A stretch of 64,000 nt of DNA from Bacteroidales bacterium. Its GTDB lineage: Bacteria > Bacteroidota > Bacteroidia > Bacteroidales > SZUA-534. A program made the position numbers and the translations under genes. The notes under the pieces are model-generated. The model did not search any database, had not been told where the DNA came from, and saw only the letters and a program-made list of their open reading frames with translations. The DNA lies in the NCBI GenBank assembly GCA_046704385.1, contig JBJKSB010000105.1, positions 165-64,164 of the forward strand. Reading direction: 5' to 3'. Within the stretch, counting starts at the first letter, position 1, and the number at the start of each line of letters is the position of its first letter. Below, piece by piece: positions 1 through 64,000 of the stretch.

Positions 1-1072
1 ATTTTTTTCCTATAATATAATAAATATTATTCCTTCCCGATAGACATAATATATTATTCAGACCCGGGTTGTGAAAAAAAGTTTTCCTGTATTCAGGTAA
101 ATTTTGAAACCATTGGTCAAATTCCAGCTTATCCTTGCTTGCCAGGTACCTTGAAGGCATTCCGCCAAGCCTGGCAAGGTGAATTAAGTCCAGTTCGTTG
201 TTACCGTTGTCGGCAAGTGTCCATAATTGATGCAGCGCATGTTGTAACACCGGAAGCTGGTCGAAGCCGTCGCGAAGTTCGTTTATAAGTACTTCCGTAA
301 GTCTGTTCGATACTTTACCGCCTGACAGCAGGGCCGGTTCTTCAATAACCTGTCTTATTTCATTACGCTTCAGACGGGGAACAAAAAACTGGCTAAAACC
401 GATCATTTCAGGCAAACCTTTAAAAGCCACGCACTGGCTTATAAAGTCCGACCGCATGGTAAATACTATATATATGGGTAAATTGTCATGTAAAGCTATG
501 TTGGCAGTTTCTAATAATAAATTCACCGTAGTGTATGCATCCACCGAAGGTTTACCCGATCGGTAATTTTCATTATTGGTAAAAAACTCTTCAAACTGAT
601 CGGCAAGTATAAACAGGTTTGCCGATTTATTGCGCCTTGTTTTTTGCTCATACGAACTGGCGTTTATCCATTGTTCAGAGGATTCATCAATATAATATTC
701 TGAAGTTTTATAAAGTTCAACAAGGGCTGAAAAACCATTACTTAACTTTTTTTCAATTTCATCAACGTCTTTTTTAAGTTGCTTGCTCAACGATTCGGCA
801 AGTGTATAAAGAGGATTGCGTTCAGGTTTAAAATCAACAAATAACCAATTGTTATATTCGGCATGAAAAAAACCAGCTCTTGCATTAGGTATTACGCCGG
901 CATAAACTAATGAGGATTTACCATCGCCCGATGCACCGGTAATCATAATAATTTTCCGTTCCTCAAGTTGCTTTATAATCTTACGGATATGTACATCACG
1001 TCCTTTAAAAAAGATGGACTCCTCTTCGTTATATGGGCGCAACCCGGGATAGGGACATTTTTTTTTATTCAT
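1..1072 (-). CDS. nSTAND/NACHT-like STAND P-loop NTPase, N-terminal 357 codons only; the gene continues beyond the window start
   Basis: The frame is open from the ATG at 1072..1070 to position 1. It is missing from the ORF track because it is truncated. My translation: MNKKKCPYPGLRPYNEEESIFFKGRDVHIRKIIKQLEERKIIMITGASGDGKSSLVYAGVIP...ANLFILADQFEEFF... It has the PYxGLxxY...FFxGR leader, a Walker A GASGDGKS (914..937) and an hhhhDQFEE Walker B (Asp codon 599..601). These are hallmarks of the nSTAND1-type STAND ATPases. Confidence 0.75.
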   Translation of the reverse strand, partial: MNKKKCPYPGLRPYNEEESIFFKGRDVHIRKIIKQLEERKIIMITGASGDGKSSLVYAGVIPNARAGFFHAEYNNWLFVDFKPERNPLYTLAESLSKQLKKDVDEIEKKLSNGFSALVELYKTSEYYIDESSEQWINASSYEQKTRRNKSANLFILADQFEEFFTNNENYRSGKPSVDAYTTVNLLLETANIALHDNLPIYIVFTMRSDFISQCVAFKGLPEMIGFSQFFVPRLKRNEIRQVIEEPALLSGGKVSNRLTEVLINELRDGFDQLPVLQHALHQLWTLADNGNNELDLIHLARLGGMPSRYLASKDKLEFDQWFQNLPEYRKTFFHNPGLNNILCLSGRNNIYYIIGKK

Positions 1073-1075
1073 TTT

Positions 1076-1918
1076 TTAATTTGAAAATAGTTTATCAAAC
1101 AATACTTTTATTTCGAGAGGGATTAGTTCAGTACTTGTAGAAATATTAATCACATTGGGAGCATCAAAACTTAAATTCTTGTTTTGTTCATGTTCTGTAT
1201 CGCCAATAAGTACCATGGTTTTATTGGTTGATGCCCCGCCAGTATTTTTCCATATTTGTTGAATGAAAGGCAAAGCCCAGTTTCCGGTATGATTAAAATA
1301 GACAACGGTAAGTTGAGAGTTCTGAATTTGCCGGACAATAAATTCTAAATAGTCTATTTCTGATCGTAATGACAGATTCAGTTTTTCGACTTTTACCACA
1401 TCGCTTAAAAGTTCGACTATTCCCTTTCCTTTTTCTTCATCAATTTCATTATGGATGAAGAAAATATTTGACTGTTTTATGTTGTCTTCAGCAGGTTGTT
1501 CCTCATGAATTATCGACCGTATGTCTTCGACAAATAATATCGGAGAATTATGGTTACAAAAGGCAACATTCTGAATCAGGTTATTTCGTATGGAATTAAT
1601 AAAAAGGGATTGTTCCGCTGAAATCTCCTGTAATGAAATAGTTTCGGGTTGCCAGATAAAAATTCTGTACTTTTTGTTTTTCCCCTTTTGCAGATACGAT
1701 TGTTGCAACCAAAATTGTTCTTCTGATATAGTAGGATCAAATTCCGAAGCATGATATTCATTTCCAATAATATGTATTGCACATTGGGTATTCCCGATCT
1801 CTTCCTGATTGGTAAAAACCCCTATATCAGCCGACTGCAGTACCTGAATCAGGTGATTATAGTATTGAGATACTGATTTACCGGCTTTAGGGACAAAGGC
1901 TTTTATTAAAGAATTCAA
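1076..1918 (-). CDS. uncharacterised 280-aa cytoplasmic alpha/beta protein with TIR-like/flavodoxin-like beta-alpha-beta segments
   Basis: ORF track entry with no signal peptide. Segments such as SNIFFIHNEIDEEKGKGIVELLSD...QLTVVYFNHTGNWALPFIQQIW and KYRIFIWQPE resemble the betaA/alphaA and later strands of TIR-like folds. Its stop (1076..1078) lies 3 nt from the start (1072) of the STAND NTPase gene. The fold assignment is tentative. Confidence 0.6.
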   Translation of the reverse strand: MNSLIKAFVPKAGKSVSQYYNHLIQVLQSADIGVFTNQEEIGNTQCAIHIIGNEYHASEFDPTISEEQFWLQQSYLQKGKNKKYRIFIWQPETISLQEISAEQSLFINSIRNNLIQNVAFCNHNSPILFVEDIRSIIHEEQPAEDNIKQSNIFFIHNEIDEEKGKGIVELLSDVVKVEKLNLSLRSEIDYLEFIVRQIQNSQLTVVYFNHTGNWALPFIQQIWKNTGGASTNKTMVLIGDTEHEQNKNLSFDAPNVINISTSTELIPLEIKVLFDKLFSN

Positions 1919-2041
1919 TTTCAGATTGTTTTTAAAAGGCGTTAATATGCCCTGCTAAATTTTAAATAAGTTTTATCACGAGTGAATCATTATTAAACCA
2001 AAGTAACTTTAGTTTAAAAAGTCATTTATTTGTTACTTTTT

Positions 2042-2096
2042 TCATTGCATTTACCAATTTAATGCAATGAGATATCTGAGGTATCTATCTCAGATA
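2042..2096. promoter_or_regulatory. two adjacent stem-loops in the 485-bp spacer between the giant adhesin gene and the TIR-like/STAND cassette
   Basis: Hairpin 1: tcattgcatt (2042..2051) pairs with aatgcaatga (2061..2070), 9-nt loop. Hairpin 2: tatctgaggt (2073..2082) pairs with atctcagata (2087..2096) with one G-U pair and a 4-nt loop. The role (terminator, insulator or operator) is unknown. Confidence 0.3.
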
Positions 2097-2277
2097 CTTA
2101 ATTTTAAATAGCCTATATTCTATTTAAGTGTCAAAAGTATTTGAGGAGGGTTTTACTATCAATTAATATATGCAAAAGCGAATATTGTGTAGACAAAACA
2201 ATACAATTAGTCGATTAATGAAGAAACCACTAATAGATATATAATTCATAAATAAATTCATCGATTAATATCGGTTA

Positions 2278-2403
2278 TGTACTCCGCCGTTGTCGTATAA
2301 CGACTTGATAAGCAGCGCTTTTGACCTCAAACAAATAGTATCCTTTTATTCCTTCATTTTTGCATATGTCAGTTGCAGTATTAATACCTTTGATAAGGTT
2401 TGT
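2278..2403 (-). pseudogene. fossil T9SS C-terminal-domain tail, in frame directly after the stop codon of the giant gene
   Basis: Reading through the TAG at 2404..2406 gives TNLIKGINTATDICKNEGIKGYYLFEVKSAAYQVVIRQRRST then stop at 2275..2277. The segment NEGIKGYYLFEVKS...VVIRQ parallels the functional tail KGPIKPGIYLLRIDTGMEISLRKVILN. Confidence 0.4.
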
Positions 2404-5400
2404 CTAATTAAGAATTACTTTTCGTAAACTTATTTCCATACCTGTATCAATTCTCAGCAGGTAAATTCCGGGTTTAATGGGTCCTTTTTCAAATGAAATC
2501 AGCTTTTGGTTGTGACCCGAAATTTCTTTAATAATTTCTCCGGTGATTGTCATAAGGGTTATTTTTTTGATACCGGTTTTATTCGATTTGACAAAGAGCT
2601 TGTTTGAGGCAGGATTCGGATATATCAATATGTCCTGATTAACCGGTTTGAATTCAATTATTCCCACTCCTTTAATAACTTTAATATTGATTTCAGCGGT
2701 ATAGCTTAAACCGGTATGGTCGACGGCATCTACGAAAAACCGATGAATGGTATCATTAAAGGACAGGTGTTTCTTCATCACTAGACTATCGCCTGTCAGG
2801 GTATAATATTTGCTGTCGATAACTCCGTTATCGTAGTTAAACATGAAGGTGTGGGTATCCAGGGTATCCTCGTCGAGAGCGGAAAATATACCCACAAAAA
2901 GATTATTTTCATTAGTTGTGGTCAAGCTATCGCATGATAAGCTGATACCATATGGGGCTTCCGGCATATCAACAAGCTTTATAAAAAAGGTTTTCTCATA
3001 ATAATTATACTGATTGTCGCGGGTTTTGATTTTTACCTGGTGCGATTTTTCTTTTTCATAATTCAGGTTTTTACCCCAAAGAGCATTTTCAATCACAAAA
3101 AAATGCTGGGTATCGGCAACTACCTCGTAGGTAAAAGAATCATCAGGGGTTTTATCTACAGTAGAAAGTATACCAACAGGACTGTTACCGGAATTATTTT
3201 CATCCACGGTTTGATTGTTTAGTAAGATATCGGTAGGAGAATAATCGAAAGCCAGTGGCAATTTTATAAGTTCGTGCGGGTAGGTGGTAATTTGTTTACC
3301 TTTTTTTGAGGTGCTGTATTTTCCAAGACCAAAGTAAGCTTCATTGTCTATAATAAAAGCGACAGGGTTCAGTCTTTTGGTGGAGATCCCGGGCATGTCA
3401 TTAAGTTTCGTCACTTTGTTTGATTGGGGGTGATACCTGAAAATACTTGCTGTGTTACCGTAACATAAAAAGGCGCTGTTACCTTCAGCAATTACCGATC
3501 CGTTTGATATGGAAAAAGTTGAGCTATCTTGTGAATTTTTCTCAATCCATTGGTTTAATTCCGGATTAAACTCATAAATATCGCCCAAAGCAACTGATTT
3601 TGAATTTATACCACCGGCAAGATAAATTTTATCATAAATTTCAAAAGTCAGCGCACCGTTCCTTGGGGCAAATGAAGGTGTTGGTAATGAATTCCACCGG
3701 TTTTGTTCGGCATTATAGCTGAAGAAATCGTTAAACCGAACAGTGTCATTTCCATTAGAATACTGAATGCCGGTACCTACATACGACTTGTTGTTAAGGA
3801 CGAATGACACTGCTTCAGAGCGGGCCTTACCATTAAAATCGGCTATTTGATTCCAGAAGTTTATGGCAGGATCAAAACAATAAAAATCCTTAAAGTTATG
3901 ATTAGTCAACTTGTTAAATCCCAGCCCGATATAAACCTTTCCTCCCAGAACAAATGAAACTGCATTGGAACGCGCCTCTCCCGGAAAGGTGGAAATCCTG
4001 GTCCAATTATTAGTTGAAGTGCTGAATTTCCAAAGATCGTTAAAAACCGCTGTTTCATTTTCTCCCAGCCCGATGTAAACTTCGTTATTAAGAACAAAGC
4101 TAATGGCTCCCGAACGGCCGTCACCCAAAAACAGGCCAATACCTCCGCAATTGTTTTTAATGTTGTATGTAATAGTATCAACCGGAATGAAGGGATCGTT
4201 GCTTATGACTAGCAGGTTACCTTTCGGTGAAGGAAGGGTATTGAAAGGGATATAGTTTGTAAAAACCAGCGTATCGGTAGTTTCCGGCTGTAACTCGCCG
4301 CGTGTTTTATCAAGTTTAATCTGGTTTGAACAGGCACCGCTTATGGCCACATCGTCAATATAAACGCCATCGAAGGTATTTATGATATCGGAAGTAAAAT
4401 GAAACCTTATGTTAAGGGAATCGCCTTTGATGACATAGCCTGATAAATTGAATGACTTCAGGCGCCAGTCAATGGTATTATTTACTTCATCTAAAGTTAT
4501 CCACGGACCATGGTTTACAGAAAGTTCTGTGCTTAAAAAATCGCAGCAGGCTTCCATATCATTAAAAATATGATAACTGAGTTTACAACTGTCGGGATCG
4601 GTTATTGTAATGGCATTTTTCAGTGAAATATAATTATCTGAGTTGTTTGCATAATTAGCATCCGGACTGTCAGTTAATGCAACGCTACCATTGTAAGAAC
4701 TATTTGTTAAACCCCAGCCACCGGTGAAATCCCAGTTTATTAAACCATTCTCAAAATCATCATAAAAATCGATGGGAAAGTAATAATGTAAGGGGGCACT
4801 TCCGCCATTTTTAAGCAGAATGTTAAACCGGGTTTCGTTTCCGCAAACCTGAACAGTATCAATGTTTTTCGGCGAAAAGCTTAGTATTGGATAGGGTTTC
4901 CCTTTTCCCTGGACAAAAATAAATGTGGTGTCCAGATTTTTTGTGTTATTTATGATACCGATTTTCCCATTATAAATCAAGGAATCAGTGGGTGTGAAAT
5001 TAATTTTAAGGTTTTCGAAAGAGCCCGGTACAATGGTAGGATTAAAAGCGGAATCTACTATAAATTCATCTGACGATGAAAAGACTTTTAAAATTTTCAA
5101 AGTATCGCAACCCTGGTTAAACAATTGCATGGTGCGCATATTCGAAACTGTAACAGGAGTTGCATCAAATATTAGGCTATCGGAAGCCGGCACCAGCAAA
5201 CTCATTTTTTGGATGGAATAGGTGCACAAAATGGAATCATCCGGTTTATAGGGATCATTGCTGAAAATGTGAACAGCCGATTTATAAAAATCATCTTCAG
5301 TATAATTTGCATCAAAAGAAACGACAAGATCCCTGGAAACGCCAGGCGGAATGGTGCCTGAAGAATCACTTAAAACCAGATCCGCTACATTTGTTTCCTT

Positions 5401-8400
5401 AATTTCTGAGAGGTTATTTGGAATAGTACTGATAACATAATCAAGAGGCAGGGAACCTGTGTTTTGTAGCGTGATTGTAGAGTTAATATTTTCACTGCAA
5501 TTAAGCAAGGTGTCAATCCGGTTATCAGAAATTACAAGGTATGGATAAGGATTACCTCTACCCGAAACATCCAAATAACTCGTATCGCTACCGATGCCGG
5601 AATTAACCATACCAATCTGGCTGTTGTAGATAATGGAATCCACAGGTTCAAAAATGATTTCAACATAACCGGTATCAGCCGGAGCAATGCAACGGTTATA
5701 ATTTGGATTGATACTGAAGGCCTGGATTTTGGCCAAGATTTGGGTAATATGTAAGGTATCGCATCCGAGGTTCACGAATCCCGACTTAAGTGTATCTTTT
5801 TCAAATACATTTTGGTTACCAAAATGCAAGGAACTGTCCAGCAAGGTTAAGGTACTGTACTTATTAATTTTGTATTTGCAGTAAAAGGTGTCTATCCTCT
5901 GGAAGGGGTCGTTGCTTTCAATCCGAAATTGTTGTTTAATATTTTCACCTCCTGTCTCGGTGGCATTAAATGATAGCGTCAATTCTTCAGTGGCACCCGG
6001 AGCTAACATTGCTTCCGGTATATCTACCAATATTTTACCGATGCCCGATCCGGTAAGTTTAATATCATCCAGACTGACACCGTCCTTGGTAATTGCTCCA
6101 TCAGTTTTGAGCCTGAACATAATATTCAGGGAATCACTGGTGCTGATATATTCAGCCAGATTAATTTGTTTTGTTATCCAGGCGCTGGTGCCAGTCTCCT
6201 GATCAATACTTATCCAGGCTCCATTATTGACCTTTATTAACGTTTCAACCAGGTCACAACATTCTTCTATTTCGTATTTTATGCGGTACGAAAGCCAGCA
6301 ATTTGTTTTATCAAATACCCTGAAAGGTTTTTTCAGACAGATAGATGCATCGGAATTATTCTGATAAAAACCGTCAGGACTATCACTAATAAAAGTATTT
6401 CCATCAATGGTTTCCGTTGCCCAGGGGCCGACGATTTCCCAGTTTTCCAGGTTGTTGTCAAAACCGTCGTAAAAATCCTGGGGGATTGAATATTCCAGGG
6501 TATCTGAACCATTATTATGGATTTTAATTTTTGAATGGACCGTTTCATCACACAACAGGCTGGTATCAATAACAGTGGCACTAAGCTCTAAAACAGGATA
6601 GGGATTTCCCTGGCCTTTAACTCTGAAATAAGTTGTGTCGTTAACCATATCATTTTTGACAATATAAATATTGCCGCTTGTAACTATGGAATCCACTGGG
6701 TTAAATGTCACTTTTAACCTGACTGAATCATTTGGAGCCACCAAGATATTTTCATTTAAGATTCCGGAAAATCTTGGATTATCAGAAAACACTTTTTCTA
6801 TTTTCAGGGTGTCGCAACCGGTATTCATTAAATATAGCCAGGATGTATCTGACAACAGAACATTAATGGGATTAAAAACCAATGAATCATTTGAAAGTAC
6901 CAGTGTACTAAAACGGTTGAGTTCAAAATAACACGAAACGGTGTCTGATTTTTTTAAAGGATCATTCGTGTGGATACAAAACCGGGTAAAGAAAAATGAC
7001 TCATCAATGATATTGGCATTGAATTTAATAAAGACGGTATCTTTTGTCCCGGGAGCAATGGTTCCATAATTTTTATTAAAGTGGATGTTTTCGGTGCCGG
7101 TTCCTGTAATATTAATGTTATCAATTAATACTCCGTCAAAAGTATTGGTACCATCACTGGTAAAGCGGAAACGTAATCCGAGAGAATCGCCGGGGTTAAG
7201 ATATTCTGAAAGGTTGAATGTTGCGTTATTCCGGTTATTTATGCCATTTTTATGGAGAATTTCAAGCCATTCGTTATTATTGATTTGAATTTCAGCCATA
7301 AAGGCATCACAACAATTTTCCATTTGCGTTTGGTAGTCAAAGTTTAACTGACAATTTTCAGCATTGAAAACCTTGATTTTATTTTTAAGTGATACTATCG
7401 AATTTGAGTTGTTTGAATATAAATCGTTGGGGCTGTCAGCCAGTACATGGTTTTTTGTAATTGTATCATATTGAATTCCCCAACTGCCTGTTACATTCCA
7501 TTGGGAAAGATCTTCTTCAAAATTTTCCGTGAAATCCGTTGGAATTTTGTATTCCAGTGAACTTTTTCCGTTGTTTTCAATAATCAGGTTTACCACAGTA
7601 GAATCGGTGCAATCCAAGGAGGCCTCAATTTTTTTATTTTGGATATAAAAACCGGGAGCTGGCAACCCTTTTCCCAAGACGATGATGGTATCTTTGGGGG
7701 CTTTTCGATAATTACTTTCGATAACTATCCATGAATTATAAGTTTTATCAGTTTTCGGTTTAAATACGATTTCAAAAGCCAGTGAATCAAGTGGGTTAAT
7801 TACCCGGTTGTTGACTTCAGGAGCCAGTATATCACTATCGCCTGATGTAATTGAGCTTATTGTTACCGGATACGAATTGTAATTCACAGCAAATATTTCT
7901 TTAGTTTGTGAAAGACCGGTAAGCAGGCTGTCAAATTCAAGTGTATCCAGCTTTGCTCCAAAAAGCAGGGCCGGTTCTTCCGATAATTCATAAGCACCCA
8001 TATCCACTATAGAATCCGTCAACCCGCGATAAATACGGTTGTTACCTGCAAGGTCGTATCGTAAATTAATGCCGCCAAAGTTTGGGCTGCCCATATCTAT
8101 ACATGGGCTAGTAGGCTTTAATGTATAAATGCCGTTCTCAATATTTTCAAATTCAGGGTCAATATCTAAATTTCCGTTGGTGTTGAAACCTGCATTAAGA
8201 ATATCACTGAATAAAATATAATTTCCCGGGTTGGTTAACTCCTTTATATTGCCGGATTGATTGTAAGCAATTATGCAATTTTTAATAACAGGAGTATAAC
8301 TGTTCCGGTTAATTCCGAAACCACTGTTTTGTACAATAATATTATTGACGATCAGCGGATTTCCGTTGTCGCTTATTTCAATTCCGGTTCCTGAATTGCT

Positions 8401-8955
8401 GGCTATCAGGTTGTCAATAATTTGAGGATTGCTGTTTCGAATGTAAATAATTCCATTTGACCCCACAGCTTGGCTTTTTATGAATTTACAATTTCGAATA
8501 CGTATTTTGTTAAAATCTTTAATGGCCAGAATTCCTCCCTGCTGATCAATCCAGTTTGAACCAAAAGCATTTCCAAAATAAAATTCGCAATAATCGAAAA
8601 ATGAGCTATCGTTGGTTGCCGGCGTATTTATAAACCGTATACCCTGCCATCCACCGGAAGAACTTGTCAGCAGACTATCACCAGCTGTAAAAACAATCTT
8701 TTCATTAAAGGTGCCGCACGCCAGCAAAGTTCCTTCAACGTTTATACTAAAATGACCCTGAAATTCCAAAAGAGTACCAGGATTAACCGTCAACGTTACA
8801 CCATCCTGAACGGATATGTTACCGGTGATTTTAACCGTATCGGCACTCAATACTTCATCTGAGTCGATAATTCCGCTTTTTAATATGGTGGTTTGGGCCT
8901 TAATTGTAAAAAAGTTTACAAAAAACACGCACAATAAGAGTAATTTATGGTTCAT
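2404..8955 (-). CDS. 2183-aa T9SS-secreted modular surface protein (beta-helix, Ig-like/jelly-roll repeats, Kelch propeller, cadherin-like repeats, T9SS CTD)
   Basis: Approximate layout:
- Signal peptide MNHKLLLLCVFFVNFFTIKAQ.
- Parallel beta-helix repeats, aa ~25-325 (NSGTGIEISDNGNPLIVNNIIVQNSGFGI...VDMGAYEL).
- Four repeat units, aa ~432-1602.
- Kelch-like blades, aa ~1603-1885 (VYIGLG...FNDLWKF...W).
- Two cadherin-like units, aa ~1905-2097.
- CTD: ILIYPNPASNKLFV...GIYLLRIDTGMEISLRKVILN. Confidence 0.9.
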   Translation of the reverse strand: MNHKLLLLCVFFVNFFTIKAQTTILKSGIIDSDEVLSADTVKITGNISVQDGVTLTVNPGTLLEFQGHFSINVEGTLLACGTFNEKIVFTAGDSLLTSSSGGWQGIRFINTPATNDSSFFDYCEFYFGNAFGSNWIDQQGGILAIKDFNKIRIRNCKFIKSQAVGSNGIIYIRNSNPQIIDNLIASNSGTGIEISDNGNPLIVNNIIVQNSGFGINRNSYTPVIKNCIIAYNQSGNIKELTNPGNYILFSDILNAGFNTNGNLDIDPEFENIENGIYTLKPTSPCIDMGSPNFGGINLRYDLAGNNRIYRGLTDSIVDMGAYELSEEPALLFGAKLDTLEFDSLLTGLSQTKEIFAVNYNSYPVTISSITSGDSDILAPEVNNRVINPLDSLAFEIVFKPKTDKTYNSWIVIESNYRKAPKDTIIVLGKGLPAPGFYIQNKKIEASLDCTDSTVVNLIIENNGKSSLEYKIPTDFTENFEEDLSQWNVTGSWGIQYDTITKNHVLADSPNDLYSNNSNSIVSLKNKIKVFNAENCQLNFDYQTQMENCCDAFMAEIQINNNEWLEILHKNGINNRNNATFNLSEYLNPGDSLGLRFRFTSDGTNTFDGVLIDNINITGTGTENIHFNKNYGTIAPGTKDTVFIKFNANIIDESFFFTRFCIHTNDPLKKSDTVSCYFELNRFSTLVLSNDSLVFNPINVLLSDTSWLYLMNTGCDTLKIEKVFSDNPRFSGILNENILVAPNDSVRLKVTFNPVDSIVTSGNIYIVKNDMVNDTTYFRVKGQGNPYPVLELSATVIDTSLLCDETVHSKIKIHNNGSDTLEYSIPQDFYDGFDNNLENWEIVGPWATETIDGNTFISDSPDGFYQNNSDASICLKKPFRVFDKTNCWLSYRIKYEIEECCDLVETLIKVNNGAWISIDQETGTSAWITKQINLAEYISTSDSLNIMFRLKTDGAITKDGVSLDDIKLTGSGIGKILVDIPEAMLAPGATEELTLSFNATETGGENIKQQFRIESNDPFQRIDTFYCKYKINKYSTLTLLDSSLHFGNQNVFEKDTLKSGFVNLGCDTLHITQILAKIQAFSINPNYNRCIAPADTGYVEIIFEPVDSIIYNSQIGMVNSGIGSDTSYLDVSGRGNPYPYLVISDNRIDTLLNCSENINSTITLQNTGSLPLDYVISTIPNNLSEIKETNVADLVLSDSSGTIPPGVSRDLVVSFDANYTEDDFYKSAVHIFSNDPYKPDDSILCTYSIQKMSLLVPASDSLIFDATPVTVSNMRTMQLFNQGCDTLKILKVFSSSDEFIVDSAFNPTIVPGSFENLKINFTPTDSLIYNGKIGIINNTKNLDTTFIFVQGKGKPYPILSFSPKNIDTVQVCGNETRFNILLKNGGSAPLHYYFPIDFYDDFENGLINWDFTGGWGLTNSSYNGSVALTDSPDANYANNSDNYISLKNAITITDPDSCKLSYHIFNDMEACCDFLSTELSVNHGPWITLDEVNNTIDWRLKSFNLSGYVIKGDSLNIRFHFTSDIINTFDGVYIDDVAISGACSNQIKLDKTRGELQPETTDTLVFTNYIPFNTLPSPKGNLLVISNDPFIPVDTITYNIKNNCGGIGLFLGDGRSGAISFVLNNEVYIGLGENETAVFNDLWKFSTSTNNWTRISTFPGEARSNAVSFVLGGKVYIGLGFNKLTNHNFKDFYCFDPAINFWNQIADFNGKARSEAVSFVLNNKSYVGTGIQYSNGNDTVRFNDFFSYNAEQNRWNSLPTPSFAPRNGALTFEIYDKIYLAGGINSKSVALGDIYEFNPELNQWIEKNSQDSSTFSISNGSVIAEGNSAFLCYGNTASIFRYHPQSNKVTKLNDMPGISTKRLNPVAFIIDNEAYFGLGKYSTSKKGKQITTYPHELIKLPLAFDYSPTDILLNNQTVDENNSGNSPVGILSTVDKTPDDSFTYEVVADTQHFFVIENALWGKNLNYEKEKSHQVKIKTRDNQYNYYEKTFFIKLVDMPEAPYGISLSCDSLTTTNENNLFVGIFSALDEDTLDTHTFMFNYDNGVIDSKYYTLTGDSLVMKKHLSFNDTIHRFFVDAVDHTGLSYTAEINIKVIKGVGIIEFKPVNQDILIYPNPASNKLFVKSNKTGIKKITLMTITGEIIKEISGHNQKLISFEKGPIKPGIYLLRIDTGMEISLRKVILN
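4150..7662 (-). repeat. protein-level tandem modules inside the giant gene: 4 units of about 220-350 aa, each ending G(N/K)PYP; 3 units carry a jelly-roll (MAM or choice-of-anchor-J-like) insert
   Basis: Unit boundaries are GNPYP at aa 783-787 and 1134-1138, and GKPYP at aa 1352-1356. The jelly-roll inserts lie at about 7102..7530, 6046..6477 and 4333..4770. They share NW.(V/F).G.WG...DSP...Y.NNS...C.L...E.CCD...W motifs (MENCCDAF, IEECCDLV, MEACCDFL). Confidence 0.75.
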
Positions 8956-9242
8956 TTGGCTACAATTTTACCTTATTTGAAAAACCTGAATTTTGCAAAA
9001 CCGGATTCAATAAATTATACTTTGGTGTTCTGGTTAATATTGAATATCAAATAATTTGGTTTTGTAATATGAATCAAAAATAAGACAAAATTTATTATAT
9101 CGATAATAAATTTCTTAAAAACCAGATATTTAAAATTGTTCTATATTGTAACCCATTTATTCTAGCTAATGGTTATGTGGGGGAAGGGGACAGTTTATTC
9201 ACCGCAGATTTTTTAGTTTCTCTGATTAATTTTTCGCTAATC

Positions 9243-9539
9243 CTAAAATTGGTTTTTTTGAATTTCTGTAATAATCTCTGATACTGAAATTATATATCCT
9301 TTTTCTTTTGCAATTATAAAAACACCAATTGTTCCGGTAAAGTCTAATTTTAATAGTTTAGCTTCCCTTCTACCTTTGAACTCATCAATAATCAATAAAC
9401 ATTCCTTTTTTTCCAAAGCTAAAGCTATGGAACTTGCCTCACCGGAATCTAAATAACTTTCTAAGATTTTCCTATTATTTTTTTGATTTTCAGATTTCAA
9501 CGCTATATTTGCACCTTCAACACACGATCTTTTTATGGT
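9243..9539 (-). pseudogene. DUF3368/PIN-like (COG2405-type) nucleic-acid-binding protein remnant, N-terminally truncated
   Basis: The C-terminal part, LDSGEASSIALALEKKECLLIIDEFKGRREAKLLKLDFTGTIGVFIIAKEKGYI, matches the DUF3368 pattern LDxGExxAIxLAxE...LIDExxGRxxA...GTxGxLxxAKxxGxI. There is no in-frame ATG between the domain and the riboswitch region; only a TTG at 9500. The upstream part of the 173-aa ORF is antisense to the SAM riboswitch and looks non-protein-like. Confidence 0.5.
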
Positions 9540-9540
9540 T

Positions 9541-9660
9541 GATGTTATAAAGAAGAGCTGAGAGATTAGGCTCAGTGAAGCTCTAGCAACCTTCCCCCTA
9601 AAAGGAAAGGTGCTAACACCTAACTCGCCCGGATATTCTTGGTGAGAAATTATAACAAAC
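9541..9660 (+). promoter_or_regulatory. SAM-I (S-box) riboswitch aptamer upstream of metX-hom-metH-metF
   Basis: Plus-strand sequence: GTTATAAAGAAGAGCTGAGAGATTAGGCTCAGTGAAGCTCTAGCAACCTTCCCCCTAAAAGGAAAGGTGCTAACACCTAACTCGCCCGGATATTCTTGGTGAGAAATTATAAC.
- P1: GTTATAA/TTATAAC (9544..9550 with 9650..9656).
- P2: AGAGC.GAGAGA..GGCTC.GTGA.GCTCT, with a kink-turn-like GA/TGA.
- Conserved GCAACC.
- P3: CTTCC/GGAAAG.
- Conserved GGTGCTAA.
- P4: CTCGCC/GGTGAG. Confidence 0.85.
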
Positions 9661-9986
9661 AATTTAAATGAAAAATTGCACAACATTACATGACGAAAAC
9701 CTGAATGAATTGCAAAGAGCGCTGTTGCGTTGTTATGCGGTATCTTATTGTCTGGCTTTTTCAAAATCGAGTATGCGCCAGCAGGTGCAATAACATTTTC
9801 CCCAAACCGGTTTTTATGTAATCCCCTGATTCAAGGAACCAGTAAGGGTATTACCCAATAAAATTGACACAAGTGTTTTAGAGACAGACTAAAACACCGA
9901 TAAACTTGAATAATAAAGCGACAGACATTTTAAATATTGAAAATAAAAACAAAAAGTTGAAATAACTTTTTAATATAAAAAACAGA

Positions 9987-11066
9987 ATGAAAATAATGGA
10001 AACAGAGTGTTTGATAAAAGAGGAATACTTATCGCACGATGGAGGTAAGAATGTAAAATATTTAAAATATAACCAGGAATTTATCCTCGAAAGCGGAGAA
10101 TCGTTACCTGAAATAGATATTGCTTATACCACCTATGGTAAGATGAATGCCGATCAGAGTAATGTGGTGTGGATGTGTCACGCATTTACGGCAAACTCCG
10201 ATCCTGTAGATTGGTGGCCGGGAATGGTTGGGGAAGGATATTTTTTTGATCCTGCCAAATATTTCATTGTATGTGCCAATATTATAGGATCGTGTTATGG
10301 ATCAACAGGGCCGCTTTCAATTAATCCAAAAACCGGCCGACCTTATTTCAGAAGTTTTCCACAGGTTACAGTACGAGACCAGGTTAAAGCCCACGAAATT
10401 TTACGTGAACACCTGGGAATTCATAACATTTACCTGATTTTAGGTTGTTCTATTGGAGGACATCAGGCCCTTGAATGGACCATCTCAAACCCAGATTTGT
10501 TTCAGAATGCTTTTTATGTAGCTACCAATGCGGTAAATTCACCGTGGGTTACAGCCTTCGACGAAAGTCAGCGTTTAGCGATACTGGCCGATCAAACCTA
10601 TTTTGAAGATCGTCCCGAAGGTGGTGCAAATGGTATGAAAGCTGCCCGAAGCATGGCCTTAATCAGTTACCGGAATCGTAACGCCTATAATAAAACACAG
10701 GCCGAAGAAGATATCGATAAACACGATAATTACAAGGCCAGTTCTTACCAGGCTTATCAGGGTGATAAATTGGTAAAACGGTTTAATGCTTACTCATATT
10801 TTTACCTTACCAAAGCTCTCGATTCGCATAATGTAGGAAGAAACCGCGGAGGCTTTGAAAAAGCACTGGCCCGAATCAAAGCAAAGGCGTTAATTATCTC
10901 TATCGACACCGACTTATTATTCACAACAGAAGATCAGCAAATTATTCACAAATATATACCCGGAAGCAAACTCGAATTTTTGGAATCATTCTACGGCCAC
11001 GATGGATTTTTACTGGAATTTGAAAAGCAGAATAAAATTTACGCTGATTTTCTGGGATTGGAATAA
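9987..11066 (+). CDS. metX: homoserine O-acetyltransferase
   Basis: 359 aa with an alpha/beta hydrolase fold and the GCSIGGHQALEW nucleophile elbow. Typical MetX N-terminus (ESGESLPEIDIAYTTYG) and C-terminus (SFYGHDGFL). Confidence 0.9.
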   Translation: MKIMETECLIKEEYLSHDGGKNVKYLKYNQEFILESGESLPEIDIAYTTYGKMNADQSNVVWMCHAFTANSDPVDWWPGMVGEGYFFDPAKYFIVCANIIGSCYGSTGPLSINPKTGRPYFRSFPQVTVRDQVKAHEILREHLGIHNIYLILGCSIGGHQALEWTISNPDLFQNAFYVATNAVNSPWVTAFDESQRLAILADQTYFEDRPEGGANGMKAARSMALISYRNRNAYNKTQAEEDIDKHDNYKASSYQAYQGDKLVKRFNAYSYFYLTKALDSHNVGRNRGGFEKALARIKAKALIISIDTDLLFTTEDQQIIHKYIPGSKLEFLESFYGHDGFLLEFEKQNKIYADFLGLE

Positions 11067-11138
11067 ACCAGTGATTGGAAAATTGGAACAATAAAACATT
11101 CAAACACTTGAACAATATAACATTCGAATAATAATAAA

Positions 11139-12341
11139 ATGAACCCACATATTAAAATAGGATTAATTGGCTTCGGGACAGTTGGCGAAGGACTGTACGA
11201 GGTTATGCAGAAGTCGCAAAATGCACGCGCTGAAATCAAACGGATTTGCATAAAGAATCCGGAAAAACGCAGGAAACTTACCGGCGAAATTTTTACGCTA
11301 AATGTTGATGAATTAATTAACGACGATGAAATTAACCTCATTGTTGAGTTAATTGATGATGCAGAAGATGCCTACCATATTGTTAAAAAAGCATTGATAA
11401 GCGGCAAATCGGTAGTATCGGGAAATAAGAAAATGATTGCCACCCACATAAAGGAACTCATTGAAATACAGAAGGAATATAATGCAGCATTATTGTATGA
11501 TGCTTCAGCCTGCGGAAGCATTCCGGTTATCAGGAACCTGGAGGAATATTACGATAATGATTTGTTAAAATCAATTACAGGAATACTTAACGGATCATCA
11601 AACTTTATTCTGACCCGTATTTTTAATGATAAAATGGATTATTCCACTGCCCTGAAAATGGCTCAGGATTTGGGTTTTGCTGAAAGCAACCCTGTTTTTG
11701 ATGTGGAGGGATTCGATAGTTTATATAAGCTTGTGATTTTGGCAGTGCATGGTTTTGGAACAATGGTAAATCCTGATGATGTACTGAATTATGGAATATC
11801 GAAAATATCGGATTTTGATATTCAATATGCCCGCGAAAAAGGGTATCGGATTAAACTGGTTGCCCAGGTTACAAAAATCAGCAAAGGTAAAATTACAATG
11901 TACGTGTTGCCTCGCCTGGTAACACCTGATAAATATATTTATGGTGTTGAGGATGAATTTAACGGAGTGGTAATTCAGGGCGAAGCTTATGATAAACAAT
12001 TTATGTTTGGGAAAGGGGCCGGGGGACATCCAACGGGTTCTGCAGTATTGTCGGATATTACTGCCCGTTTGCATAATTACAAATACGAGTACAAAAAACA
12101 AAAATATTTTACCGTGCCCGACTATAGCACCGATCACAAATTAAAAATATATTTAAGATATACTAACTCACTTGGTTTCAGCCATTTCGATTTCGAAGAA
12201 ATTTTGGAACGTTACACCTCTAAACAAAATAACTATGTTATTGGTACAATTAAGCTGGATAACTTATTAAAAATTAAAAAACTGCTTCCCAAATTAGATA
12301 TATTTATCGCCTATTTGGGAGATTTAGTTAATACGTATTGA
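11139..12341 (+). CDS. hom: homoserine dehydrogenase
   Basis: 400 aa. N-terminal Rossmann motif [12 protein letters not shown], catalytic-domain motifs ([29 protein letters not shown]) and an ACT-like tail. Confidence 0.9.
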
Positions 12342-12393
12342 AGCAAAATCAGCGTTTGTCTGCGAGCTTAAAAAAACAGGAAGGATAAGAAAA

Positions 12394-15300
12394 ATGTCAG
12401 ATAAGAAAGTTAGTATAGAAGAATTAGTAAAAAAACGAATATTAATTCTCGATGGTGCTACAGGTACAATGATTCAAAGATATAAGCTTACTGAATCGGA
12501 TTTTAGGGGAGAAGAATTTAAGGATCATCCGGTTGACTTAAAAGGCAATAATGATTTGCTTTCTGTAACACGTCCTGAAATCTGTAAAGAGATACATAAA
12601 AAGTTTTTAGAGGCCGGTTCCGATATTATTGAAACCAACACCTTTAATTCAACCAGCATATCACAGGCTGATTATTCCTTGGAATCGCAGGTGCGACGGA
12701 TTAATGTGGAAGCTGCAAAAAATGCCCGTGAAGTAGCAGACTTATTCACTGCTCAAAATTCGGATAAACCCAGGTTTGTTGCAGGATCGATGGGACCTAC
12801 CAATAAAACAGCATCTATTTCACCCGATGTAAACGACCCTTCAAAACGGTCAATAACGTTCGATCAATTGGTGGACGCTTACCAGGAGCAAGCCGAAGGA
12901 TTAATTGAAGGAGGAGTTGATCTACTTTTAATTGAAACAGTTTTCGATATTCTGAATGCCAAAGCAGCCTATGTTGGTGTAGTAAATGCCTTTGAAAAAT
13001 ATAACACAAAATTGCCTATAATGATGTCGGTGACTATTGCCGACAAAAGCGGTCGTACGCTTTCAGGCCAAACCGTTGAGGCGTTTATTATCTCGCTTTC
13101 GCATATGGATTTGTTGAGCATCGGGCTGAATTGCAGTTTTGGTGCTGAAGGTTTGCGTCCTTATTTGGAGGAACTGGCTGCTAAAGCGCCATGGTTTATT
13201 TCTGTTTATCCCAATGCCGGACTACCCAACCAACTGGGTGAATACGATGAATTGCCCAAAACAATGGCAGGCCAGATTGAAGGTTTTCTGAAAAACCAAC
13301 TGGTGAATATTGTCGGAGGCTGCTGTGGTACCACTCCCGATCATATTTCAGCTATTGCTGAGATAATAAAAGGATATAAGCCACACGAACGCTCTGTGTT
13401 AAAAACCGAAACCCGGTTAAGTGGTCTTGAACCCTTGAAAATTTCGAAGGAACGTAATTTTGTAAATATTGGAGAACGTACCAATGTGGCGGGTTCAATG
13501 AAATTTGCCCGTTTAATTCGCGAAAAAAAATACGAAGAAGCTCTTTCTATTGCCCGCAACCAGGTTGAGGGTGGTGCCCAGGTTATTGATGTAAATCTTG
13601 ATGACGGATTACTGGATGCCGTGCACGAAATGACAACTTTTCTGAACTACATTGTTTCGGAACCTGAAATTTCGAGGTTACCTGTAATGATTGATTCCTC
13701 GAAATGGGAAGCAATCGAAGCCGGCTTAAAAGTCTTGCAGGGCAAGGCTATTGTAAACTCAATAAGCCTGAAGGAAGGGGAAGAGGAATTTATTGATAAA
13801 GCAAAAAAAATACGCAACTACGGAGCTGCAGTAGTAATTATGGCCTTTGATGAAGAAGGCCAGGCTGTTACTGCTGACCGTAAGCAGGCTATTTGTAAAA
13901 GAGCCTATGATATATGGGTACATCAGCTGGGATTTCCTCCTGAAGATATAATTTTCGATCCCAACATCCTGGCCATTGCCACAGGGATGGAAGAGCACAA
14001 TAATTACGGAGTTGAGTTTATTGAAGCCGTGACATGGATCAAGGCGAATTTGCCCCATGCTAAAATCAGTGGCGGGTTGAGCAACCTGTCGTTTAGTTTC
14101 AGGGGGAACAATACCGTTCGTGAAGCTATTCATTCGGTGTTTTTGTATTACGCCATTAAAGAAGGAATGGATATGGCTATCCTGAATCCGGGAATGATCC
14201 AGATTTATGATGATATTCCAAAGGATTTGCTGAAACTGGTTGAAGATGTGGTGTTAAATCGACATCCCGATGCCGGTGAAAAATTGATTGAGTTTGCCGA
14301 AACCATTAAAAATGATGGTAAGGAAGAGGTTAAAACTTTGGAATGGCGGGAAAAATCGCTTGAAGACCGGTTGATTTATTCTTTAATGAAAGGCATTAAT
14401 GATTTCTTGCAGCAGGACCTTGACGAAGCTTTGCAGAAATATTCACCTACATTACGCATTATTGAAGGGCCGTTGATGGATGGAATGAATGTGGTTGGAG
14501 ACCTTTTTGGTGATGGGAAAATGTTCCTGCCCCAGGTGGTTAAAACTGCACGGGTTATGAAACAGGCAGTTGCCATCCTACAACCCTACATTGAGGCTGA
14601 AAAGGAAAATGGTGGCGGAGAGCGCACCTTTAACGGTAAAATTCAGATGGCTACTGTTAAAGGCGATGTTCATGATATAGGTAAAAACATTGTAAATGTG
14701 GTACTGGCCTGCAATAATTACGACACGATGGATCTTGGAGTAATGACTCCCTGCCAGACGATCCTGGATTCGGCACGTGAAAACAATGTGGATGTGATAG
14801 CTTGTAGCGGTCTTATTACCCCATCGCTTGATGAAATGGTTACAGTGGCGCAGGAAATGGAGAAAAATGGTTTTACCATTCCTTTATTTGTTGGTGGAGC
14901 AACAACCTCGAAACTTCATACAGCCTTGAAAATAGATCCTCATTATAGTGGACCAGTGGTTCATGCCAAAGATGCCTCTGAGGCTGTAAAGCTTATGAAC
15001 GAAGTAATGAATAAGGAAACAGGCCCGGCATTTTGTGCCAATCTGAAAAAGGAATACGAAAAGATACGAATACATCATAATAACACAGGTAAAGTGCTTT
15101 TAAGTCTGCAAGAAGCGCAAAATAAAAAAATGCCTTTTAATATTTCTGAAGCAGATATAGTGAAACCCCAAAAATTAGGTCTGAGTTTGATTGAAGATTA
15201 TGATTTGGCTGAAATTCGCAACTATATCGACTGGACGTTTTTCTTTATATCATGGGATTTTAAAGGTAAATACCCTGATATTTTAAATGATCCGGAAAAG

Positions 15301-16068
15301 GGTGAAGAGGCTAAAAAATTATATGATGATGCCAATAAACTCATAGATCAGATTATTGAAGAAAAGGCTCTGCAGGCTAATGCCGTTTATGGTTTATTCC
15401 CTGCAAATGGTGAGGGTGAGGATATTATTATTTACGATGCTTACGACGAAACCAAAGAAATTGCCCGTTACCATGGATTACGGCAACAAAATCCTGCCCC
15501 CAACAGTGAATATTGTAATTCTCTATCGGATTTTGTGGCTCCGGTATCATCGGGAGTTAAAGACTATGTGGGAGCATTTGCAGTTACAGCCGGAATCAAT
15601 ATCGAAAAGAAACTGGAAGAGTATAAAGCTAAAAATGATGAGTACCTGGGTATCTTAATCAAATTTGTGGCCGATAGGTTGGCTGAAGCTTTCACGGAAT
15701 TAATCCACCTAAAAATCAGGAAAAAATGGTGGGGTTATGCCCCTGATGAAAAAATCAGTTTTGATGATTTACTGGCCATGAAATACCGTGGCATTCGCCC
15801 GGCAATAGGATACCCGGCCTGCCCCGAGCATACCGAAAAGCAAATGCTTTTTGATTTAATCGGGGCAAATAATGCCGGCATCAGTTTGACTGAGAATTTT
15901 GCCATGATGCCAAATGCTTCGGTTTCCGGTTTGTTGTTGGCGCATCCAAAATCAAGCTATTTCGGGATTGGTAAAATTGGTAAAGATCAGGTTGAAAATT
16001 ATGCAAAAAGGAAAGAGTGGGATACAAGCAAAGCGGAGAAATGGCTGGGTCCGTTACTTAATTATTAG
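12394..16068 (+). CDS. metH: cobalamin-dependent methionine synthase
   Basis: 1224 aa with all modules present: Hcy-binding (GGCCGTTP), pterin-binding, a B12-binding cap and Rossmann ([13 protein letters not shown], the DxHxxG motif), and the C-terminal AdoMet activation domain. Confidence 0.95.
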
Positions 16069-16206
16069 TTCAAAAACAACTTTGCCAACTTTATATCACC
16101 AACAAAAACAATGAGATTTTTGGTATTTCTGCATTTACAATATAGCTTAGCAGCCTGAAATTACTGTTACTAAAACAAATTAAAAAATTATTAACCGATT
16201 ATTCGA

Positions 16207-17160
16207 ATGAAAGTAATTGACCTGATTAACAACAGAAAAAAAACCCTTTTTTCAATTGAAATTGTGCCCCCGTTAAGAGGAAATAAACTTGAGGGCATTT
16301 ATAGAAAGATTGATCAGCTGGTGGAATTTAACCCGGCTTTTATTAATATTACCTATCATAAGGATGAAGCTGTTTACACAACGTTAAAGGACGGTTCGGT
16401 TAAAAAGAGAATTATATCAAAACGGCCTGGTACGGTAGCGTTAACAGCGTCAATAATGAACAAGTATAAGGTTGAAGTGGTACCTCATATTACTTGTGGG
16501 GGATTTACCCTTGACCAGGTGGAAAATGCCTTAATCGATTTTAACTTTCTGGGAATTGAAAATCTTTTAGTTTTGCAGGGTGATGCAGGTCGAGGCCAGA
16601 CAAAATTTATACCAGAAGAGAATGGGCATACCCACGCTGTTGATTTGCTTGAACAAGTGATGCATATGAATAAAGGCAAATACCTTGATGAAAAACTGGA
16701 GCAGGGTTACCCATCGAATTTTTGTGTGGGAGTAGCAGGATATCCTGAAAAACATTATGCAGCCGCTAGCCTCGATTCTGACATCCAATACCTGAAAGCT
16801 AAAGTACTGGCCGGGGCTGATTACATTGTGACCCAGATGTTTTTTGATAATCAAAAATATTATGAGTTTGTAGATAAATGTCGCGCGGAGGGAATTGATG
16901 TGCCCATTGTTCCGGGTTTAAAACCTATAGCATTAATAAATCAGGTTAATGTTTTACCAAAATTATTCCACCTGCATATTCCCGAAACTCTTGAAAAGGA
17001 GATACTAAAATGCAGAACCGACGAAGAAGCACTTGAAGTTGGAACTCAGTGGGGAATTGAACAAGCCAGGGATTTGATACAAAATGGTGCACCCGTTTTG
17101 CATTTTTATACGCTTGGAGCAGGGAATAGCATAAGAAAAATAGCAGAGGCAATATTTTAA
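16207..17160 (+). CDS. metF: 5,10-methylenetetrahydrofolate reductase
   Basis: 317 aa with MetF family motifs (FSIEIVPP, NITYH, LVLQGD, DYIVTQMFFD). Confidence 0.9.
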   Translation: MKVIDLINNRKKTLFSIEIVPPLRGNKLEGIYRKIDQLVEFNPAFINITYHKDEAVYTTLKDGSVKKRIISKRPGTVALTASIMNKYKVEVVPHITCGGFTLDQVENALIDFNFLGIENLLVLQGDAGRGQTKFIPEENGHTHAVDLLEQVMHMNKGKYLDEKLEQGYPSNFCVGVAGYPEKHYAAASLDSDIQYLKAKVLAGADYIVTQMFFDNQKYYEFVDKCRAEGIDVPIVPGLKPIALINQVNVLPKLFHLHIPETLEKEILKCRTDEEALEVGTQWGIEQARDLIQNGAPVLHFYTLGAGNSIRKIAEAIF

Positions 17161-17231
17161 AAAGCGGTAAGTAAAGTATACACTGAAGCCAAAATTATAT
17201 TGGGGATATAATTGTAGAAGGGGTTTGTTCT

Positions 17232-17672
17232 TTAATCTGTAACCAGGGCTAAAACACAAACCCCACATCCCTCTTTGCCATTTTTAAAGAACAGTTTTAT
17301 ATAATAGGGCCCCGTTTTGGTACACATAAAATCAAACGCTTTGTATTCAGTGTCGGTTTTTGCATTATAGTTACCGCCAAATTGTGTAAAATCATTCGAC
17401 AATTCCATGATAGTTTGCCCTGGTTTTGAAGGATCATTACAGATTAAAAAACGATAATGATTACCTTTACTTAACATTAGGGTAAAAACCCCTTCTGAAC
17501 GTTTTTTTACATTGGGAGCTTCAGCAAACCGAATCCTGAAATGCTTAATATACTTGGCATTGCCACCGCTATTCGCACATTTGCTAATGAACTCATCATC
17601 ACATTGTCCTTTAACATTTAATGTGGCAAGGGCAAATAACATTAGTAAGAAAATCGTTTGTAATTTCTGCAT
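17232..17672 (-). CDS. hypothetical secreted protein (146 aa)
   Basis: Signal peptide MQKLQTIFLLMLFALATLNVKGQ. Cys pairs lie near both termini (QCDDEFISKC; GCGVC). I recognise no family. Confidence 0.6.
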   Translation of the reverse strand: MQKLQTIFLLMLFALATLNVKGQCDDEFISKCANSGGNAKYIKHFRIRFAEAPNVKKRSEGVFTLMLSKGNHYRFLICNDPSKPGQTIMELSNDFTQFGGNYNAKTDTEYKAFDFMCTKTGPYYIKLFFKNGKEGCGVCVLALVTD

Positions 17673-17706
17673 ACCTCAAAAATAAGAAAATATTTCTTAT
17701 TGAAAA

Positions 17707-18600
17707 TTATTTTGACTTTTCTTGTTCTAAGGCATCTAAATCAAGCTTTACGACAAAATTTTGGTAAACAAAACTAATCTTCTTATCCAATTTATCAATT
17801 TCTGTTTTGGTTAATCTCATTTTAAAAGGTTCCCCTGTTGCAGGTTGATAGGGTTTTACATTACCACTGGCATCAATGGCATTGGCATCGTAAAAAATAG
17901 TTACCCCGTTTTTTTCAATCTGAGCTCCTGTTTTTAAAGTTCTTAACTCAGCCGGTGTAATTTGTATAATTCCTCCATTATTCGGATCAACAAATAAAGC
18001 ATTTTTTAAACCACTGTTATCCGTATTTTCTTGGGAATCATCCTCGCTGCTCGGAATATACATCTCTTTTTTTACTAAAATCCGGATATAATTTTTAAAT
18101 TTTTCATCGCGGTATATGTAGTAATTGTTACCGATTGTATAGGCATCAACTTTATAAATTTGAGGTTCTATTTTGCGGCATCCTTTAGGCGTTTGTGAGC
18201 AATCAACCTCTTCAATTTTGCCGGTTTTCAGGTTGATTTTTTTAAATTTATTTCGATAAATATCGTAGTTCACATAAAAGAAATCACCTGACTCATCAAA
18301 AGTACTGTTATACAATTCGCAACGGTTATCGTCCATCTTGATTTTGTACTTTTGGTCCCAGGTATAAAGATTATATATAATTAGATAAACAAACGAAGCT
18401 TTTTCTCCCCTGAATGTAGCTACCAGGTAATTTCCATACTCATCTACCATAAGTTCAAGCACTTCACTTTTTTTGTAATTCGGACCTTTTATTCGGTACT
18501 GAAAACGATATCCCTTGCTTGGTTTGTTAATGGGCTGGGTTTGAGCCCATGAAAATAGTGTTGATATGATAAAAATAGCTAATACAAAAAATTTCTTCAT
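17707..18600 (-). CDS. hypothetical secreted protein (297 aa from the ATG at 18600)
   Basis: The ORF track starts at a TTG (18633). The ATG 11 codons in gives a classic signal peptide, MKKFFVLAIFIISTLFSWAQ. I recognise no family. Confidence 0.6.
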   Translation of the reverse strand: MKKFFVLAIFIISTLFSWAQTQPINKPSKGYRFQYRIKGPNYKKSEVLELMVDEYGNYLVATFRGEKASFVYLIIYNLYTWDQKYKIKMDDNRCELYNSTFDESGDFFYVNYDIYRNKFKKINLKTGKIEEVDCSQTPKGCRKIEPQIYKVDAYTIGNNYYIYRDEKFKNYIRILVKKEMYIPSSEDDSQENTDNSGLKNALFVDPNNGGIIQITPAELRTLKTGAQIEKNGVTIFYDANAIDASGNVKPYQPATGEPFKMRLTKTEIDKLDKKISFVYQNFVVKLDLDALEQEKSK

Positions 18601-18692
18601 AGCGACATGTTTTTCGATTTTCAGGAGTGGCAAAATTAAAAAAAATAAAGCAAATAAGCCTTAATTCAGGTAAAACACAATTGCTTTTTAGT

Positions 18693-20246
18693 TTAGTTTA
18701 TCTTTTTAAGCAAATTATTTAGCGAGGTTTTTTCCATAACAATCTGTCTAACATTTTCAACAGGAATTCTTTCCTGGGCCATGGTATCCCTGTCGCGAAT
18801 AGTGACCGTATTATCCTCAATGGTTTGATGATCGACTGTAATACAATAAGGTGTACCAATAGCATCCTGACGGCGGTAACGTTTGCCAATGGAATCTTTT
18901 TCCTCGTACATACAATTCACATCATATTTCAGTTCATTTAAAATGTCGCGGGCTTTATCGGGCAATCCATCTTTTTTAACCAAAGGCAGAACAGCTAATT
19001 TTACCGGTGCCAACTCAGCCGGAATTTTAAGTACAACTCTTTCGTCAGTATTTCCGTTTTCCTGTGTAACCTTTTCTTCCGTATAAGCATTTGAAAGTAC
19101 TGACAGGAACATACGATCAAGACCAATAGATGTCTCTATTACAAAAGGAACATAACTTTGATTGGTTTCAGGATCGAAATACTGAATTTTTTTCCCACTG
19201 AATTTCTGATGCTGCGAAAGATCAAAATTGGTACGTGAGTGAATTCCTTCAACTTCTTTGAATCCCATTGGGAATTCAAACTCAATATCAGTAGCCGCAT
19301 TAGCATAGTGAGCCAGCTTGTCGTGATCGTGATACCGGTACTTGGATTCCTTAAAACCAAGGGCTTTGTGCCAACGCATGCGCGTTTCTTTCCAGTCCTT
19401 GAACCATTGTAATTCATCACCCGGACGAACAAAAAACTGCATTTCCATTTGTTCAAATTCACGCATGCGGAAAATAAACTGCCGGGCTACAATTTCATTA
19501 CGGAAGGCTTTGCCGATTTGTGCAATCCCAAAAGGGACTTTCATTCGCCCGCTCTTTTGTACATTCAGATAGTTTACAAAAATACCCTGTGCGGTTTCAG
19601 GCCGCAAATAAATACTATTGGCTTCCTCACTAACCGAGCCCAATTTGGTTTCAAACATTAAATTAAACTGACGGACATCAGTCCAGTTTTTCGATCCGGA
19701 AATGGGACAGACAATTTCACAATCTTCAATAATTTTCTTAATATCAGCCAGGTCGTCATCCTCTAACGCAGTAATAAAGCGCTTCTTAATGGTGTCAATT
19801 TTCTCCTGGTTAGCAATTACGCGCTGATTTGTAGCCCTGAATTGTGGTTCGTCAAAGGCATCGCCAAATCTTTGCGCGGCTTTGTCAACTTCTTTTTGAA
19901 TTTTGGCTTCTGTTTTTTCAAGATATTCCTCGATTAAAACGTCAGCACGATATCTCTTTTTCGAATCTTTGTTATCGATCAGGGGGTCGTTAAAAGCACC
20001 CACATGGCCTGAAGCTTTCCAAACAGTAGGGTGCATGAAAATTGCAGAATCAATTCCCACTATATTTTCATTTAGTTTAACCATGGCATCCCACCAGTAC
20101 CTTTTAATATTGTTTTTTAATTCGGCACCATGCTGTCCATAATCGTAAACAGCGCTCAACCCATCGTAAATTTCACTCGATTGAAAAATAAACCCATACT
20201 CTTTTGAGTGAGCTATAATTTTTTTTAAAACATCTTCCTGAGCCAT
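18693..20246 (-). CDS. glyQS: glycine--tRNA ligase (dimeric alpha2 type)
   Basis: 517 aa with class II aaRS motifs (LRPETAQGIF, FRNEI.AR.FIFR.REFEQME, GLDR) and a C-terminal anticodon-binding domain. Confidence 0.95.
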   Translation of the reverse strand: MAQEDVLKKIIAHSKEYGFIFQSSEIYDGLSAVYDYGQHGAELKNNIKRYWWDAMVKLNENIVGIDSAIFMHPTVWKASGHVGAFNDPLIDNKDSKKRYRADVLIEEYLEKTEAKIQKEVDKAAQRFGDAFDEPQFRATNQRVIANQEKIDTIKKRFITALEDDDLADIKKIIEDCEIVCPISGSKNWTDVRQFNLMFETKLGSVSEEANSIYLRPETAQGIFVNYLNVQKSGRMKVPFGIAQIGKAFRNEIVARQFIFRMREFEQMEMQFFVRPGDELQWFKDWKETRMRWHKALGFKESKYRYHDHDKLAHYANAATDIEFEFPMGFKEVEGIHSRTNFDLSQHQKFSGKKIQYFDPETNQSYVPFVIETSIGLDRMFLSVLSNAYTEEKVTQENGNTDERVVLKIPAELAPVKLAVLPLVKKDGLPDKARDILNELKYDVNCMYEEKDSIGKRYRRQDAIGTPYCITVDHQTIEDNTVTIRDRDTMAQERIPVENVRQIVMEKTSLNNLLKKIN

Positions 20247-20517
20247 ATTTATTTAAATATTTTCTAATAACTGGCAAAAATAGCGGAATTGTTTCTAATA
20301 AAAAATTTATTTCCACTGTCATAATATTTCTTTAAAAAATCCGGCACTCAATTAAGTAAACCCTATTTTAGATATATATTTCTTTAATAAAAAAATTAAT
20401 ATTTACTTTTGCCCAATCATATTTAATTCTCAATTAATGGAGGGTTTTATTGCCTAATTTGCTGTTCATATCTCTTTGGGCTTTAAAATCAGTATTTAGA
20501 GTTTTTTAAGATATAAT

Positions 20518-22080
20518 TTGGTGAAAAAGGAATTTGATTTTTTGGTGATAGGTTCGGGAGTTGCTGGTCTTGCATTTGCATTAAAAGTTGCTCCACATGG
20601 TTCAGTTGCAGTAGTTACAAAGTCGGAATTGCTTGATACCAATACGGCTTTAGCCCAGGGCGGAATTGCTGCCGTATTTTATGAGCCCGATAATTTTGAA
20701 AAACATATTGAGGACACCTATATTGCAGGCGACCGGTTTTCCAATAAAGATGTGGTAAGGATGGTGGTTGAAGAAGCCCCTGAAAGAATACAGGAGCTTA
20801 TTGACTGGGGTGCAGAATTTGATAAAGACAAGGCAGGACAGTATGATCTGGCTCGTGAAGGAGGCCATTCCGAAAAGAGAATACTCCATCACAAAGACAA
20901 TACGGGTTGGGAAATTCAGCGGGCGCTGGTTGAAACAGTTAAAACGCACCCTAATATTTCAATATTTGAACGACATTTTGCTGTCGACCTGCTGACTCAG
21001 CATCATCTGGGGAAAAAAGTTACCCGAAGCGACGAAGATATTGATTGTTATGGTGCCTATGTATTAAATATGGATACTGAGGAGGTGGACACGTTTTTGG
21101 CAAAAAGTACCATGATAGCCTCAGGTGGTTCAGGGAACCTTTATCAAACAACAACCAATCCGATTGTTGCCACTGGCGATGGAGTGGCTTTGGTATACAG
21201 GGCTAAAGGGATTGTAGAGAACATGGAATTTGTTCAGTTTCATCCAACGGCACTTTATAATCCTGATGAAAAACCTGCCTTTTTAATTACCGAAGCATTA
21301 CGGGGTTTTGGTGCAAAACTGAAAAATACAAAAGGGGTCGAATTTATGTACAAGTACGATCCCAGAGGATGTCTTGCTCCGAGAGACATTGTTGCCAGGG
21401 CCATTGATAATGAGATGAAAGTACTTGGTGATGATTTTGTATATCTTGATTGTACACACCTTGATCCTGAAAATTTAAAAAATCATTTCCCAAATATTAC
21501 CGCAAAATGCTTAAGTAAAGGTATAGATATAACCACACAATTTATCCCGGTTATCCCGGCGGCACATTATCAGTGCGGAGGAGTAAAAGTCGATTTAAAT
21601 GGTGAATCGCATATTCATAATTTATTTGCCTCTGGTGAGGTTGCATCAACCGGGTTGCATGGTGCGAACAGGCTGGCTTCGAATTCACTTAGTGAGGCAG
21701 TCGTTTTTTCACACAGGGCAGCCATGCACGCCATTAAGAACTTGCCGAATCGGGTTATTAATATGAAAATTCCCGAATGGAATTTTGAGGGCACAACACT
21801 TCCTGAAGAAATGGTGCTTATTACTCAGACTTTTAAGGAGATGCAGATGATAATGAGCAACTATGTGGGCATTGTAAGGTCAAATATACGTTTGGAAAGA
21901 GCACTTAGCCGGTTGGAGATTATTTACAGGGAAACAGACGAATTATATAAAAAATCAATTTTGTCGAAACAGCTATGCGAGCTGCGAAATTTAATTAATG
22001 TAGGATACCTGATTATCAAATCGGCACAAAACAGAAAAGAAAGTTTAGGTCTCCATTATAATATTGATTATCCCGTTTAA
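20518..22080 (+). CDS. nadB: L-aspartate oxidase
   Basis: 520 aa. FAD motif DFLVIGSGVAGL plus conserved FVQFHPT, HYQCGGV and GANRLASNSL. The start is TTG at 20518, or GTG at 20521. Confidence 0.9.
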   Translation: MVKKEFDFLVIGSGVAGLAFALKVAPHGSVAVVTKSELLDTNTALAQGGIAAVFYEPDNFEKHIEDTYIAGDRFSNKDVVRMVVEEAPERIQELIDWGAEFDKDKAGQYDLAREGGHSEKRILHHKDNTGWEIQRALVETVKTHPNISIFERHFAVDLLTQHHLGKKVTRSDEDIDCYGAYVLNMDTEEVDTFLAKSTMIASGGSGNLYQTTTNPIVATGDGVALVYRAKGIVENMEFVQFHPTALYNPDEKPAFLITEALRGFGAKLKNTKGVEFMYKYDPRGCLAPRDIVARAIDNEMKVLGDDFVYLDCTHLDPENLKNHFPNITAKCLSKGIDITTQFIPVIPAAHYQCGGVKVDLNGESHIHNLFASGEVASTGLHGANRLASNSLSEAVVFSHRAAMHAIKNLPNRVINMKIPEWNFEGTTLPEEMVLITQTFKEMQMIMSNYVGIVRSNIRLERALSRLEIIYRETDELYKKSILSKQLCELRNLINVGYLIIKSAQNRKESLGLHYNIDYPV

Positions 22081-22100
22081 TAAAGTTCATAATCATTGTA

Positions 22101-24257
22101 ATGAAACAGATTGTTCAAGCGATGCCAATTAATTTTTTTTCAAAATCCGTATACAGGAATTCTAATGATTTATTTTATTTAGGATTTAAATTTAAAGGTT
22201 TTGGTTACCATAATTTTAAACCGGTTTTAACAACATTGGGTTTTTTATTTATATTATTCTCGACGAATACTCTTTCGGCCCAATTTAAGTGTGCAACAGA
22301 TTATTACGATTCCATTGCTATAGCCCACGACCCAACCATTTTAACCAGAAGGGCTGAACTTAATAAATTTACAGCGCAATTTTTAAAACAAAGTTATAAG
22401 GCTACCGATACTATTGTAATTCCCATGGTTTTTCATGTTTTGCATGAATATGGCCAGGAACATATAACGATTGAGAAAATTCAGGTGGGAATTGATCAGA
22501 TGAATCTTGATTATAATGCCGGAAACACAGAATTAAGCTCTATTGTCAGTGAATTTAAAAACATTATCGGCGATGCTCAGGTTAGTTTCAGGCTGGCAAA
22601 AAAAGATCCTAATGGAAACTGTACCACAGGAGTGGTTTATTACAATACGCCCTTAACCAATGATGCTTCAAATAGTTTAAAATCAGTAATAAAAAACTGG
22701 GATCCCTCAAGCTATTTAAATGTGTGGACAGTTAAATCAATAGAATCAGGGGCTGCGGCATGGTCACAGTATCCGGGCGTAAGTGCTTATCTGGATGGAA
22801 TAGTATCACTTTACAACTATTTGAACGATCATACTTTAAGTCATGAAGCAGGCCATTATTTTAATCTGCCCCACACCTGGGGTAATTCTAATGAACCGGG
22901 TTTGGATTCTAACTGCAATACGGATGACGGGGTTGCTGACACTCCTAATACGATTGGGACTACTCAAAATTGTAACTTGGATCAGACTACTTGTGGGTCG
23001 TTGGACAATGTTCAGAACTTTATGGATTATTCAACTTGTGAGTCAATGTTTACAGCTGGCCAAACGGACAGGATGCAGGCTGCACTGCATTCCATTTTAA
23101 GTGGCCGCAATAATTTGTGGACTGCAGAAAACCGTCTTAAAACGGGTACAAATAATGGATATGTTGCCCCGATGTGTGCTCCCGTAGCCGATTTTACTGA
23201 TAATATTGCAGCTTATAATCCGGGCGACCCACTGGAATTTAATGATTACTCGAACATCTCAGTGCCAACCAGTTGGAATTGGTCGTTTGAAGGAGGAGAA
23301 CCATCTTCTTCAACGCTTCAAAATCCAACGGTAGTTTACCATACTCCTGGAGTATATCCGGTAACCCTTACTGTTAGTAATGAAGCCGGTGAAAGCACAT
23401 TAAAAAGAGACAGCCTGGTGTTTGTCCCCGATACACTTAAAGGAATAGTGGCTCCCGCTTTGGTTAATATGGAAGAAAAGGGTTTCCCCTATTATCCATC
23501 CGATATTTTTAAATCATGGAGTTTCGAAGATTCAGGTCATGGCAATTGGGAGCTGTTTAAAAATGGTAATACTGCCATGCGTATTAAAAACGACACGAAT
23601 ATCAACGGTACGGTTAATTCTTTGATAACTTCAAATATTAACCTGTCTAAAATTGACAATCCGGATTATATTTATTTTGATTATGCGTATGCAATGGAAA
23701 ACAGCGGATCAGACGATGAGTTGAAGGTATTTATTTCGCCCAATTGTGGAGAAAAATGGATTATCCGGAGTATCCAAAGCGGCAAATCGCTGGTTACAAG
23801 TGAGAATGAATTTGTAACCTCTGAATTTATACCCAAAAGCAGCGAATGGAAGCAGGGACGAATTGATATTTCAAATTATAAGGCCAACAATTATCTTAAA
23901 ATAAAATTCCAGGTAGTAAGTAATGGTGGAAATTATTTGTATATCGATAATTTACTTGTGGGGAGCCCAACGGGACTTGTTTCGCAACAATTTTTAAACC
24001 ATAGCTTCCGAGTATTTCCAAACCCTGCAAGCAATGAGATTAAGGTTGAATTTAATTTGTTTTCAGATGATGATGTTAAAATACAACTGACTAATATTCT
24101 TGGAGTTAATAAATATGAATTGGTAACCAAAGGTATAGCAGGTTCAAACAGCCAAACCATTAACTTAAAACATTTAAACCTGGCCGGTGGTATTTATCTT
24201 ATAACCATACAAGGAGAAAATATTCAAGGATCAAAGCGGATACTAATACAAAATTAA
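22101..24257 (+). CDS. secreted zinc metalloprotease (M43/pappalysin-like HExxHxxxxxH) with PKD, jelly-roll and T9SS C-terminal domains
   Basis: Zinc site: SHEAGHYFNLPHTW, with HEAGH at 22842..22856. PKD-like segment: PVADFT...WNWSFEGGEPSSS..NPTVVYHTPGVYPVTLTVSNEAGES. CTD: FRVFPNPASNEIKVEF...GGIYLITIQGENIQGSKRILIQN. Confidence 0.8.
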   Translation: MKQIVQAMPINFFSKSVYRNSNDLFYLGFKFKGFGYHNFKPVLTTLGFLFILFSTNTLSAQFKCATDYYDSIAIAHDPTILTRRAELNKFTAQFLKQSYKATDTIVIPMVFHVLHEYGQEHITIEKIQVGIDQMNLDYNAGNTELSSIVSEFKNIIGDAQVSFRLAKKDPNGNCTTGVVYYNTPLTNDASNSLKSVIKNWDPSSYLNVWTVKSIESGAAAWSQYPGVSAYLDGIVSLYNYLNDHTLSHEAGHYFNLPHTWGNSNEPGLDSNCNTDDGVADTPNTIGTTQNCNLDQTTCGSLDNVQNFMDYSTCESMFTAGQTDRMQAALHSILSGRNNLWTAENRLKTGTNNGYVAPMCAPVADFTDNIAAYNPGDPLEFNDYSNISVPTSWNWSFEGGEPSSSTLQNPTVVYHTPGVYPVTLTVSNEAGESTLKRDSLVFVPDTLKGIVAPALVNMEEKGFPYYPSDIFKSWSFEDSGHGNWELFKNGNTAMRIKNDTNINGTVNSLITSNINLSKIDNPDYIYFDYAYAMENSGSDDELKVFISPNCGEKWIIRSIQSGKSLVTSENEFVTSEFIPKSSEWKQGRIDISNYKANNYLKIKFQVVSNGGNYLYIDNLLVGSPTGLVSQQFLNHSFRVFPNPASNEIKVEFNLFSDDDVKIQLTNILGVNKYELVTKGIAGSNSQTINLKHLNLAGGIYLITIQGENIQGSKRILIQN

Positions 24258-24359
24258 AATACGGTTTGCAGGCTATAGCCGGGCGATTTATTTATTCCGT
24301 GCAGGGTTTGTATGGTTTAACAAAATCATGTAAGTTTGGGTAATATTAATCTTAATAAT

Positions 24360-27101
24360 ATGAATAAAAGGCCTGGTTTTGTTGTGGTGGTTATCGTTTT
24401 TGTAGTTGCATTAGTCGCATTCTATATATTTCTGAAAAAGCAGCAAAATCCCGGATTAAATGAATTTAGCGCCGTACCGGTAAATTCTGCCATCATTGTA
24501 AACATAAAGAACCCGGTTGATTTTTATAATGAGGTTTTTTTGAAAAATGGATTATTTAAACAACTCTCAAAACTTCCCGGGGTTGATATAATGAAGAGGA
24601 ATTTTGTTGAATTTGATTCAACCTTGGAAAAATGCCCAAAACTAAAGCATTTGGTTGAAAAAAATTCGATGTTGGTTTCATTTCACGACATTGGAAAAAA
24701 AGAATTTAAGCCCCTGTTTATTATTAAGGGCAATGGACGGTTTGAATCGAACCAGATATTTAAAGAGATAGAATCAATACTTGGGAACGACTACACCATT
24801 ACCAGTGAAAGATATAGTCAGGTTAAAATTTATAAACTCCAAAATGGTAAGGAGCAGTTTTATTATGCCTACAATAACGGACTTTTACTGGCCAGCTATT
24901 CTGAATTTTTAATTGAGGATGCTGTTCGTCAGTCGGAAAGCGATACAATTATTACCAATGAAAAGGGATTGGCACGATTACTTGAAACCGCCGGCGACCA
25001 CGCCGAAGCAAATATTTATATCCATTATCAATATTTTGGCAGCTTTTTAAATCAGATAATGTCAGCAGAATTCCTTGAAAGTGAATCAATTAAAGAAATC
25101 GGTGACTGGGCTGAGTTCGATTTAACCATGAAGAGTCAAACCTTGCTGTTTAATGGTTTTGCTTATTCCAACGCTGATCAGAACCGGTTTATGAACCTGT
25201 TCCAGGGACAAACGGCACAGAACATTAATTTTTTGAAATTTGTACCCACCAATGCGAAAAGTTTTAGCGGCTTCTCATTAAGTAATTATAAGCTGTTTAA
25301 ACAACATCTTCGGACTTACATGAATCAGATGGGCGAATCGGAACGATATGTGGTGAACAACAAAAATTTTTGTTCGGCTTTTGGTGATGATGCAGAAACG
25401 AATCTTGAAAAGATATTCAGGAATGAACTCGTGCAGGTAACACTTGCTAATGGGGCGTCACTTTTTTATGTTAAAACACAGGGCTTTCGCGATGCCACCG
25501 ATTTAATTAAAAATTGGTTGTCGTACTATTGTACCGAAAACCATAAAAACATCAGTCAGTTTATATCGAATTACTCTATTGATGCCGGATCAGTATTTAA
25601 AATTTATAAAATGCCGGTCGATTATATCCCAACCCGTCTTTTTGGTCCCTTTTTTAAGACCTGCGAAGCAAATTATGTTGCAGCATTCGGCGATTACCTG
25701 ATTTTTGGAGATAATTATAAAACCTTATCACAAACAATCTATGATAATGTACTTCAAAAAACGCTGGCTTTTGATGCAGCATTTAATCAATTTGATAACT
25801 ATTTATCATCAAAAGTAAATTACTTTGGTTTTGTTTCGCTAACCGGAAATGAAAAGATGCTTGAAGAAAGAAGCGAACCCCGTACTTTTAATTATTATAA
25901 AAATAATCAGAAAGTTATTGGCGATTTTTATGCCCTGGCTTGGCAATTTGCGGCCGAAACCGATTTGTACTATAATAATTTCCTTTTACGTTTTCAACCT
26001 TCGAACACCCTGAATGCTCAAACCGAATGGGAAACGCGACTTGATACTGTGATAGCATTTAAACCGGAGCTGGTAACGAACCACTATACAAAAGAAAAAG
26101 AGATTTTTGTTCAGGACGAGAAAAATAACATTTACCTCATTAATCATTCAGGCAGAATATTGTGGAAAAAGAAAATTGATGAACCGATTATGGGAGAGGT
26201 TTATCAGGTTGATTACTATAAAAACGGCAAATTGCAATATCTTTTTGGCACAAAATCAAAAATTCATTTGCTTGACCGAAATGGAAATTTTGTGGAACGG
26301 TACCCCATACAACTTGAAGATAAAGCCGCAGCACCGCTGGCAATTTTCGACTATGATAATAATAAAAATTACAGGTTGTTTATGCCCTTGGTTAATAATA
26401 AAATACAAGTTTTTGATATTGAGGGGAAAGTGGTTTCCGGATTTAAATTCCAGGGTACTGACAACAAAATTATAGCACCGGTTCAATATTTTCGTGACGA
26501 TAACAAGGATTATATTGTGGTAACCGATGAGTCCAGGGTATATATTTTAGACAGGAGAGGCAACAACAGGGTCGATCTTAAAGTGCAGTTCCATCCATCA
26601 GTAAATAATACTTTTGAATATCAAACAGGCAATAATACCCGACCCGGACGATTGGTCAGGACGGATGTTACAGGCACCATTTACTATATTTATTTTGATG
26701 GAACAGTTGAGCAGAAGCAGATACAGAAATGTTCCCCCAGTCACTATTTTGCTGTTGAAGATATTACCGGTGACCGGCTCAACGATTTCATTTTTGTGGA
26801 TGCAAATTATTTAAATGTATATGATTTATCGGGCAATAAGATTTATTCACATAAATTTTCAACCAATATTATTAATAGTCCGGCTTTTTACAGGTTTTCA
26901 GCTAACAAAACCCACATTGGAATAACGGAAGCTTCAGCCCTAAAAATTTACCTGTTCGATGAAAAAGGCGATTATCTTGAGGGTTTCCCATTACCCGGAA
27001 AAACAAATTTTAGTATTGGTTTCCTTGAATCGGGAAGTACTACGTTTAATTTAATTGTGGGTGGAAATGAGTATTATCTGTATAATTATAAATTAAATTA
27101 A
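24360..27101 (+). CDS. hypothetical N-terminally membrane-anchored protein with a C-terminal beta-propeller-like repeat region
   Basis: The ORF track starts at a TTG (24336). The ATG at 24360 gives MNKRPGFVVVVIVFVVALVAFYIF (TM anchor). The last ~330 aa show repeated strand patterns (IYLINHSGRILWKK, IHLLDRNGNFVERYP, IQVFDIEGKVVSGF, VYILDRRGNNR, LNVYDLSGNKIY, IYLFDEKGDYLEGFP). Confidence 0.65.
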   Translation: MNKRPGFVVVVIVFVVALVAFYIFLKKQQNPGLNEFSAVPVNSAIIVNIKNPVDFYNEVFLKNGLFKQLSKLPGVDIMKRNFVEFDSTLEKCPKLKHLVEKNSMLVSFHDIGKKEFKPLFIIKGNGRFESNQIFKEIESILGNDYTITSERYSQVKIYKLQNGKEQFYYAYNNGLLLASYSEFLIEDAVRQSESDTIITNEKGLARLLETAGDHAEANIYIHYQYFGSFLNQIMSAEFLESESIKEIGDWAEFDLTMKSQTLLFNGFAYSNADQNRFMNLFQGQTAQNINFLKFVPTNAKSFSGFSLSNYKLFKQHLRTYMNQMGESERYVVNNKNFCSAFGDDAETNLEKIFRNELVQVTLANGASLFYVKTQGFRDATDLIKNWLSYYCTENHKNISQFISNYSIDAGSVFKIYKMPVDYIPTRLFGPFFKTCEANYVAAFGDYLIFGDNYKTLSQTIYDNVLQKTLAFDAAFNQFDNYLSSKVNYFGFVSLTGNEKMLEERSEPRTFNYYKNNQKVIGDFYALAWQFAAETDLYYNNFLLRFQPSNTLNAQTEWETRLDTVIAFKPELVTNHYTKEKEIFVQDEKNNIYLINHSGRILWKKKIDEPIMGEVYQVDYYKNGKLQYLFGTKSKIHLLDRNGNFVERYPIQLEDKAAAPLAIFDYDNNKNYRLFMPLVNNKIQVFDIEGKVVSGFKFQGTDNKIIAPVQYFRDDNKDYIVVTDESRVYILDRRGNNRVDLKVQFHPSVNNTFEYQTGNNTRPGRLVRTDVTGTIYYIYFDGTVEQKQIQKCSPSHYFAVEDITGDRLNDFIFVDANYLNVYDLSGNKIYSHKFSTNIINSPAFYRFSANKTHIGITEASALKIYLFDEKGDYLEGFPLPGKTNFSIGFLESGSTTFNLIVGGNEYYLYNYKLN

Positions 27102-27647
27102 ATGCTGACAGGATTATTTTTAGGGGGGATCATTGTTTTATCATTCGACTTATTCTTTACCGGGCAAGTAACCGGGTTTTTGCAACAAAAAGTAAATAGT
27201 TTTGATTTATTCAAATTTTTGGTAGCGGCTCTTACGGTTTCAGTTTTTTTGGAATTGGGGGTTTTAACCGGTAAATTGTGGAATTATATTTCATCTGATT
27301 ATTCCAATTGGTACGCGGCTACCATATTTTTTGTTTTGACATTAAAACTGGTCCATGATGGCCGATCGTTGCACAAAACCAAAAAGAGTGTAAATCCGCT
27401 CAATCCAAAGGGACTTATCGCACTCACCATGTTTTCAGCAATAAATGCTTTTTTGGCAGGTATGGGTTTTGGTTTAATCAATATGGACATAAAATATGTT
27501 TTTTTAAGTTTTTTGATTTTTTATATCTTAATTTTGGCAGGTTATATAGTTGGGCTTAAAATCAGACAATTAATTGATTTAAAGACTGAGTACGTAGCAG
27601 CGGTTGTGTTTATAACAATAGCAATCGTATTAATTGTAAACTTTTAA
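27102..27647 (+). CDS. polytopic membrane protein, possibly MntP/DUF204-like
   Basis: 181 aa with about 6 hydrophobic spans. Two half-repeats weakly resemble the DUF204 SxDAFxxG motifs (LSFDLFFTG; FSAINAFLAGMGFG). The ATG abuts the upstream stop. Confidence 0.45.
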   Translation: MLTGLFLGGIIVLSFDLFFTGQVTGFLQQKVNSFDLFKFLVAALTVSVFLELGVLTGKLWNYISSDYSNWYAATIFFVLTLKLVHDGRSLHKTKKSVNPLNPKGLIALTMFSAINAFLAGMGFGLINMDIKYVFLSFLIFYILILAGYIVGLKIRQLIDLKTEYVAAVVFITIAIVLIVNF

Positions 27648-27651
27648 AAGC

Positions 27652-27879
27652 ATGTTAAAATTTTTATTGATATTTTTTATTGTTCTCTATTTACTGGGTT
27701 ATTTTGGCAGGCTTATTTTTAATTATTGGATCAGAAAAGTGACCAATCAGACGAATCAAAATAGTTATAATAATAACAAAAAAGAGGGCGAAGTAACGAT
27801 TACTACTGACACAGGAAATTCAAAACAATCAAATATTAAAGGCGGTGAGTATGTTGATTATGAAGAGATTAATGATTAA
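27652..27879 (+). CDS. small membrane protein, DUF4834-like
   Basis: 75 aa. N-terminal TM, a low-complexity linker and a C-terminal GGEYVDYEEI motif typical of this Bacteroidota family. Confidence 0.6.
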   Translation: MLKFLLIFFIVLYLLGYFGRLIFNYWIRKVTNQTNQNSYNNNKKEGEVTITTDTGNSKQSNIKGGEYVDYEEIND

Positions 27880-27957
27880 AAAATAACCCGGATAAAAAGA
27901 ATTAAATAATTTGGTTGAATTAAACAAAAACTATATATTCGCACACCGAAAATTAAC

Positions 27958-28041
27958 GCCCAGGTGGCGGAATTGGTAGACGCGCTGGTCTCAAACACCA
28001 GTGGGGTTAAACCCGTGCCGGTTCGAGCCCGGCCCTGGGTA
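27958..28041 (+). tRNA. tRNA-Leu (anticodon CAA)
   Basis: Acceptor GCCCAGG/CCTGGGT (G1-U72 wobble). Anticodon stem CTGGT/ACCAG with loop CTCAAAC. Long variable arm (GGGGTTAAACCC). T arm GCCGG-TTCGAGC-CCGGC. CCA is not encoded. Confidence 0.95.
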
Positions 28042-28045
28042 CAAA

Positions 28046-28071
28046 AGCCCTCCCGCTGAGGGCTTTTTTTT
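28046..28071 (+). terminator. rho-independent terminator after tRNA-Leu
   Basis: AGCCCTC / GAGGGCT stem (28046..28052 with 28058..28064), 5-nt loop, followed by a T8 run. Confidence 0.8.
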
Positions 28072-28079
28072 CATTTTTA

Positions 28080-28514
28080 ATGCCTATGTCAAAAGAGTCC
28101 TTAAAACAGCAAAATCTTGACTTACGGTACCTCAAAATGGCCCGTATCTGGGCAGAAAATTCGTATTGCAAAAGGAGGCAGGTTGGATCATTAATTGTTA
28201 AAAGCCGGATGATTATATCTGACGGTTACAACGGAACCCCATCAGGGTTTGAAAATGTTTGTGAAGACGAGGACAATAAAACCAAACCTTATGTTCTTCA
28301 TGCCGAGGCTAATGCTATTACCAAAGTGGCCAAATCAAACAATAGTAGCGAGGGTGCTACTTTATATGTTACCTCATCACCTTGTATGGAATGTGCCAAG
28401 CTTATTATTCAGGCGGGTATTACAAGGGTGGTTTTTTCCGATAGTTATCGGTTACAGGATGGAATTTTACTGCTCCAAAAAGCAGGAATTGATATAAAAC
28501 AAATTGAGATTTAA
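28080..28514 (+). CDS. dCMP (deoxycytidylate) deaminase
   Basis: 144 aa with the zinc motifs HAEANAI and PCMECAKLII. Confidence 0.9.
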   Translation: MPMSKESLKQQNLDLRYLKMARIWAENSYCKRRQVGSLIVKSRMIISDGYNGTPSGFENVCEDEDNKTKPYVLHAEANAITKVAKSNNSSEGATLYVTSSPCMECAKLIIQAGITRVVFSDSYRLQDGILLLQKAGIDIKQIEI

Positions 28515-28519
28515 AAATT

Positions 28520-30121
28520 ATGGGGTTTTTTAATAAAATGTCAAAAGCAGGTATGCCCCTGGTTATTGCATTGGCAATTGTTCTGGGGATGTATGTGCAG
28601 CAAAAACTCGACAACCAGCGAATCAACATCCTAAGTAGGTCGAAAGAACCGGGCAGCAAACTTGATGCTGTTTTAAATTATATTGATCAGGAATATGTGG
28701 ATACAGTAGATATTCCCGCAATTGTTGAAAAAACCATTCCATTGGTTCTTGAGGATCTTGATCCTCATTCAATTTATATTCCCGCAAAAGATGTGGAGGC
28801 TATGAATGAACCACTAGAAGGTAATTTTGACGGGATAGGCGTACAATTTAATATCCAGAAAGATACGGTAACAGTAGTCAAAACCATTTTTGGCGGCCCA
28901 TCGGAAAAAGTGGGAATAAAAGATGGTGACAGGATTGTGACCGTAAATGATTCTTTAATTGCCGGAAATGGTATAACCAACGATCAGGTGATGAAATTAC
29001 TTCGCGGTGATAAAGGCACCAAAGTAAAAGTTGGAATTTTCAGACATGGTGAAGACAATTTGCTGAATTTTACCATCACCAGGGATCAGATACCGCTTTA
29101 TAGTGTTGATGCTTCGTACATGCTCGATAAAAAAACCGGATACATAAAGATCTCGAAATTTGCCAAAACTACTTATAAAGAGTTTCAGGATGCTGTGGCA
29201 AAATTAAAAAGCGACGGCATGACTCAGGTAATCATAGACTTGCGTGGCAACAGCGGAGGCTTTTTAACTTCGGCCATTAATATTGCCGATGAATTTCTTG
29301 AAAAAGGAAAACTAATTGTTTATACTGAAGGTAAAGCAAGACCAAAATCAAGTTATTATGCTACAAACAGGACTTCATGTGGCGATATCAAAGTGACTAT
29401 ATTAATTGATGAGTGGTCGGCTTCAGCATCTGAAATTGTTTCAGGAGCCATTCAGGATAACGACAGGGGTTTAATAGTGGGCCGCAGATCGTTTGGTAAG
29501 GGTCTGGTACAAGAACCGGTTGTATTTAACGACGGATCGGCTATGAGGTTAACCATTGCCAGGTATTATACCCCGTCAGGTAGGTGTATCCAGCGTTCGT
29601 ACGCTAAAGGCCAGGAAGATTATTATGCCGATATACATAAACGCTTTTTAAATGGTGAATTTTTGGATAAAGACAGTATTCAATTTCCTGATTCATTGAA
29701 GTATTTTACCTCAAAAGGCAGAGTGGTTTACGGAGGCGGAGGTATAATGCCTGATAAGTTTATTCCTGCTGATACATCAGGAGTTTCTGATTATCTTGAA
29801 AAAGTAAGAAGAAAGGGGCTTGAATACCAGTTTAGTTTTGAATTTACCGATAATAACCGTGAGAAATTACAGTCATTTAAAAATTTAGACGATCTGGTTG
29901 CCTATTTAGATAAACAGAAACTATTGGATAAGTTTATTACCTTTGCGGCGAAAAATGGAGTGCCCTATGATAAATTTGGAATTAAAGAATCAGGTCAAAC
30001 CATTGAAGTTCAGATAAAAGCGCTCATAGCCCGGAATATTTTTGATAACGATGGATTTTATCCTGTTATCAAAGAAATTGATAAAACTTTATTGGAAGCA
30101 TTACGTTTAACTAACGAGTAA
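28520..30121 (+). CDS. S41 family C-terminal processing peptidase with PDZ domain
   Basis: 533 aa. N-terminal anchor, PDZ (GIGVQF...GGPSEKVGIKDGDRIV), catalytic Ser region (RGNSGGFL...SASASEIVSGA) and Lys (RSFGKGLVQ). Confidence 0.9.
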   Translation: MGFFNKMSKAGMPLVIALAIVLGMYVQQKLDNQRINILSRSKEPGSKLDAVLNYIDQEYVDTVDIPAIVEKTIPLVLEDLDPHSIYIPAKDVEAMNEPLEGNFDGIGVQFNIQKDTVTVVKTIFGGPSEKVGIKDGDRIVTVNDSLIAGNGITNDQVMKLLRGDKGTKVKVGIFRHGEDNLLNFTITRDQIPLYSVDASYMLDKKTGYIKISKFAKTTYKEFQDAVAKLKSDGMTQVIIDLRGNSGGFLTSAINIADEFLEKGKLIVYTEGKARPKSSYYATNRTSCGDIKVTILIDEWSASASEIVSGAIQDNDRGLIVGRRSFGKGLVQEPVVFNDGSAMRLTIARYYTPSGRCIQRSYAKGQEDYYADIHKRFLNGEFLDKDSIQFPDSLKYFTSKGRVVYGGGGIMPDKFIPADTSGVSDYLEKVRRKGLEYQFSFEFTDNNREKLQSFKNLDDLVAYLDKQKLLDKFITFAAKNGVPYDKFGIKESGQTIEVQIKALIARNIFDNDGFYPVIKEIDKTLLEALRLTNE

Positions 30122-30137
30122 ATAAAAATAAAATACA

Positions 30138-31595
30138 ATGTCAGAAGTACTTAAAGAAACAATCCCTTTTAAAATTGCCAATATAAAATTGGCTGAATGG
30201 GGACGTAAAGAACTTGATTTAGCCGAGATTGAAATGCCTGGTTTAATGGCTCTTCGCCAAGAGTATGAAGGTAAAAAACCATTGGCCGGTGCAAAAATTA
30301 TGGGATCGTTGCACATGACTGTACAAACAGCCATACTTATTGAAACCCTGGTTGAACTGGGAGCTGATGTTCGTTGGGTATCTTGTAATATATTTTCAAC
30401 TCAGGATCACGCAGCAGCAGCAGTTGTTGTGGGTAAAAATGGTACAGTTGATAACCCTCAGGGAACGCCTGTATTTGCATGGAAAGGCGAAACGCTGCAA
30501 GAATATTGGTGGTGTACCAATGAAGCCTTACAGTGGCCTGACGGTGCCGGACCAAACCTGATTCTTGATGACGGTGGTGATGCTACCTTACTGGTTGTTA
30601 AGGGAGCAGAATTCGAAGCTGCTGGTAAAGTGCCCGATTTCGATCCCCAGGTTCATTCTGAAGAAGAAGGCGTGTTTTTTGAACTTTGCCGGAAAGTTAT
30701 GGCTGAAGACCCTCAGCGTTGGACAAAAATCCGCAATCAGATAAAAGGAGTTTCTGAAGAAACTACCACTGGTGTACACCGTTTGTATCAAATGGCCGAG
30801 GCCGGAAAATTACCTTTCCCTGCAATTAATGTTAACGATTCAGTAACCAAATCAAAATTTGATAATTTATACGGTTGCCGCCACTCATTAACCGATGGTA
30901 TTATGAGGGCATCGGATGTAATGTTGGCAGGTAAAATAGCCGTGGTTTGCGGTTATGGTGACGTTGGAAAAGGAAGTGCACAATCATTACGTGGACAGGG
31001 TGCCCGGGTTATTATTACCGAAATTGATCCTATTTGTGCCCTTCAGGCTGCTATGGAAGGTTACGAAGTAAAAACGGTTGAAGATGTAGTTTCAACGGCT
31101 GATATTTTTGTAACCACAACCGGAAACAGGGACATTATTACTGCGGAACATATGAAGCAAATGAAAAATATGGCTATTGTGGGTAATATCGGTCACTTTG
31201 ACAACGAAATTGAAATGGCTAAACTGGCTAAGGTTCCAGGCGTTGTTAAAACCAATATTAAACCACAGTTCGATAAGTGGACTTTTGCCGACGGACACAG
31301 TATTTTAATTCTGGCCGAAGGACGTTTGCTTAATCTTGGTTGTGCTACCGGCCATCCAAGTTTTGTAATGTCTGCTTCATTTACTAACCAAACGCTGGCT
31401 CAAATTGAGCTTCATACAAATGGTCAAAACTATGATAAACAGGTATATACTTTACCAAAACATCTTGATGAAAAAGTTGCCCGTTTGCATCTTGATAAGC
31501 TGGGGGTTAAATTAACCCGACTGACAGATGCTCAGGCCAGTTATTTAGGCGTACCTGTTGAAGGGCCTTATAAGCCCGATCATTACAGATATTAA
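30138..31595 (+). CDS. ahcY: adenosylhomocysteinase
   Basis: 485 aa with conserved [42 protein letters not shown] and GHFDNEI. Confidence 0.95.
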
Positions 31596-31622
31596 AAAAA
31601 GGAGGCTTCGGCCTCTTTTTTT
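31594..31622. terminator. bidirectional rho-independent terminator between convergent ahcY and the lipoprotein gene
   Basis: AAAAAAAG-GAGGC-TTCG-GCCTC-TTTTTTT, with an A-run and a T-run flanking a GC stem and a UUCG tetraloop. Confidence 0.8.
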
Positions 31623-32064
31623 AATTGTATATTCTAAGATAACTTCCATCAAAAGCAGTTTTATAGGCCTTTAACGGATAACTCGCCGGGCCTTTGTTTA
31701 CTGCACCATAGTTTACCTCAAATTTTGATCCGCAACAACTGCATACAACCAGACTGATACTGTTTTCGTCTTTTGAAACAGCACAACCCTGTTTTAAATC
31801 ATATGGACAGGTAGCATCGTAGGCTACAAATTGATAGTCGCCATTTGAATCAGTACCGGTGTTAATAACAATAATGCCGTTTCCCAGGTAACCTTCATTT
31901 GGAATAGTCACCATTTCATAAGGATCAAGCAACGCAATATATTCCGGATCATAAATTAAGATGGGCTCAATATATATTGGTATATTTGGTATCGGATGTT
32001 GTGTGTCCTTGCCACAGGCAGAAAATAGTACGATTATTGCAGTAAATAAAAAAAATTTTCTCAT
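31621..32064 (-). CDS. lipoprotein with a Rieske-fold-like domain lacking both His ligands
   Basis: The ATG at 32064 gives MRKFFLFTAIIVLFSAC (lipobox). The C-terminus, ATCPYDLKQGC...VVCSCCGSKFEV.YGAVNKGPASYPLKAYK..FDGSYLRI, tracks the Rieske template CxH...CxxHGSxF...GPA..L..Y...dg.l.v. The His positions hold Tyr and Cys. Confidence 0.6.
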   Translation of the reverse strand: MRKFFLFTAIIVLFSACGKDTQHPIPNIPIYIEPILIYDPEYIALLDPYEMVTIPNEGYLGNGIIVINTGTDSNGDYQFVAYDATCPYDLKQGCAVSKDENSISLVVCSCCGSKFEVNYGAVNKGPASYPLKAYKTAFDGSYLRIYN

Positions 32065-32087
32065 TATTTTTGATTTGTATAACAACA

Positions 32088-32483
32088 ATGGCGCAATTTA
32101 GTCAAAATATCAGGGAGTTAAAATATTACAGGTTATTTAGGAATACTGCTTTATTATTTATACTTTTTAATGTTTTTAATATAAACAGTAGTTACGGGCA
32201 ATATCAATATTCATTCGATCTTAATAATGTAAAAGCGCGTCACGTTCCGGTAATGTTCCGGTTAAAGCAACTAAAGGGTACTGTAAAAGATGATATTGCG
32301 CATTATAAGGAGAAGCGAATTGAGAGAAAAACATCAAGAAAAACCAGAAAACACGCATACGCAATTCAAACACATGAGGTAAAAAAACGCATGCGTAAAT
32401 CAAGTAAAAATGCAGTGCATCACAATAAAGGAACAGAACCATTAATTGTTAGAATAAAAAAATATTTGAAATGGACGACATAA
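32088..32483 (+). CDS. hypothetical protein with a highly basic C-terminal half
   Basis: The ATG at 32088 gives MAQFSQ..., avoiding overlap with the divergent gene. It has a hydrophobic segment (ALLFILFNVFNINSSYG) and then a Lys/Arg-rich tail. Coding status is uncertain. Confidence 0.4.
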   Translation: MAQFSQNIRELKYYRLFRNTALLFILFNVFNINSSYGQYQYSFDLNNVKARHVPVMFRLKQLKGTVKDDIAHYKEKRIERKTSRKTRKHAYAIQTHEVKKRMRKSSKNAVHHNKGTEPLIVRIKKYLKWTT

Positions 32484-32848
32484 TTCAAGTGCTCATCTTT
32501 TTAGGTACTATAATTATTTTTATAGTTTCTGCTGTAGCCAAGCAAAAGAAAAAACCGAATCAAACCAATAAAAAATTTGATAATGTTCTTGAAGAATTAT
32601 TTGGTTTTCCGTCTGAGAATCCGGTAATGGCTCAAAATCCTTTCAGGCCGGCAGATTTTGAATCACAAACCGTTGAAAAAAGCACCATTGAAGCACCAAC
32701 CACAACTAAAGAAGGTGTTAAAGCCATACCTGATGACGATTTGGAAGAAATTGAAGAATCAGCCGATAACGAAACTGAGAATAATTCAGTATTTGATTTG
32801 CGTCAGGCTGTAATATTTTCTGAAATTCTAAACCGAAAATATCAATAA
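32471..32848 (+). CDS. hypothetical small membrane-anchored acidic protein
   Basis: 125 aa with an N-terminal TM (IIQVLIFLGTIIIFIVSAVA), an acidic linker and the tail FDLRQAVIFSEILNRKY. It overlaps the previous ORF by 13 nt. Confidence 0.5.
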   Translation: MDDIIQVLIFLGTIIIFIVSAVAKQKKKPNQTNKKFDNVLEELFGFPSENPVMAQNPFRPADFESQTVEKSTIEAPTTTKEGVKAIPDDDLEEIEESADNETENNSVFDLRQAVIFSEILNRKYQ

Positions 32849-32961
32849 GTGGCATAATTGCATACTTTTCCTCACTATTGGGTTTGAATTTTAACCCGAT
32901 TATCTCTATATTTTCACACTAAAATTATTGTAGTATATTTTGCTGGTAAAAAAGGGCGATT

Positions 32962-35900
32962 ATGATAAGAAAGTTACCTGTTATTTTTTTCGTATTGATT
33001 GCTACCATTGGGGCAAATGCCCAAACGGGGACACTCAAGGGGAAAGTGGTTGATGCAGTATCGGGTGAGGCCATCCCTTTTGCTAATGTGGTGGTACAAC
33101 AAAATGGGAATATGGTTGGTGGCGGAGTTTCTGATTTTGATGGAAATTATACGGTAAAACCAGTTCCTGCAGGACGTTTCACAGTAAAAGCCTCGTACGT
33201 TGGATATAATTCCCTTCAGGTTAACGATGTAATTGTTTACAGCGATAAAATCCGCTTTCTGGATTTGCACATGAACAGTTCAACCCAGGAAATAAAGGAA
33301 GTTGACGTAATTGCGTATACAGTACCTTTGATTGATAAAGATAATACCTCTACCGGGGGAACGGTTACCTCGGAAGAAATTTCAAAAATGGCTGGCCGCT
33401 CGGCAGAGGCTGTTGCTTCAACGGTGGGCGGTGTTTACCAGGAGGATGGGCAGGTAAAAAGTATCAGGGGCGCACGACAGGATGCAACTGTTTATTATAT
33501 TGACGGAGTAAAAGTGCGTGGTTCAAATAATCTTCCCAAAGCATCAATTGCCGAAGTGTCGGTAGTTACCGGAGGCCAGCCCGCAAAATACGGTGATGCA
33601 ACCGGAGGGGTTATCAGCATTGTAACCAAGGGAGCTTCAAGAACTTTTTTTGGAGGTTTTGAGCTGGCAACTTCAAAATTTCTAGACCCATATAACAGTA
33701 ATATTGCAGCGGCCAATCTTTCTGGGCCGCTTATTACCCGTAAAATTGTTGATCCGAATAATCCTAAAAAAGTTACCAAAGAACCCATTTTGGGCTTTTT
33801 TGTAGCCGGTGAATACCAATATGCTAAAGACCCGAACCCTTCAGCTGTGGGTTTTTGGAAGGTTAAAGATAATATTCTTGACAGCATCAAACGGACACCT
33901 TACATACGACCGGGAGGAGGCGATGTATCGGTACCAACGGCTTCCTATTTACATGCTGATGATTTCGAAAACGTTAAGGCCAGGGAAAATGTGGCTAGGC
34001 AACAGGCAATGTTTTCAGGTAAACTTGACTTTCAACCTTTAAAGAATCTTGTTTTTACATTCGGTGGTAATTTTCAGTTTGATAATGGGAATTATCTGGG
34101 CGGCAATGGAAAAGGTTCATTAAGCGGTTCTGCACAGACAGGTATTTTTAATTATGAAAATAACGGACAGTTAAATAATACTACCTACAGGGTTTATGGC
34201 AGGATGACACATCATTTGGGATCACAAAATAACGGGGAAACCGAATCATCATTATTTAAAAATGCTTATTATACCATTCAGGCTGATTATTCCAAATATT
34301 TGTCGAAACAACAGGATGAAAATCACAAGGATAACTTTTTTGATTATGGATATGTTGGAAAATTTAAAACTTACAGCCGACCGACTTATCAATATGGTAC
34401 CGACACTTCTCTGAATTTGACAGGTTATATCATGAATAATATTCAGGATACTGTGGTAACATACCAACCGGGAACTTTAAATCCTGAACTTGCCAGAATT
34501 ACAGAAATTTGGTACGACTATTTTGGTAACCCGCTAAATAAGACCGATCTATCAGGATTAAATGGATTATTAAACGGGCAAACTCCTGGTGCAATATATA
34601 ATATGGTCCAACAACCGGGTGTCCCTTATTCAAGCTATGCAAAAACCGATGATGATCAATTCAGAATTAGTGCTACTGGTTCAACCGATATAGGCGATCA
34701 TGAGATATCAGCGGGATTTGAATTTGAAAAGCGTACAGATCGGTATTATGGATTGGCTCCCATTGGTTTATGGCAACTTGCCCGAAATTACATGAATAAT
34801 CATATTCTTGAATTAAACCTAGGTAATCCGATTCCGGGTTATATTACTGATGAAAATGGCAATCAGGTATTAGGTCCTGATGGTAACCCCATCTTTAATG
34901 ATACCATAAATTATAGCCGGCTTTATAATAAGGCTGCCCAATCGTTATTCGATATCAAATTTCGTGAAAGCCAGGGACTTTCGGTAGATGGAACTGAATT
35001 TGTTGATGTTGACAGCTATGATCCTGATCAACTAAAATTAGAATATTTCAGTGCTGACGAATTATACAACAATAGTAACTCGGCGGTTTACTATTACGGC
35101 TTTGATCCCTACGGAAACAAAACATCTGCAAAACCGGGCTTCGATGAATTTTTCAGCAATGTATATAATTATGGTGGAAAGCAATGGTACAGCCGAAATA
35201 TAGCTCCATTTGAGCCCATTTATATGGCAGGATATATTCAGGATAAATTTGCTTTTAATGATCTGGTTTTTAATGTCGGGGTTCGTGTCGATCGATACGA
35301 TGCAAACCAGAAAGTGCAAAAGGACCCGTACCTGGTTTATACAGCTTATAAAGCAGGCGACAATGACGGAACCGATTTTGGAAAAGGAATTCTGAACCAG
35401 GCTCGCAATAATGGAACCATTCCTGAAAATATAAACCCTGCTGCTACAGTGTATGTCGATAATCGTGAAGATGCCAAAACCATAGTTGGTTATCGATACG
35501 AAGACAAATGGTTTGATGCAGCAGGTAATCAAATAAACGACCCTTCACTGATTTACCAGAACGGGTCAATCCAACCCTATTTAAAAAGGCCGCAGGATCG
35601 TGTGGGTGATAAATCGTTCCTTGATGCTTTTGAAGATTACAAGCCTGATTTTTCGGTGATGCCACGTATATCATTTTCATTCCCGATTTCAGACGAGGCC
35701 TTGTTTTTTGCACATTACGACATTTTGACCAAACGTCCTGCTGCCGGCATAAGCAGGTTGAATCCTATTGATTATTTGTTTATCGAACAAAAAGGGGCAG
35801 ATTATTTCTCGAATCCAAATTTACGACCGGAAAAGACTATCGATTATGAATTTGGTTTCCAACAAAAGTTAAACAATAAATCATCGTTAAAATTATCTGC

Positions 35901-36687
35901 CTTTTACAGGGAACAGCGCGATATGGTACAGGTAATAAACCTTACAGGTGCCTACCCGATTAGCATGCGCACCTATGGCAATATCGATTTTGGTACCATC
36001 AAGGGTTTCACCTTTATGTATGATTTAAGGCGTACTGAGAATGTTTCGTTAAAAGCAAGTTATACTTTGCAATTTGCCAATGCAACCGGTTCTGATGCTA
36101 CCACCGGGGCAAGTTTAATAAATTCGGGCCAACCAAATTTAAGGGCTGCTTTACCTACCGATTTTGACCAGCGTCACGCCTTTTCGGTGTTGCTTGATTA
36201 TCGGTTCGGATCAGGCCAAAGCTATAACGGTCCCAGATGGTTTGGTACCGATATTTTTGAAAACGCAGGAGCTAATTTTACTATTAATTCAGGATCGGGC
36301 ACACCGTACACCTACAGAGACATTAACAGTGGTAAAGTACAGGGCAGTGTTAACGGATCGGTAATGCCATGGCGCACAACCATTAATATGAAGGTGGACA
36401 AAAGCTTTACTTTGCATTTTGGTGAGGGTGATGATGTTCGTTCGGCTGATCTGAATGTATACCTTGATGTTACAAATTTATTAAATACAAGAAACATACT
36501 TGGAGTTTACTCAAGCACAGGTAATGCTAACGATGATGCTTATCTGACTTCATCGAGCGGAATAGCGAAAATTAACAGTGCTTACGATATGAATGCCTTC
36601 ATCAACTATTATTTAATGATGCTTGACAACCCGGCCAATTATAATTTACCGAGGCAGATACGTTTAGGTGTAATTTTTAGCTTTTAA
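32962..36687 (+). CDS. TonB-dependent receptor-like outer-membrane protein (1241 aa) with an N-terminal carboxypeptidase-regulatory-like domain
   Basis: Signal peptide MIRKLPVIFFVLIATIGANAQ. CarboxypepD_reg-like segment: GTLKGKVVDAVSGEAIPFANVVV...GNYTVKPVPAGRFTVKASYVGYNS. Plug: SIRGARQDATVYYIDGVKVRG...VSVVTGGQPAKYGDATGGVISIVTKG. Terminal barrel strand: RQIRLGVIFSF. Confidence 0.85.
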   Translation: MIRKLPVIFFVLIATIGANAQTGTLKGKVVDAVSGEAIPFANVVVQQNGNMVGGGVSDFDGNYTVKPVPAGRFTVKASYVGYNSLQVNDVIVYSDKIRFLDLHMNSSTQEIKEVDVIAYTVPLIDKDNTSTGGTVTSEEISKMAGRSAEAVASTVGGVYQEDGQVKSIRGARQDATVYYIDGVKVRGSNNLPKASIAEVSVVTGGQPAKYGDATGGVISIVTKGASRTFFGGFELATSKFLDPYNSNIAAANLSGPLITRKIVDPNNPKKVTKEPILGFFVAGEYQYAKDPNPSAVGFWKVKDNILDSIKRTPYIRPGGGDVSVPTASYLHADDFENVKARENVARQQAMFSGKLDFQPLKNLVFTFGGNFQFDNGNYLGGNGKGSLSGSAQTGIFNYENNGQLNNTTYRVYGRMTHHLGSQNNGETESSLFKNAYYTIQADYSKYLSKQQDENHKDNFFDYGYVGKFKTYSRPTYQYGTDTSLNLTGYIMNNIQDTVVTYQPGTLNPELARITEIWYDYFGNPLNKTDLSGLNGLLNGQTPGAIYNMVQQPGVPYSSYAKTDDDQFRISATGSTDIGDHEISAGFEFEKRTDRYYGLAPIGLWQLARNYMNNHILELNLGNPIPGYITDENGNQVLGPDGNPIFNDTINYSRLYNKAAQSLFDIKFRESQGLSVDGTEFVDVDSYDPDQLKLEYFSADELYNNSNSAVYYYGFDPYGNKTSAKPGFDEFFSNVYNYGGKQWYSRNIAPFEPIYMAGYIQDKFAFNDLVFNVGVRVDRYDANQKVQKDPYLVYTAYKAGDNDGTDFGKGILNQARNNGTIPENINPAATVYVDNREDAKTIVGYRYEDKWFDAAGNQINDPSLIYQNGSIQPYLKRPQDRVGDKSFLDAFEDYKPDFSVMPRISFSFPISDEALFFAHYDILTKRPAAGISRLNPIDYLFIEQKGADYFSNPNLRPEKTIDYEFGFQQKLNNKSSLKLSAFYREQRDMVQVINLTGAYPISMRTYGNIDFGTIKGFTFMYDLRRTENVSLKASYTLQFANATGSDATTGASLINSGQPNLRAALPTDFDQRHAFSVLLDYRFGSGQSYNGPRWFGTDIFENAGANFTINSGSGTPYTYRDINSGKVQGSVNGSVMPWRTTINMKVDKSFTLHFGEGDDVRSADLNVYLDVTNLLNTRNILGVYSSTGNANDDAYLTSSSGIAKINSAYDMNAFINYYLMMLDNPANYNLPRQIRLGVIFSF

Positions 36688-36708
36688 TTAATGCGATACT
36701 AAGAAGAA

Positions 36709-39700
36709 ATGAAAAGATTAAACTATATAATAATTCTACTTGTTGGCGGGTTTGCTTCCAATTATACTTTTGCACGCGAAAACAAACTCCATAACACACT
36801 GAAGTCGGCCCAAACTATAACAGCTGGTTGTTTGCCGGCTACCTCAGAGACCAACCTGGATTTGAATAATGTTAGAGCATTAATTTTAGCCAACGGGGGT
36901 TTATGGCAGGGTGATGCTGTAGGAGAATACGAAATACCCAAAGGATCGAAAAAAACATCAATGTTTGCCGGTTCGGTTTGGGTTGGCGGAGTTGATGTTA
37001 ACGGTCAGTTGCGAACCTGTGCCCGGACATACCGGGGAAGCGGTTATGGTAATGATTTCTGGCCCGGCCCGCTGGTTTCAAGCGGTGAGCAAATTGCCAG
37101 CGTATCACCAGACGTATGTGTCATGTATGATAAGCATTTTAAGATAACTCGTGACGAAGTGGAAAAATTTATAAGTTACAATAATGCTGATTCAAAAACA
37201 AAGGCTGAGCAATTCAGTGATTATACTGTACCCAAAATTATCCAGGAATGGCCGGCAAAAGGTCCGGTAGATTATGGGGCGTACGATTATTACCTGGCCC
37301 CGTTTATGGATGTTGATGGTGATGGGGTTTATAATCCAAGTAATGGCGATTATCCTTATTATGTTTTTGATAAAAATGCTCCCTGCAATTATCAGCCGGA
37401 GCGCAGAGCTGAAAATTTGGGTAATACAAGCCAAAAATTATTTGGCGATGAAACCATCTGGTGGGTATATAACGATAAAGGAAATGTTCATACTACCTCA
37501 AAAGGTGCTGCTGCTATTGGGATGGAGTTCCGGGCTCAGGCCTTTGCCTTTTCCACCAACGATGAACTTAATAATATGACCTTTTATAATTACCAGATCA
37601 TTAATCGCTCAACCTATTCATTAACAGATGCTTATTTCGGGGTTTGGAACGATCCTGATTTGGGATATGCCTATGATGATGCGGCAGGTTGTGATGTGGT
37701 ACGCGGGTTGGGATACGTTTATAATTCGAAAGATATTGATGGTACCGGAGGCGAAGTGGAAGCCTATGGTGCGCACCCGCCTGCAATTGGTGTAGACTTT
37801 TTTGAAGGACCATATCAGGATCCGGACGGACAGGATAACCCGACATCATGGGAAGATATTGAAAGAACACGTTTAGACTGTGAAATGGGTTATACATTAA
37901 ATCCGGCCGGGACCGGCGATAACATTCCAACCGGTAAGCCGGGCGATATTTTTAACGGAAACATTAACGGCCTAAACTTTGGCGATGGCGTTGTTGATAA
38001 TGAACGTTGGGGGATGCGGCGCTTTGTTTTTTATGTAAACGGCGGGACGAATAATGGCGACCCTACAACAGCACTCCATTTTTATCAATATTTAAAAGGA
38101 TATTGGCTTGATGGTACCCGGATGACCTACGGAGGAAACGGACAGGGAGGTACGCAGCCTGCTGATTTTATGTATCCTGACGATACCGATAAATGTGGCT
38201 GGGGAACCAATGGCAATATTAAAGGGCCTGATGATCCGTGGACTAAGAATGACGACCCAACAGTACAGGACGGCCTTGATTTCAGGATTGTGCAGTCGGC
38301 CGGACCTTTTATTCTTGAACCGGGCGCAGTGAATGACATTACCGTCGGTGTGGTTTGGGCAAGGGCAAACTCAACAGCTTGGGCTTCGGTTGGTGAAGTT
38401 CGTAAAGCCGATATGAAAGCGCAGCGTTTATTCGAAAACTGTTTCCAGCTGATTGACGGACCAACCGCTCCGGATATGAGCGTTGTTGAACTTGATGGCA
38501 AATTGATTTTTCATTTATCAAATCAGCCTAATTCAAATAATTACCTGGAAAGTTATAGCGAGCGCGATCCTTTTATCGATCCCACAGTACCCGATAAAGA
38601 TAAATTTTACAAATTCCAGGGCTACCAGGTTTTCCAGTTGAAAGACAAGACGGTGACACTTGGAGAAATAACCGATGTTAATAAAGCCCGCCAGGTATTT
38701 CAATGTGATATAAAAGATAGTGTGTCACAGATAGTTAATTATGTTTGGGATAATGATTTAAATGCTTCACATCCTGAAGAACGGGTTTACGGTAAAAATG
38801 CTGGTATTACTCACACCTTTGAATTGACCGAAGATGCTTTTGGTAGTGGTGAATCAAAGAAATTATTGAATTATAAAGAATACTATTATGTAGCAGTTGC
38901 CTATGCTTTTAACGATTATAACCACTATAATCCGGTTGATGAAGGATCGCTGGGAAATCAGACTACCCCGTACCTGGCCGGACGGAAAAACATTGTGGTG
39001 CATACGGCCATTCCTCATAGCATTGATGCCATGAATAAGGGAACCAAACTAAATAGTAATTATGGCGATGTTCCGGTTATAACCATGGTTGAAGGGAAAG
39101 GGAACGGAAATAATGTGTTGGAACTTTCTAATGAAACTGTAAAAAATATACTTTCAAAAACCACTTATCCGTTTAGGGCCGATACGCTGGTTTATAAGAA
39201 AAACTTTGGTCCGGTTCAGGTTCAGGTAATCGACCCGATGAGTGTTATAGATGCTGATTTTACACTTCGATTAGTTAAAGATTCAGTTAATAAAGCTAAG
39301 AATAATAATTATACTGCGGATACCAGTTATTATCCATTAACGGGTTTAATTTATGATTCAAAGTGGGAACTTTCCTGGGAATATCAGGGTGAGGAACATA
39401 GTGTACTTTCTGACTCCTGGATACGTTATGGTGATGACAAATTAATTCCCGAACTGGGGTTGTCGATTACCTGGGAACAGGTTGATTTTCCCGGCCAGGG
39501 AGCCATGCAAAAATTCGATGATAAAGATAATGTAAACAACGGGTTTCAGCAGGCCGAAATCAAATTTAAAGATGATAATGCTTCACCCTGGTTATCGTTT
39601 GTATCCGATTTAGACGGAAAAACGCCGTTTAACTGGATCAGGGTAGGGAAGCAAACCAAAGGCGAAAATGATATAGGCGATTGGAGTGATTTTATGTTCT

Positions 39701-41007
39701 CCGATGGTACATTTGTCGATCCCGATCAGGTTTATGAGAAAATACTGGATGGAACCTGGGCACCGTATGTATTCACCTCAAAAGAGCCTTATGGGAATGC
39801 TGATGTCCGATCATTACCAACATCTATCCGGTTTGATAAGTACAGATTACCCAGTGTAGATGTGGTAATTACCAAAAACAAAGACTTATGGACCCGTTGC
39901 CCGGTTATTGAAATGGCTGAAAATGACGATGGCGATGCCACAAATAGTTTGTCAGTGGGTGGTGCGCTGCGTTTCAGAATGCGTGAATCGCCTTCAAAAA
40001 ATAAAGAGGGAAAAAGCGCCGATGTATCCCTTGGAGATAACCCGACGGATGTTAATTCACCAAATTATGTCGGGGCAACCGGGATGAGCTGGTTTCCGGG
40101 TTATGCCATTGATGTGGAAACAGGCGAACGTTTAAACATTATGTTTGGTGAAGATAGCTGGCTGGTTGGAGAAAATGGGAACGACATGCTCTGGAATCCA
40201 ACTTCTAAATTTGGTGATGATATATTTTCTGCCACGGGCGGAAGCGACGGAACACCCTATTTTGGGGGTAAGCACTATATTTACATCGTAGGTCATAACG
40301 AAACCAGTGATGTAATTAACCTGGCCACGAAACAATACAGTGAAAAAATGCCCGGTTATGACGAAGGTCGTACTTTGTACTCTTTATTTAAACAGATTCG
40401 ACCGAATTCATCGACACCGACCAATGTAAAACGAATAATTGAGGAATTAATATGGAAGCATTGTGCATGGACAGCCATACCTATGACGAATGATGGGTTT
40501 GAATTCTGGGATTATAATTCAATGCCGGATAATGATGTCACCATTAAGCTGAGGATTGCTAATCCTTATTGTGTCAGTATTGGTTCAGATGCTAAGAAAA
40601 ACCCTGAAAATGATAATTTTCCGATGTTTCGTTTTTCAACTTCAGGTTTGAGAGCTGAAAAAGGGAATGAGAATGGATACGGAACAAAAGCTCTCGAAAG
40701 GATAAATGTGGTGCCAAACCCTTATTACGGTTCATCTGAGTATGAACAAAACCAGCTTGATAATATTGTTAAAATTATAAACCTGCCTGAGCGTTGTGTG
40801 GTATCAATTTATAATGCTAACGGAGGATTAATACGCCGGTTTGATAAAGATAACTCTGATTCATTTATTACCTGGGATTTAAAAAACAGCTATGGAATAG
40901 CTATTGCCAGCGGGATGTATATTATCCATATTAAATCGCCTGAATTGGGCGAAAAAGTAATTAAGTGGTTTGGTTCGTTACGGCCGGTAGACTTGAATGC
41001 ATTTTAG
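36709..41007 (+). CDS. 1432-aa secreted protein of unknown function with a FlgD-Ig/T9SS-CTD-like C-terminal domain
   Basis: Signal peptide MKRLNYIIILLVGGFASNYTFA. DxDGDG-type acidic loop (FMDVDGDGVYNPSNGDYP). I recognise no catalytic motif. C-terminus: INVVPNPYYGSS...CVVSIYNANGGLIRRF...ITWDLKNSYGIAIASGMYIIHIKSPELGEKVIKWFGSLRPVDLNAF. Confidence 0.8.
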   Translation: MKRLNYIIILLVGGFASNYTFARENKLHNTLKSAQTITAGCLPATSETNLDLNNVRALILANGGLWQGDAVGEYEIPKGSKKTSMFAGSVWVGGVDVNGQLRTCARTYRGSGYGNDFWPGPLVSSGEQIASVSPDVCVMYDKHFKITRDEVEKFISYNNADSKTKAEQFSDYTVPKIIQEWPAKGPVDYGAYDYYLAPFMDVDGDGVYNPSNGDYPYYVFDKNAPCNYQPERRAENLGNTSQKLFGDETIWWVYNDKGNVHTTSKGAAAIGMEFRAQAFAFSTNDELNNMTFYNYQIINRSTYSLTDAYFGVWNDPDLGYAYDDAAGCDVVRGLGYVYNSKDIDGTGGEVEAYGAHPPAIGVDFFEGPYQDPDGQDNPTSWEDIERTRLDCEMGYTLNPAGTGDNIPTGKPGDIFNGNINGLNFGDGVVDNERWGMRRFVFYVNGGTNNGDPTTALHFYQYLKGYWLDGTRMTYGGNGQGGTQPADFMYPDDTDKCGWGTNGNIKGPDDPWTKNDDPTVQDGLDFRIVQSAGPFILEPGAVNDITVGVVWARANSTAWASVGEVRKADMKAQRLFENCFQLIDGPTAPDMSVVELDGKLIFHLSNQPNSNNYLESYSERDPFIDPTVPDKDKFYKFQGYQVFQLKDKTVTLGEITDVNKARQVFQCDIKDSVSQIVNYVWDNDLNASHPEERVYGKNAGITHTFELTEDAFGSGESKKLLNYKEYYYVAVAYAFNDYNHYNPVDEGSLGNQTTPYLAGRKNIVVHTAIPHSIDAMNKGTKLNSNYGDVPVITMVEGKGNGNNVLELSNETVKNILSKTTYPFRADTLVYKKNFGPVQVQVIDPMSVIDADFTLRLVKDSVNKAKNNNYTADTSYYPLTGLIYDSKWELSWEYQGEEHSVLSDSWIRYGDDKLIPELGLSITWEQVDFPGQGAMQKFDDKDNVNNGFQQAEIKFKDDNASPWLSFVSDLDGKTPFNWIRVGKQTKGENDIGDWSDFMFSDGTFVDPDQVYEKILDGTWAPYVFTSKEPYGNADVRSLPTSIRFDKYRLPSVDVVITKNKDLWTRCPVIEMAENDDGDATNSLSVGGALRFRMRESPSKNKEGKSADVSLGDNPTDVNSPNYVGATGMSWFPGYAIDVETGERLNIMFGEDSWLVGENGNDMLWNPTSKFGDDIFSATGGSDGTPYFGGKHYIYIVGHNETSDVINLATKQYSEKMPGYDEGRTLYSLFKQIRPNSSTPTNVKRIIEELIWKHCAWTAIPMTNDGFEFWDYNSMPDNDVTIKLRIANPYCVSIGSDAKKNPENDNFPMFRFSTSGLRAEKGNENGYGTKALERINVVPNPYYGSSEYEQNQLDNIVKIINLPERCVVSIYNANGGLIRRFDKDNSDSFITWDLKNSYGIAIASGMYIIHIKSPELGEKVIKWFGSLRPVDLNAF

Positions 41008-41019
41008 TTTTATATAATT

Positions 41020-42078
41020 ATGACAGATATGGGAAAAAATATAAAACGATTAGCAGGTTTATTAGTTATTACATTTGTTTGTATTTCAGTAATATATGCG
41101 GGCAACGAACAAAGGATTGGTCAGGCCGGAGCCAGCGAGCTTTTAATAAATCCGTGGGCTCGTTCAAGTGCGTTGGGTGATGCCAATATTGCCAATATTG
41201 AAGGACTTGAAGGAGTATTTATAAATATTGCCGGTACGGCGCATCTGAATAAAACACAACTTGTTTTTACCAATACCAATTGGCTGAGTGGTGCCGGAAT
41301 TAAGGTAAATGCATTCGGATTATCGCAAAAAATGGGTGATGTGGGCGTTTTATCATTATCTGTAATGTCAATGGATTGGGGAGAAATTATAAAAACCACG
41401 ACCTACCAGCCTGATGGTGATGGTTCAAAGTTTCATCCAAATTATACCAATATCGGAGTTTCATATGCCAAAGAATTTTCGAACAGTATTTTTGGCGGGG
41501 CTACTGTTAAAATAATTAACGAAAGTATTGATAACTTAAGAGCTACAGGTGTTGCTTTTGATGCCGGTTTGCAATATATAACCGGAAGTCGCGAGCAGAT
41601 TAAATTTGGGGTTACCATGAAAAATGTCGGGCCAACCATGCATATGAATGGCGATGGAATGGCAGTTAGGGCAAGTGTTGACGGTGGACCGATCAATACC
41701 ATGCAAAACAGGCCCGATGATTTTGAATTACCTTCGTTAATTAAGTTAGGCATGTCGTACGACTGGGATTTTGGTGAGATGCACAAGTTAACCGTAATGG
41801 GAGCCTTTACCGAAAATTCATTTTCAAAAGACCAGTTTCATGCTGGTATGCAGTATAGTTTCCGCAAAATGTTTAGTATAAGGGGCGGATATGTTTACGA
41901 AAACGGTATTACCAGCGTCGAAAACAGGACAACCGCATTGACAGGGATTACGGCAGGTTTTACATTCGAGGTTCCTTTTAAAAAGGGTGGAGATCAGACA
42001 TTTGGAGTTGATTATTCGTTCCGTGATACTGATCCGTTTAATGGAATTCATACCATAGGAGTTAGAATTAATCTATAA
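41020..42078 (+). CDS. PorV/PorQ-family outer-membrane beta-barrel protein (T9SS shuttle-like paralogue)
   Basis: 352 aa with a signal peptide. The N-terminal motif GQAGASELLINPWARSSALGDANIANIEGLEGVFINIAG fits the PorV pattern (a.fL.i.pdARs.gMGdagvA....a.f.NPAg). It shows the alternating barrel pattern and ends IGVRINL. Confidence 0.65.
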   Translation: MTDMGKNIKRLAGLLVITFVCISVIYAGNEQRIGQAGASELLINPWARSSALGDANIANIEGLEGVFINIAGTAHLNKTQLVFTNTNWLSGAGIKVNAFGLSQKMGDVGVLSLSVMSMDWGEIIKTTTYQPDGDGSKFHPNYTNIGVSYAKEFSNSIFGGATVKIINESIDNLRATGVAFDAGLQYITGSREQIKFGVTMKNVGPTMHMNGDGMAVRASVDGGPINTMQNRPDDFELPSLIKLGMSYDWDFGEMHKLTVMGAFTENSFSKDQFHAGMQYSFRKMFSIRGGYVYENGITSVENRTTALTGITAGFTFEVPFKKGGDQTFGVDYSFRDTDPFNGIHTIGVRINL

Positions 42079-42104
42079 ATTTATTATATTTGTTCCGGTT
42101 TAAA

Positions 42105-42139
42105 GAGTCCCGTGATCTCGCGGGATTCTTTTTCTTTTA
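42105..42139 (+). terminator. rho-independent terminator closing the TBDR / 1432-aa / PorV-like operon
   Basis: GAGTCCCG (42105..42112) pairs with CGGGATTC (42121..42128), 8-nt loop, then TTTTTCTTTT. Confidence 0.7.
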
Positions 42140-42167
42140 ATAACTGATTTATAACAGGAGGTGAATC

Positions 42168-42647
42168 ATGGGCAAATTGTCGTATGTAACACAAGAGGGG
42201 CTTAAAAAATTAATGGCTGAAGTTGAGCATTTAAAAACTGTTGAAAGGCCCCAGATTTCTCAGGCTATTGCTGATGCCAGAGATAAAGGGGATTTATCAG
42301 AAAATGCTGAATATGATGCTGCCAAAGAAGCTCAGGGGTTGCTTGAGCTGAAAATATCGCAATTAGAGGAAGTTATCCGCAACTCAAGAGTTATTGATGA
42401 ATCAAAACTCGATTATTCATCGGTACAAATACTCTCACGGGTACGCATTAAAAATTTAAAAAATAATACCGAGATGGAATATGCCATTGTTTCTGAATCG
42501 GAAGCTGATTTAAAAAGTGGTAAAATGTCTATAAATACTCCCATTGCCAAAGGGTTGATGGGTAAAAAAGTTGGCGAAAAAGTGGAGGTTCATGTTCCTT
42601 CCGGTATTATGGAATTTGAGATTTTAGAAATAAATCCTTTAAAATAA
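42168..42647 (+). CDS. greA: transcription elongation factor GreA
   Basis: 159 aa with the N-terminal coiled coil ARDKGDLSENAEYDAAKEAQ and the C-terminal FKBP-like domain. Confidence 0.95.
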   Translation: MGKLSYVTQEGLKKLMAEVEHLKTVERPQISQAIADARDKGDLSENAEYDAAKEAQGLLELKISQLEEVIRNSRVIDESKLDYSSVQILSRVRIKNLKNNTEMEYAIVSESEADLKSGKMSINTPIAKGLMGKKVGEKVEVHVPSGIMEFEILEINPLK

Positions 42648-42652
42648 ATACC

Positions 42653-43045
42653 ATGGCAACTATATTTTCAAAAATTGTGGCCGGTGAAATACCTTGTTAT
42701 AAAATAGCAGAGGATGAAAATTATTTTGCATTCCTCGATATTAATCCTTTAAAAAAAGGTCATACGCTGGTTATTCCGAAACACGAGGTTGATTATATAT
42801 TTGATCTGAATCCAGATGAATTAGGAGGGTTACATAAGTTTTCACAAAAAATTGCAAAAGCCATCGACAAAACTATTCCATGTAAGCGGGTGGCTGTTGT
42901 AGTATTGGGTCTTGAAGTACCACATGCCCATGTGCATCTTATTCCTATGGATTCGGAAAGCGATGTGCGATTTTCCAATCCTAAATTAAAGTTTTCGCCC
43001 GAGGAATTTGAACAAATTGCTGAGGCGATTGCCAAAAACATTTAA
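42653..43045 (+). CDS. HIT (histidine triad) family protein
   Basis: 130 aa: IFSKIVAGEIPCYKI...DINP..KGH.LVIPK and the triad HAHVHLIP. Confidence 0.9.
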   Translation: MATIFSKIVAGEIPCYKIAEDENYFAFLDINPLKKGHTLVIPKHEVDYIFDLNPDELGGLHKFSQKIAKAIDKTIPCKRVAVVVLGLEVPHAHVHLIPMDSESDVRFSNPKLKFSPEEFEQIAEAIAKNI

Positions 43046-43068
43046 ATACCCACTTAGTTAATCACAAA

Positions 43069-45096
43069 CTAATCTGACTTTTTAATAAACCGAATAGCCT
43101 GACCGCCTCCTTTTGCGAGTTTCAGGCTTATTTTACTGTTGGAAGTAACCGTTTTTTCTAAATAGTCAACACTATAGGGATTGGTCTTCCAATCGGCATC
43201 TTCGCCATCTTTATAAATCTGGGCAGTGTAAGTAGCATCGTTATCAAGAAAGCTTAAATCAATTTTAAGCACACGACTGTTTTCATCGGTAATTGCACCA
43301 AGGAACCAATCATCTGAATTCCTGTCTTTGCGCGCTGTAACAATGTAATCGCCAATTTTTGAATCGAGTACTTTCGTTTCGGTCCAATCTACAGGAACAT
43401 CCTTAATAAACTGGAAAGCTTTTTTGCCTTCATAATTTTCGGGCAGGTCCGATGCCATTTGTAAAGGACTGTAAATTACTACATATAAAGCAAGTTGTTT
43501 GGCTATGGTTGTTTGCACCCTTGTTCCGGGGTTCATCTTATTTTCAAAATTGAAAGTGCCAAAGGTTAAATCCATTGGACCAGCCAGTCCACGTGTAAAG
43601 GGTAGAACTGTAGTATGTTCAGGAGGATTTCCTCCATCTTTCGACCATGCGTCATATTCCTGTCCCCGAACAGCCTCCTGGGTCATCAGGTTGGGATAGG
43701 TGCGCTGAATGCCTGTAGGCATTACTGATTCATGATTATCAATTACAATTTGATACTTGGCGGCAGTTTCCACCACCTTCCTGAAATGGCGAACACCATA
43801 CTGGCTACTATGATATTCCTTGCCATCGAGTTTTGGATTTACATACCCGGTTTTTACGATGTGCACACCCACTTTCTGATACTGTTTAAAAGCGTCGTCC
43901 ATCTGTTTTTCATAGTTTTTTGTTGCCCCGCCGGTTTCGTTATGGCCTATTAGTTTAACATTTTTTGAGGCCCCGTATTTGCATATTTCCTCAAGGTTAA
44001 AATCGGGATAAGCTTCAGTAAAACTAATTTGATCGCCATGCTTAACCCAGTCGAAATCCCAACCATTATTCCAGCCTTCGACCAGAACACCACTAAAGCC
44101 ATTTTTTGCGGCAAAGTCCATATAATATTCTGTGTTTTCCGTTGTGGCTCCATGTTTAGGACCTTGTGCCCAGGTATATTTACCCATATGAATGGCCCAC
44201 CAGATACCAATATATTTACCAGGTTTAATCCACGAAACGTCTTTAATTTTGTTGGGTTCATTTAAATTCAACGCGATGTACGATGTTATTAAATCACCGG
44301 GTTTATTGCCGATGGTAATAGTCCGCCAGGGCGTATGCATTCCGGCTTTTGTAAAAACTTTCTCGCCGGTTGACCATGGGGTAAGATCAACCTGTAAGGC
44401 ATTATCTTTTGTATAAAATAAATTCATAGCCGCATAATCCGTAAGATTTGCCTCATGAATGGCAACATATTTACCATTTTCCATTTCAATGGTTAATGGA
44501 GTACAAACCGTATCCATTTCTGAAAATTTGGTATGACGGAACAGGCTTTCGTAATAAGTTTCTTTATAAGCAGGAATCCACCAGGCTTGTTTTTCCTGCG
44601 CCAACTTAAATTGGGTAAGTTCATCCATTATAATGATGGAATCAATTTTGGGTTGTTTGGGTATCTGGTACCGGAATCCTACGCCCTCATTAAAAACCCT
44701 GAACGTAATATTAAGTTGTCGGCGCGGAGGTTGCGTTTCCTCCAGGTTGACGGTTAGCTCCTCGTATCGGTTCTCAATAAGTCGGCGCTCGCCCCAAACC
44801 TGTTCCCAGGTTTCATTTACTGAATTTCGTGCAGTATTTTTAATGGTCATTGCATTCCCCAGGTCAGGCATATTTTTAAACCTAAAACCTAATTTTGAAT
44901 TCTGAACAATAACCTGATTGTCAGAAACTACTGAATATAATGCCTCCCCGTCAATTATTTCAAAGCGCAGGCTTGTTTTTCCGTCGGGTGATGTTACAAT
45001 CTCGTTTTCAGGGTAGGGAAAGCACCCAGAAATTAACGCTGTCAGTATAACTAACGAAAGTTTAATTTTATGTTTTGTAAAGATCATATTATTCAA
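43069..45096 (-). CDS. glycoside hydrolase family 97 (SusB-like alpha-glucosidase type), lipoprotein
   Basis: 675 aa with lipobox LISGC. GH97-typical N-terminal segment (SPDGK..L.F...DG...Y.V....ETWEQVWGERR) and catalytic barrel motifs (FSGVLVEGWN.GW, GHNETGG, QEAVRGQEY). It is a paralogue of 59427..61541. Confidence 0.8.
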   Translation of the reverse strand: MNNMIFTKHKIKLSLVILTALISGCFPYPENEIVTSPDGKTSLRFEIIDGEALYSVVSDNQVIVQNSKLGFRFKNMPDLGNAMTIKNTARNSVNETWEQVWGERRLIENRYEELTVNLEETQPPRRQLNITFRVFNEGVGFRYQIPKQPKIDSIIIMDELTQFKLAQEKQAWWIPAYKETYYESLFRHTKFSEMDTVCTPLTIEMENGKYVAIHEANLTDYAAMNLFYTKDNALQVDLTPWSTGEKVFTKAGMHTPWRTITIGNKPGDLITSYIALNLNEPNKIKDVSWIKPGKYIGIWWAIHMGKYTWAQGPKHGATTENTEYYMDFAAKNGFSGVLVEGWNNGWDFDWVKHGDQISFTEAYPDFNLEEICKYGASKNVKLIGHNETGGATKNYEKQMDDAFKQYQKVGVHIVKTGYVNPKLDGKEYHSSQYGVRHFRKVVETAAKYQIVIDNHESVMPTGIQRTYPNLMTQEAVRGQEYDAWSKDGGNPPEHTTVLPFTRGLAGPMDLTFGTFNFENKMNPGTRVQTTIAKQLALYVVIYSPLQMASDLPENYEGKKAFQFIKDVPVDWTETKVLDSKIGDYIVTARKDRNSDDWFLGAITDENSRVLKIDLSFLDNDATYTAQIYKDGEDADWKTNPYSVDYLEKTVTSNSKISLKLAKGGGQAIRFIKKSD

Positions 45097-45111
45097 TTAT
45101 GCTGTTTGAAG

Positions 45112-46728
45112 CTATTTTTTCATATTATATTCGGTTGAATACAAAGGCGGTTTATTTCCAAAAATAGCCTTATGAAATTCATTAAATTCACTTGAAAATG
45201 TGTAAATAAGCCTGTCGGTTCTGTAAGGTTTATCAGTTATCCATTCCGGTGTTTCAAAACTTACAGTCTTTGTACCATTTCGTTCAACCGATACATCTAC
45301 CGGGCCTGGATGGTAATCAAATTTGGTTGAAACCAGCCCAGCCTGAACATTTTTCTTTTGACCATTAACCGTTACATCAGCAGGATTCGAGAGAATTGTC
45401 ACTACCTCAATGGAATCTTCGTAAGATTCAGGTACTGCCTGCGATAAATAAACAATGGGAATATTATATGGGGCCGGTTTAATATCGTGACGGTATTTCT
45501 TAAAGAATGCTATAGCCACATCTTTATTTTGATAGGGTGATGGTTCGTGTTTCCAAACGCTTTTATAATAATTCAGCAAAACCGAAAATCCGAAGTTATG
45601 ATTTACTTCCGGGGCAAGGTGGTGTCCTTCGGGATAATCATTCCAGGTAATAATATTTACAATAGGAACATCTTTTTCAATGGCAAATTCAAACAGCTTT
45701 CTGAAGTTGTATGAAAGGCCTGTTATAATACCCCTGCGTTCCACTTTATCCATTCCGGCACGGGCAGCATCAATGGCAAAATTATACATATCCCATGTAC
45801 CAGGAGGCAGTAATTTAGATGTATAAAACGAAGGAAATACCGAGCCGGTAAAGGTTCTGTGCCGTTCTTTGCAGGTTTCAGCAACCATTTCGCCCACATA
45901 GTTTTTTGTATAAGGAAGTGTCCAAAGCCAGACAGCCGGTATGTAATCGAGCCAGGTGTTGAGTTCATCTTTGGTAATATTAAAATTAATTCCTAATACA
46001 AATGCTGGATTTTCGTGTATGGCATTTGCCAATTTTTTCAAAGCCCGGGCCACATAAAACTGTCGTGGCAAACCTTGTAAATCGGATGGTATATCAGCAA
46101 TTTGTTCGCCATACCATAAATACATAACTAAACGGCCATCGGGGGTTCTTAACCAATGCGGGTTGTCATGGCCAACTGCATCAAAAATGGAATTCATACG
46201 TTTGGCATATTCCTGAATTTTAACTTTTTCAGTTAATCCACCAGGGTGCGAGGGACAAAGTGTAAATTTAAAAGGGATGTGTTTTTCTTCAGCTACTTTA
46301 AAATAGGCTTTAATTATTTCATCATCAGGACCTCTTTTCCTAAGCGGATAATAAAACTGGAAACCGTCAATCCCACACTTCATGGCAGCCCTCATTTCAA
46401 ATTCAACAGCTTGTTCCAGCGATGAGTCTTTTAAGTACCTTTCTGACATTACATTTACCTGTACCATTCCACCCAGGCTTTCTGTAATATTTCCCTCACG
46501 GGGATAGTATTCCGGATCGGCACTGTCTTCCAGGTCATGATGTTTAAACCTGATTATATCAGTCATATTATGGGCTATAACCAATTTTTGGTTTGTTAAA
46601 GGCAAGCTAAATTCAGGTAAGTTTTTAAGGGTGTCTTTGATTTCAGCCGATTTTGCAGGTATAACAAAGCCTGTTAAAGTAAAAAGCAAAATAAAAATTG
46701 TTTTTATGTTACATGGGTTTGTTTTCAT
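45112..46728 (-). CDS. secreted GH71/GH99-clan TIM-barrel glycosidase-like protein (538 aa)
   Basis: Signal peptide. VIAHNMTD...AVEFEMRAAMKCGIDGFQFYY resembles the GH71 pattern (vfaHfmvgn...D...A...GIDgFaLN). IITWNDYPEGHHLAP resembles the WNDyxE motif. The family assignment is tentative. Confidence 0.55.
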   Translation of the reverse strand: MKTNPCNIKTIFILLFTLTGFVIPAKSAEIKDTLKNLPEFSLPLTNQKLVIAHNMTDIIRFKHHDLEDSADPEYYPREGNITESLGGMVQVNVMSERYLKDSSLEQAVEFEMRAAMKCGIDGFQFYYPLRKRGPDDEIIKAYFKVAEEKHIPFKFTLCPSHPGGLTEKVKIQEYAKRMNSIFDAVGHDNPHWLRTPDGRLVMYLWYGEQIADIPSDLQGLPRQFYVARALKKLANAIHENPAFVLGINFNITKDELNTWLDYIPAVWLWTLPYTKNYVGEMVAETCKERHRTFTGSVFPSFYTSKLLPPGTWDMYNFAIDAARAGMDKVERRGIITGLSYNFRKLFEFAIEKDVPIVNIITWNDYPEGHHLAPEVNHNFGFSVLLNYYKSVWKHEPSPYQNKDVAIAFFKKYRHDIKPAPYNIPIVYLSQAVPESYEDSIEVVTILSNPADVTVNGQKKNVQAGLVSTKFDYHPGPVDVSVERNGTKTVSFETPEWITDKPYRTDRLIYTFSSEFNEFHKAIFGNKPPLYSTEYNMKK

Positions 46729-46747
46729 AGGATTAACTTGACTATAA

Positions 46748-49036
46748 TTAATAGTTTATTTCAATTTTTTGACCCGGGGTACAAGTATTCTTCTTCCCGG
46801 TGATCTCGAAAATGTGAGATGATTTATTTTCTTTCAAAGCATCAATAACTACCTGGTTTTTGGTAATTTTTACATGGAATTGATCCAGTTTATAATTTAA
46901 GTTAAAACTAATGGCATCCCATTTTCGATATAGTTTCGGGTCAATAATAACCTTATCAGTATCGGTCCGGAGACCGGCAAAACCAAAAATGGCAGTCATC
47001 CATGCACCGCCATTGGCTGCCGGATGTGAGCCTCCCATGAAAATAGTACCTACAAACACTTTGTATTTTGCTTCAAGGTCAATTTTTGCAGTTTTTAAGA
47101 AGTAATTATAGGCATGATCCAGATCACCGTTTTCAGCGGCAACCATGGCGTAAGTACAGGCGCTCAGGCTCGATCCGTGTTCGGTTTTAGGCTCATAATA
47201 CTTCCAGTTGGCAAGTTTTATTTCTTTTGAAAACCGGTCGCTAAAAAAGCTTAACATGTAAACCACATCAGCCTGTTTAATTACTTTGGTAGGTACCGCC
47301 AATCCCTGGCCTGCACCCATGTATTCATCAGGATGCATTTTTTGGGAAACCAGGTCATCAATTTTTACATCCTTAAGTTTAAAGTAGGCATCAAATTGTT
47401 CAATTATACCGTCCTTGTTGGGTTGAGGCACATATAACAATTTTTCAGTTTCGGCAAAAAGCGGGAGTTCATTTTCAATATCAATCTTTTTAATTAATTC
47501 CTTTAGTTTTTCCGGATAATTGGTTTTAAGATATTCAACGGTTTTGTTGGCAACCTCAAAGGTAACTTTGGCCACCATATTGGTAAAGGCATTATTATTC
47601 ACCCTCTCGTGAAATTCATCAGGGCCAATCACATCAAGTATTTCATATCTGTTTTTGTCTTTCTTAAAGTAGGCGTAGGAATAATAAAACCGGGCACATT
47701 CCAGTATAACTTCAGCGCCGCCATTAAGAAGCAGCGAGTCATCGCTGGTAATTTTAAAATATTCCCACATGGCAATGGCCACATCTCCGCTTATGTGAAC
47801 CTGTTTATCCCTGAAATGGGTGCGGAGTAACCGTCCCGTATGTGGGTCACCAATATTAAAGTAAGTACAGGCATCATCACCGGTTTCCTGGCTTTCCCAG
47901 GCATAAAAAGCACCTCTGAATCCAATGCTTTCGGTTTGTGCTTTTCTGCGGGCACCATCAAGTGTATTTATTCTGTATTGTAATAATTCAACCGCTTTTT
48001 CGGGATAAGTACGAACAAAGAATGGAAACATAAACATTTCGGTATCCCAAAAAATCGCCCCTTTATAAACCTGGCCGGAAAGAGCCCGGGCAGGGATTGA
48101 GCTGGCACTTCCTTTTACGGGAGCCACCATTAAAAGCTGGAAAATACTATATCGTAAGGCATGTTGGGCTTCGTTGTCGCCTTCAATCAGCACATCGCAT
48201 TTTTGCCATTTTTGTTCCCATTCTGCATTGTGTTCCGCCAGGCATTGCGCAAAACCTTTATGGGCAGCCTTGTTAACCAGCTGGTGTGCTACTGTTTTTA
48301 CATCGTCATTAAAAGGATCGCCCTCTTTAACCACAGCGATGTATTTATTATAAGTGTACTTTTTATCTGCTAAGGCCTGTATATTTATGGTCCTGAGATT
48401 ATAATTATTTTTCACCTTGTGCTGTTCAGTGCCATCGGAACAAACTATTAACTCCACTACGGCCAGCTTTTTACCTAATTCGTTGGTTTGGGCAGTTACC
48501 GACAAAATATTATCATTTTTTTCAGCTTTAATTTCCCTGAGGTGTGGTCCGTTTAAATCCCAGATGTTATAATCGATACCCGTATTTAATGTAACCAGAG
48601 AATCCTTGTCGATATTAAAACTGTACTCAACAACCATCAAATTAGGTGTTAAAGCGCTTAAAAACCTTTTTGAATTCAGGGTTAGTATTTTATTATTAAC
48701 CTTGAAAACAGTAGTTCTTTCAAAAGATGCATTCTTTAGGTCGAGAACCTGGTGATGAGATATTATTTCCGTATCAAGGGCGGAGATTTCCATCCCGTCA
48801 ACAGTTATTTTTGAATAGGCACCATTGGGAGCATTTACGGGTTCCCGCCAGGCATCGCCAACCTGGTCAAACATTCCTGCCAGGGTGATCCCAACCAGTT
48901 GTTCGGGGCCAAATTCATCCAGGGTTCCCCGATAACCCATGTAGCCGTTCGATATCTGGAAAACATTGCCATTACGCATAATGTTTTCGGTGTCGTTAGT
49001 AAATTTATCAGATGTTACTTTCCACAAATCCATCAT
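46748..49036 (-). CDS. glycoside hydrolase family 65 enzyme (disaccharide phosphorylase-like; kojibiose, nigerose, maltose or trehalose type), cytoplasmic
   Basis: 762 aa with no signal peptide. Catalytic-acid region VIGPDEFHERVNNNAFTN (GH65 GPDEY..NNaYTN). HGSSLS segment resembling the phosphate-site SSLS of GH65 phosphorylases. Confidence 0.85.
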   Translation of the reverse strand: MMDLWKVTSDKFTNDTENIMRNGNVFQISNGYMGYRGTLDEFGPEQLVGITLAGMFDQVGDAWREPVNAPNGAYSKITVDGMEISALDTEIISHHQVLDLKNASFERTTVFKVNNKILTLNSKRFLSALTPNLMVVEYSFNIDKDSLVTLNTGIDYNIWDLNGPHLREIKAEKNDNILSVTAQTNELGKKLAVVELIVCSDGTEQHKVKNNYNLRTINIQALADKKYTYNKYIAVVKEGDPFNDDVKTVAHQLVNKAAHKGFAQCLAEHNAEWEQKWQKCDVLIEGDNEAQHALRYSIFQLLMVAPVKGSASSIPARALSGQVYKGAIFWDTEMFMFPFFVRTYPEKAVELLQYRINTLDGARRKAQTESIGFRGAFYAWESQETGDDACTYFNIGDPHTGRLLRTHFRDKQVHISGDVAIAMWEYFKITSDDSLLLNGGAEVILECARFYYSYAYFKKDKNRYEILDVIGPDEFHERVNNNAFTNMVAKVTFEVANKTVEYLKTNYPEKLKELIKKIDIENELPLFAETEKLLYVPQPNKDGIIEQFDAYFKLKDVKIDDLVSQKMHPDEYMGAGQGLAVPTKVIKQADVVYMLSFFSDRFSKEIKLANWKYYEPKTEHGSSLSACTYAMVAAENGDLDHAYNYFLKTAKIDLEAKYKVFVGTIFMGGSHPAANGGAWMTAIFGFAGLRTDTDKVIIDPKLYRKWDAISFNLNYKLDQFHVKITKNQVVIDALKENKSSHIFEITGKKNTCTPGQKIEINY

Positions 49037-49042
49037 AAAAAG

Positions 49043-50545
49043 TTAAGCCTTATCAAAATTATCTTTTACAAATAGCATTAATATTCCCGCCAAAATCATG
49101 GTAACACCTCCTAAAACAATGGTATAGATAGCCTGATTACCAAAAACACTTTTAAGTAATAATCCCAATATGGCTGAGGCAATTATTTGAGGGATTACAA
49201 TAAAAAAGTTGAAAATGCCCATGTAGATTCCCATCTTTTTTTGAGGCAGCGATCCGGCAAGTATAGCATAGGGAATAGTAAGTAAACTTGCCCAGGCAAT
49301 ACCAATTCCAATCATTGAAATTATTAACCACGCGGGATCTTTAAAAAGAAACCATGAAATTAACCCTAACCCGCCAATTATCAGGCACACCGTATGGGTC
49401 AAAACCCGTCCTATTTTTTTTGCGATGGACGGGATTAAAAAAGCTATTATTGCTGCCACGCCGTTATAAACGGCCATTAACACACCTACCCAATTGGCTC
49501 CTTCATTATAAATAGCCGATGACGGATCGGTGTTGTGATAATGAAAGCTGGTAACTGCTTGTGTACAATAGATAAACATAGCAAATAATCCGAACCAGGT
49601 AAGCATTTGCACCCAGGCCAGCTTTTTCATTACTATTGGCATATTTTTCATATCGTGTATAATCTCAACCATATCCGATATTTTACCTTTGCTGTAACTG
49701 TTTGCTGCTAATATTTGCAGGATTCCATAAACTACAAGTATTATTGATAAAATATACAGTCCGGGATAAAGAGATAACAGATTTACAAAAAGCGTTAAAA
49801 CAGCCCCACCTGCTACTAAAAGCAAGCCTTGTTTATTATAGCCGGATTTATTTATATTAAGCTGATTTGCAGTTGTTTCCGAAGCGTTTTCTTTTTCAGC
49901 ATCAAAGGCTGCCATTTCTTCCGGTGTGTATTCTTTGGTTCTGATAATGGTCCACATAACGGCCAGCAAAAATACGATCCCGCCAAGGTAGAACGACCAT
50001 TTAACCGAGGCCGGAATTTCGCCTGCCGGAGCAGTATTGCCCACACCAAACCAATTAGCCAGGATGTAGGGTAAGAGCGATGCTACAACCGAACTGGTTC
50101 CAATAAAAAAGGTCTGAACCGCAAATCCTTTGGTTTGCTGATCTTCAGGCAGCATATCGCCAATGAATGCCCGGAAGGGTTGCATACTCATATTAATGGA
50201 ACCATCCATTATCCAGAGCATACCAGCGGCCACCCATAATGCCGGCGAATTTGGCATAATAAATAGTGATAAAGAAGCCAGAAGAGCTCCCATCAGGAAA
50301 TATGGTTTTCGTCGGCCCAGGCGGTTCCATGTTTTGTCGCTCATATGGCCAATTACAGGGTGCACAATCAGTCCTGTAATGGGACCGGCAATCCAAAGGA
50401 TAGGAATATTTTCAACATGGGCTCCCAGGGTTTCAAAAATGCGGCTTACATTGGCATTTTGGAGGGCGAATCCAAATTGGATTCCCAGGTACCCAAAGCT
50501 CATATTCCATAATTGCCAGAAGTTTAAGTGGGGTTTCTTTACCAT
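49043..50545 (-). CDS. MFS sugar transporter (SLC45 / GPH sucrose-maltose symporter-like)
   Basis: 500 aa with 12 predicted hydrophobic spans and the signature DKTWNRLGRRKPYF (RxGRR motif). Confidence 0.85.
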   Translation of the reverse strand: MVKKPHLNFWQLWNMSFGYLGIQFGFALQNANVSRIFETLGAHVENIPILWIAGPITGLIVHPVIGHMSDKTWNRLGRRKPYFLMGALLASLSLFIMPNSPALWVAAGMLWIMDGSINMSMQPFRAFIGDMLPEDQQTKGFAVQTFFIGTSSVVASLLPYILANWFGVGNTAPAGEIPASVKWSFYLGGIVFLLAVMWTIIRTKEYTPEEMAAFDAEKENASETTANQLNINKSGYNKQGLLLVAGGAVLTLFVNLLSLYPGLYILSIILVVYGILQILAANSYSKGKISDMVEIIHDMKNMPIVMKKLAWVQMLTWFGLFAMFIYCTQAVTSFHYHNTDPSSAIYNEGANWVGVLMAVYNGVAAIIAFLIPSIAKKIGRVLTHTVCLIIGGLGLISWFLFKDPAWLIISMIGIGIAWASLLTIPYAILAGSLPQKKMGIYMGIFNFFIVIPQIIASAILGLLLKSVFGNQAIYTIVLGGVTMILAGILMLFVKDNFDKA

Positions 50546-50670
50546 TCTGATTTAATTAAAATTGTATTTAAAAAGTACCGTATTGTTTAGTTCAGTTATA
50601 TAATAATTCGGGTTTGGGTACTTTCCGACACCCAATTTTTAATGTTTTCACTTATAAAAAAGCAAGGTAA

Positions 50671-50706
50671 AATGGCACTTGTTATTTGTTAAAAACAAGC
50701 GCCATT
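50671..50706 (-). terminator. hairpin terminator downstream of the SusD-like gene
   Basis: AATGGCACTTGTT (50671..50683) pairs with AACAAGCGCCATT (50694..50706), 13 bp with one mismatch. On the minus strand it is followed by a T-rich stretch (TTTACCTTGCTTTTTT). Confidence 0.6.
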
Positions 50707-50723
50707 TTTTGCACCAACAACTA

Positions 50724-52229
50724 TTAATATCCGGGGTTTTGATGAAGTTTGCTATTTTTATCTATTTCAGACTGAGGAATTGGGAATAATGCCATGTCTT
50801 TTGAACATGCGGGTTGCTCCCAATTGGCCTGAAAATAGGTTCCAAATCTTATATTTACTGAACGGCGGATACCTTCAAACAAGAATTCATGCAACCATTC
50901 CTTATCCAGAAAATCGAGGGTTATATCAGGAGTACTGGTTAATCCGGCACGGGTTCTGATTTCAGACACCAGTGGTTTAGCCGCTGCAGCGTTACCTAAA
51001 CGAACTAAACACTCGGCTTTCATCATTAAGATTTCAGAATAACGCATTAATACCCAGTCGTAGTCGCGTTCGGCCACATCGGTAGGTGTATATTTATATT
51101 TGGCAAGCCTGCAACCTTCACCTTCAGTGGCGCTGTTAATATCAGCAATGGTTTCGCAATAATCAAGCAGGTTGCCTTTCCGGTCTTTAATAGTATCGCC
51201 GGTTGTAATATTAATCTGGTAACCTTCCATCAAAGAACCAATTCTTTTATCACCGGGTTCAAATGAAGAATAAATACCCGGAGTAGCACATGGTCCGTTT
51301 ACGTTAAACCCGCCCCATGAAGGAGATGATGAAACAGCCTGCCACTGGTTATAATGATAGCATAATGAAAGCAGGTAATTACCAATAGTACCTTCTTTAT
51401 GATCAAAAGGTATGCTCCAGATTATTTCCTTTGATTGATCGTTGGTTGAAATAAAACTATTAAAGATATCAGATTCCAGGGTGTAACCGGAAACCTTATC
51501 ACAGGCATCAATACAGGCCTGCCACTTGGGAGTTCCAATAAATGCCTCTGAGTTAATGTATAAACGGGCCAACAACGTATTTGCCACATTTTGGGTAAAC
51601 CGGCCGTATTCAATACCTGGTTGCAGTTTATCCATAATATCGAGTAATTCAGATTCTACAAATTGATAAACCTGGGCTCTGGGAACATTAGTTGCAGTGC
51701 TGTCTACCTCAAATGAAGTAGTAATAGGAACGTTTCCAAACCAGTCGAGCAAAAGGTAGTAATAATAAGCACGAACACCTCTGATTTCTGCTTTTGCTAT
51801 ATCTTCATCTGCTTTTGGCAGGCCACCCTGTTCAATAGACTGGATTACAAAGTTACAGGTTGAAATCCCTGAATAACAGTATTTCCAGGCACCCAAAACC
51901 ATATCATTATTCGGATCAAGTTCATGGTGTTGAGCCTGCATATATCGGCCACCATCATACCAGTCACCATTTCGGTTCGGTACCACAAATTCATCGGAAA
52001 CCGCTTCATTTACAAAGTAAATATATTCGCTGGCCGGATAGCAACTTGATATTCCGTCATTAAAACCGCGTAACGAAGCATAAGCGCTACCGGCAATTGT
52101 TTTAATTTCTGCGGGAGTAGTTCCATAATCTGAAGAAGGTACCACACTGTAGAAGTCCTCTTCAAGGTCGGTACAGGCTGCTGCTGCCAGAGCTAAAACA
52201 CCTGCTATTATGATTGATTTTATATTCAT
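50724..52229 (-). CDS. SusD/RagB family nutrient-binding outer-membrane lipoprotein
   Basis: 501 aa with lipobox LALAAAAC. TPR-like helical core and typical elements (RAYYYYLLLDWFGNVP, RYSEILMMKAECL, FPIPQSEID.N). Confidence 0.9.
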   Translation of the reverse strand: MNIKSIIIAGVLALAAAACTDLEEDFYSVVPSSDYGTTPAEIKTIAGSAYASLRGFNDGISSCYPASEYIYFVNEAVSDEFVVPNRNGDWYDGGRYMQAQHHELDPNNDMVLGAWKYCYSGISTCNFVIQSIEQGGLPKADEDIAKAEIRGVRAYYYYLLLDWFGNVPITTSFEVDSTATNVPRAQVYQFVESELLDIMDKLQPGIEYGRFTQNVANTLLARLYINSEAFIGTPKWQACIDACDKVSGYTLESDIFNSFISTNDQSKEIIWSIPFDHKEGTIGNYLLSLCYHYNQWQAVSSSPSWGGFNVNGPCATPGIYSSFEPGDKRIGSLMEGYQINITTGDTIKDRKGNLLDYCETIADINSATEGEGCRLAKYKYTPTDVAERDYDWVLMRYSEILMMKAECLVRLGNAAAAKPLVSEIRTRAGLTSTPDITLDFLDKEWLHEFLFEGIRRSVNIRFGTYFQANWEQPACSKDMALFPIPQSEIDKNSKLHQNPGY

Positions 52230-52279
52230 GTTTTTATATTTATTTGTTGATAAATATTATTGTTTAGTATACACAACCT

Positions 52280-55255
52280 TTAAAAGGTACAGCTTAGTCC
52301 GAATGTAAATGTCCGTGGTCGCGGATAAACATTAAACCAGTCAATTCCGGGACTTGCTAAAGAACTTACTCTTCCTTCATTCGGATCGTACGATTCAATA
52401 TTGATTTCAGGATCGAGTCCGGTATATTTTGTGATCACAAATAAATTCTCACCGGTAGCAAACAACCGGATTTTTTCAATTCCTATATTCTTGAATTTGA
52501 AAGTGTATCCGATGGTTAATGACTGAAGTCTGAAGAAAGATGCATCTTCAATCCAGTAGTCGCTGTAAGTAGCACTGGCTGTAATGCTATCTTCGAACAT
52601 CCGTGGTTGAACATTATATTGAGGAAAACGGGAATAATCGTTCAGGGCCATAGAGGTTGCATTCAGTACTTTTTGACCGAAAAGGCCATAAGTTGAAATG
52701 CTAAAATCAAAGTTTTTGAACGTTCCACCTGTGCTTAATCCTAAGCTAAATTTAGGCTGGGCATTTCCCAGGTCGGTACGTAAACTGTCACCGGGCAATG
52801 TCTTTAATACATCACCATTAACGTTCAGGAATTTTCCGTTTTCATCAAGTCCTAAAGTATGCTGACCCCAGAAAGTACCTACAGCATAACCTTCGCGGAT
52901 GGTTTGCGAGTATTCATTTGACATACCGCGGATACCATGTAAATCACCGGAAGGTACAGCATCAGTCTCAAACAAAGCACCGGAAAGTTTATCAATTTTC
53001 ATGATATTTTTAGCTAATGAAAGATTCACATCCCAACGGAAATCACTGTTTTGCATAATGTTATAATTTAATGCCAATTCAATACCTTTATTAGAAAGGT
53101 CGCCAACATTAGCCAAAGTTGTATTATATAAATTTGGTGGCTGAGGTACGGCATATTCAAATATCAGGTCGCTGGTTAATTTTTTGTACAGATCAAGCGT
53201 GGCTGACAACTTGTTAAATATGCTTACATCGATTCCAAAGTTGGTTTGTGAAGTTGATTCCCATTTTAAATTGGGGTTGGAATTTTGAATTGGTTTGTAG
53301 GCAGCTTTCCAGGTTCCGGTTGCAGGATCATAGTATTTACCACCTTCAGTACCGAGCAAAGCTAAGCTCTTATAAGGAGAAATTGCTTCCTGGCTACCAG
53401 TAACACCGTAACCGGCACGTATTTTTGCATAATTTAACCAGCTGGATGCAAAATCCATAAACGATTCATCGGAAATTTTCCAGGCTGCAGCAACTGATGG
53501 GAATAACCCCCATTTGTTGTTTTCACCAAATTTGCTTGAACCATCACGACGTATTGTTGCGGTTAATACATATTTGCTGTTAAAGCTGTAATTTACACGG
53601 CCAAAGAATGAAATCAGTTTTGAATTTGACTTATAAGAATTTACATCAGTTGAGCGGGCATCAATACCGGCACCCAGGTTATTGTATTTAAACAGGTCGG
53701 TATCAAAACTTCTTCTTTCAGCGCCAAATCCCTCATAAGTTTCGTCAAGATAGGAATAACCGGCCATAACATTTATCCGGTGGGCGGCTGCAAATTCTTT
53801 TTCGTAATTCAGGTAGGTTTCTAACTGAAGATTGGTACCATCATCAACCGAACGTCTTGCATAACCAATGTCAGCAGCACCATATTTTGAATAGGTTGGA
53901 TAATAAAGCCGGGTTTGATTCGTATTGTATTGATACGAAGTATTTACAATGTATTTCAAACCATCTATAATCTCTAATTCTGCTTTTGCATAACCGAGTA
54001 ACCTCTTTCTGGAATTATCATGGACCCCATTTTTTAAAATTTCAACCGGGTTAAGAGATTCATTGTTATCAGTCTGGAAATAATTCCCCAATGAATCATA
54101 AATTGGAGAGGTTGGATTTAAAAGATATGCATTTGAGTAAACCTGATCAACCGGGTTATATTCATCAAAAGTTGAGTGGATACCCATATCAAGTTTAAGT
54201 TTATTATTAAACCCATAGGTATAACCTGAGATGCTTGCTCCCAACCGTTTTAAACGTGAAGTTAATACTATGCCCTGATTATCAAGGTAACTTAATGAGG
54301 CACGGTAACCGCCGCTTTCAACATTATTGCTGAATGCTACGGTGTGCGATTGTGAAAATGAGTTTTGTGTAATAGCTTTTTGCCAATCGGTATCGCCACC
54401 AAAGTCAACTGCTTTTTTATTACCGGTTTCTTCTACTTTTTGCCTCCATTCATCGGCAGTTAATAAATCAAGATATTTAGCCTGTTTGCCAAAAGCGAAA
54501 TAATTCGAATATTCTACATGTTTGCCTTTGTTGGAGCGGGTGGTAGTAATAATTATAACACCGTTTGCTCCTCTCGATCCATAAATAGCCGCAGCAGAAG
54601 CATCTTTCAATACATCAACTGATGCAATATCGGACGGTGAAATAGAGTTAATATCTGCACCAGGTATTCCATCAATAACCACCAGTGGAGTACTACTTGC
54701 TATTAATGAAGTACCTCCACGTAAACGCATGGTTGCTCCTGCAGTCGGGTCACCCGATCCTCTTATTACTGTTAATCCGGCCACTTTACCTTGTAAAGCC
54801 TGTTCGGTTGTGGTTATAACCCCTTTGTTCAAATCTTTGGCTGCAACAGTTGATATTGATCCGGTAAGGTCCGATTTACGCATGGTTCCGTAACCCACTA
54901 CAACCACTTCATCAAGTTTGGCAATATCTTCAGTTAGAATAACATTAAGCGGTTGTCCTGGTGTTACCCCGGTTACCACTGTACTAAACCCAATAAATGA
55001 GACAGCTAACGAATCGGTTGACATACAATCGATTGAAAAACTACCATCAGGTGTAGATATTGTACCGTTTGTAGTACCAACTATCATAATGGTAGCGCCG
55101 GGTATGGGTGCTCCGGTCTGATCTTTTACCATACCGGTAATGGTCGTTTTATTCTGAGCAAACAAATGGCTGCTCATCACTATCATGCAAAAAGCAAGAA
55201 GTAGTGATTGTACTATAAAAAAGTATCTTTTTTTAGTAGATGTTTTCATATTCAA
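52280..55255 (-). CDS. SusC/RagA family TonB-linked outer-membrane transporter
   Basis: 991 aa. Signal peptide, CarboxypepD_reg-like ([23 protein letters not shown]), plug ([10 protein letters not shown]...RLRGGTSL....PLVVIDGIP.....[34 protein letters not shown]) and a barrel ending FTFGLSCTF. No STN domain. Confidence 0.95.
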   Translation of the reverse strand: [991 protein letters not shown]

Positions 55256-55624
55256 TTTTTTTGTTAATAGTTATTTGAATCGTCATTAAATAAATTAGTG
55301 CATTCATGATGAATAGTGTGCTGTGACGTAAGGTTTAATTCTGGCGATCAGGTTTATTTCCTTATTTAAATATGTATCGGAGCGACACAACTGCCATCTA
55401 CGTATTTTTTAAACCCCTGAAAGCAGGTTGAAAAAATTCGTAGCCATATTAGTTCTTCCAGTTTCATAAAATCAGTAATTAGTTAGTATTTTTTAGGTTC
55501 AGATGCATTAGCGTGCAAACGTTTTTTCCCCTTATTTTTTTACCTAAATCAAAATTACAGTACCATCAAACTAAAATGAATATTTTCAGAAGGAATCTAG
55601 ATATTTGCAAATAAGATAAAGTCT

Positions 55625-55649
55625 TATATGGTTGACAAACAGCCATATA
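55625..55649 (-). terminator. hairpin about 100 nt downstream of the regulator gene (possible terminator)
   Basis: TATATGGTTG (55625..55634) pairs with CAGCCATATA (55640..55649), one G-U pair, 5-nt loop. The downstream minus-strand sequence is only moderately T-rich. Confidence 0.35.
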
Positions 55650-55752
55650 AATTATACAGGGCTCTTAAAAAATATAGATGATTTATAAAGGAATTGCGGA
55701 ATATACCTGGTCTTTAATCCGGGAAACCGATCAAAATTTATCAGAATATAGT

Positions 55753-57399
55753 TTACATGGCTTTTATGGCCATTATATAATCATCAAACTGGTCGCGCGA
55801 TACAATTGTTTTTTGTTTTAATTTGGTTTTATAGGTGTAAATAGTATTTACCGAATAGTTTAAAAACTTGGCTATTTTTTCACTATCTGAAATACCGAGC
55901 CGTATTAAAGCAAATATGCGCAAGTCGGTATTTAAAAGCTCATCATGTTCTGCTACAATTTGGTCTTCGGGGGCAAATAATTTATTAAATTCCTCGATAA
56001 AGTTTGGAAACAGTTTTAGAAAAATCCTGTCGAAGTTTTTGTACAGGTTTTCCCTTTCTTTATGCAGGTCCGAAGGCTTAATAATATTACTTAAATCATC
56101 AAATTGGCGAGATGTAATTTTCCGGTTAATCGTTTTTTGATAATGTTCAAGCCGGTCAATAAATTCTGAATTAATGTTGAAAAAATAACCAATGTACTCT
56201 TCCTTGATTTTGTTGGTTTCAAGCAGCATCTCATTCATGCTTTGTAAACTACTGTTTGTTGTCTGCAAAATTTGGCGGATGGCTTTTAAATTACGCAGCT
56301 GCTTATAAATAATTATGGCAAACAGGGTAACCAGGAAAATAAGAATTGTGGTTATGAAACCATAATTTAATAATTGCTTTCGTTGCGTTTCGAGTGTGGT
56401 TAAACGCTTACCTTCAATAATGGGAAGCACTTCGCTGATTTCAATTTTTCGGTGACGGGCGTTGTAAAATGTTGCATTGTCGAGCGCAATATTTATGTAT
56501 TTAAACGCCAGGTCGAGTTTACCCTGCTTGTACAAAATCACTGCTAAATTTCTTAAGGCTACGGTTTCCTTGGTTGACGATTTAATATCGGCAATCGCAG
56601 CCTTTATGAGCATGTCAACCGCATCATTTTCCCGGTTCAAAAGGGTATAAATCCATCCTAAACTTGAAGTTGATATAGCGTAATCGTGCTGTGATATTTT
56701 AAAATGGCTCACTGCATAATTAAAAGCATCTGCGGAACTCTGGTAATCATCCGACTTCATTCGCCTGAGTCCTGATGCGAGCCAGTATTGTGCTGTGGTA
56801 TCCGATAGCAGGGCAATTTCGTCATCAAGAATCTGATTGCCTTTCGATCTGTAAATCTTCGAATAGAATTTATCATTATGGTAATCGCCTAAATCATAGT
56901 AAGTTCGTGCCAATACATTGTAATAGTTTATTTTTGTTTGGGTACTAAAGGTTTTTACGTTCATGCTTAGCAATGTGTCGAGTGCTTCCTTAAATAATCC
57001 TGAGGATAAAAATGTAAAACCCAGCTCGATTTTTGATTGGTTAATATATTCCTGATTATTTAATTCATCGGCCATTGTAATCATGGTTTTCACATATTTA
57101 AATGCGGAATCGTAAATATAGGATTGGTACTCTTCATAAAGACGGTTAGTCAATTCAAATTCAAGAATTTTATTGCCTTTATTTCGTGTGGCATCAAGTT
57201 CATCCATTAAATATTTAATCCGCTGAACTTTGGCTTGTTCAAATTCATCCTTCTTTTTTAGGGTTTGCTCAAGGTCAGAAAGTAATTTAGCTGTATTATT
57301 GCCGGCATATACGTTTACCGATGACCCCAGAAAAGTAATAAACAGGTAAAGCAATGATAGTATCTGATATAATTTTTTTGATAAAGGAGAAAAACCCAT
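55753..57399 (-). CDS. membrane-spanning TPR sensor with a C-terminal helix-turn-helix (DUF6377-like putative PUL regulator)
   Basis: 548 aa. N-terminal signal/anchor, ~300-aa TPR-like helical region, a second TM at aa 345-366 (56302..56367), a coiled coil, then the HTH LNTDLRIFALIRLGISDSEKIAKFLNYSVNTIYTYKTKLKQK (55810..55938). Confidence 0.7.
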   Translation of the reverse strand: MGFSPLSKKLYQILSLLYLFITFLGSSVNVYAGNNTAKLLSDLEQTLKKKDEFEQAKVQRIKYLMDELDATRNKGNKILEFELTNRLYEEYQSYIYDSAFKYVKTMITMADELNNQEYINQSKIELGFTFLSSGLFKEALDTLLSMNVKTFSTQTKINYYNVLARTYYDLGDYHNDKFYSKIYRSKGNQILDDEIALLSDTTAQYWLASGLRRMKSDDYQSSADAFNYAVSHFKISQHDYAISTSSLGWIYTLLNRENDAVDMLIKAAIADIKSSTKETVALRNLAVILYKQGKLDLAFKYINIALDNATFYNARHRKIEISEVLPIIEGKRLTTLETQRKQLLNYGFITTILIFLVTLFAIIIYKQLRNLKAIRQILQTTNSSLQSMNEMLLETNKIKEEYIGYFFNINSEFIDRLEHYQKTINRKITSRQFDDLSNIIKPSDLHKERENLYKNFDRIFLKLFPNFIEEFNKLFAPEDQIVAEHDELLNTDLRIFALIRLGISDSEKIAKFLNYSVNTIYTYKTKLKQKTIVSRDQFDDYIMAIKAM

Positions 57400-57851
57400 G
57401 AGAATAAAAAAATTAACCTAAAGATAATTTGAATATCTAACTTTTTTCAATTTTTTTAAATTCTTTTATTTCTTTCGGTATGAAAATCTGGCAAAGGCTT
57501 GGAAATGAAAGAGAAGAATAAATAAAAAATCCTGAAAGAGCAATTCAATTCAACCCAGGGCAGAAAAACGAAAATAAGTGAGCGATAGTCTAACTTATTG
57601 AAGTTTTGTTGCCCTGGGTTCTGGGTGACCTGGCCAGAAGAATCGTCGCAAGTAGTAAAATTTAATTGGAATAGTACAGTTTATTTCGACGAAATTCACT
57701 GGCTCATCATTATAGTGCGCACATATATTGCACATTTTAAGCAACTTATATCTTATCTTGACAGTCTGCCCCGATTTATCGGGGGCTATGCTTGCAATTG
57801 GGGAGGATTTTTTAGGAATTTTATTATACTTCCGAAACATTATTGAAGGTT

Positions 57852-57907
57852 AATACTCATCGGATGACGAAACTGCAGGTTTATAAATAAATCATCCGAT
57901 GAGTATT
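57852..57907 (-). terminator. perfect 16-bp inverted repeat just downstream of the GH99-like gene (terminator-like hairpin, no U-tract)
   Basis: AATACTCATCGGATGA (57852..57867) pairs with TCATCCGATGAGTATT (57892..57907), 24-nt loop. Confidence 0.4.
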
Positions 57908-57940
57908 TAAATATAACCTTATGAACGCACTACTGGTGGT

Positions 57941-59413
57941 CTATTCATTAATTATTACAAATTTTCCTGTTCTTACAGTAGTTCCGTTTTTTATTATTAG
58001 CGTATAAATACCCGGCACAAGATTCGGATCGGGAATAGTAATTTCCTGATTTTCGATTTCAGAGATATGGTTATAAACTTGTCTGCCCAAGGAGCTGTAA
58101 ATGGTGAGGGATGTTCTTCCTTGCAAATTATCACCTAAAGCTATTACTATGTTTCCTCCGGTATACGGATTCGGATAAATAGCAATATTTTGACAGAATT
58201 TTGTTTTGTCGGCAATTTTTGAGCTGGGATCAAGGGCATTTATAATAACAGCGGCACTATCAATTTTTAAATTTCGCAAGTCGTATGAGGCTTTATCTAA
58301 CTGGCTTTGAACGGAACCATCACTAGCATACTTTTTCCGTAAATTATAAAGTCGGTAAACCAGGCGCAATTCATTTTCGCCATAACTCACGCCGGTATAT
58401 TTCTGGATTTTCATTAAATAACTGAACCCGGTTTCAACAGTGGGTTCAAACATGGTTCCTTCGCCAAAATCGTTAAATGTAACCAGTTGAACCATATCAA
58501 TTTTACTTTTATTTTGTTCGGCCAAATTTAAAGTGGCATCCAGTGTGGCTCCATCGTCGGGTAAAATGGTAAAATAACTATCACCGGCACCGCCTTCAAC
58601 ATAAAAATCTTCAAAACCCGGATAGGCAACACCCATTACAGTTTTTAATCCTGCTGCACGGTTGTTGTAGAAGTTTGTAAGATGAGTGAGATGATTTTGA
58701 TTATCCTGGTAAACCCACATAAATTCACCATCGGAGTTTGAACCTGCCAAACCGGAATTGTACCACATAGGTATAAATTCAACATCTTCACCTGCTGAAG
58801 GTAATATTTCATCCCAGTTGGTTGGCGATGTAAAAGTCACGGGTCCAAAAATGCAAACCAATGGAGCATGATCACTTCCGTACCTGATATATTCAGAATT
58901 GGTAAAATAATTATCTTTTAAATAGGCAAAATTGGCTTTAACATCGTCAACACTACGGCTAAAACGGTCTTCGAGTACTACTCCGAATTGCATTCCAAAA
59001 TCGTCGGTGTACGAAATTATGCTGTTTGAACTGGTTAGTAAATCCTGAATATCGCTATTTGAACCCTGAACTCCATACCAATCTATCAAAATGCCATCCA
59101 CACCCGAAAGTTTCATAAGTAACAAATGATATTCTATTACATCTTTATCGCGACTGGCGTAGGGACCAATTAACGGATAATAATGAGAGGCAATTTGACG
59201 ATGCCCGTTGTCATCAATAATATCGGGATTTTTGGTATTCATTTTCCAGTGCCAGCCCCACGTACCGATGGTTGCAGGAGTTTCAAACCAGGTCATATAA
59301 TGCATATACACTTTCATGAGATTTGTTTTTGTAACCGGTTTTTGACCTTTAGCAAAGCCTGCAACGAGTAAATTCAGGGCAATTAATATAATTTTAAGTC
59401 TATAAGTTGTCAT
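57941..59413 (-). CDS. GH99-like (GH71/GH99 clan) glycosidase with a T9SS C-terminal sorting domain
   Basis: 490 aa with a signal peptide. VYMHYMTWFE...GWHW...IASHYYPLIGPYASRDKDVIEYHLLLMKLSGVDGILIDWYG matches the GH99 pattern (YYaWY..W.hW...iaS.fYP.lG.YsS.D..vie.Hm....a.iGvl..SWyg). VTFNDFGEGTMFEP matches the FNEWhEGT motif. CTD: IAIYPNPYTGGNIVI...PGIYTLIIKNGTTVRTGKFVIINE. Confidence 0.65.
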   Translation of the reverse strand: MTTYRLKIILIALNLLVAGFAKGQKPVTKTNLMKVYMHYMTWFETPATIGTWGWHWKMNTKNPDIIDDNGHRQIASHYYPLIGPYASRDKDVIEYHLLLMKLSGVDGILIDWYGVQGSNSDIQDLLTSSNSIISYTDDFGMQFGVVLEDRFSRSVDDVKANFAYLKDNYFTNSEYIRYGSDHAPLVCIFGPVTFTSPTNWDEILPSAGEDVEFIPMWYNSGLAGSNSDGEFMWVYQDNQNHLTHLTNFYNNRAAGLKTVMGVAYPGFEDFYVEGGAGDSYFTILPDDGATLDATLNLAEQNKSKIDMVQLVTFNDFGEGTMFEPTVETGFSYLMKIQKYTGVSYGENELRLVYRLYNLRKKYASDGSVQSQLDKASYDLRNLKIDSAAVIINALDPSSKIADKTKFCQNIAIYPNPYTGGNIVIALGDNLQGRTSLTIYSSLGRQVYNHISEIENQEITIPDPNLVPGIYTLIIKNGTTVRTGKFVIINE

Positions 59414-59426
59414 TGTTGCTCAGTTT

Positions 59427-61541
59427 TCAATTAATATTAACAGGTATCAGGCTTATGGCAGCTCCTCCACCCCGGGCCAGGTCAATTGTAATTTCCGATT
59501 TATTTGTAACCTGTTTTTTCTCAATAGTTATACTTGTCGGATTTGTTTGCCAATCGGCATCTTTACCATCTTTATATATTGTGGCGTTGTATATTTTATC
59601 TTTATCAAGAAAATCAAATTTCAGATCAACTTTCCGGGCATTTTTCCCGGTTATAGTTCCAACAAACCAATTGTCTGACGAGCGCTGTTGCCGGGCGATA
59701 GTTATATATTTTCCAATTTCACCATCCAGTACTTTTGTTTGTTCCCAATCGACGGCAACATCGCGGATAAATTGAAAGGCAGGATTCCCTTCGTAGTTTT
59801 CAGGAAGGTCGGCAGCCATTTGCACAGGACTATAAATTATTAAATTTAAAGCCAGCTGTTGTGCCAGGGTTGTATTTACCCGGTTGTTGGGTCTGTAAGG
59901 TTTCAGGGTTATGTTGAATATTCCGGGTGTATAATCAATAGGACCAGCCAACATCCGTGTAAACGGTATTATGGTTAAATGTTCAGGAGGATTTCCTCCG
60001 TCTTTCGACCAAGCGTTAAATTCCTGTCCCCTAAGTCCTTCCTCAGACAATAAGTTGGGATAGGTTCTGCGTAAGCCGGTTTGCTTTATGGGTTCATGAA
60101 TATCAAGAGCAATTTTATATTTTGCGGCTGTTTCTAAAATGTGCCTGTAATTATTAATCATCCATTGGCCGTGGTGATGTTCCCCTTCTGGTAAAATTTT
60201 ACCTACAAAACCGAGTTTGGCATAATGTAAATTGAGTTTCTGCATTAACCGGTATGCGGTATCCATTTGGTGCATGTAGGTGAGGGGAGCAGCAGAGGTT
60301 TCATGATGCATTATAATTTCAATACCCTTATCGTGAGCATATTTAACAACTTCATCCAGGTTATAATCGGCGTAAGGTGTAACAAAATCGAATACACCTT
60401 CCCGATTTTCAGTTTTGTTAATGTTACCCCAACCCGTATTCCAGCCTTCGACCAGAACGGCTTGCAAATTATTTTTGGCAGCAAAATCAATATATCGTTT
60501 GGCATTTTCAGTAGTAGCTCCATGGTTTCCGCCTTCCATATCCCAGGCTGTTTTATTCAAATGCATTTCCCACCAGATGCCATCATATTTGGCCGGTTTT
60601 ACCCAGCTCACATCTCCCAGTTTGTTGGGTTCATTAAGATTCAGAATTATTCGGGAACTAATTAAATCGCCCGGGCTTTTTGCTAGTTGTATCGTTCGCC
60701 AGGGAGTGCTAAAAGGTAATTCGCGTTTAACGGCATACCCAAGTCGTTCCGAACCCACCAAACCGCTGGTAAAAATCAAATGGGTGGTATCTGCAATTAA
60801 GGTCATGCCTGCATAATCGGTTAAATTGGCTTCGTGAATACTGATGTAATATCCATCTGCAGTTTTCATGGTTAAAGGAGTATTAACAGCATTTTCCATA
60901 ATGGCGGACTGACTGATTCCCGCATCAGGAAGTGAAAGAGCATCAATTTCAGAAATTCGGGTATGATGATATAGATGTTCGTAACTATCCCAGTCGCCTG
61001 GTATCCACCAGCATTCGTGATTTCCGGTAAGATTAAACTGCGTATTTTCTTCAAGAATCACAGCCTCTTTCATTTGCTCCTGTTTCGGGAAAACATATCT
61101 AAATCCAATACCATCATCAAAAACCCGGAAAACAATATTCATCTGCCTTTGATTAGCATTTTTCTCTTGGAGGTGAACGGTAAGTTCATGATAATGATTT
61201 TGCACCAATCGCTGCTCACCCCAGGGTTGTTCCCAGGTTTCATCCAAGGAGTCAGTTTCAGAACTCAGTATTTTAAAACCACCTTTAATTGGTGGAGCAT
61301 CTTTCAATTTAAAACCCAAAAATGAGGTATCAATAATTACTTTATTAAAATATTTTACTGTATAAGCAGGTTCCCCACTATTAGATAAAATAAATTCCAC
61401 CATGGTATTTCCTGAAGGGGATGTAATGTTGATATTAGTATTGCAGCCCAATTTTGCACAAGAATTTAAAAATAAAACACTCAGTATCAGAGTAAGTTTT
61501 GGAAATAATTTTTTAAACAAGTTGGTATTTGTTTTATTCAT
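59427..61541 (-). CDS. glycoside hydrolase family 97 (SusB-like alpha-glucosidase type), lipoprotein
   Basis: 704 aa with lipobox FLNSC. Collinear with the other GH97 (ETWEQPWGEQRLVQNHYHELTV, LQAVLVEGWNTGW, IMHHETS, EEGLRGQEF). Confidence 0.8.
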   Translation of the reverse strand: MNKTNTNLFKKLFPKLTLILSVLFLNSCAKLGCNTNINITSPSGNTMVEFILSNSGEPAYTVKYFNKVIIDTSFLGFKLKDAPPIKGGFKILSSETDSLDETWEQPWGEQRLVQNHYHELTVHLQEKNANQRQMNIVFRVFDDGIGFRYVFPKQEQMKEAVILEENTQFNLTGNHECWWIPGDWDSYEHLYHHTRISEIDALSLPDAGISQSAIMENAVNTPLTMKTADGYYISIHEANLTDYAGMTLIADTTHLIFTSGLVGSERLGYAVKRELPFSTPWRTIQLAKSPGDLISSRIILNLNEPNKLGDVSWVKPAKYDGIWWEMHLNKTAWDMEGGNHGATTENAKRYIDFAAKNNLQAVLVEGWNTGWGNINKTENREGVFDFVTPYADYNLDEVVKYAHDKGIEIIMHHETSAAPLTYMHQMDTAYRLMQKLNLHYAKLGFVGKILPEGEHHHGQWMINNYRHILETAAKYKIALDIHEPIKQTGLRRTYPNLLSEEGLRGQEFNAWSKDGGNPPEHLTIIPFTRMLAGPIDYTPGIFNITLKPYRPNNRVNTTLAQQLALNLIIYSPVQMAADLPENYEGNPAFQFIRDVAVDWEQTKVLDGEIGKYITIARQQRSSDNWFVGTITGKNARKVDLKFDFLDKDKIYNATIYKDGKDADWQTNPTSITIEKKQVTNKSEITIDLARGGGAAISLIPVNIN

Positions 61542-61855
61542 ATTTTTAATTTGTATTGTGTCTTAAACATCAATATTTATCTGCCTGTTTAATGCAATTT
61601 AAAATTAATATATAACTCATCCCCTTGTTTTAAATATAAGGTTTATATAGAAATTATAAGGAGATAAAAAATATAAAAAGCAGATATTCAAATTTGTATA
61701 TCTTGCCGGAATATAGATTGTTTTAAGAAAACAAAGTGCAGATTAAGGTTAAAATCTTAATGAACCGTAAAACAATTAAACCGTTATTGTTACTTAAAGA
61801 ATCTTTTACTACTATTTTATTTCAACCTTAATTTTTTTACATTTAATTATAAATT

Positions 61856-62437
61856 ATGAAAACCATGAGCATACAAGGAACCAAAACAGAGCAAAACCTG
61901 TTAAAAGCATTTGCCGGCGAATCGCAGGCAAAGAATCGCTATGAATTTTATGCAAAAGTTGCAAAAAAGGAAGGCTTTGAACAAATTAGTGAGATTTTTA
62001 TGATAACCGCACAACAGGAACAATCGCATGCAAAAACATTTTTTAGGTTTCTTGAAGGAGGTCCTGTTGTAGTTACGGCAACGTATCCTGCCGGAAGAAT
62101 TGGCACAACGTCTGAAAACCTGGAAGCTGCTGCCATGGGCGAAAACGAGGAGTGGACTCAATTATATCCAAAATTTGCAGAGGAAGCTGCTGATGAAGGA
62201 TTTAAAAGTGTGGCAGCCATGTTTAAAATTATTGCAAAAATTGAAGCCTTACACGAAAAGCGGTTTAAGAAATTACTTGCAAATATTTTAGAAGGCAAAG
62301 TTTTTGAGCGCGATTCGGAAGTCCGATGGGTATGCCGCAAATGTGGTCATGTGCATGTGGGAAAAGTTGCACCGAAAATGTGTCCGGGATGTGGACATCC
62401 GCAAGGTTATTTTGAAATAGAGAGTGAAAATTATTAG
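61856..62437 (+). CDS. rbr: rubrerythrin
   Basis: 193 aa. Ferritin-like di-iron domain (GESQA.NRY..YA..A..EG...I...F...A..E..HA) plus a C-terminal rubredoxin-like CxxC...CxxC (CRKCGH...CPGCGH). Confidence 0.95.
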   Translation: MKTMSIQGTKTEQNLLKAFAGESQAKNRYEFYAKVAKKEGFEQISEIFMITAQQEQSHAKTFFRFLEGGPVVVTATYPAGRIGTTSENLEAAAMGENEEWTQLYPKFAEEAADEGFKSVAAMFKIIAKIEALHEKRFKKLLANILEGKVFERDSEVRWVCRKCGHVHVGKVAPKMCPGCGHPQGYFEIESENY

Positions 62438-62569
62438 CAGAATTGACATTCTCACAGTTCATAATTGTGCACGACTAATCGAGAATGCTTATGACTTTTC
62501 AGATTTAGAAGATGAGTAAGCTGCAATGTTCTAACCAAAAGATTAATATTAATGTAATAAAATAATATC

Positions 62570-63694
62570 ATGGCAAATCATATCGGACTTCTGACTTCAG
62601 GTGGCGATACTCCTGGTTTAAATGCGGCTTTGCGCGGTGTTGGAAAAGCGGCTATCCGAAAATACGACATGCAAATAACAGGTTTTAAAGATGGATTCCG
62701 GGGACTAATGGAAAACCGTACCATGCGACTGGATAAAGGTATTCTGTCAGGAATACTTACTCTTGGCGGGACTATTTTAGGTACCAGTCGTGATAAACCT
62801 CATAAAATGCCCATTGGTGGCCATATTATGGACATGACCGATGTGATTGTTGAGAATTATCATCGGCAACATCTGGATGCATTGGTTTGTTTGGGTGGAG
62901 GCGGAACGCAGAAGAATGCATATGAATTGGTTAAAAAAGGACTTAATATAATAACGCTGCCTAAAACTATCGATAATGATGTGGTACTGACCGATATGAC
63001 TTTTGGTTTTGATACCGCCCTGGGTATTGCTGTTGATGCCATCGACAGGTTACATAGTACGGCACACAGTCACCATAGGATTATTGTAGTTGAAATTATG
63101 GGTAATAAAGCCGGATGGCTGGCCTTAGGTGCCGGAGTGGCTGGTGGGGCCGATGTTATTCTGCTTCCTGAAATACCCTATAATATCGATTTTGTAGCTG
63201 AATCAATATTAAAAAGAGCCCGTGCCGGGTCTCCTTTTAGCATTGTGGCTGTCGCAGAGGGTGCAATTTCACAGGAGACTCATAAAAAACTTAAATCAGT
63301 AATTGATAAATTGAATAAAGAGGAAGACAAGGACAAGAAGCAAGAACTTAAAAGCAAATTAAAAAAGATAAAGGCTGATAATAAAACGACCACAATGGAA
63401 ATTGCCCAGTTATTAGAAGAGCGAACCCGACTCGAAGCCCGGGTTACCATTTTGGGGCATTTGCAACGCGGCGGTACTCCTTCAGCTGCCGACAGGCTTT
63501 TGGCCACACGATTGGGTACAGCATGTGCCGATTATATCAAAAAGGGTCAGTTTGGAGTTATGGTTGCTGCCCGGGGCGATAGTACTGAGGCCGTTCCAAT
63601 TGAAAAGGTTGCCGGGTTCATTAAATATGTTCCTCTCGACCATCCCTGGATAAATAGTGCCCGAAGCGTTGGTACCTGTATGGGTGATTATTAA
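62570..63694 (+). CDS. pfkA: 6-phosphofructokinase (PfkA family, atypical donor-site residues, ~30-aa Lys-rich insertion)
   Basis: 374 aa: [40 protein letters not shown] and [15 protein letters not shown]. Confidence 0.85.
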
Positions 63695-63876
63695 ATTCAT
63701 CCTCTCAGATTTTTAACGGCTTCCCTTATACCTTTTTATATTTCCGTTAACATTTTTGCAAAAATGTTTTAATTTAAAACTATTTTTATAACTTTGGTCA
63801 CGATTTATAAGCAAACAATGCTCATATCGTGATAATTGTTAGTGTGTAACAGAGCGTTTAAGTTAAAATAAATTAT

Positions 63877-64000
63877 ATGTGTGGAATTGTGTGTGCTTTC
63901 GAATTAAAGCAGAAAGCTGAAGAATTAAGGCCCCGCTTGTTGGAAATGTCTAAAAAAGTCAGACATCGCGGGCCGGATTGGAATGGGATACATTGTGAGG
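63877..64000 (+). CDS. asnB: asparagine synthase (glutamine-hydrolysing), first 41 codons; continues beyond the window end
   Basis: My translation from the ATG at 63877: MCGIVCAFELKQKAEELRPRLLEMSKKVRHRGPDWNGIHCE. It has the Ntn class-II amidotransferase start MCGI and the RGPD motif. Confidence 0.8.
   Translation, partial: MCGIVCAFELKQKAEELRPRLLEMSKKVRHRGPDWNGIHCE

Follow-up and report, generated by a model that had tools for sequence, protein, structure and literature searches.

Two genes at the left edge of the window (the whole stretch of Bacteroidales DNA that was analysed, 64,000 nucleotides) are the promoter-proximal end of a conserved five-gene operon. On balance, this operon seems to encode a trans-envelope NLR-like (STAND) sensing system in which the product of the first gene, a 280-aa protein called g1 here, acts in trans as a non-catalytic adaptor. 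The sequence-only reading had described the two genes as a tightly coupled cassette. Full-length orthologue loci carry, in this order, g1, an nSTAND1 gene, an outer-membrane beta-barrel protein, a lipoprotein and a membrane-anchored PP2C phosphatase, and three of them (L002, L004, and L006) have the identical five genes. Two of the five are visible in the window, one of them truncated, and neither the other operon genes nor a second copy of the cassette occurs within it. The coordinates given earlier for the pair are correct: the 280-aa ORF stops at 1076..1078 and the next minus-strand ORF follows from 1072 after 3 nt. The features are these.

1..46, minus strand: tail that is unlike the STAND orthologues in alignment with them and reads CLSGRNNIYYIIGKK in frame
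47..1072, minus strand: N-terminal 342 codons of an nSTAND1 NTPase (PF20703), which align with full-length orthologues up to ...PGLNNIL
1073..1075, minus strand: 3-nt spacer between g1 stop and STAND start, a tight coupling
1076..1918, minus strand: g1, an ORF of 280 aa with a TTG start at 1918 and a TAA stop at 1078..1076
1079..1483, minus strand: g1 C-terminal domain, aa 146-280, a second TIR-like fold (AF2 and Foldseek)
1499..1918, minus strand: g1 N-terminal domain, aa 1-140, a divergent DUF4062/NIR-type TIR-like domain (Pfam matches of homologues)
1706..1726, minus strand: g1 motif S65-E-E-Q-F-W70-L71, with Trp at the position of the DUF4062 catalytic Glu
1919..2403, minus strand: 485-bp spacer upstream of g1, with short inverted repeats at 2000..2127

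The structured spacer had been recognized earlier, as had the adhesin gene on its far side (2404..8955), which encodes a surface protein of 2183 aa. The operon's promoter or 5' leader presumably lies in this spacer, along with the terminator of the adhesin gene. The spacer matches no Rfam family at E values up to 1. A scan for sigma-70-type promoters gave no more sites in it than in shuffled sequence, using a tool without a Bacteroidota promoter model.

The link between g1 and the STAND gene extends across genomes. Among 71 independent, species-level loci with enough downstream sequence, 65 have an nSTAND1 gene downstream of g1 on the same strand, directly adjacent in 53. In this check of co-occurrence, which had been suggested for the two families, the pairing thus goes beyond chance. 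In 48 of 57 orthologous pairs at most 20 nt separate the two genes, and several pairs overlap. Four proteins (P0093, P0103, P0122, and P0183) have the g1 module fused in front of nSTAND1, with a transmembrane helix and WD40 in the same chain. Distant relatives that bear a TIR (P0060, P0149, and P0139) also lie directly upstream of nSTAND1 genes, and relatives with a canonical Glu-bearing TIR fused ahead of the g1 module fill the same operon slot. In other words, g1 is a detachable N-terminal module of the nSTAND1 protein, supplied in trans. The earlier proposal was that the upstream gene supplies an effector or adaptor in trans. The trans arrangement stands, given the four fusions and the conserved adjacency, whereas an effector is unlikely because Trp or Gln occupies the position of the catalytic Glu (see below).

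The STAND ORF starts with ATG at 1072..1070 on the minus strand and remains open to window position 1 (357 codons). Its nSTAND leader, CPYPGLRPYNEEESIFFKGRD, is found at aa 6-26, and the Walker A (GASGDGKSS, aa 46-54, 911..937) and Walker B (ILADQFEE, aa 155-162, 587..610) motifs are intact, all as first quoted. PF20703 (nSTAND1) matches aa 7-305 with 194 bits against a cut-off of 27.1 (E 8e-57). Therefore, this is a STAND protein without an N-terminal effector domain of its own, as had been claimed. Protein-database sources label the nSTAND1 homologues of this protein "EcfA2 transporter ATP-binding protein" or "hypothetical."

Homology to the orthologues ends after codon 342 (window position 47) and the last 46 nt are unrelated. 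Translated by eye, the sequence past ...PGLNNIL matches the orthologues in none of the three frames, and as far as the alignment can tell the junction is a breakpoint rather than a frameshift. On the source contig (76,684 nt) the gene yields a product of 359 aa, two residues past the window edge, and the C-terminal helical region and the repeat sensor are missing from it. For a 64-kb window to start only a few bases from a contig end would be an unlikely coincidence, which makes a stop codon the likelier cause of this length. An independent 4.3-kb Logan contig stops 25 nt beyond the junction (window position 22) and has a mismatch there. If the k-mer of the Logan assembly is about 31, as we take it to be, a break at this distance fits a repeat or a polymorphic junction. 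The 46-nt foreign tail has no other copy within the window and no match in two metagenome scans, and no mobile element was identified. A homologue search with the STAND fragment listed only proteins below 600 aa despite the existence of 1,080-aa orthologues, and these lengths are not used as evidence of naturally short forms.

The window copy appears to be cut off after the NTPase domain and so is perhaps disrupted. What if the cassette here is just a broken remnant? Then an insertion or rearrangement, probably involving a repeated element, broke the STAND gene after codon 342 and left a 359-aa NTPase-only product and a non-functional pair. The chances of this are about even. In its favour are the abrupt end of homology with nothing recognizable beyond it in any frame, the length of the product and the assembly break with its mismatch, together with further truncated nSTAND1 products on very long contigs (P0200, 387 aa; P0202, 586 aa). 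However, the tail matched nothing in the two metagenome scans, and a chimeric assembly is an alternative explanation for the junction. In addition, g1 has kept every family-invariant residue, which means that any disruption would be recent. A remnant in the window is compatible with the sensing-system explanation for the family as a whole.

That sensing-system explanation draws on the intact loci. Full-length STAND orthologues (1080-1107 aa) begin with the NTPase and continue with a helical region, one transmembrane helix and a coiled coil before a WD40 propeller. A single transmembrane helix is found near residue 570 in 55 of 56 full-length STANDs, with basic residues before it and the coiled coil and then WD40 after it. 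The protein is predicted to span the inner membrane, with the coiled coil and the WD40 sensor part in the periplasm. The fused protein P0122 has a C-terminal LysM confirmed by Pfam, and P0093 ends in a similar sequence (LysM by eye). LysM is a peptidoglycan-binding domain. The third operon gene has a match to OMP_b-brl_2 (E 1.8e-6), a signal peptide and a TPR-like N-terminus, and the fourth has a lipoprotein-type signal ending in Cys. The fifth matches SpoIIE (E 2e-16) and has an N-terminal membrane anchor; what we take to be PP2C metal-binding motifs are visible in its sequence. Of the 37 loci with 9 kb or more of sequence, 31 have a PP2C gene downstream. Where g1 lacks a TIR, such a gene is present in 35 of 41 loci, versus none of three where g1 bears one, an apparent complementarity that involves only those three TIR-bearing loci, with limited flanks. 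The operon encodes no kinase and no obvious PP2C substrate.

Could such an operon be ordinary Bacteroidota trans-envelope signalling rather than defence? It might respond to envelope or peptidoglycan stress, or control gliding or type IX secretion, with the STAND protein as a switch, PP2C as the signalling enzyme and g1 as a regulatory subunit. Most of the components are envelope proteins (barrel, lipoprotein, predicted periplasmic WD40, and LysM). The accessory genes inserted in the operon include one for a membrane protein with a GldM N-terminal domain in L011 (a similar 424-aa protein is recognizable by eye in L018) and one for an FG-GAP/OmpA protein, and in L091 PorP/SprF and CHU_C genes adjoin the fused form. 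What can be seen of the flank in the window is of a housekeeping nature (methionine biosynthesis and a tRNA synthetase), the GC content of the cassette (36.5%) is close to that of the window (38.1%) and g1 looks non-catalytic. The PADLOC check suggested for the locus did not reveal a defence system. None of the five operon proteins has a convincing match and g1 has none at all; the STAND protein has weak ones, both as the window fragment (mad8, E 6.5e-4; typeIV_DinG, E 0.0068; LmuB, E 0.16) and as a full-length orthologue (mad8, E 0.0047; PD-T4-6, E 0.052).

Nevertheless, several observations speak against ordinary signalling. The distribution is patchy, with g1 in 324 of 185,579 species representatives, and the operon is confined almost wholly to Bacteroidota. 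Genomic context varies between loci. Only 33 of 1035 locus pairs have a homologous ORF in common upstream, and the pair is not part of a conserved core-genome neighbourhood, although membership of one had been named as grounds for abandoning a defence role. Tandem STAND paralogues occur at several loci, and the sensor region diverges steeply, the STAND proteins having a mean pairwise identity of 63% over the NTPase but 29% over the WD40 part. Truncation may be common (P0200, P0202, and the window), restriction-modification genes (between g1 and STAND in L014 and L016) and Fic genes are found inside the operon, and sister systems have a catalytic-type TIR. Features of this kind are typical of conflict systems, without being proof. 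Ordinary signalling is possible but rather doubtful. A defence role for the operon is plausible, and its biological role is most likely envelope surveillance in a conflict or defence setting.

The next issue is what g1 contributes to such a sensing system. It is a cytoplasmic protein that, according to the structural models, has two TIR-like alpha/beta domains in tandem, which extends the earlier description of it as TIR-like. The AF2 model of full-length g1 (pLDDT 87.5) has two beta-alpha domains, its secondary structure shows the five-stranded beta-alpha arrangement of TIR-like folds and TIR domains are among the best single-domain Foldseek matches. This assignment depends on AF2 models and moderate Foldseek scores (TM 0.55-0.6), with PurE/LarB, DNPH1 and small GTPases scoring nearby. 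The window g1 itself has no Pfam, PADLOC, or NCBIfam match, and no Pfam family, including PF13271 (DUF4062), appears even at E values up to 1. The DUF4062 signal surfaced only via homologues, not in direct family searches. PF13271 matches 20 of 46 g1 homologues at E below 0.1 in the N-terminal domain (residues about 7-92), and TIR_2 matches seven of the 46 in the same region. Some homologues exceed the PF13271 cut-off (P0034, 31.1 bits against 24.7). When solved structures were searched by sequence, neither the g1 profile nor that of the C-domain nor a canonical DUF4062 segment had a usable match.

The C-terminal domain is the most conserved part of the protein. Its AF2 model has a pLDDT of 93.5, and its top Foldseek matches are the bacterial TIR domains AbTir, PdTIR, and TcpB (E 2e-4 to 2e-3, TM 0.55-0.6). 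A SLOG, STAS, or receiver fold had been considered because of a GGAS motif and the PP2C partner, but it was rejected in view of these top matches. The two domains of g1 have no sequence similarity to each other by hhalign (probability 0.4%), and so an internal duplication is not claimed. Eleven residues of the C-terminal domain are invariant in the family (N157, D160, Y190, W214, F218, W223, G227, G228, E269, K271, and D275) and the window g1 retains all of them. The strongly conserved ones (N157, D160, W214, F218, W223, GGA, E269, K271, and D275) could form an active site.

DUF4062 domains at the N-terminus of Avs or NLR-like proteins have been shown by experiment to be NADase effectors. The catalytic Glu sits in the "acidic-SYT ... 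E87-Y88" motif of Eva01 (2026 preprint) and corresponds to E97 in KpSwz and E108 in PsAvs2. Defence is lost when it is changed to Gln in PsAvs2 (E108Q), Vulcan (E98Q), or VstA (E103Q). Positions 78-79 of the Pfam profile are E-Y in P0146 versus Q-[FY] in g1-like domains. Among 124 unique family members the catalytic-Glu column holds Q in 89 (71%), W in 10, H in nine and E in five (4%). A search for the catalytic Glu in the 280-aa protein itself comes up with W70 at the aligned position, as mapped from Pfam match coordinates and the text of preprints, not by structural superposition. In the subclade of the window two acidic residues, E66 and E67, lie one helical turn before this column, and they might be stand-ins for the missing Glu. 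The W-x-x-E motif of canonical TIR domains (PF13676 / PF01582) is absent from g1, and helix alpha-C of the C-terminal domain (WALPFIQQIW) contains nothing acidic. By contrast, W-K-x-E-F is present in the additional N-terminal TIR of P0060, P0086, P0088, and P0074.

With no Glu at the DUF4062/TIR catalytic position, g1 is probably a non-catalytic adaptor or scaffold rather than an enzyme that destroys NAD. An active TIR/DUF4062-type NADase or signal-generating enzyme, activated in trans by the STAND protein to deplete NAD in abortive infection as in PsAvs2-NIR, Swarozyc, and Vulcan, would fit the TIR-like fold of both domains, the DUF4062 and TIR_2 matches and experimental precedents, the acidic residues at S65+1 to S65+3 and the invariant polar and aromatic cluster with E269 and D160, but it is improbable given the rarity of Glu in the catalytic column, the use of E-to-Q as the standard inactivating mutation in PsAvs2, Vulcan, and Vesta, the lack of an acidic residue in alpha-C and the separate canonical W-x-x-E TIR that sister lineages add before the g1 module, which suggests that the module itself does not supply that activity.

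How might a sensing system with g1 as its adaptor work? The periplasmic WD40 part, together with the outer-membrane protein and the lipoprotein, would sense a cue at the envelope. Ligand-induced, NTP-dependent oligomerization of the cytoplasmic NTPase would then cluster the bound g1 molecules, and clustered g1 would have a scaffolding or adaptor function instead of NADase activity. In the lineage of the window the PP2C phosphatase would be the most likely source of the enzymatic output or reset. Sister lineages may instead rely on a canonical Glu-bearing TIR ahead of the g1 module.

No description of the five-gene operon was found in the literature, but its parts have relatives. The closest likeness is to PsAvs2, an NLR-like/Avs protein with an N-terminal DUF4062 (NIR) domain (bioRxiv 10.64898/2026.09.04.749371), and to the eukaryotic DUF4062-NACHT-WD40 proteins TEP1 and NWD1 (bioRxiv 10.64898/2026.05.01.722283). 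The order of DUF4062-type TIR-like module, STAND NTPase and repeat sensor is the same (with WD40 as in TEP1/NWD1), and it is exact in the four fused proteins. However, g1 and STAND are normally split into two genes, there are two TIR-like domains rather than one, Gln or Trp takes the place of the catalytic Glu and the NTPase is of the nSTAND1 clade. In addition, the transmembrane helix is predicted to put the sensor outside the cytoplasm, and three genes are added (outer-membrane protein, lipoprotein, and PP2C). The Avs-type tripartite order of effector, STAND and sensor is kept across two genes (or one, in the fused forms), but the "effector" looks non-catalytic and the sensor is predicted to be periplasmic.

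Conflict systems with nSTAND1 proteins, including some in Bacteroidetes, have been described by Kaur, Burroughs, Iyer, and Aravind (eLife 2020, PMC7159879; eLife 2021, PMC8195603). As far as the searched parts of these two papers go, the systems have the same NTPase clade, an effector or adaptor fused to or adjoining the STAND protein and WD40 or other repeats as the sensor. They differ in being cytoplasmic, with effector-associated domain pairs and caspase, trypsin, or TIR effectors. Those parts describe no tandem TIR-like partner, no conserved transmembrane helix and no genes for an outer-membrane protein, lipoprotein, or PP2C. Swarozyc, Evangelion, Vulcan, and Vesta, defence systems that consist of a single DUF4062 protein (2026 preprints), belong to the same TIR-like superfamily as the N-terminal domain of g1, and VstA and Eva01 also couple a DUF4062-type core with a conserved C-terminal auxiliary domain. 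However, they require the catalytic Glu (E97, E87, E98, and E103, respectively) and deplete NAD+, whereas g1 lacks that Glu, has a second domain that is itself TIR-like and is tied to a STAND protein. Finally, and by analogy only, animal Toll-like receptors also have a repeat sensor outside the cytoplasm and a single transmembrane helix, with a non-enzymatic TIR-type scaffold on the cytoplasmic face. They are not homologous as a system: here a STAND lies between membrane and TIR-like module, the repeats are WD40 rather than LRR and the TIR-like part is a separate polypeptide.

A bolder version of the sensing-system explanation is a long shot. Perhaps the operon is an innate-immune-type receptor spanning the Bacteroidota envelope, in which a periplasmic WD40 (sometimes also LysM) ectodomain, the barrel and the lipoprotein detect phage attachment or injection, or wall damage, and the signal passes via STAND oligomers and dead TIR-like scaffolds to the membrane-tethered PP2C. 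If so, it would combine Toll-like receptor logic with an NLR switch and be read out by protein dephosphorylation, not NAD+ depletion.

To our knowledge, the characterized bacterial NLR-like defence proteins (Avs, bNACHT, and DUF4062/NIR) have cytoplasmic sensors and usually kill via an enzymatic N-terminal domain. The g1-STAND family has the same module order, but with a predicted extracytoplasmic sensor, dedicated envelope partners, a TIR-like module whose catalytic Glu has been replaced and an added PP2C. If the model is right, what happens at the cell surface can be reported through STAND switches. Comparing the TIR-bearing versions with the TIR-less, PP2C-bearing ones could show how a TIR-type enzyme becomes a scaffold, and the family offers a bacterial comparison for the DUF4062-NACHT-WD40 proteins TEP1 and NWD1.

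The left edge of the window holds two minus-strand genes that are nearly contiguous. The ORFs as read, with the flank on their other side, are as follows.

1-46: 46 nt foreign to STAND orthologues, the last stretch of the STAND ORF inside the window
1-1072, minus strand: nSTAND1 NTPase (STAND) ORF, starting with ATG at 1072, 3 bases past the g1 stop, and open to window position 1
1076-1918, minus strand: g1, an ORF of 280 codons from TTG at 1918 to TAA at 1078..1076
2000..2127: inverted repeats in the 485-bp spacer between g1 and the upstream gene for a 2183-aa surface protein
2404-8955, minus strand: the 2183-aa secreted protein, with repeated domains
9987-24257: housekeeping block encoding an alpha/beta hydrolase, homoserine dehydrogenase, B12-dependent methionine synthase (MetH), MTHFR, a class II aminoacyl-tRNA synthetase and an FAD-dependent oxidoreductase

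These coordinates corroborate the adjacency and 3-nt gap described in the sequence-only reading, as well as its 485-bp structured spacer before the adhesin gene. The STAND ORF has the leader CPYPGLRPYNEEESIFFKGRD, Walker A (GASGDGKSS) and Walker B (ILADQFEE), and its Pfam nSTAND1 match begins at residue 7 (E 8e-57). Therefore, it has no N-terminal effector domain of its own, as had been proposed. An Rfam scan of the spacer returned no family matches. The inverted-repeat cluster is found 85-210 nt before the g1 start. Among its elements are a perfect stem of 10 nt (2042-2051/2061-2070) and a hairpin at 2073-2096. An adhesin terminator and an operon leader are candidate roles.

The link between g1 and STAND extends well beyond this genome. 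With one genome scanned per species, 324 species have a g1 relative; the best 80 of these loci come nearly all from MAGs of Bacteroidota, plus a few records of Ignavibacteria/Chlorobi type. Among the 71 of those 80 with at least 1 kb of downstream sequence, 65 have a same-strand nSTAND1 homologue downstream, directly adjacent in 53, so the co-occurrence of the two families holds across genomes. In 48/57 adjacent pairs, no more than 20 nt separate the g1 stop from the STAND start, and several pairs overlap. An exhaustive profile search also uncovered four proteins (P0093, 1605 aa; P0103; P0122; P0183) with the g1 module joined straight to the front of nSTAND1, the fusion junction being the site of the 3-nt spacer in the window. 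In more distant relatives, a canonical TIR that keeps its W-x-x-E motif is joined to between one and three DUF4062 repeats of the Gln type, and the C-terminal domain resembles that of g1. Three of these TIR-bearing proteins (P0060, P0149, P0139) are encoded immediately upstream of nSTAND1 genes, and another relative, P0074, has an additional nucleotide cyclase domain. Taken together, the co-occurrence, short spacing, fusions and adjacency in distant relatives are strong evidence that g1 is the N-terminal module of STAND, provided in trans. The upstream gene had been suggested to supply an effector or adaptor in trans. The in trans part of that idea stands, but the effector part is unlikely, given the residues found at the catalytic Glu column (see below).

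What kind of protein is g1? It has no matches in Pfam, PADLOC or NCBIfam. A database search yielded 46 full-length homologues (33-63% identity), and when these were scanned one by one 20 matched DUF4062 and seven matched TIR_2, invariably at about residues 7-92. An AlphaFold2 model (pLDDT 87.5) has two beta-alpha domains, residues 1-139 and 150-280, and TIR domains rank among its best single-domain Foldseek matches. The C-terminal domain modelled alone (pLDDT 93.5) best matches the bacterial TIR domains AbTir, PdTIR and TcpB/BtpA (E 2e-4 to 2e-3, TM 0.55-0.6), with DNPH1 and small GTPases ranking lower. Direct comparison of the two g1 domains detects no sequence similarity between them. From the homologue matches, the models and the Foldseek results, g1 is predicted to be a tandem pair of TIR-like domains, the first a divergent DUF4062. 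The earlier view of the upstream protein as TIR-like is thus upheld.

Whether g1 is an enzyme is a separate issue. Three 2026 preprints identify DUF4062, now called NIR, as an NADase of TIR-like type and as the N-terminal effector both in Avs and NLR-like proteins and in Swarozyc, Evangelion, Vulcan and Vesta. Activity depends on one Glu (KpSwz E97, PsAvs2 E108, Eva01 E87 beside Y88, Vulcan E98 and VstA E103), and E-to-Q is the experimental substitution that kills these enzymes (2026 preprints). The Pfam DUF4062 matches in the relatives share one common end column. P0146, the relative with the strongest DUF4062 match, has E-Y at profile positions 78-79, where g1-like domains have Q-F or Q-Y. 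At the catalytic Glu column, mapped by Pfam profile coordinates rather than structural superposition, Q is found in 89 of 124 unique family members, W in 10, H in 9 and E in 5, and the window g1 has W70. Two residues earlier E is present in only 59 and K in 31, and the window g1 has Q68. In addition, helix alpha-C of the C-terminal domain (WALPFIQQIW) lacks an acidic residue. NADase activity of g1 is therefore unlikely, judging by these residues. A caveat to the non-catalytic reading is that E66 and E67 are retained one helical turn earlier in the subclade of the window. The C-terminal domain is the most conserved region of g1. Its invariant residues (N157, D160, Y190, W214, F218, W223, G227, G228, E269, K271 and D275) point to a conserved interface or pocket, and the window g1 retains all family-invariant residues.

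The cassette is more than two genes. Three long contigs carry the same five genes, with homologues at 41-56% identity, in different surroundings (the mraZ/dcw cluster, CorA and peptidase M1). The order is g1, STAND (1080-1107 aa), two proteins with lengths near 350 and 400 aa, and a PP2C of the SpoIIE type (about 390 aa). In full-length STAND the NTPase is followed by a helical region and then, around residue 570, by one hydrophobic helix with a KKRRK-type basic cluster just before it. Beyond the helix come about 100 residues of coiled coil rich in Ala, Glu, Lys and Gln, and after these a WD40 propeller. The hydrophobic helix is present in 55/56 full-length homologues. The fused form P0122 has a Pfam-confirmed C-terminal LysM, and the C-terminal sequence of P0093 resembles LysM by eye. 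LysM binds peptidoglycan and so, together with the helix, places the C-terminal half of STAND, by prediction, in the periplasm. The gene 3 product carries a signal peptide, is TPR-like at its N-terminus and matches the OMP_b-brl_2 barrel (E 1.8e-6); gene 4 has a lipoprotein-type signal with Cys at its end. At its N-terminus the PP2C has a membrane anchor; it also contains a coiled coil and the motifs DCTGHG, SDG and DD, which we take to be metal-binding. Among loci with 9 kb or more of sequence, 31/37 have a PP2C gene downstream. What if the PP2C stands in for TIR as the enzymatic arm? Its presence in 35/41 loci with TIR-less g1 versus 0/3 with TIR-bearing g1, a very small sample, fits this idea.

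The STAND copy in the window appears truncated. Its alignment with orthologues stops at ...PGLNNIL (codon 342, window position 47), after which it reads CLSGRNNIYYIIGKK, unmatched by orthologues in all three frames (translated by eye). For the 76,684-nt source contig the recorded product has 359 aa and ends two residues past the window edge. An independent Logan contig (L001) ends 25 nt beyond the junction, at window position 22, with one mismatch there. Two independent assemblies break or diverge within 1-46, which looks like the edge of a putative inserted or repeated element. The simplest reading is that insertion or rearrangement involving repeated sequence has left a truncated, NTPase-only STAND in this genome. 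Two truncated nSTAND1 products on a contig of 1.03 Mb, P0200 (387 aa) and P0202 (586 aa), diverge at kinds of positions like that in the window copy, after ...NAHANEL and at the transmembrane helix, and could be real pseudogenes or frameshift errors. Several nSTAND1 homologues are labelled 'energy-coupling factor transporter ATP-binding protein EcfA2' by JGI, apparently a misannotation through P-loop similarity.

On the other side, the C-terminus of the 2183-aa protein resembles a type IX secretion sorting domain by eye. The protein at 22101-24257 matches Por_Secre_tail and peptidase M43, and such sorting tails mark the genome as Bacteroidota.

The mechanism of the five-gene system is something that we infer, and envelope surveillance in a conflict setting ranks first. 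One reason is distribution: it is patchy, and a homologous ORF within 8 kb upstream is common to only 33/1035 locus pairs. Another is the drop in mean pairwise identity between the STAND NTPase (63%) and the WD40 region (29%). Genes inserted between g1 and STAND include a type II restriction-modification pair (N6/N4 DNA methylase and R.HinP1I-type endonuclease, L014:9556-11099), a Type ISP-like enzyme (L016:8532-10895) and an opposite-strand Fic protein (L073:11396-12535), and sister systems have a catalytic-type TIR. STAND paralogues also occur in tandem at several loci. Two nSTAND1 paralogues per locus are found in L030, L034, L043, L046, L056, L060, L078, L079 and L088, back to back in L060, L079 and L088 and after the PP2C gene in L030, L034, L043, L046 and L056. 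This doubling suggests receptor diversification. Ordinary envelope signalling ranks second. Against a conflict role, PADLOC, a check named in the sequence-only reading, gave no convincing match for any of the five proteins, the 9987-24257 side of the window is housekeeping with no visible defence genes, and the GC content of the cassette is unshifted. Accessory genes between g1 and STAND are also recurrently envelope-related: a multi-pass membrane protein with a GldM N-terminal domain (L011:10855-12141), a 424-aa protein like it by eye (L018:1701-2972) and an FG-GAP/OmpA protein (L029:10870-13302). A distant relative in L092 (1720-4422 and 4710-5429) has a TIR/DUF4062 protein together with a 900-aa nSTAND1 that has its own TIR_2/ThsB_TIR and DUF4231, and an HTH_17 and PIN gene pair adjoins.

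The g1-STAND system groups with nSTAND1 conflict systems, and no description of its five-gene operon was found in the searchable literature. Its module order is shared with DUF4062/NIR-STAND-repeat proteins, namely PsAvs2 (bioRxiv 10.64898/2026.09.04.749371) and TEP1/NWD1 of eukaryotes (bioRxiv 10.64898/2026.05.01.722283). However, it differs from both in being split over two genes, in having two TIR-like modules, in the absence of the catalytic Glu from g1, in its predicted periplasmic sensor and in three more conserved genes downstream. The coupling of g1 to STAND also indicates that the g1 module is the constant adaptor portion, with an enzymatic TIR added in some lineages.

Follow-up and report, generated by a model that had tools for sequence, protein, structure and literature searches.

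Three consecutive genes encoding a TonB-dependent receptor, a giant T9SS-type protein and a PorV/PorQ-family barrel form the locus analyzed here, which lies within a 64,000-nucleotide stretch of DNA (the window) from a Bacteroidales bacterium. All features are listed in Table 1. Based on the ORF coordinates, the genes are separated by gaps of 21 nt (gene 1/gene 2) and 12 nt (gene 2/gene 3), in agreement with an earlier sequence-only reading of this DNA that had described three plus-strand genes with this spacing. A public gene call of 349 aa for gene 3 suggests a start at M4 and, consequently, a 21-nt gap. The closing terminator, claimed at 42105..42139, was recovered with its 13-bp stem at 42102..42131; it represents the strongest terminator-like site of the region and is located ahead of greA (42168). 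The trio is flanked by genes for AdoHcy hydrolase (upstream) and for GreA and HIT (downstream), and this neighbourhood is kept across orders. No regulator, glycoside hydrolase, peptidase or catabolic gene was found in the operon, and a search for a riboswitch or known leader at the trio revealed none. The 64-kb window further encodes a genuine SusC/SusD pair at another site and three canonical CTD cargos, the latter indicating that the organism has and uses a T9SS.

Table 1. Features of the three-gene locus and its immediate upstream region (positions in the window).
Feature	Position	Strand	Details
Small ORF, 125 aa	32471..32848	+	N-terminal TM helix, Lys-rich stretch, acidic linker, conserved C-terminal motif
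Gene 1, TonB-dependent receptor	32962..36687	+	1241-aa ORF
TonB-box-like segment EVDVIAY (aa 113-119 of the receptor), then conserved VPLIDKDNT	33298..33318	+	7-sequence alignment
Gene 2, giant T9SS-type cargo	36709..41007	+	1432-aa ORF
Acidic loop DVDGDGVYNPSNGDYPYY (DVDGDG...GDYPYY), aa 201-218 of the giant	37309..37362	+	D201, Y208, G213, D214 and P216 invariant
T9SS C-terminal domain (CTD), beta-sandwich, ~aa 1331-1422 of the giant	40699..40974	+	TIGR04183, Foldseek
Family-specific C-terminal tail SLRPVDLNAF, ~10 aa past the last CTD strand	40975..41004	+	Alignment, AF2
Gene 3, PorV/PorQ-family barrel	41020..42078	+	352-aa ORF
Intrinsic terminator	42102..42141	+	13-bp stem (42102..42131), 6 G-C pairs, 4-nt loop, T-run

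The receptor carries an N-terminal signal peptide, followed by a CarboxypepD_reg extension at about aa 24-115 (PF13715 and PF13620; CarbopepD_reg_2 at aa 25-115 with 54.9 bits) and a Plug domain (PF07715, aa 133-217; 33.7 bits versus a cut-off of 23.9). Both Pfam matches bear out the earlier description of gene 1 as a plug-containing receptor with a CarboxypepD_reg N-domain, and the profile of the receptor family matches the PDB plugs of Cir, PirA and Fiu with E-values down to 4e-12. The barrel is divergent: Pfam gave no match to PF00593 for the window receptor at E <= 0.1, NCBIfam detected partial TBDT barrel matches alone (aa 931-1049), and orthologues at loci L002, L003 and L084 carry PF00593. 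The C-terminal Phe is invariant in an alignment of seven sequences. Between N-terminal extension and plug, we found a conserved segment, E-V-x-V-x-x-Y-x-V-P-L-I-D-K-D, and this TonB-box-like region is among the best-conserved 12-mers of the receptor across 75 sequences. Its EVDVIAY stretch resembles the TonB boxes of Bacteroidota and may be regarded as a putative TonB box. Judged by its order of N-terminal extension, plug and barrel, the receptor appears Oar-like, a term used for the architectural class and not implying orthology to Oar; an Oar-specific barrel family was not detected in Pfam.

Screening against the NCBIfam models for SusC/RagA (TIGR04056, cut-off at least 368 bits, and TIGR04057) gave no match for the receptor at E <= 0.1, while the window's true SusC, serving as positive control, reached 755.3 and 61.7 bits, respectively. 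By these profiles, the receptor is not a member of the SusC/RagA family, and the missing SusD is therefore expected. That the trio lacks a SusD was correctly noted before (no SusD_RagB domain in Pfam), but the accompanying idea that the giant replaces SusD started from a wrong premise, since the receptor is not of the SusC type. Likewise, the length of 1241 aa, described as far longer than usual, does exceed that of the window's own SusC (991 aa), but is normal for this receptor subfamily, whose orthologues range from 1210 to 1311 aa.

The giant starts with a signal peptide (aa 1-22), confirming its assignment as a secreted protein, and continues with a large, beta-rich N-terminal module (~aa 40-590) containing Ca-binding-like acidic loops. 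Two Ig/FN3-like sandwiches (~aa 590-770) come next, and then a novel module of the C-terminal half (~aa 800-1310), which a flexible linker connects to the CTD and a tail. AF2 models were obtained for aa 23-842 (pLDDT 80) and aa 813-1432 (pLDDT 87). The DVDGDG loop, which had been singled out previously, is indeed present with five invariant residues, and its DxDxDG pattern suggests that it probably binds Ca2+. A lipobox Cys is absent, and the protein is not a lipoprotein. Outside the CTD, searches with Pfam, Foldseek and PDB profiles revealed no Pfam domain, no PDB fold match and no recognisable binding or catalytic domain; the giant belongs to no characterised enzyme family, as the earlier reading required. 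The N-terminal half produced weak supersandwich/FN3 matches in the PDB (Foldseek, TM <= 0.22), the supersandwich resemblance being to domains found at the N-terminus of glycoside hydrolases and phosphorylases. No similarity of the body to PorZ, PorU or any BAM/T9SS component was found by Foldseek or PDB profile search, and Pfam gave no match to Peptidase_C25. The label "orphan" given to gene 2 has to be withdrawn: the family comprises more than 4600 close matches and 7077 clusters at 50% identity, with about 190 invariant columns in an alignment of 28 sequences.

At the C-terminus, the giant marginally passed the T9SS model TIGR04183 (24.3 bits, cut-off 23) and remained below PF18962 (16.4 bits, cut-off 27). 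Foldseek identified PorZ (5m11; E 3e-6, 25% identity) as the top PDB match of the modelled CTD, which also matched PorU (6za2), the CTD of RemZ in the SprA translocon (8gl8_D, TMt 0.65) and the CTD of mirolase (8qb1, TMt 0.67). In the AF2 model, the predicted domain thus shows a T9SS-type fold closest to the CTD of PorZ, which substantiates the CTD-like domain proposed before. The three canonical CTDs of the window end with the last strand and have no tail, whereas the giant's CTD does not form the extreme C-terminus. An extension of 14 aa had been described; it is real and conserved, but KWFG is still part of the final CTD strand, leaving an add-on of about 10 aa. Together with this strand, the tail follows the consensus K-W-F-G-x-[LM]-R-P-x-D-L-[ND]-x-F-COOH, in which R-8, D-5 and F-1 are found in 75/75 trio-linked giants. 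CTD and tail are among the best-conserved segments of the giant, which is unlike a disposable secretion tag. In the AF2 model the tail has a pLDDT below 50, as would fit a partner-binding peptide. In-operon second giant paralogues at two loci (L011 and L029) lack the tail. Taken together, a tail with invariant positions, a well-conserved CTD and a barrel encoded next door suggest that the CTD may be retained and bound by this barrel.

Gene 3 was assigned to the PorV/PorQ family by NF033709 with 144.1 bits (E 7.5e-42, cut-off 90), aa 37-352 aligning to positions 3-326 of the 326-position profile, as the sequence-only reading had anticipated. It failed both equivalog models: PorQ (NF033711) aligned over the full length with 77.7 bits (cut-off 220), and PorV (NF033710) over the N-terminal half only with 56.8 bits (cut-off 250). 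By these profile comparisons, the barrel is PorQ-like in length, yet neither a canonical PorV nor a canonical PorQ. Its 4238 homologues are named "PorV/PorQ family protein", many of them with PF19572/PF11751. A generic FadL porin was rejected, as NF033709 was passed and no FadL-type family matched in Pfam at E <= 0.1; the same holds for PorP/SprF (TIGR03519, 17 bits versus a cut-off of 90.55). The BamG model matched weakly (26.7 bits, cut-off 250).

Hundreds of Bacteroidota species have the trio as a conserved module. In searches started from the receptor, the giant comes directly after it in 67/67 metagenomic loci, the barrel is next in line in at least 45/48 and GreA follows in 37/38; at locus L164, receptor and giant are present and the barrel is absent. 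With the giant as query, the gene order recurs in 57/83 loci from Bacteroidales and Flavobacteriales, also where members have only 38% identity or a length of 1760 aa. In the remaining 26/83 loci, the giant occurs as a solitary paralogue without receptor or barrel in unrelated contexts (L060 was inspected), showing that it can function, or at least persist, without the adjacent partners. On this point, too, the earlier reading needs correcting. Pairwise divergences among receptor, giant and barrel are correlated (r 0.83-0.91; partial r 0.70-0.82), compared to r 0.49-0.61 against the adjacent GreA and HIT, a contrast inflated by the short and noisy control proteins. Synteny across two orders, a receptor subfamily accompanied by the giant at all 67 loci and co-varying divergences support the earlier claim of a genetically wired unit. 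Identities to Salinivirga amount to 46% for the giant, 50% for the receptor and 52% for the barrel, compared to 55% for an S41 protease and 58% for HIT. Among the 80 top-ranking genome matches (out of at least 572), none came from Bacteroides, Flavobacterium or Porphyromonas. No publication describing the trio was found in the literature, so that its previous characterization as an unrecognised system stands.

In order to place the trio among known systems, we compared it with machines that share parts of its composition. In SusCD, RagAB and BtuB-BtuG, the gene for a TonB-dependent barrel is accompanied by that of a large partner, which is exposed at the surface and captures the ligand; the trio has a comparable, presumably surface-exposed partner, and SusC likewise has an N-terminal CarboxypepD_reg-type extension. 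However, the trio receptor fails the SusC/RagA model, the trio is not part of a regulated polysaccharide-utilisation locus, and the giant differs from SusD in being a non-lipoprotein of about three times the size with a T9SS CTD, and it is proposed to be anchored via a second barrel, not via a lipid.

PorU-PorV and PorZ-PorQ are pairs of a barrel and a cargo retaining its CTD (PMC10202324, PMC12365241), and the giant may similarly keep its CTD and be held by a PorV/PorQ-family barrel. Its CTD is structurally nearest to that of PorZ, and the trio barrel aligns to PorQ over the full length. In contrast, this barrel falls below the cut-offs of both equivalogs, the body of the giant shares nothing with the two propellers of PorZ or the C25 peptidase of PorU, an extra invariant tail is present, and a TonB-dependent receptor goes with the pair, unlike in the T9SS attachment complex. 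Type-B CTD cargos, such as SprB with SprF, also have their own PorV-superfamily shuttle or anchor, a cognate PorP/SprF-like barrel, encoded in the adjacent gene (PMC12618676); Fjoh_1677 goes with three type-B CTD substrates that lack a shuttle gene next to them (PMC12618676). The trio differs from them by its type-A-like CTD (TIGR04183), by a barrel of the PorV/PorQ instead of the PorP/SprF family, and by the receptor as part of the unit. In view of these dedicated barrels for CTD-retaining proteins (PMC10202324, PMC12365241, PMC12618676), the previous statement that PorV normally acts as a single shuttle falls short. BamA-BamG-BamH offers a structural precedent for a barrel and giant next to a receptor: BamG, a FadL/PorV-like 14-strand barrel, packs against BamA and carries a large protein dome on the extracellular side (PMC12578637); there, however, the partners are surface lipoproteins rather than T9SS cargo, and the large barrel is an Omp85 protein rather than a TBDT.

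Considering these data, we tentatively favour a model to which we give slightly less than an even chance. Here, the 1241-aa receptor would be an energised TonB-dependent transporter of the Oar-like, non-SusC type. The giant would cross the inner membrane via Sec, be exported by the T9SS through its CTD and, instead of being cleaved and released, remain at the cell surface, with CTD and RPxDLxxF tail docked non-covalently on the PorQ-like 14-strand barrel in a manner modelled on PorZ-on-PorQ and PorU-on-PorV. Positioned beside or over the transporter, this unit could capture, and perhaps process, an extracellular ligand that the transporter would import. Given the constitutive, housekeeping-type genomic setting and how strongly the sequences are conserved, a ubiquitous substrate is indicated more than a niche glycan. 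The placement among housekeeping genes, however, fits a role in envelope biogenesis equally well as uptake. Further points against this model are the giants that stand alone, the barrel-less locus L164, the marginal TIGR04183 score of the CTD together with its failure at PF18962, and an operon and giant that give no hint at the substrate.

A looser coupling appears unlikely, but deserves consideration. In that case, no stable tripartite complex would form: the giant would be a T9SS-secreted enzyme or binding protein, released or attached in a PorU-dependent manner, the co-expressed receptor would import the products, and the barrel's sole task would be that of a private carrier taking the giant away from the translocon. 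The synteny of the trio serves this explanation equally well. From the solitary paralogues and the tail-less second copies it follows that the body does not depend on an anchor of its own, and the weak resemblance to glycoside hydrolase and phosphorylase domains is compatible with carbohydrate binding. Nevertheless, the invariant tail and conserved CTD favour a lasting structural role of the giant's C-terminus, barrel and giant diverge in a tightly correlated manner, and no catalytic domain was detected.

Similarly low is the probability we assign to an envelope or T9SS housekeeping machine, i.e. a surface-assembly or attachment complex alternative to PorZ-PorQ and PorU-PorV, or a device for outer-membrane biogenesis or maintenance, in which the TonB-energised barrel supplies mechanical work instead of importing a ligand. 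This would agree with the conserved AdoHcy hydrolase/GreA/HIT neighbourhood devoid of regulators and catabolic genes, with a conservation versus Salinivirga comparable to that of neighbouring housekeeping proteins, with a CTD and a barrel nearest to PorZ and PorQ, and with the BamG precedent for PorV-like barrels as structural parts of biogenesis machines. The giant body, however, resembles neither PorZ nor PorU nor any BAM/T9SS component, and paralogue expansion is commoner for ligand-binding proteins. No Pfam family exists, and standard model genera are missing among the 80 top-ranking genome matches (out of at least 572); this speaks weakly against a universal core function.

A role of the receptor in exporting the giant is highly improbable. 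In Myxococcus xanthus, Oar is needed for secretion of the protease PopC (PMC6434023), and with Oar the receptor shares the order of CarboxypepD_reg extension, plug and barrel (PMC6434023), a TonB box of Oar corresponding to the TonB-box-like segment here. Here as there, a TBDT is tied to a specific secreted protein, functionally for Oar and PopC (PMC6434023), by strict gene adjacency in the trio, and the CTD-like domain could then serve surface docking only. In contrast to the giant, PopC has no T9SS CTD and is not accompanied by a PorV-like barrel, and its transport is directed outward. Moreover, the giant has a structurally bona fide T9SS CTD in a host with other T9SS cargos, no receptor gene lies beside solitary paralogues that share this CTD and tail, and the giant is a folded, beta-rich protein of 155 kDa, while the largest protein shown to pass a TBDT lumen has 74 kDa and is threaded (PMC6434023). 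That three outer-membrane genes without any relation lie together by chance is effectively refuted by the synteny (67/67, at least 45/48 and 57/83 loci), the order kept at 38% identity and the correlated divergences.

Returning to the preferred model of a surface-retained giant serving an importer, the trio joins principles that are already known into a new variant. That it constitutes an unrecognised class of outer-membrane machine, common among Bacteroidia and Flavobacteriia, in which the T9SS installs a permanent extracellular 155-kDa subunit of novel fold on a TonB-dependent transporter via a PorQ-like barrel and the docking peptide RPxDLxxF-COOH, is possible but doubtful. If true, TBDTs would have a third kind of ligand-capture device at their disposal, next to lipoprotein lids and soluble hemophore/siderophore systems, and it would be the first case of the T9SS building part of an import machine.

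Finally, a small ORF upstream of the receptor, without match in Pfam or NCBIfam, ends in the motif F-D-L-x-x-A-V-I-F-S-E-I-L-N-R-K-Y (four copies aligned). Using a strict pattern, 31/122 loci were seen to have an ORF with this motif ahead of the receptor, and tblastn matches more loci. In 28/31 cases it ends ~100-140 nt ahead of the receptor start. It is an uncertain candidate for an accessory member of the module that lies upstream in some lineages.

The trio comprises a TonB-dependent receptor, a giant T9SS-type cargo protein and a PorV/PorQ-family barrel, encoded in this order with intergenic gaps of 21 nt and then 12 nt, and the site that follows it is the strongest terminator-like signal in the region. 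Reading frames, gaps, terminator and domain matches all bear out the three-gene arrangement described in the sequence-only reading. Housekeeping genes flank the trio, with an S41 protease and AdoHcy hydrolase upstream and GreA and HIT downstream. A promoter scan using the sigma-70 consensus, which is not appropriate for Bacteroidota, gave no signal above shuffled expectation, and a riboswitch and leader search 5' of the receptor gene returned no credible match. The source organism is a T9SS-using member of the Bacteroidia, and canonical Por_Secre_tail domains were found on three other window proteins outside the trio.

Coordinates of the trio and of further features in the window
Feature	Position	Strand	Details
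T9SS cargo	2404-8955	-	2183 aa
ORF overlapping the SAM riboswitch	9243-9764	-	probably spurious
SAM riboswitch RF00162	9542-9658	+	72 bits; 5' of methionine cluster
alpha/beta hydrolase	9987		methionine cluster, downstream of SAM riboswitch
Homoserine dehydrogenase	11139		methionine cluster
B12-dependent methionine synthase	12394		methionine cluster
MTHFR	16207		methionine cluster
Small lipoprotein	31621-32064	-	lipobox LFSAC
Small ORF	32471-32848	+	125 aa; N-terminal TM helix, Lys-rich stretch, acidic linker
Gene 1, receptor	32962-36687	+	1241 aa
Gene 2, giant	36709-41007	+	1432 aa
Gene 3, barrel	41020-42078	+	352 aa
Terminator-like site	42102-42131		3' of trio; 13-bp stem and T-run
Classical PUL	43069-61541	-	SusC 52280-55255 (991 aa); SusD 50724-52229
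GH99/GH71-like PUL enzyme	57941-59413		bears T9SS CTD

With the giant as query, the receptor-giant-barrel order was recovered in 57/83 loci, usually followed by GreA and HIT and often preceded by a small divergent lipoprotein gene and AdoHcy hydrolase. The same order was kept in giants that were just 38% identical and 1309-1760 aa long. When the receptor served as an independent query against metagenome contigs, the giant was the next gene in all 67 loci with room for it (67/67), the barrel then followed in at least 45/48, and GreA in 37/38. The genetic wiring proposed from the sequence is thus real and strong.

The receptor carries an N-terminal CarboxypepD_reg-type domain (aa 25-115) and a Plug (aa 133-217), above Pfam threshold; a TonB-box-like segment, E-V-x-V-x-x-Y-x-VPLIDKD, is kept ahead of the plug, and the family profile matched the plugs of the classical transporters Cir, PirA and Fiu in the PDB. 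An assignment as SusC was rejected, as the receptor gave no match to the SusC/RagA model TIGR04056, while the SusC of the polysaccharide-utilisation locus (PUL) in the same window scores 755 bits. Since the receptor is not SusC-type, the missing SusD is to be expected, and the suggestion that the giant replaces it needs correction.

The giant begins with a signal peptide and matches no Pfam family above threshold. A word-indexed search nevertheless gathered more than 4600 homologues, nearly all full-length (about 1350-1490 aa), and an exhaustive search of 50%-identity representatives gave 7077 clusters at E <= 1e-3, with 1824 remaining at E <= 1e-30, so that the label "orphan" cannot be kept. 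Relatives occur in at least 572 GTDB species (one genome scanned per species), among them Bacteroidales MAGs, Salinivirgaceae and Flavobacteriales, the latter including Crocinitomicaceae, Parvicellaceae, Vicingaceae, Cryomorphaceae and Weeksellaceae; the family is also known from cultured organisms, such as Salinivirga cyanobacteriivorans and Putridiphycobacter roseus. Source annotations of the homologues read just "hypothetical" or "T9SS type A sorting domain-containing protein". An alignment of 28 giants with 48-76% identity to the query contains about 190 invariant columns, and several DxDxDG-like acidic loops in the body are invariant, which suggests putative calcium sites. In a Pfam scan of divergent and longer family members, the sole annotated domain was a BNR/Sortilin-Vps10-type insertion (PF14870, E 2e-13) at aa 996-1104 of one divergent 1687-aa giant (P0371).

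Two confident AF2 models, each from 44-sequence alignments, cover residues 23-842 (pLDDT 80, pTM 0.78) and 813-1432 (pLDDT 87, pTM 0.79). In Foldseek searches of the PDB, the N-terminal model gave weak partial matches (TM <= 0.22) to FN3 domains and to the beta-supersandwich domains of GH15/GH94/GH116 enzymes and phosphorylases; because the (alpha/alpha)6 catalytic domain of these families is missing from the model, we do not call the giant a glycoside hydrolase. The C-terminal half matched solely through its last ~90 residues and only T9SS sorting domains (CTDs), namely those of PorZ (E 3e-6, 25% identity), PorU and mirolase, and the RemZ CTD trapped in the SprA translocon. With similarity confined to the CTD, the giant was rejected as a PorU or PorZ orthologue. 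The single sequence found no match in a PDB sequence search, and the family profile had the PorZ CTD as its sole, weak match. As comparisons with the PDB by structure, sequence or profile give nothing beyond the CTD except those weak partial matches, the body is, as modelled, beta-rich and of unknown fold family.

The sorting domain scores 24.3 bits, just passing the NCBIfam cut-off of 23, and lies below the Pfam threshold. Its last strand (…GEKVIKWFG) is followed by a tail of ten residues, SLRPVDLNAF. Among 75 trio-linked giants this end follows the pattern K-W-F-G-x-[LM]-R-P-x-D-L-[ND]-x-F, and the tail R, D and terminal F are kept in 75/75; the ordinary CTDs of the same window (n=3) end at the strand, without a tail. 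CTD and tail belong to the best-conserved stretches of the giant, a pattern unlike that of a tag which is cut off and discarded. The tail is modelled with low confidence, as would be expected for a peptide folding on a partner. A covariation analysis was uninformative: the tail is nearly invariant, and its residues shared no more normalised mutual information with the barrel or the receptor than with GreA or HIT as controls.

On the curated model of the PorV/PorQ family the barrel scores above cut-off (144 vs 90 bits), and it falls below both equivalogs (PorV, 57 vs 250 bits; PorQ, 78 vs 220 bits). A generic FadL porin was rejected on the family-model score, which agrees with the earlier placement of gene 3. 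Searched as a single sequence against the PDB, the barrel gave chance matches alone.

PorV holds PorU and PorQ holds PorZ, both cargos retaining the CTD, and type-B cargos rely on cognate PorP/SprF barrels that are adjacent to them (PMC10202324, PMC12365241, PMC12618676). Given the PorU-PorV, PorZ-PorQ and type-B cargo-PorP/SprF pairs, the view of PorV as a single shuttle is incomplete and, like "orphan" and "replaces SusD", needs correction, while the wiring stands; the sequence-only interpretation is thus supported in part. In the Bacteroidota BAM, a FadL/PorV-like barrel lies against BamA, bearing an extracellular dome (PMC12578637). For the trio, identities, folds, linkage and correlated divergence are shown directly, and we infer how the giant is exported, that it keeps its CTD, what it contacts, and what is transported in which direction, as follows: the giant would be exported via the T9SS, it would be retained by docking of CTD and tail on its private PorQ-like barrel, and giant and TonB-energised receptor would jointly capture and import a common ligand. 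This combination of export, docking and joint uptake is the best-supported model, although we place its likelihood somewhat short of even, and uptake itself is a working hypothesis.

Incomplete and extended versions of the trio also occur. In one locus (L164, 9735-14614), receptor and giant are directly followed by greA and the barrel gene is missing. Solitary giant paralogues without receptor or barrel lie amid unrelated genes in 26/83 loci, mostly of Crocinitomicaceae and relatives (L036, L040, L044, L051-L057, L060, L075, L078, L082 and others); that of P. roseus (L060) has an altered tail, …SRKPDFDNL. The MAGs UBA852 and CRAIB_MAG76 each carry the trio plus a solitary copy. In about ten loci, a second full-length paralogue (40% identical) is inserted between barrel and greA (L011 at 11512-15624, L020, L024, L025, L027, L029, L032, L035, L045, L049), with the tail absent in L011 and L029 and present in L045. 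That the trio products are only loosely coupled, with no stable complex, seems unlikely to us. In a mirror-tree comparison of pairwise distances across 70 non-redundant loci, receptor, giant and barrel intercorrelate at r 0.83-0.91, compared with 0.49-0.61 against GreA or HIT, a contrast that is overstated because these two proteins are short and their distances noisy; partial correlations with GreA and HIT controlled are 0.70-0.82. Such correlated divergence may be taken as supportive only. An envelope or T9SS-associated housekeeping machine is about equally improbable, even though the trio sits in a housekeeping neighbourhood and is conserved to the same degree as the adjoining housekeeping genes. 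The receptor shares its architecture of N-terminal extension, plug and barrel with the Oar subclass (PMC6434023); that the receptor exports the giant in an Oar-like manner is nonetheless very improbable. Chance adjacency has practically no likelihood.

As modelled, the module joins two known principles, the pairing of a TonB-dependent transporter (TBDT) with a surface partner and that of a T9SS cargo with its cognate anchor from the PorV family. It belongs neither to the SusCD systems, nor to the PorQZ or PorUV attachment complex, nor to the type-B pairs of CTD cargo and SprF. Literature searches on the trio, on PorV-like barrels with TBDTs and on the Salinivirga locus found no description of the receptor-giant-barrel combination. 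At its centre is an uncharacterised family of 1400-aa giants whose fold is not known.

In guts, sediments, digesters and waters, Bacteroidota are the dominant agents of polymer turnover, an ability that they owe in large part to TBDT-surface-protein pairs and to the T9SS. The TBDT partners are lipoproteins, and T9SS cargos are enzymes, adhesins or parts of the T9SS; to our knowledge, the two systems have been treated as separate until now. The strictly linked module, made up of the receptor, the T9SS cargo and the PorQ-like barrel, occurs in at least 572 GTDB species and spans thousands of protein clusters and, if the proposed mechanism is true, links TBDT-partner systems with the T9SS. The module offers a 1400-residue family without known fold, a clean, testable putative docking motif and, in S. 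cyanobacteriivorans, whose giant is L21SP5_02438, a cultured host for genetics. Should the uptake model prove false, the giants still rank among the larger conserved uncharacterised surface-protein families of the phylum.

A small ORF upstream of the receptor is a possible fourth member of the module. It carries the conserved C-terminal motif FDLxxAVIFSEILNRKY, and, judged by the positive-inside rule, most of it probably lies in the cytoplasm; no family could be assigned. It recurs 5' of the receptor in a subset of loci (L001, L002, L006, L020, L024, L110, L132, L145 and others); a strict pattern finds it in 31/122, to which tblastn adds more, and its end lies about 100-140 nt from the receptor start in 28/31. 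In the small lipoprotein further upstream, the C-terminal part is rich in Cys and weakly Rieske-like (NCBIfam PetC, far under cut-off at E about 6e-4), and homologues of matching position and orientation precede the receptor in 36/83 loci.

Besides SusC and SusD, the PUL encodes two GH97, a GH65, a GH71-like protein, an MFS transporter and a DUF6377/TPR regulator. With the T9SS CTD on its GH99/GH71-like enzyme, the source genome already mixes a SusCD locus with the T9SS. The large T9SS cargo near the start of the window combines a beta-helix with several Ig-like (HYDIN/CFAP65-type) domains, one MAM domain and Kelch/NanM propeller domains.
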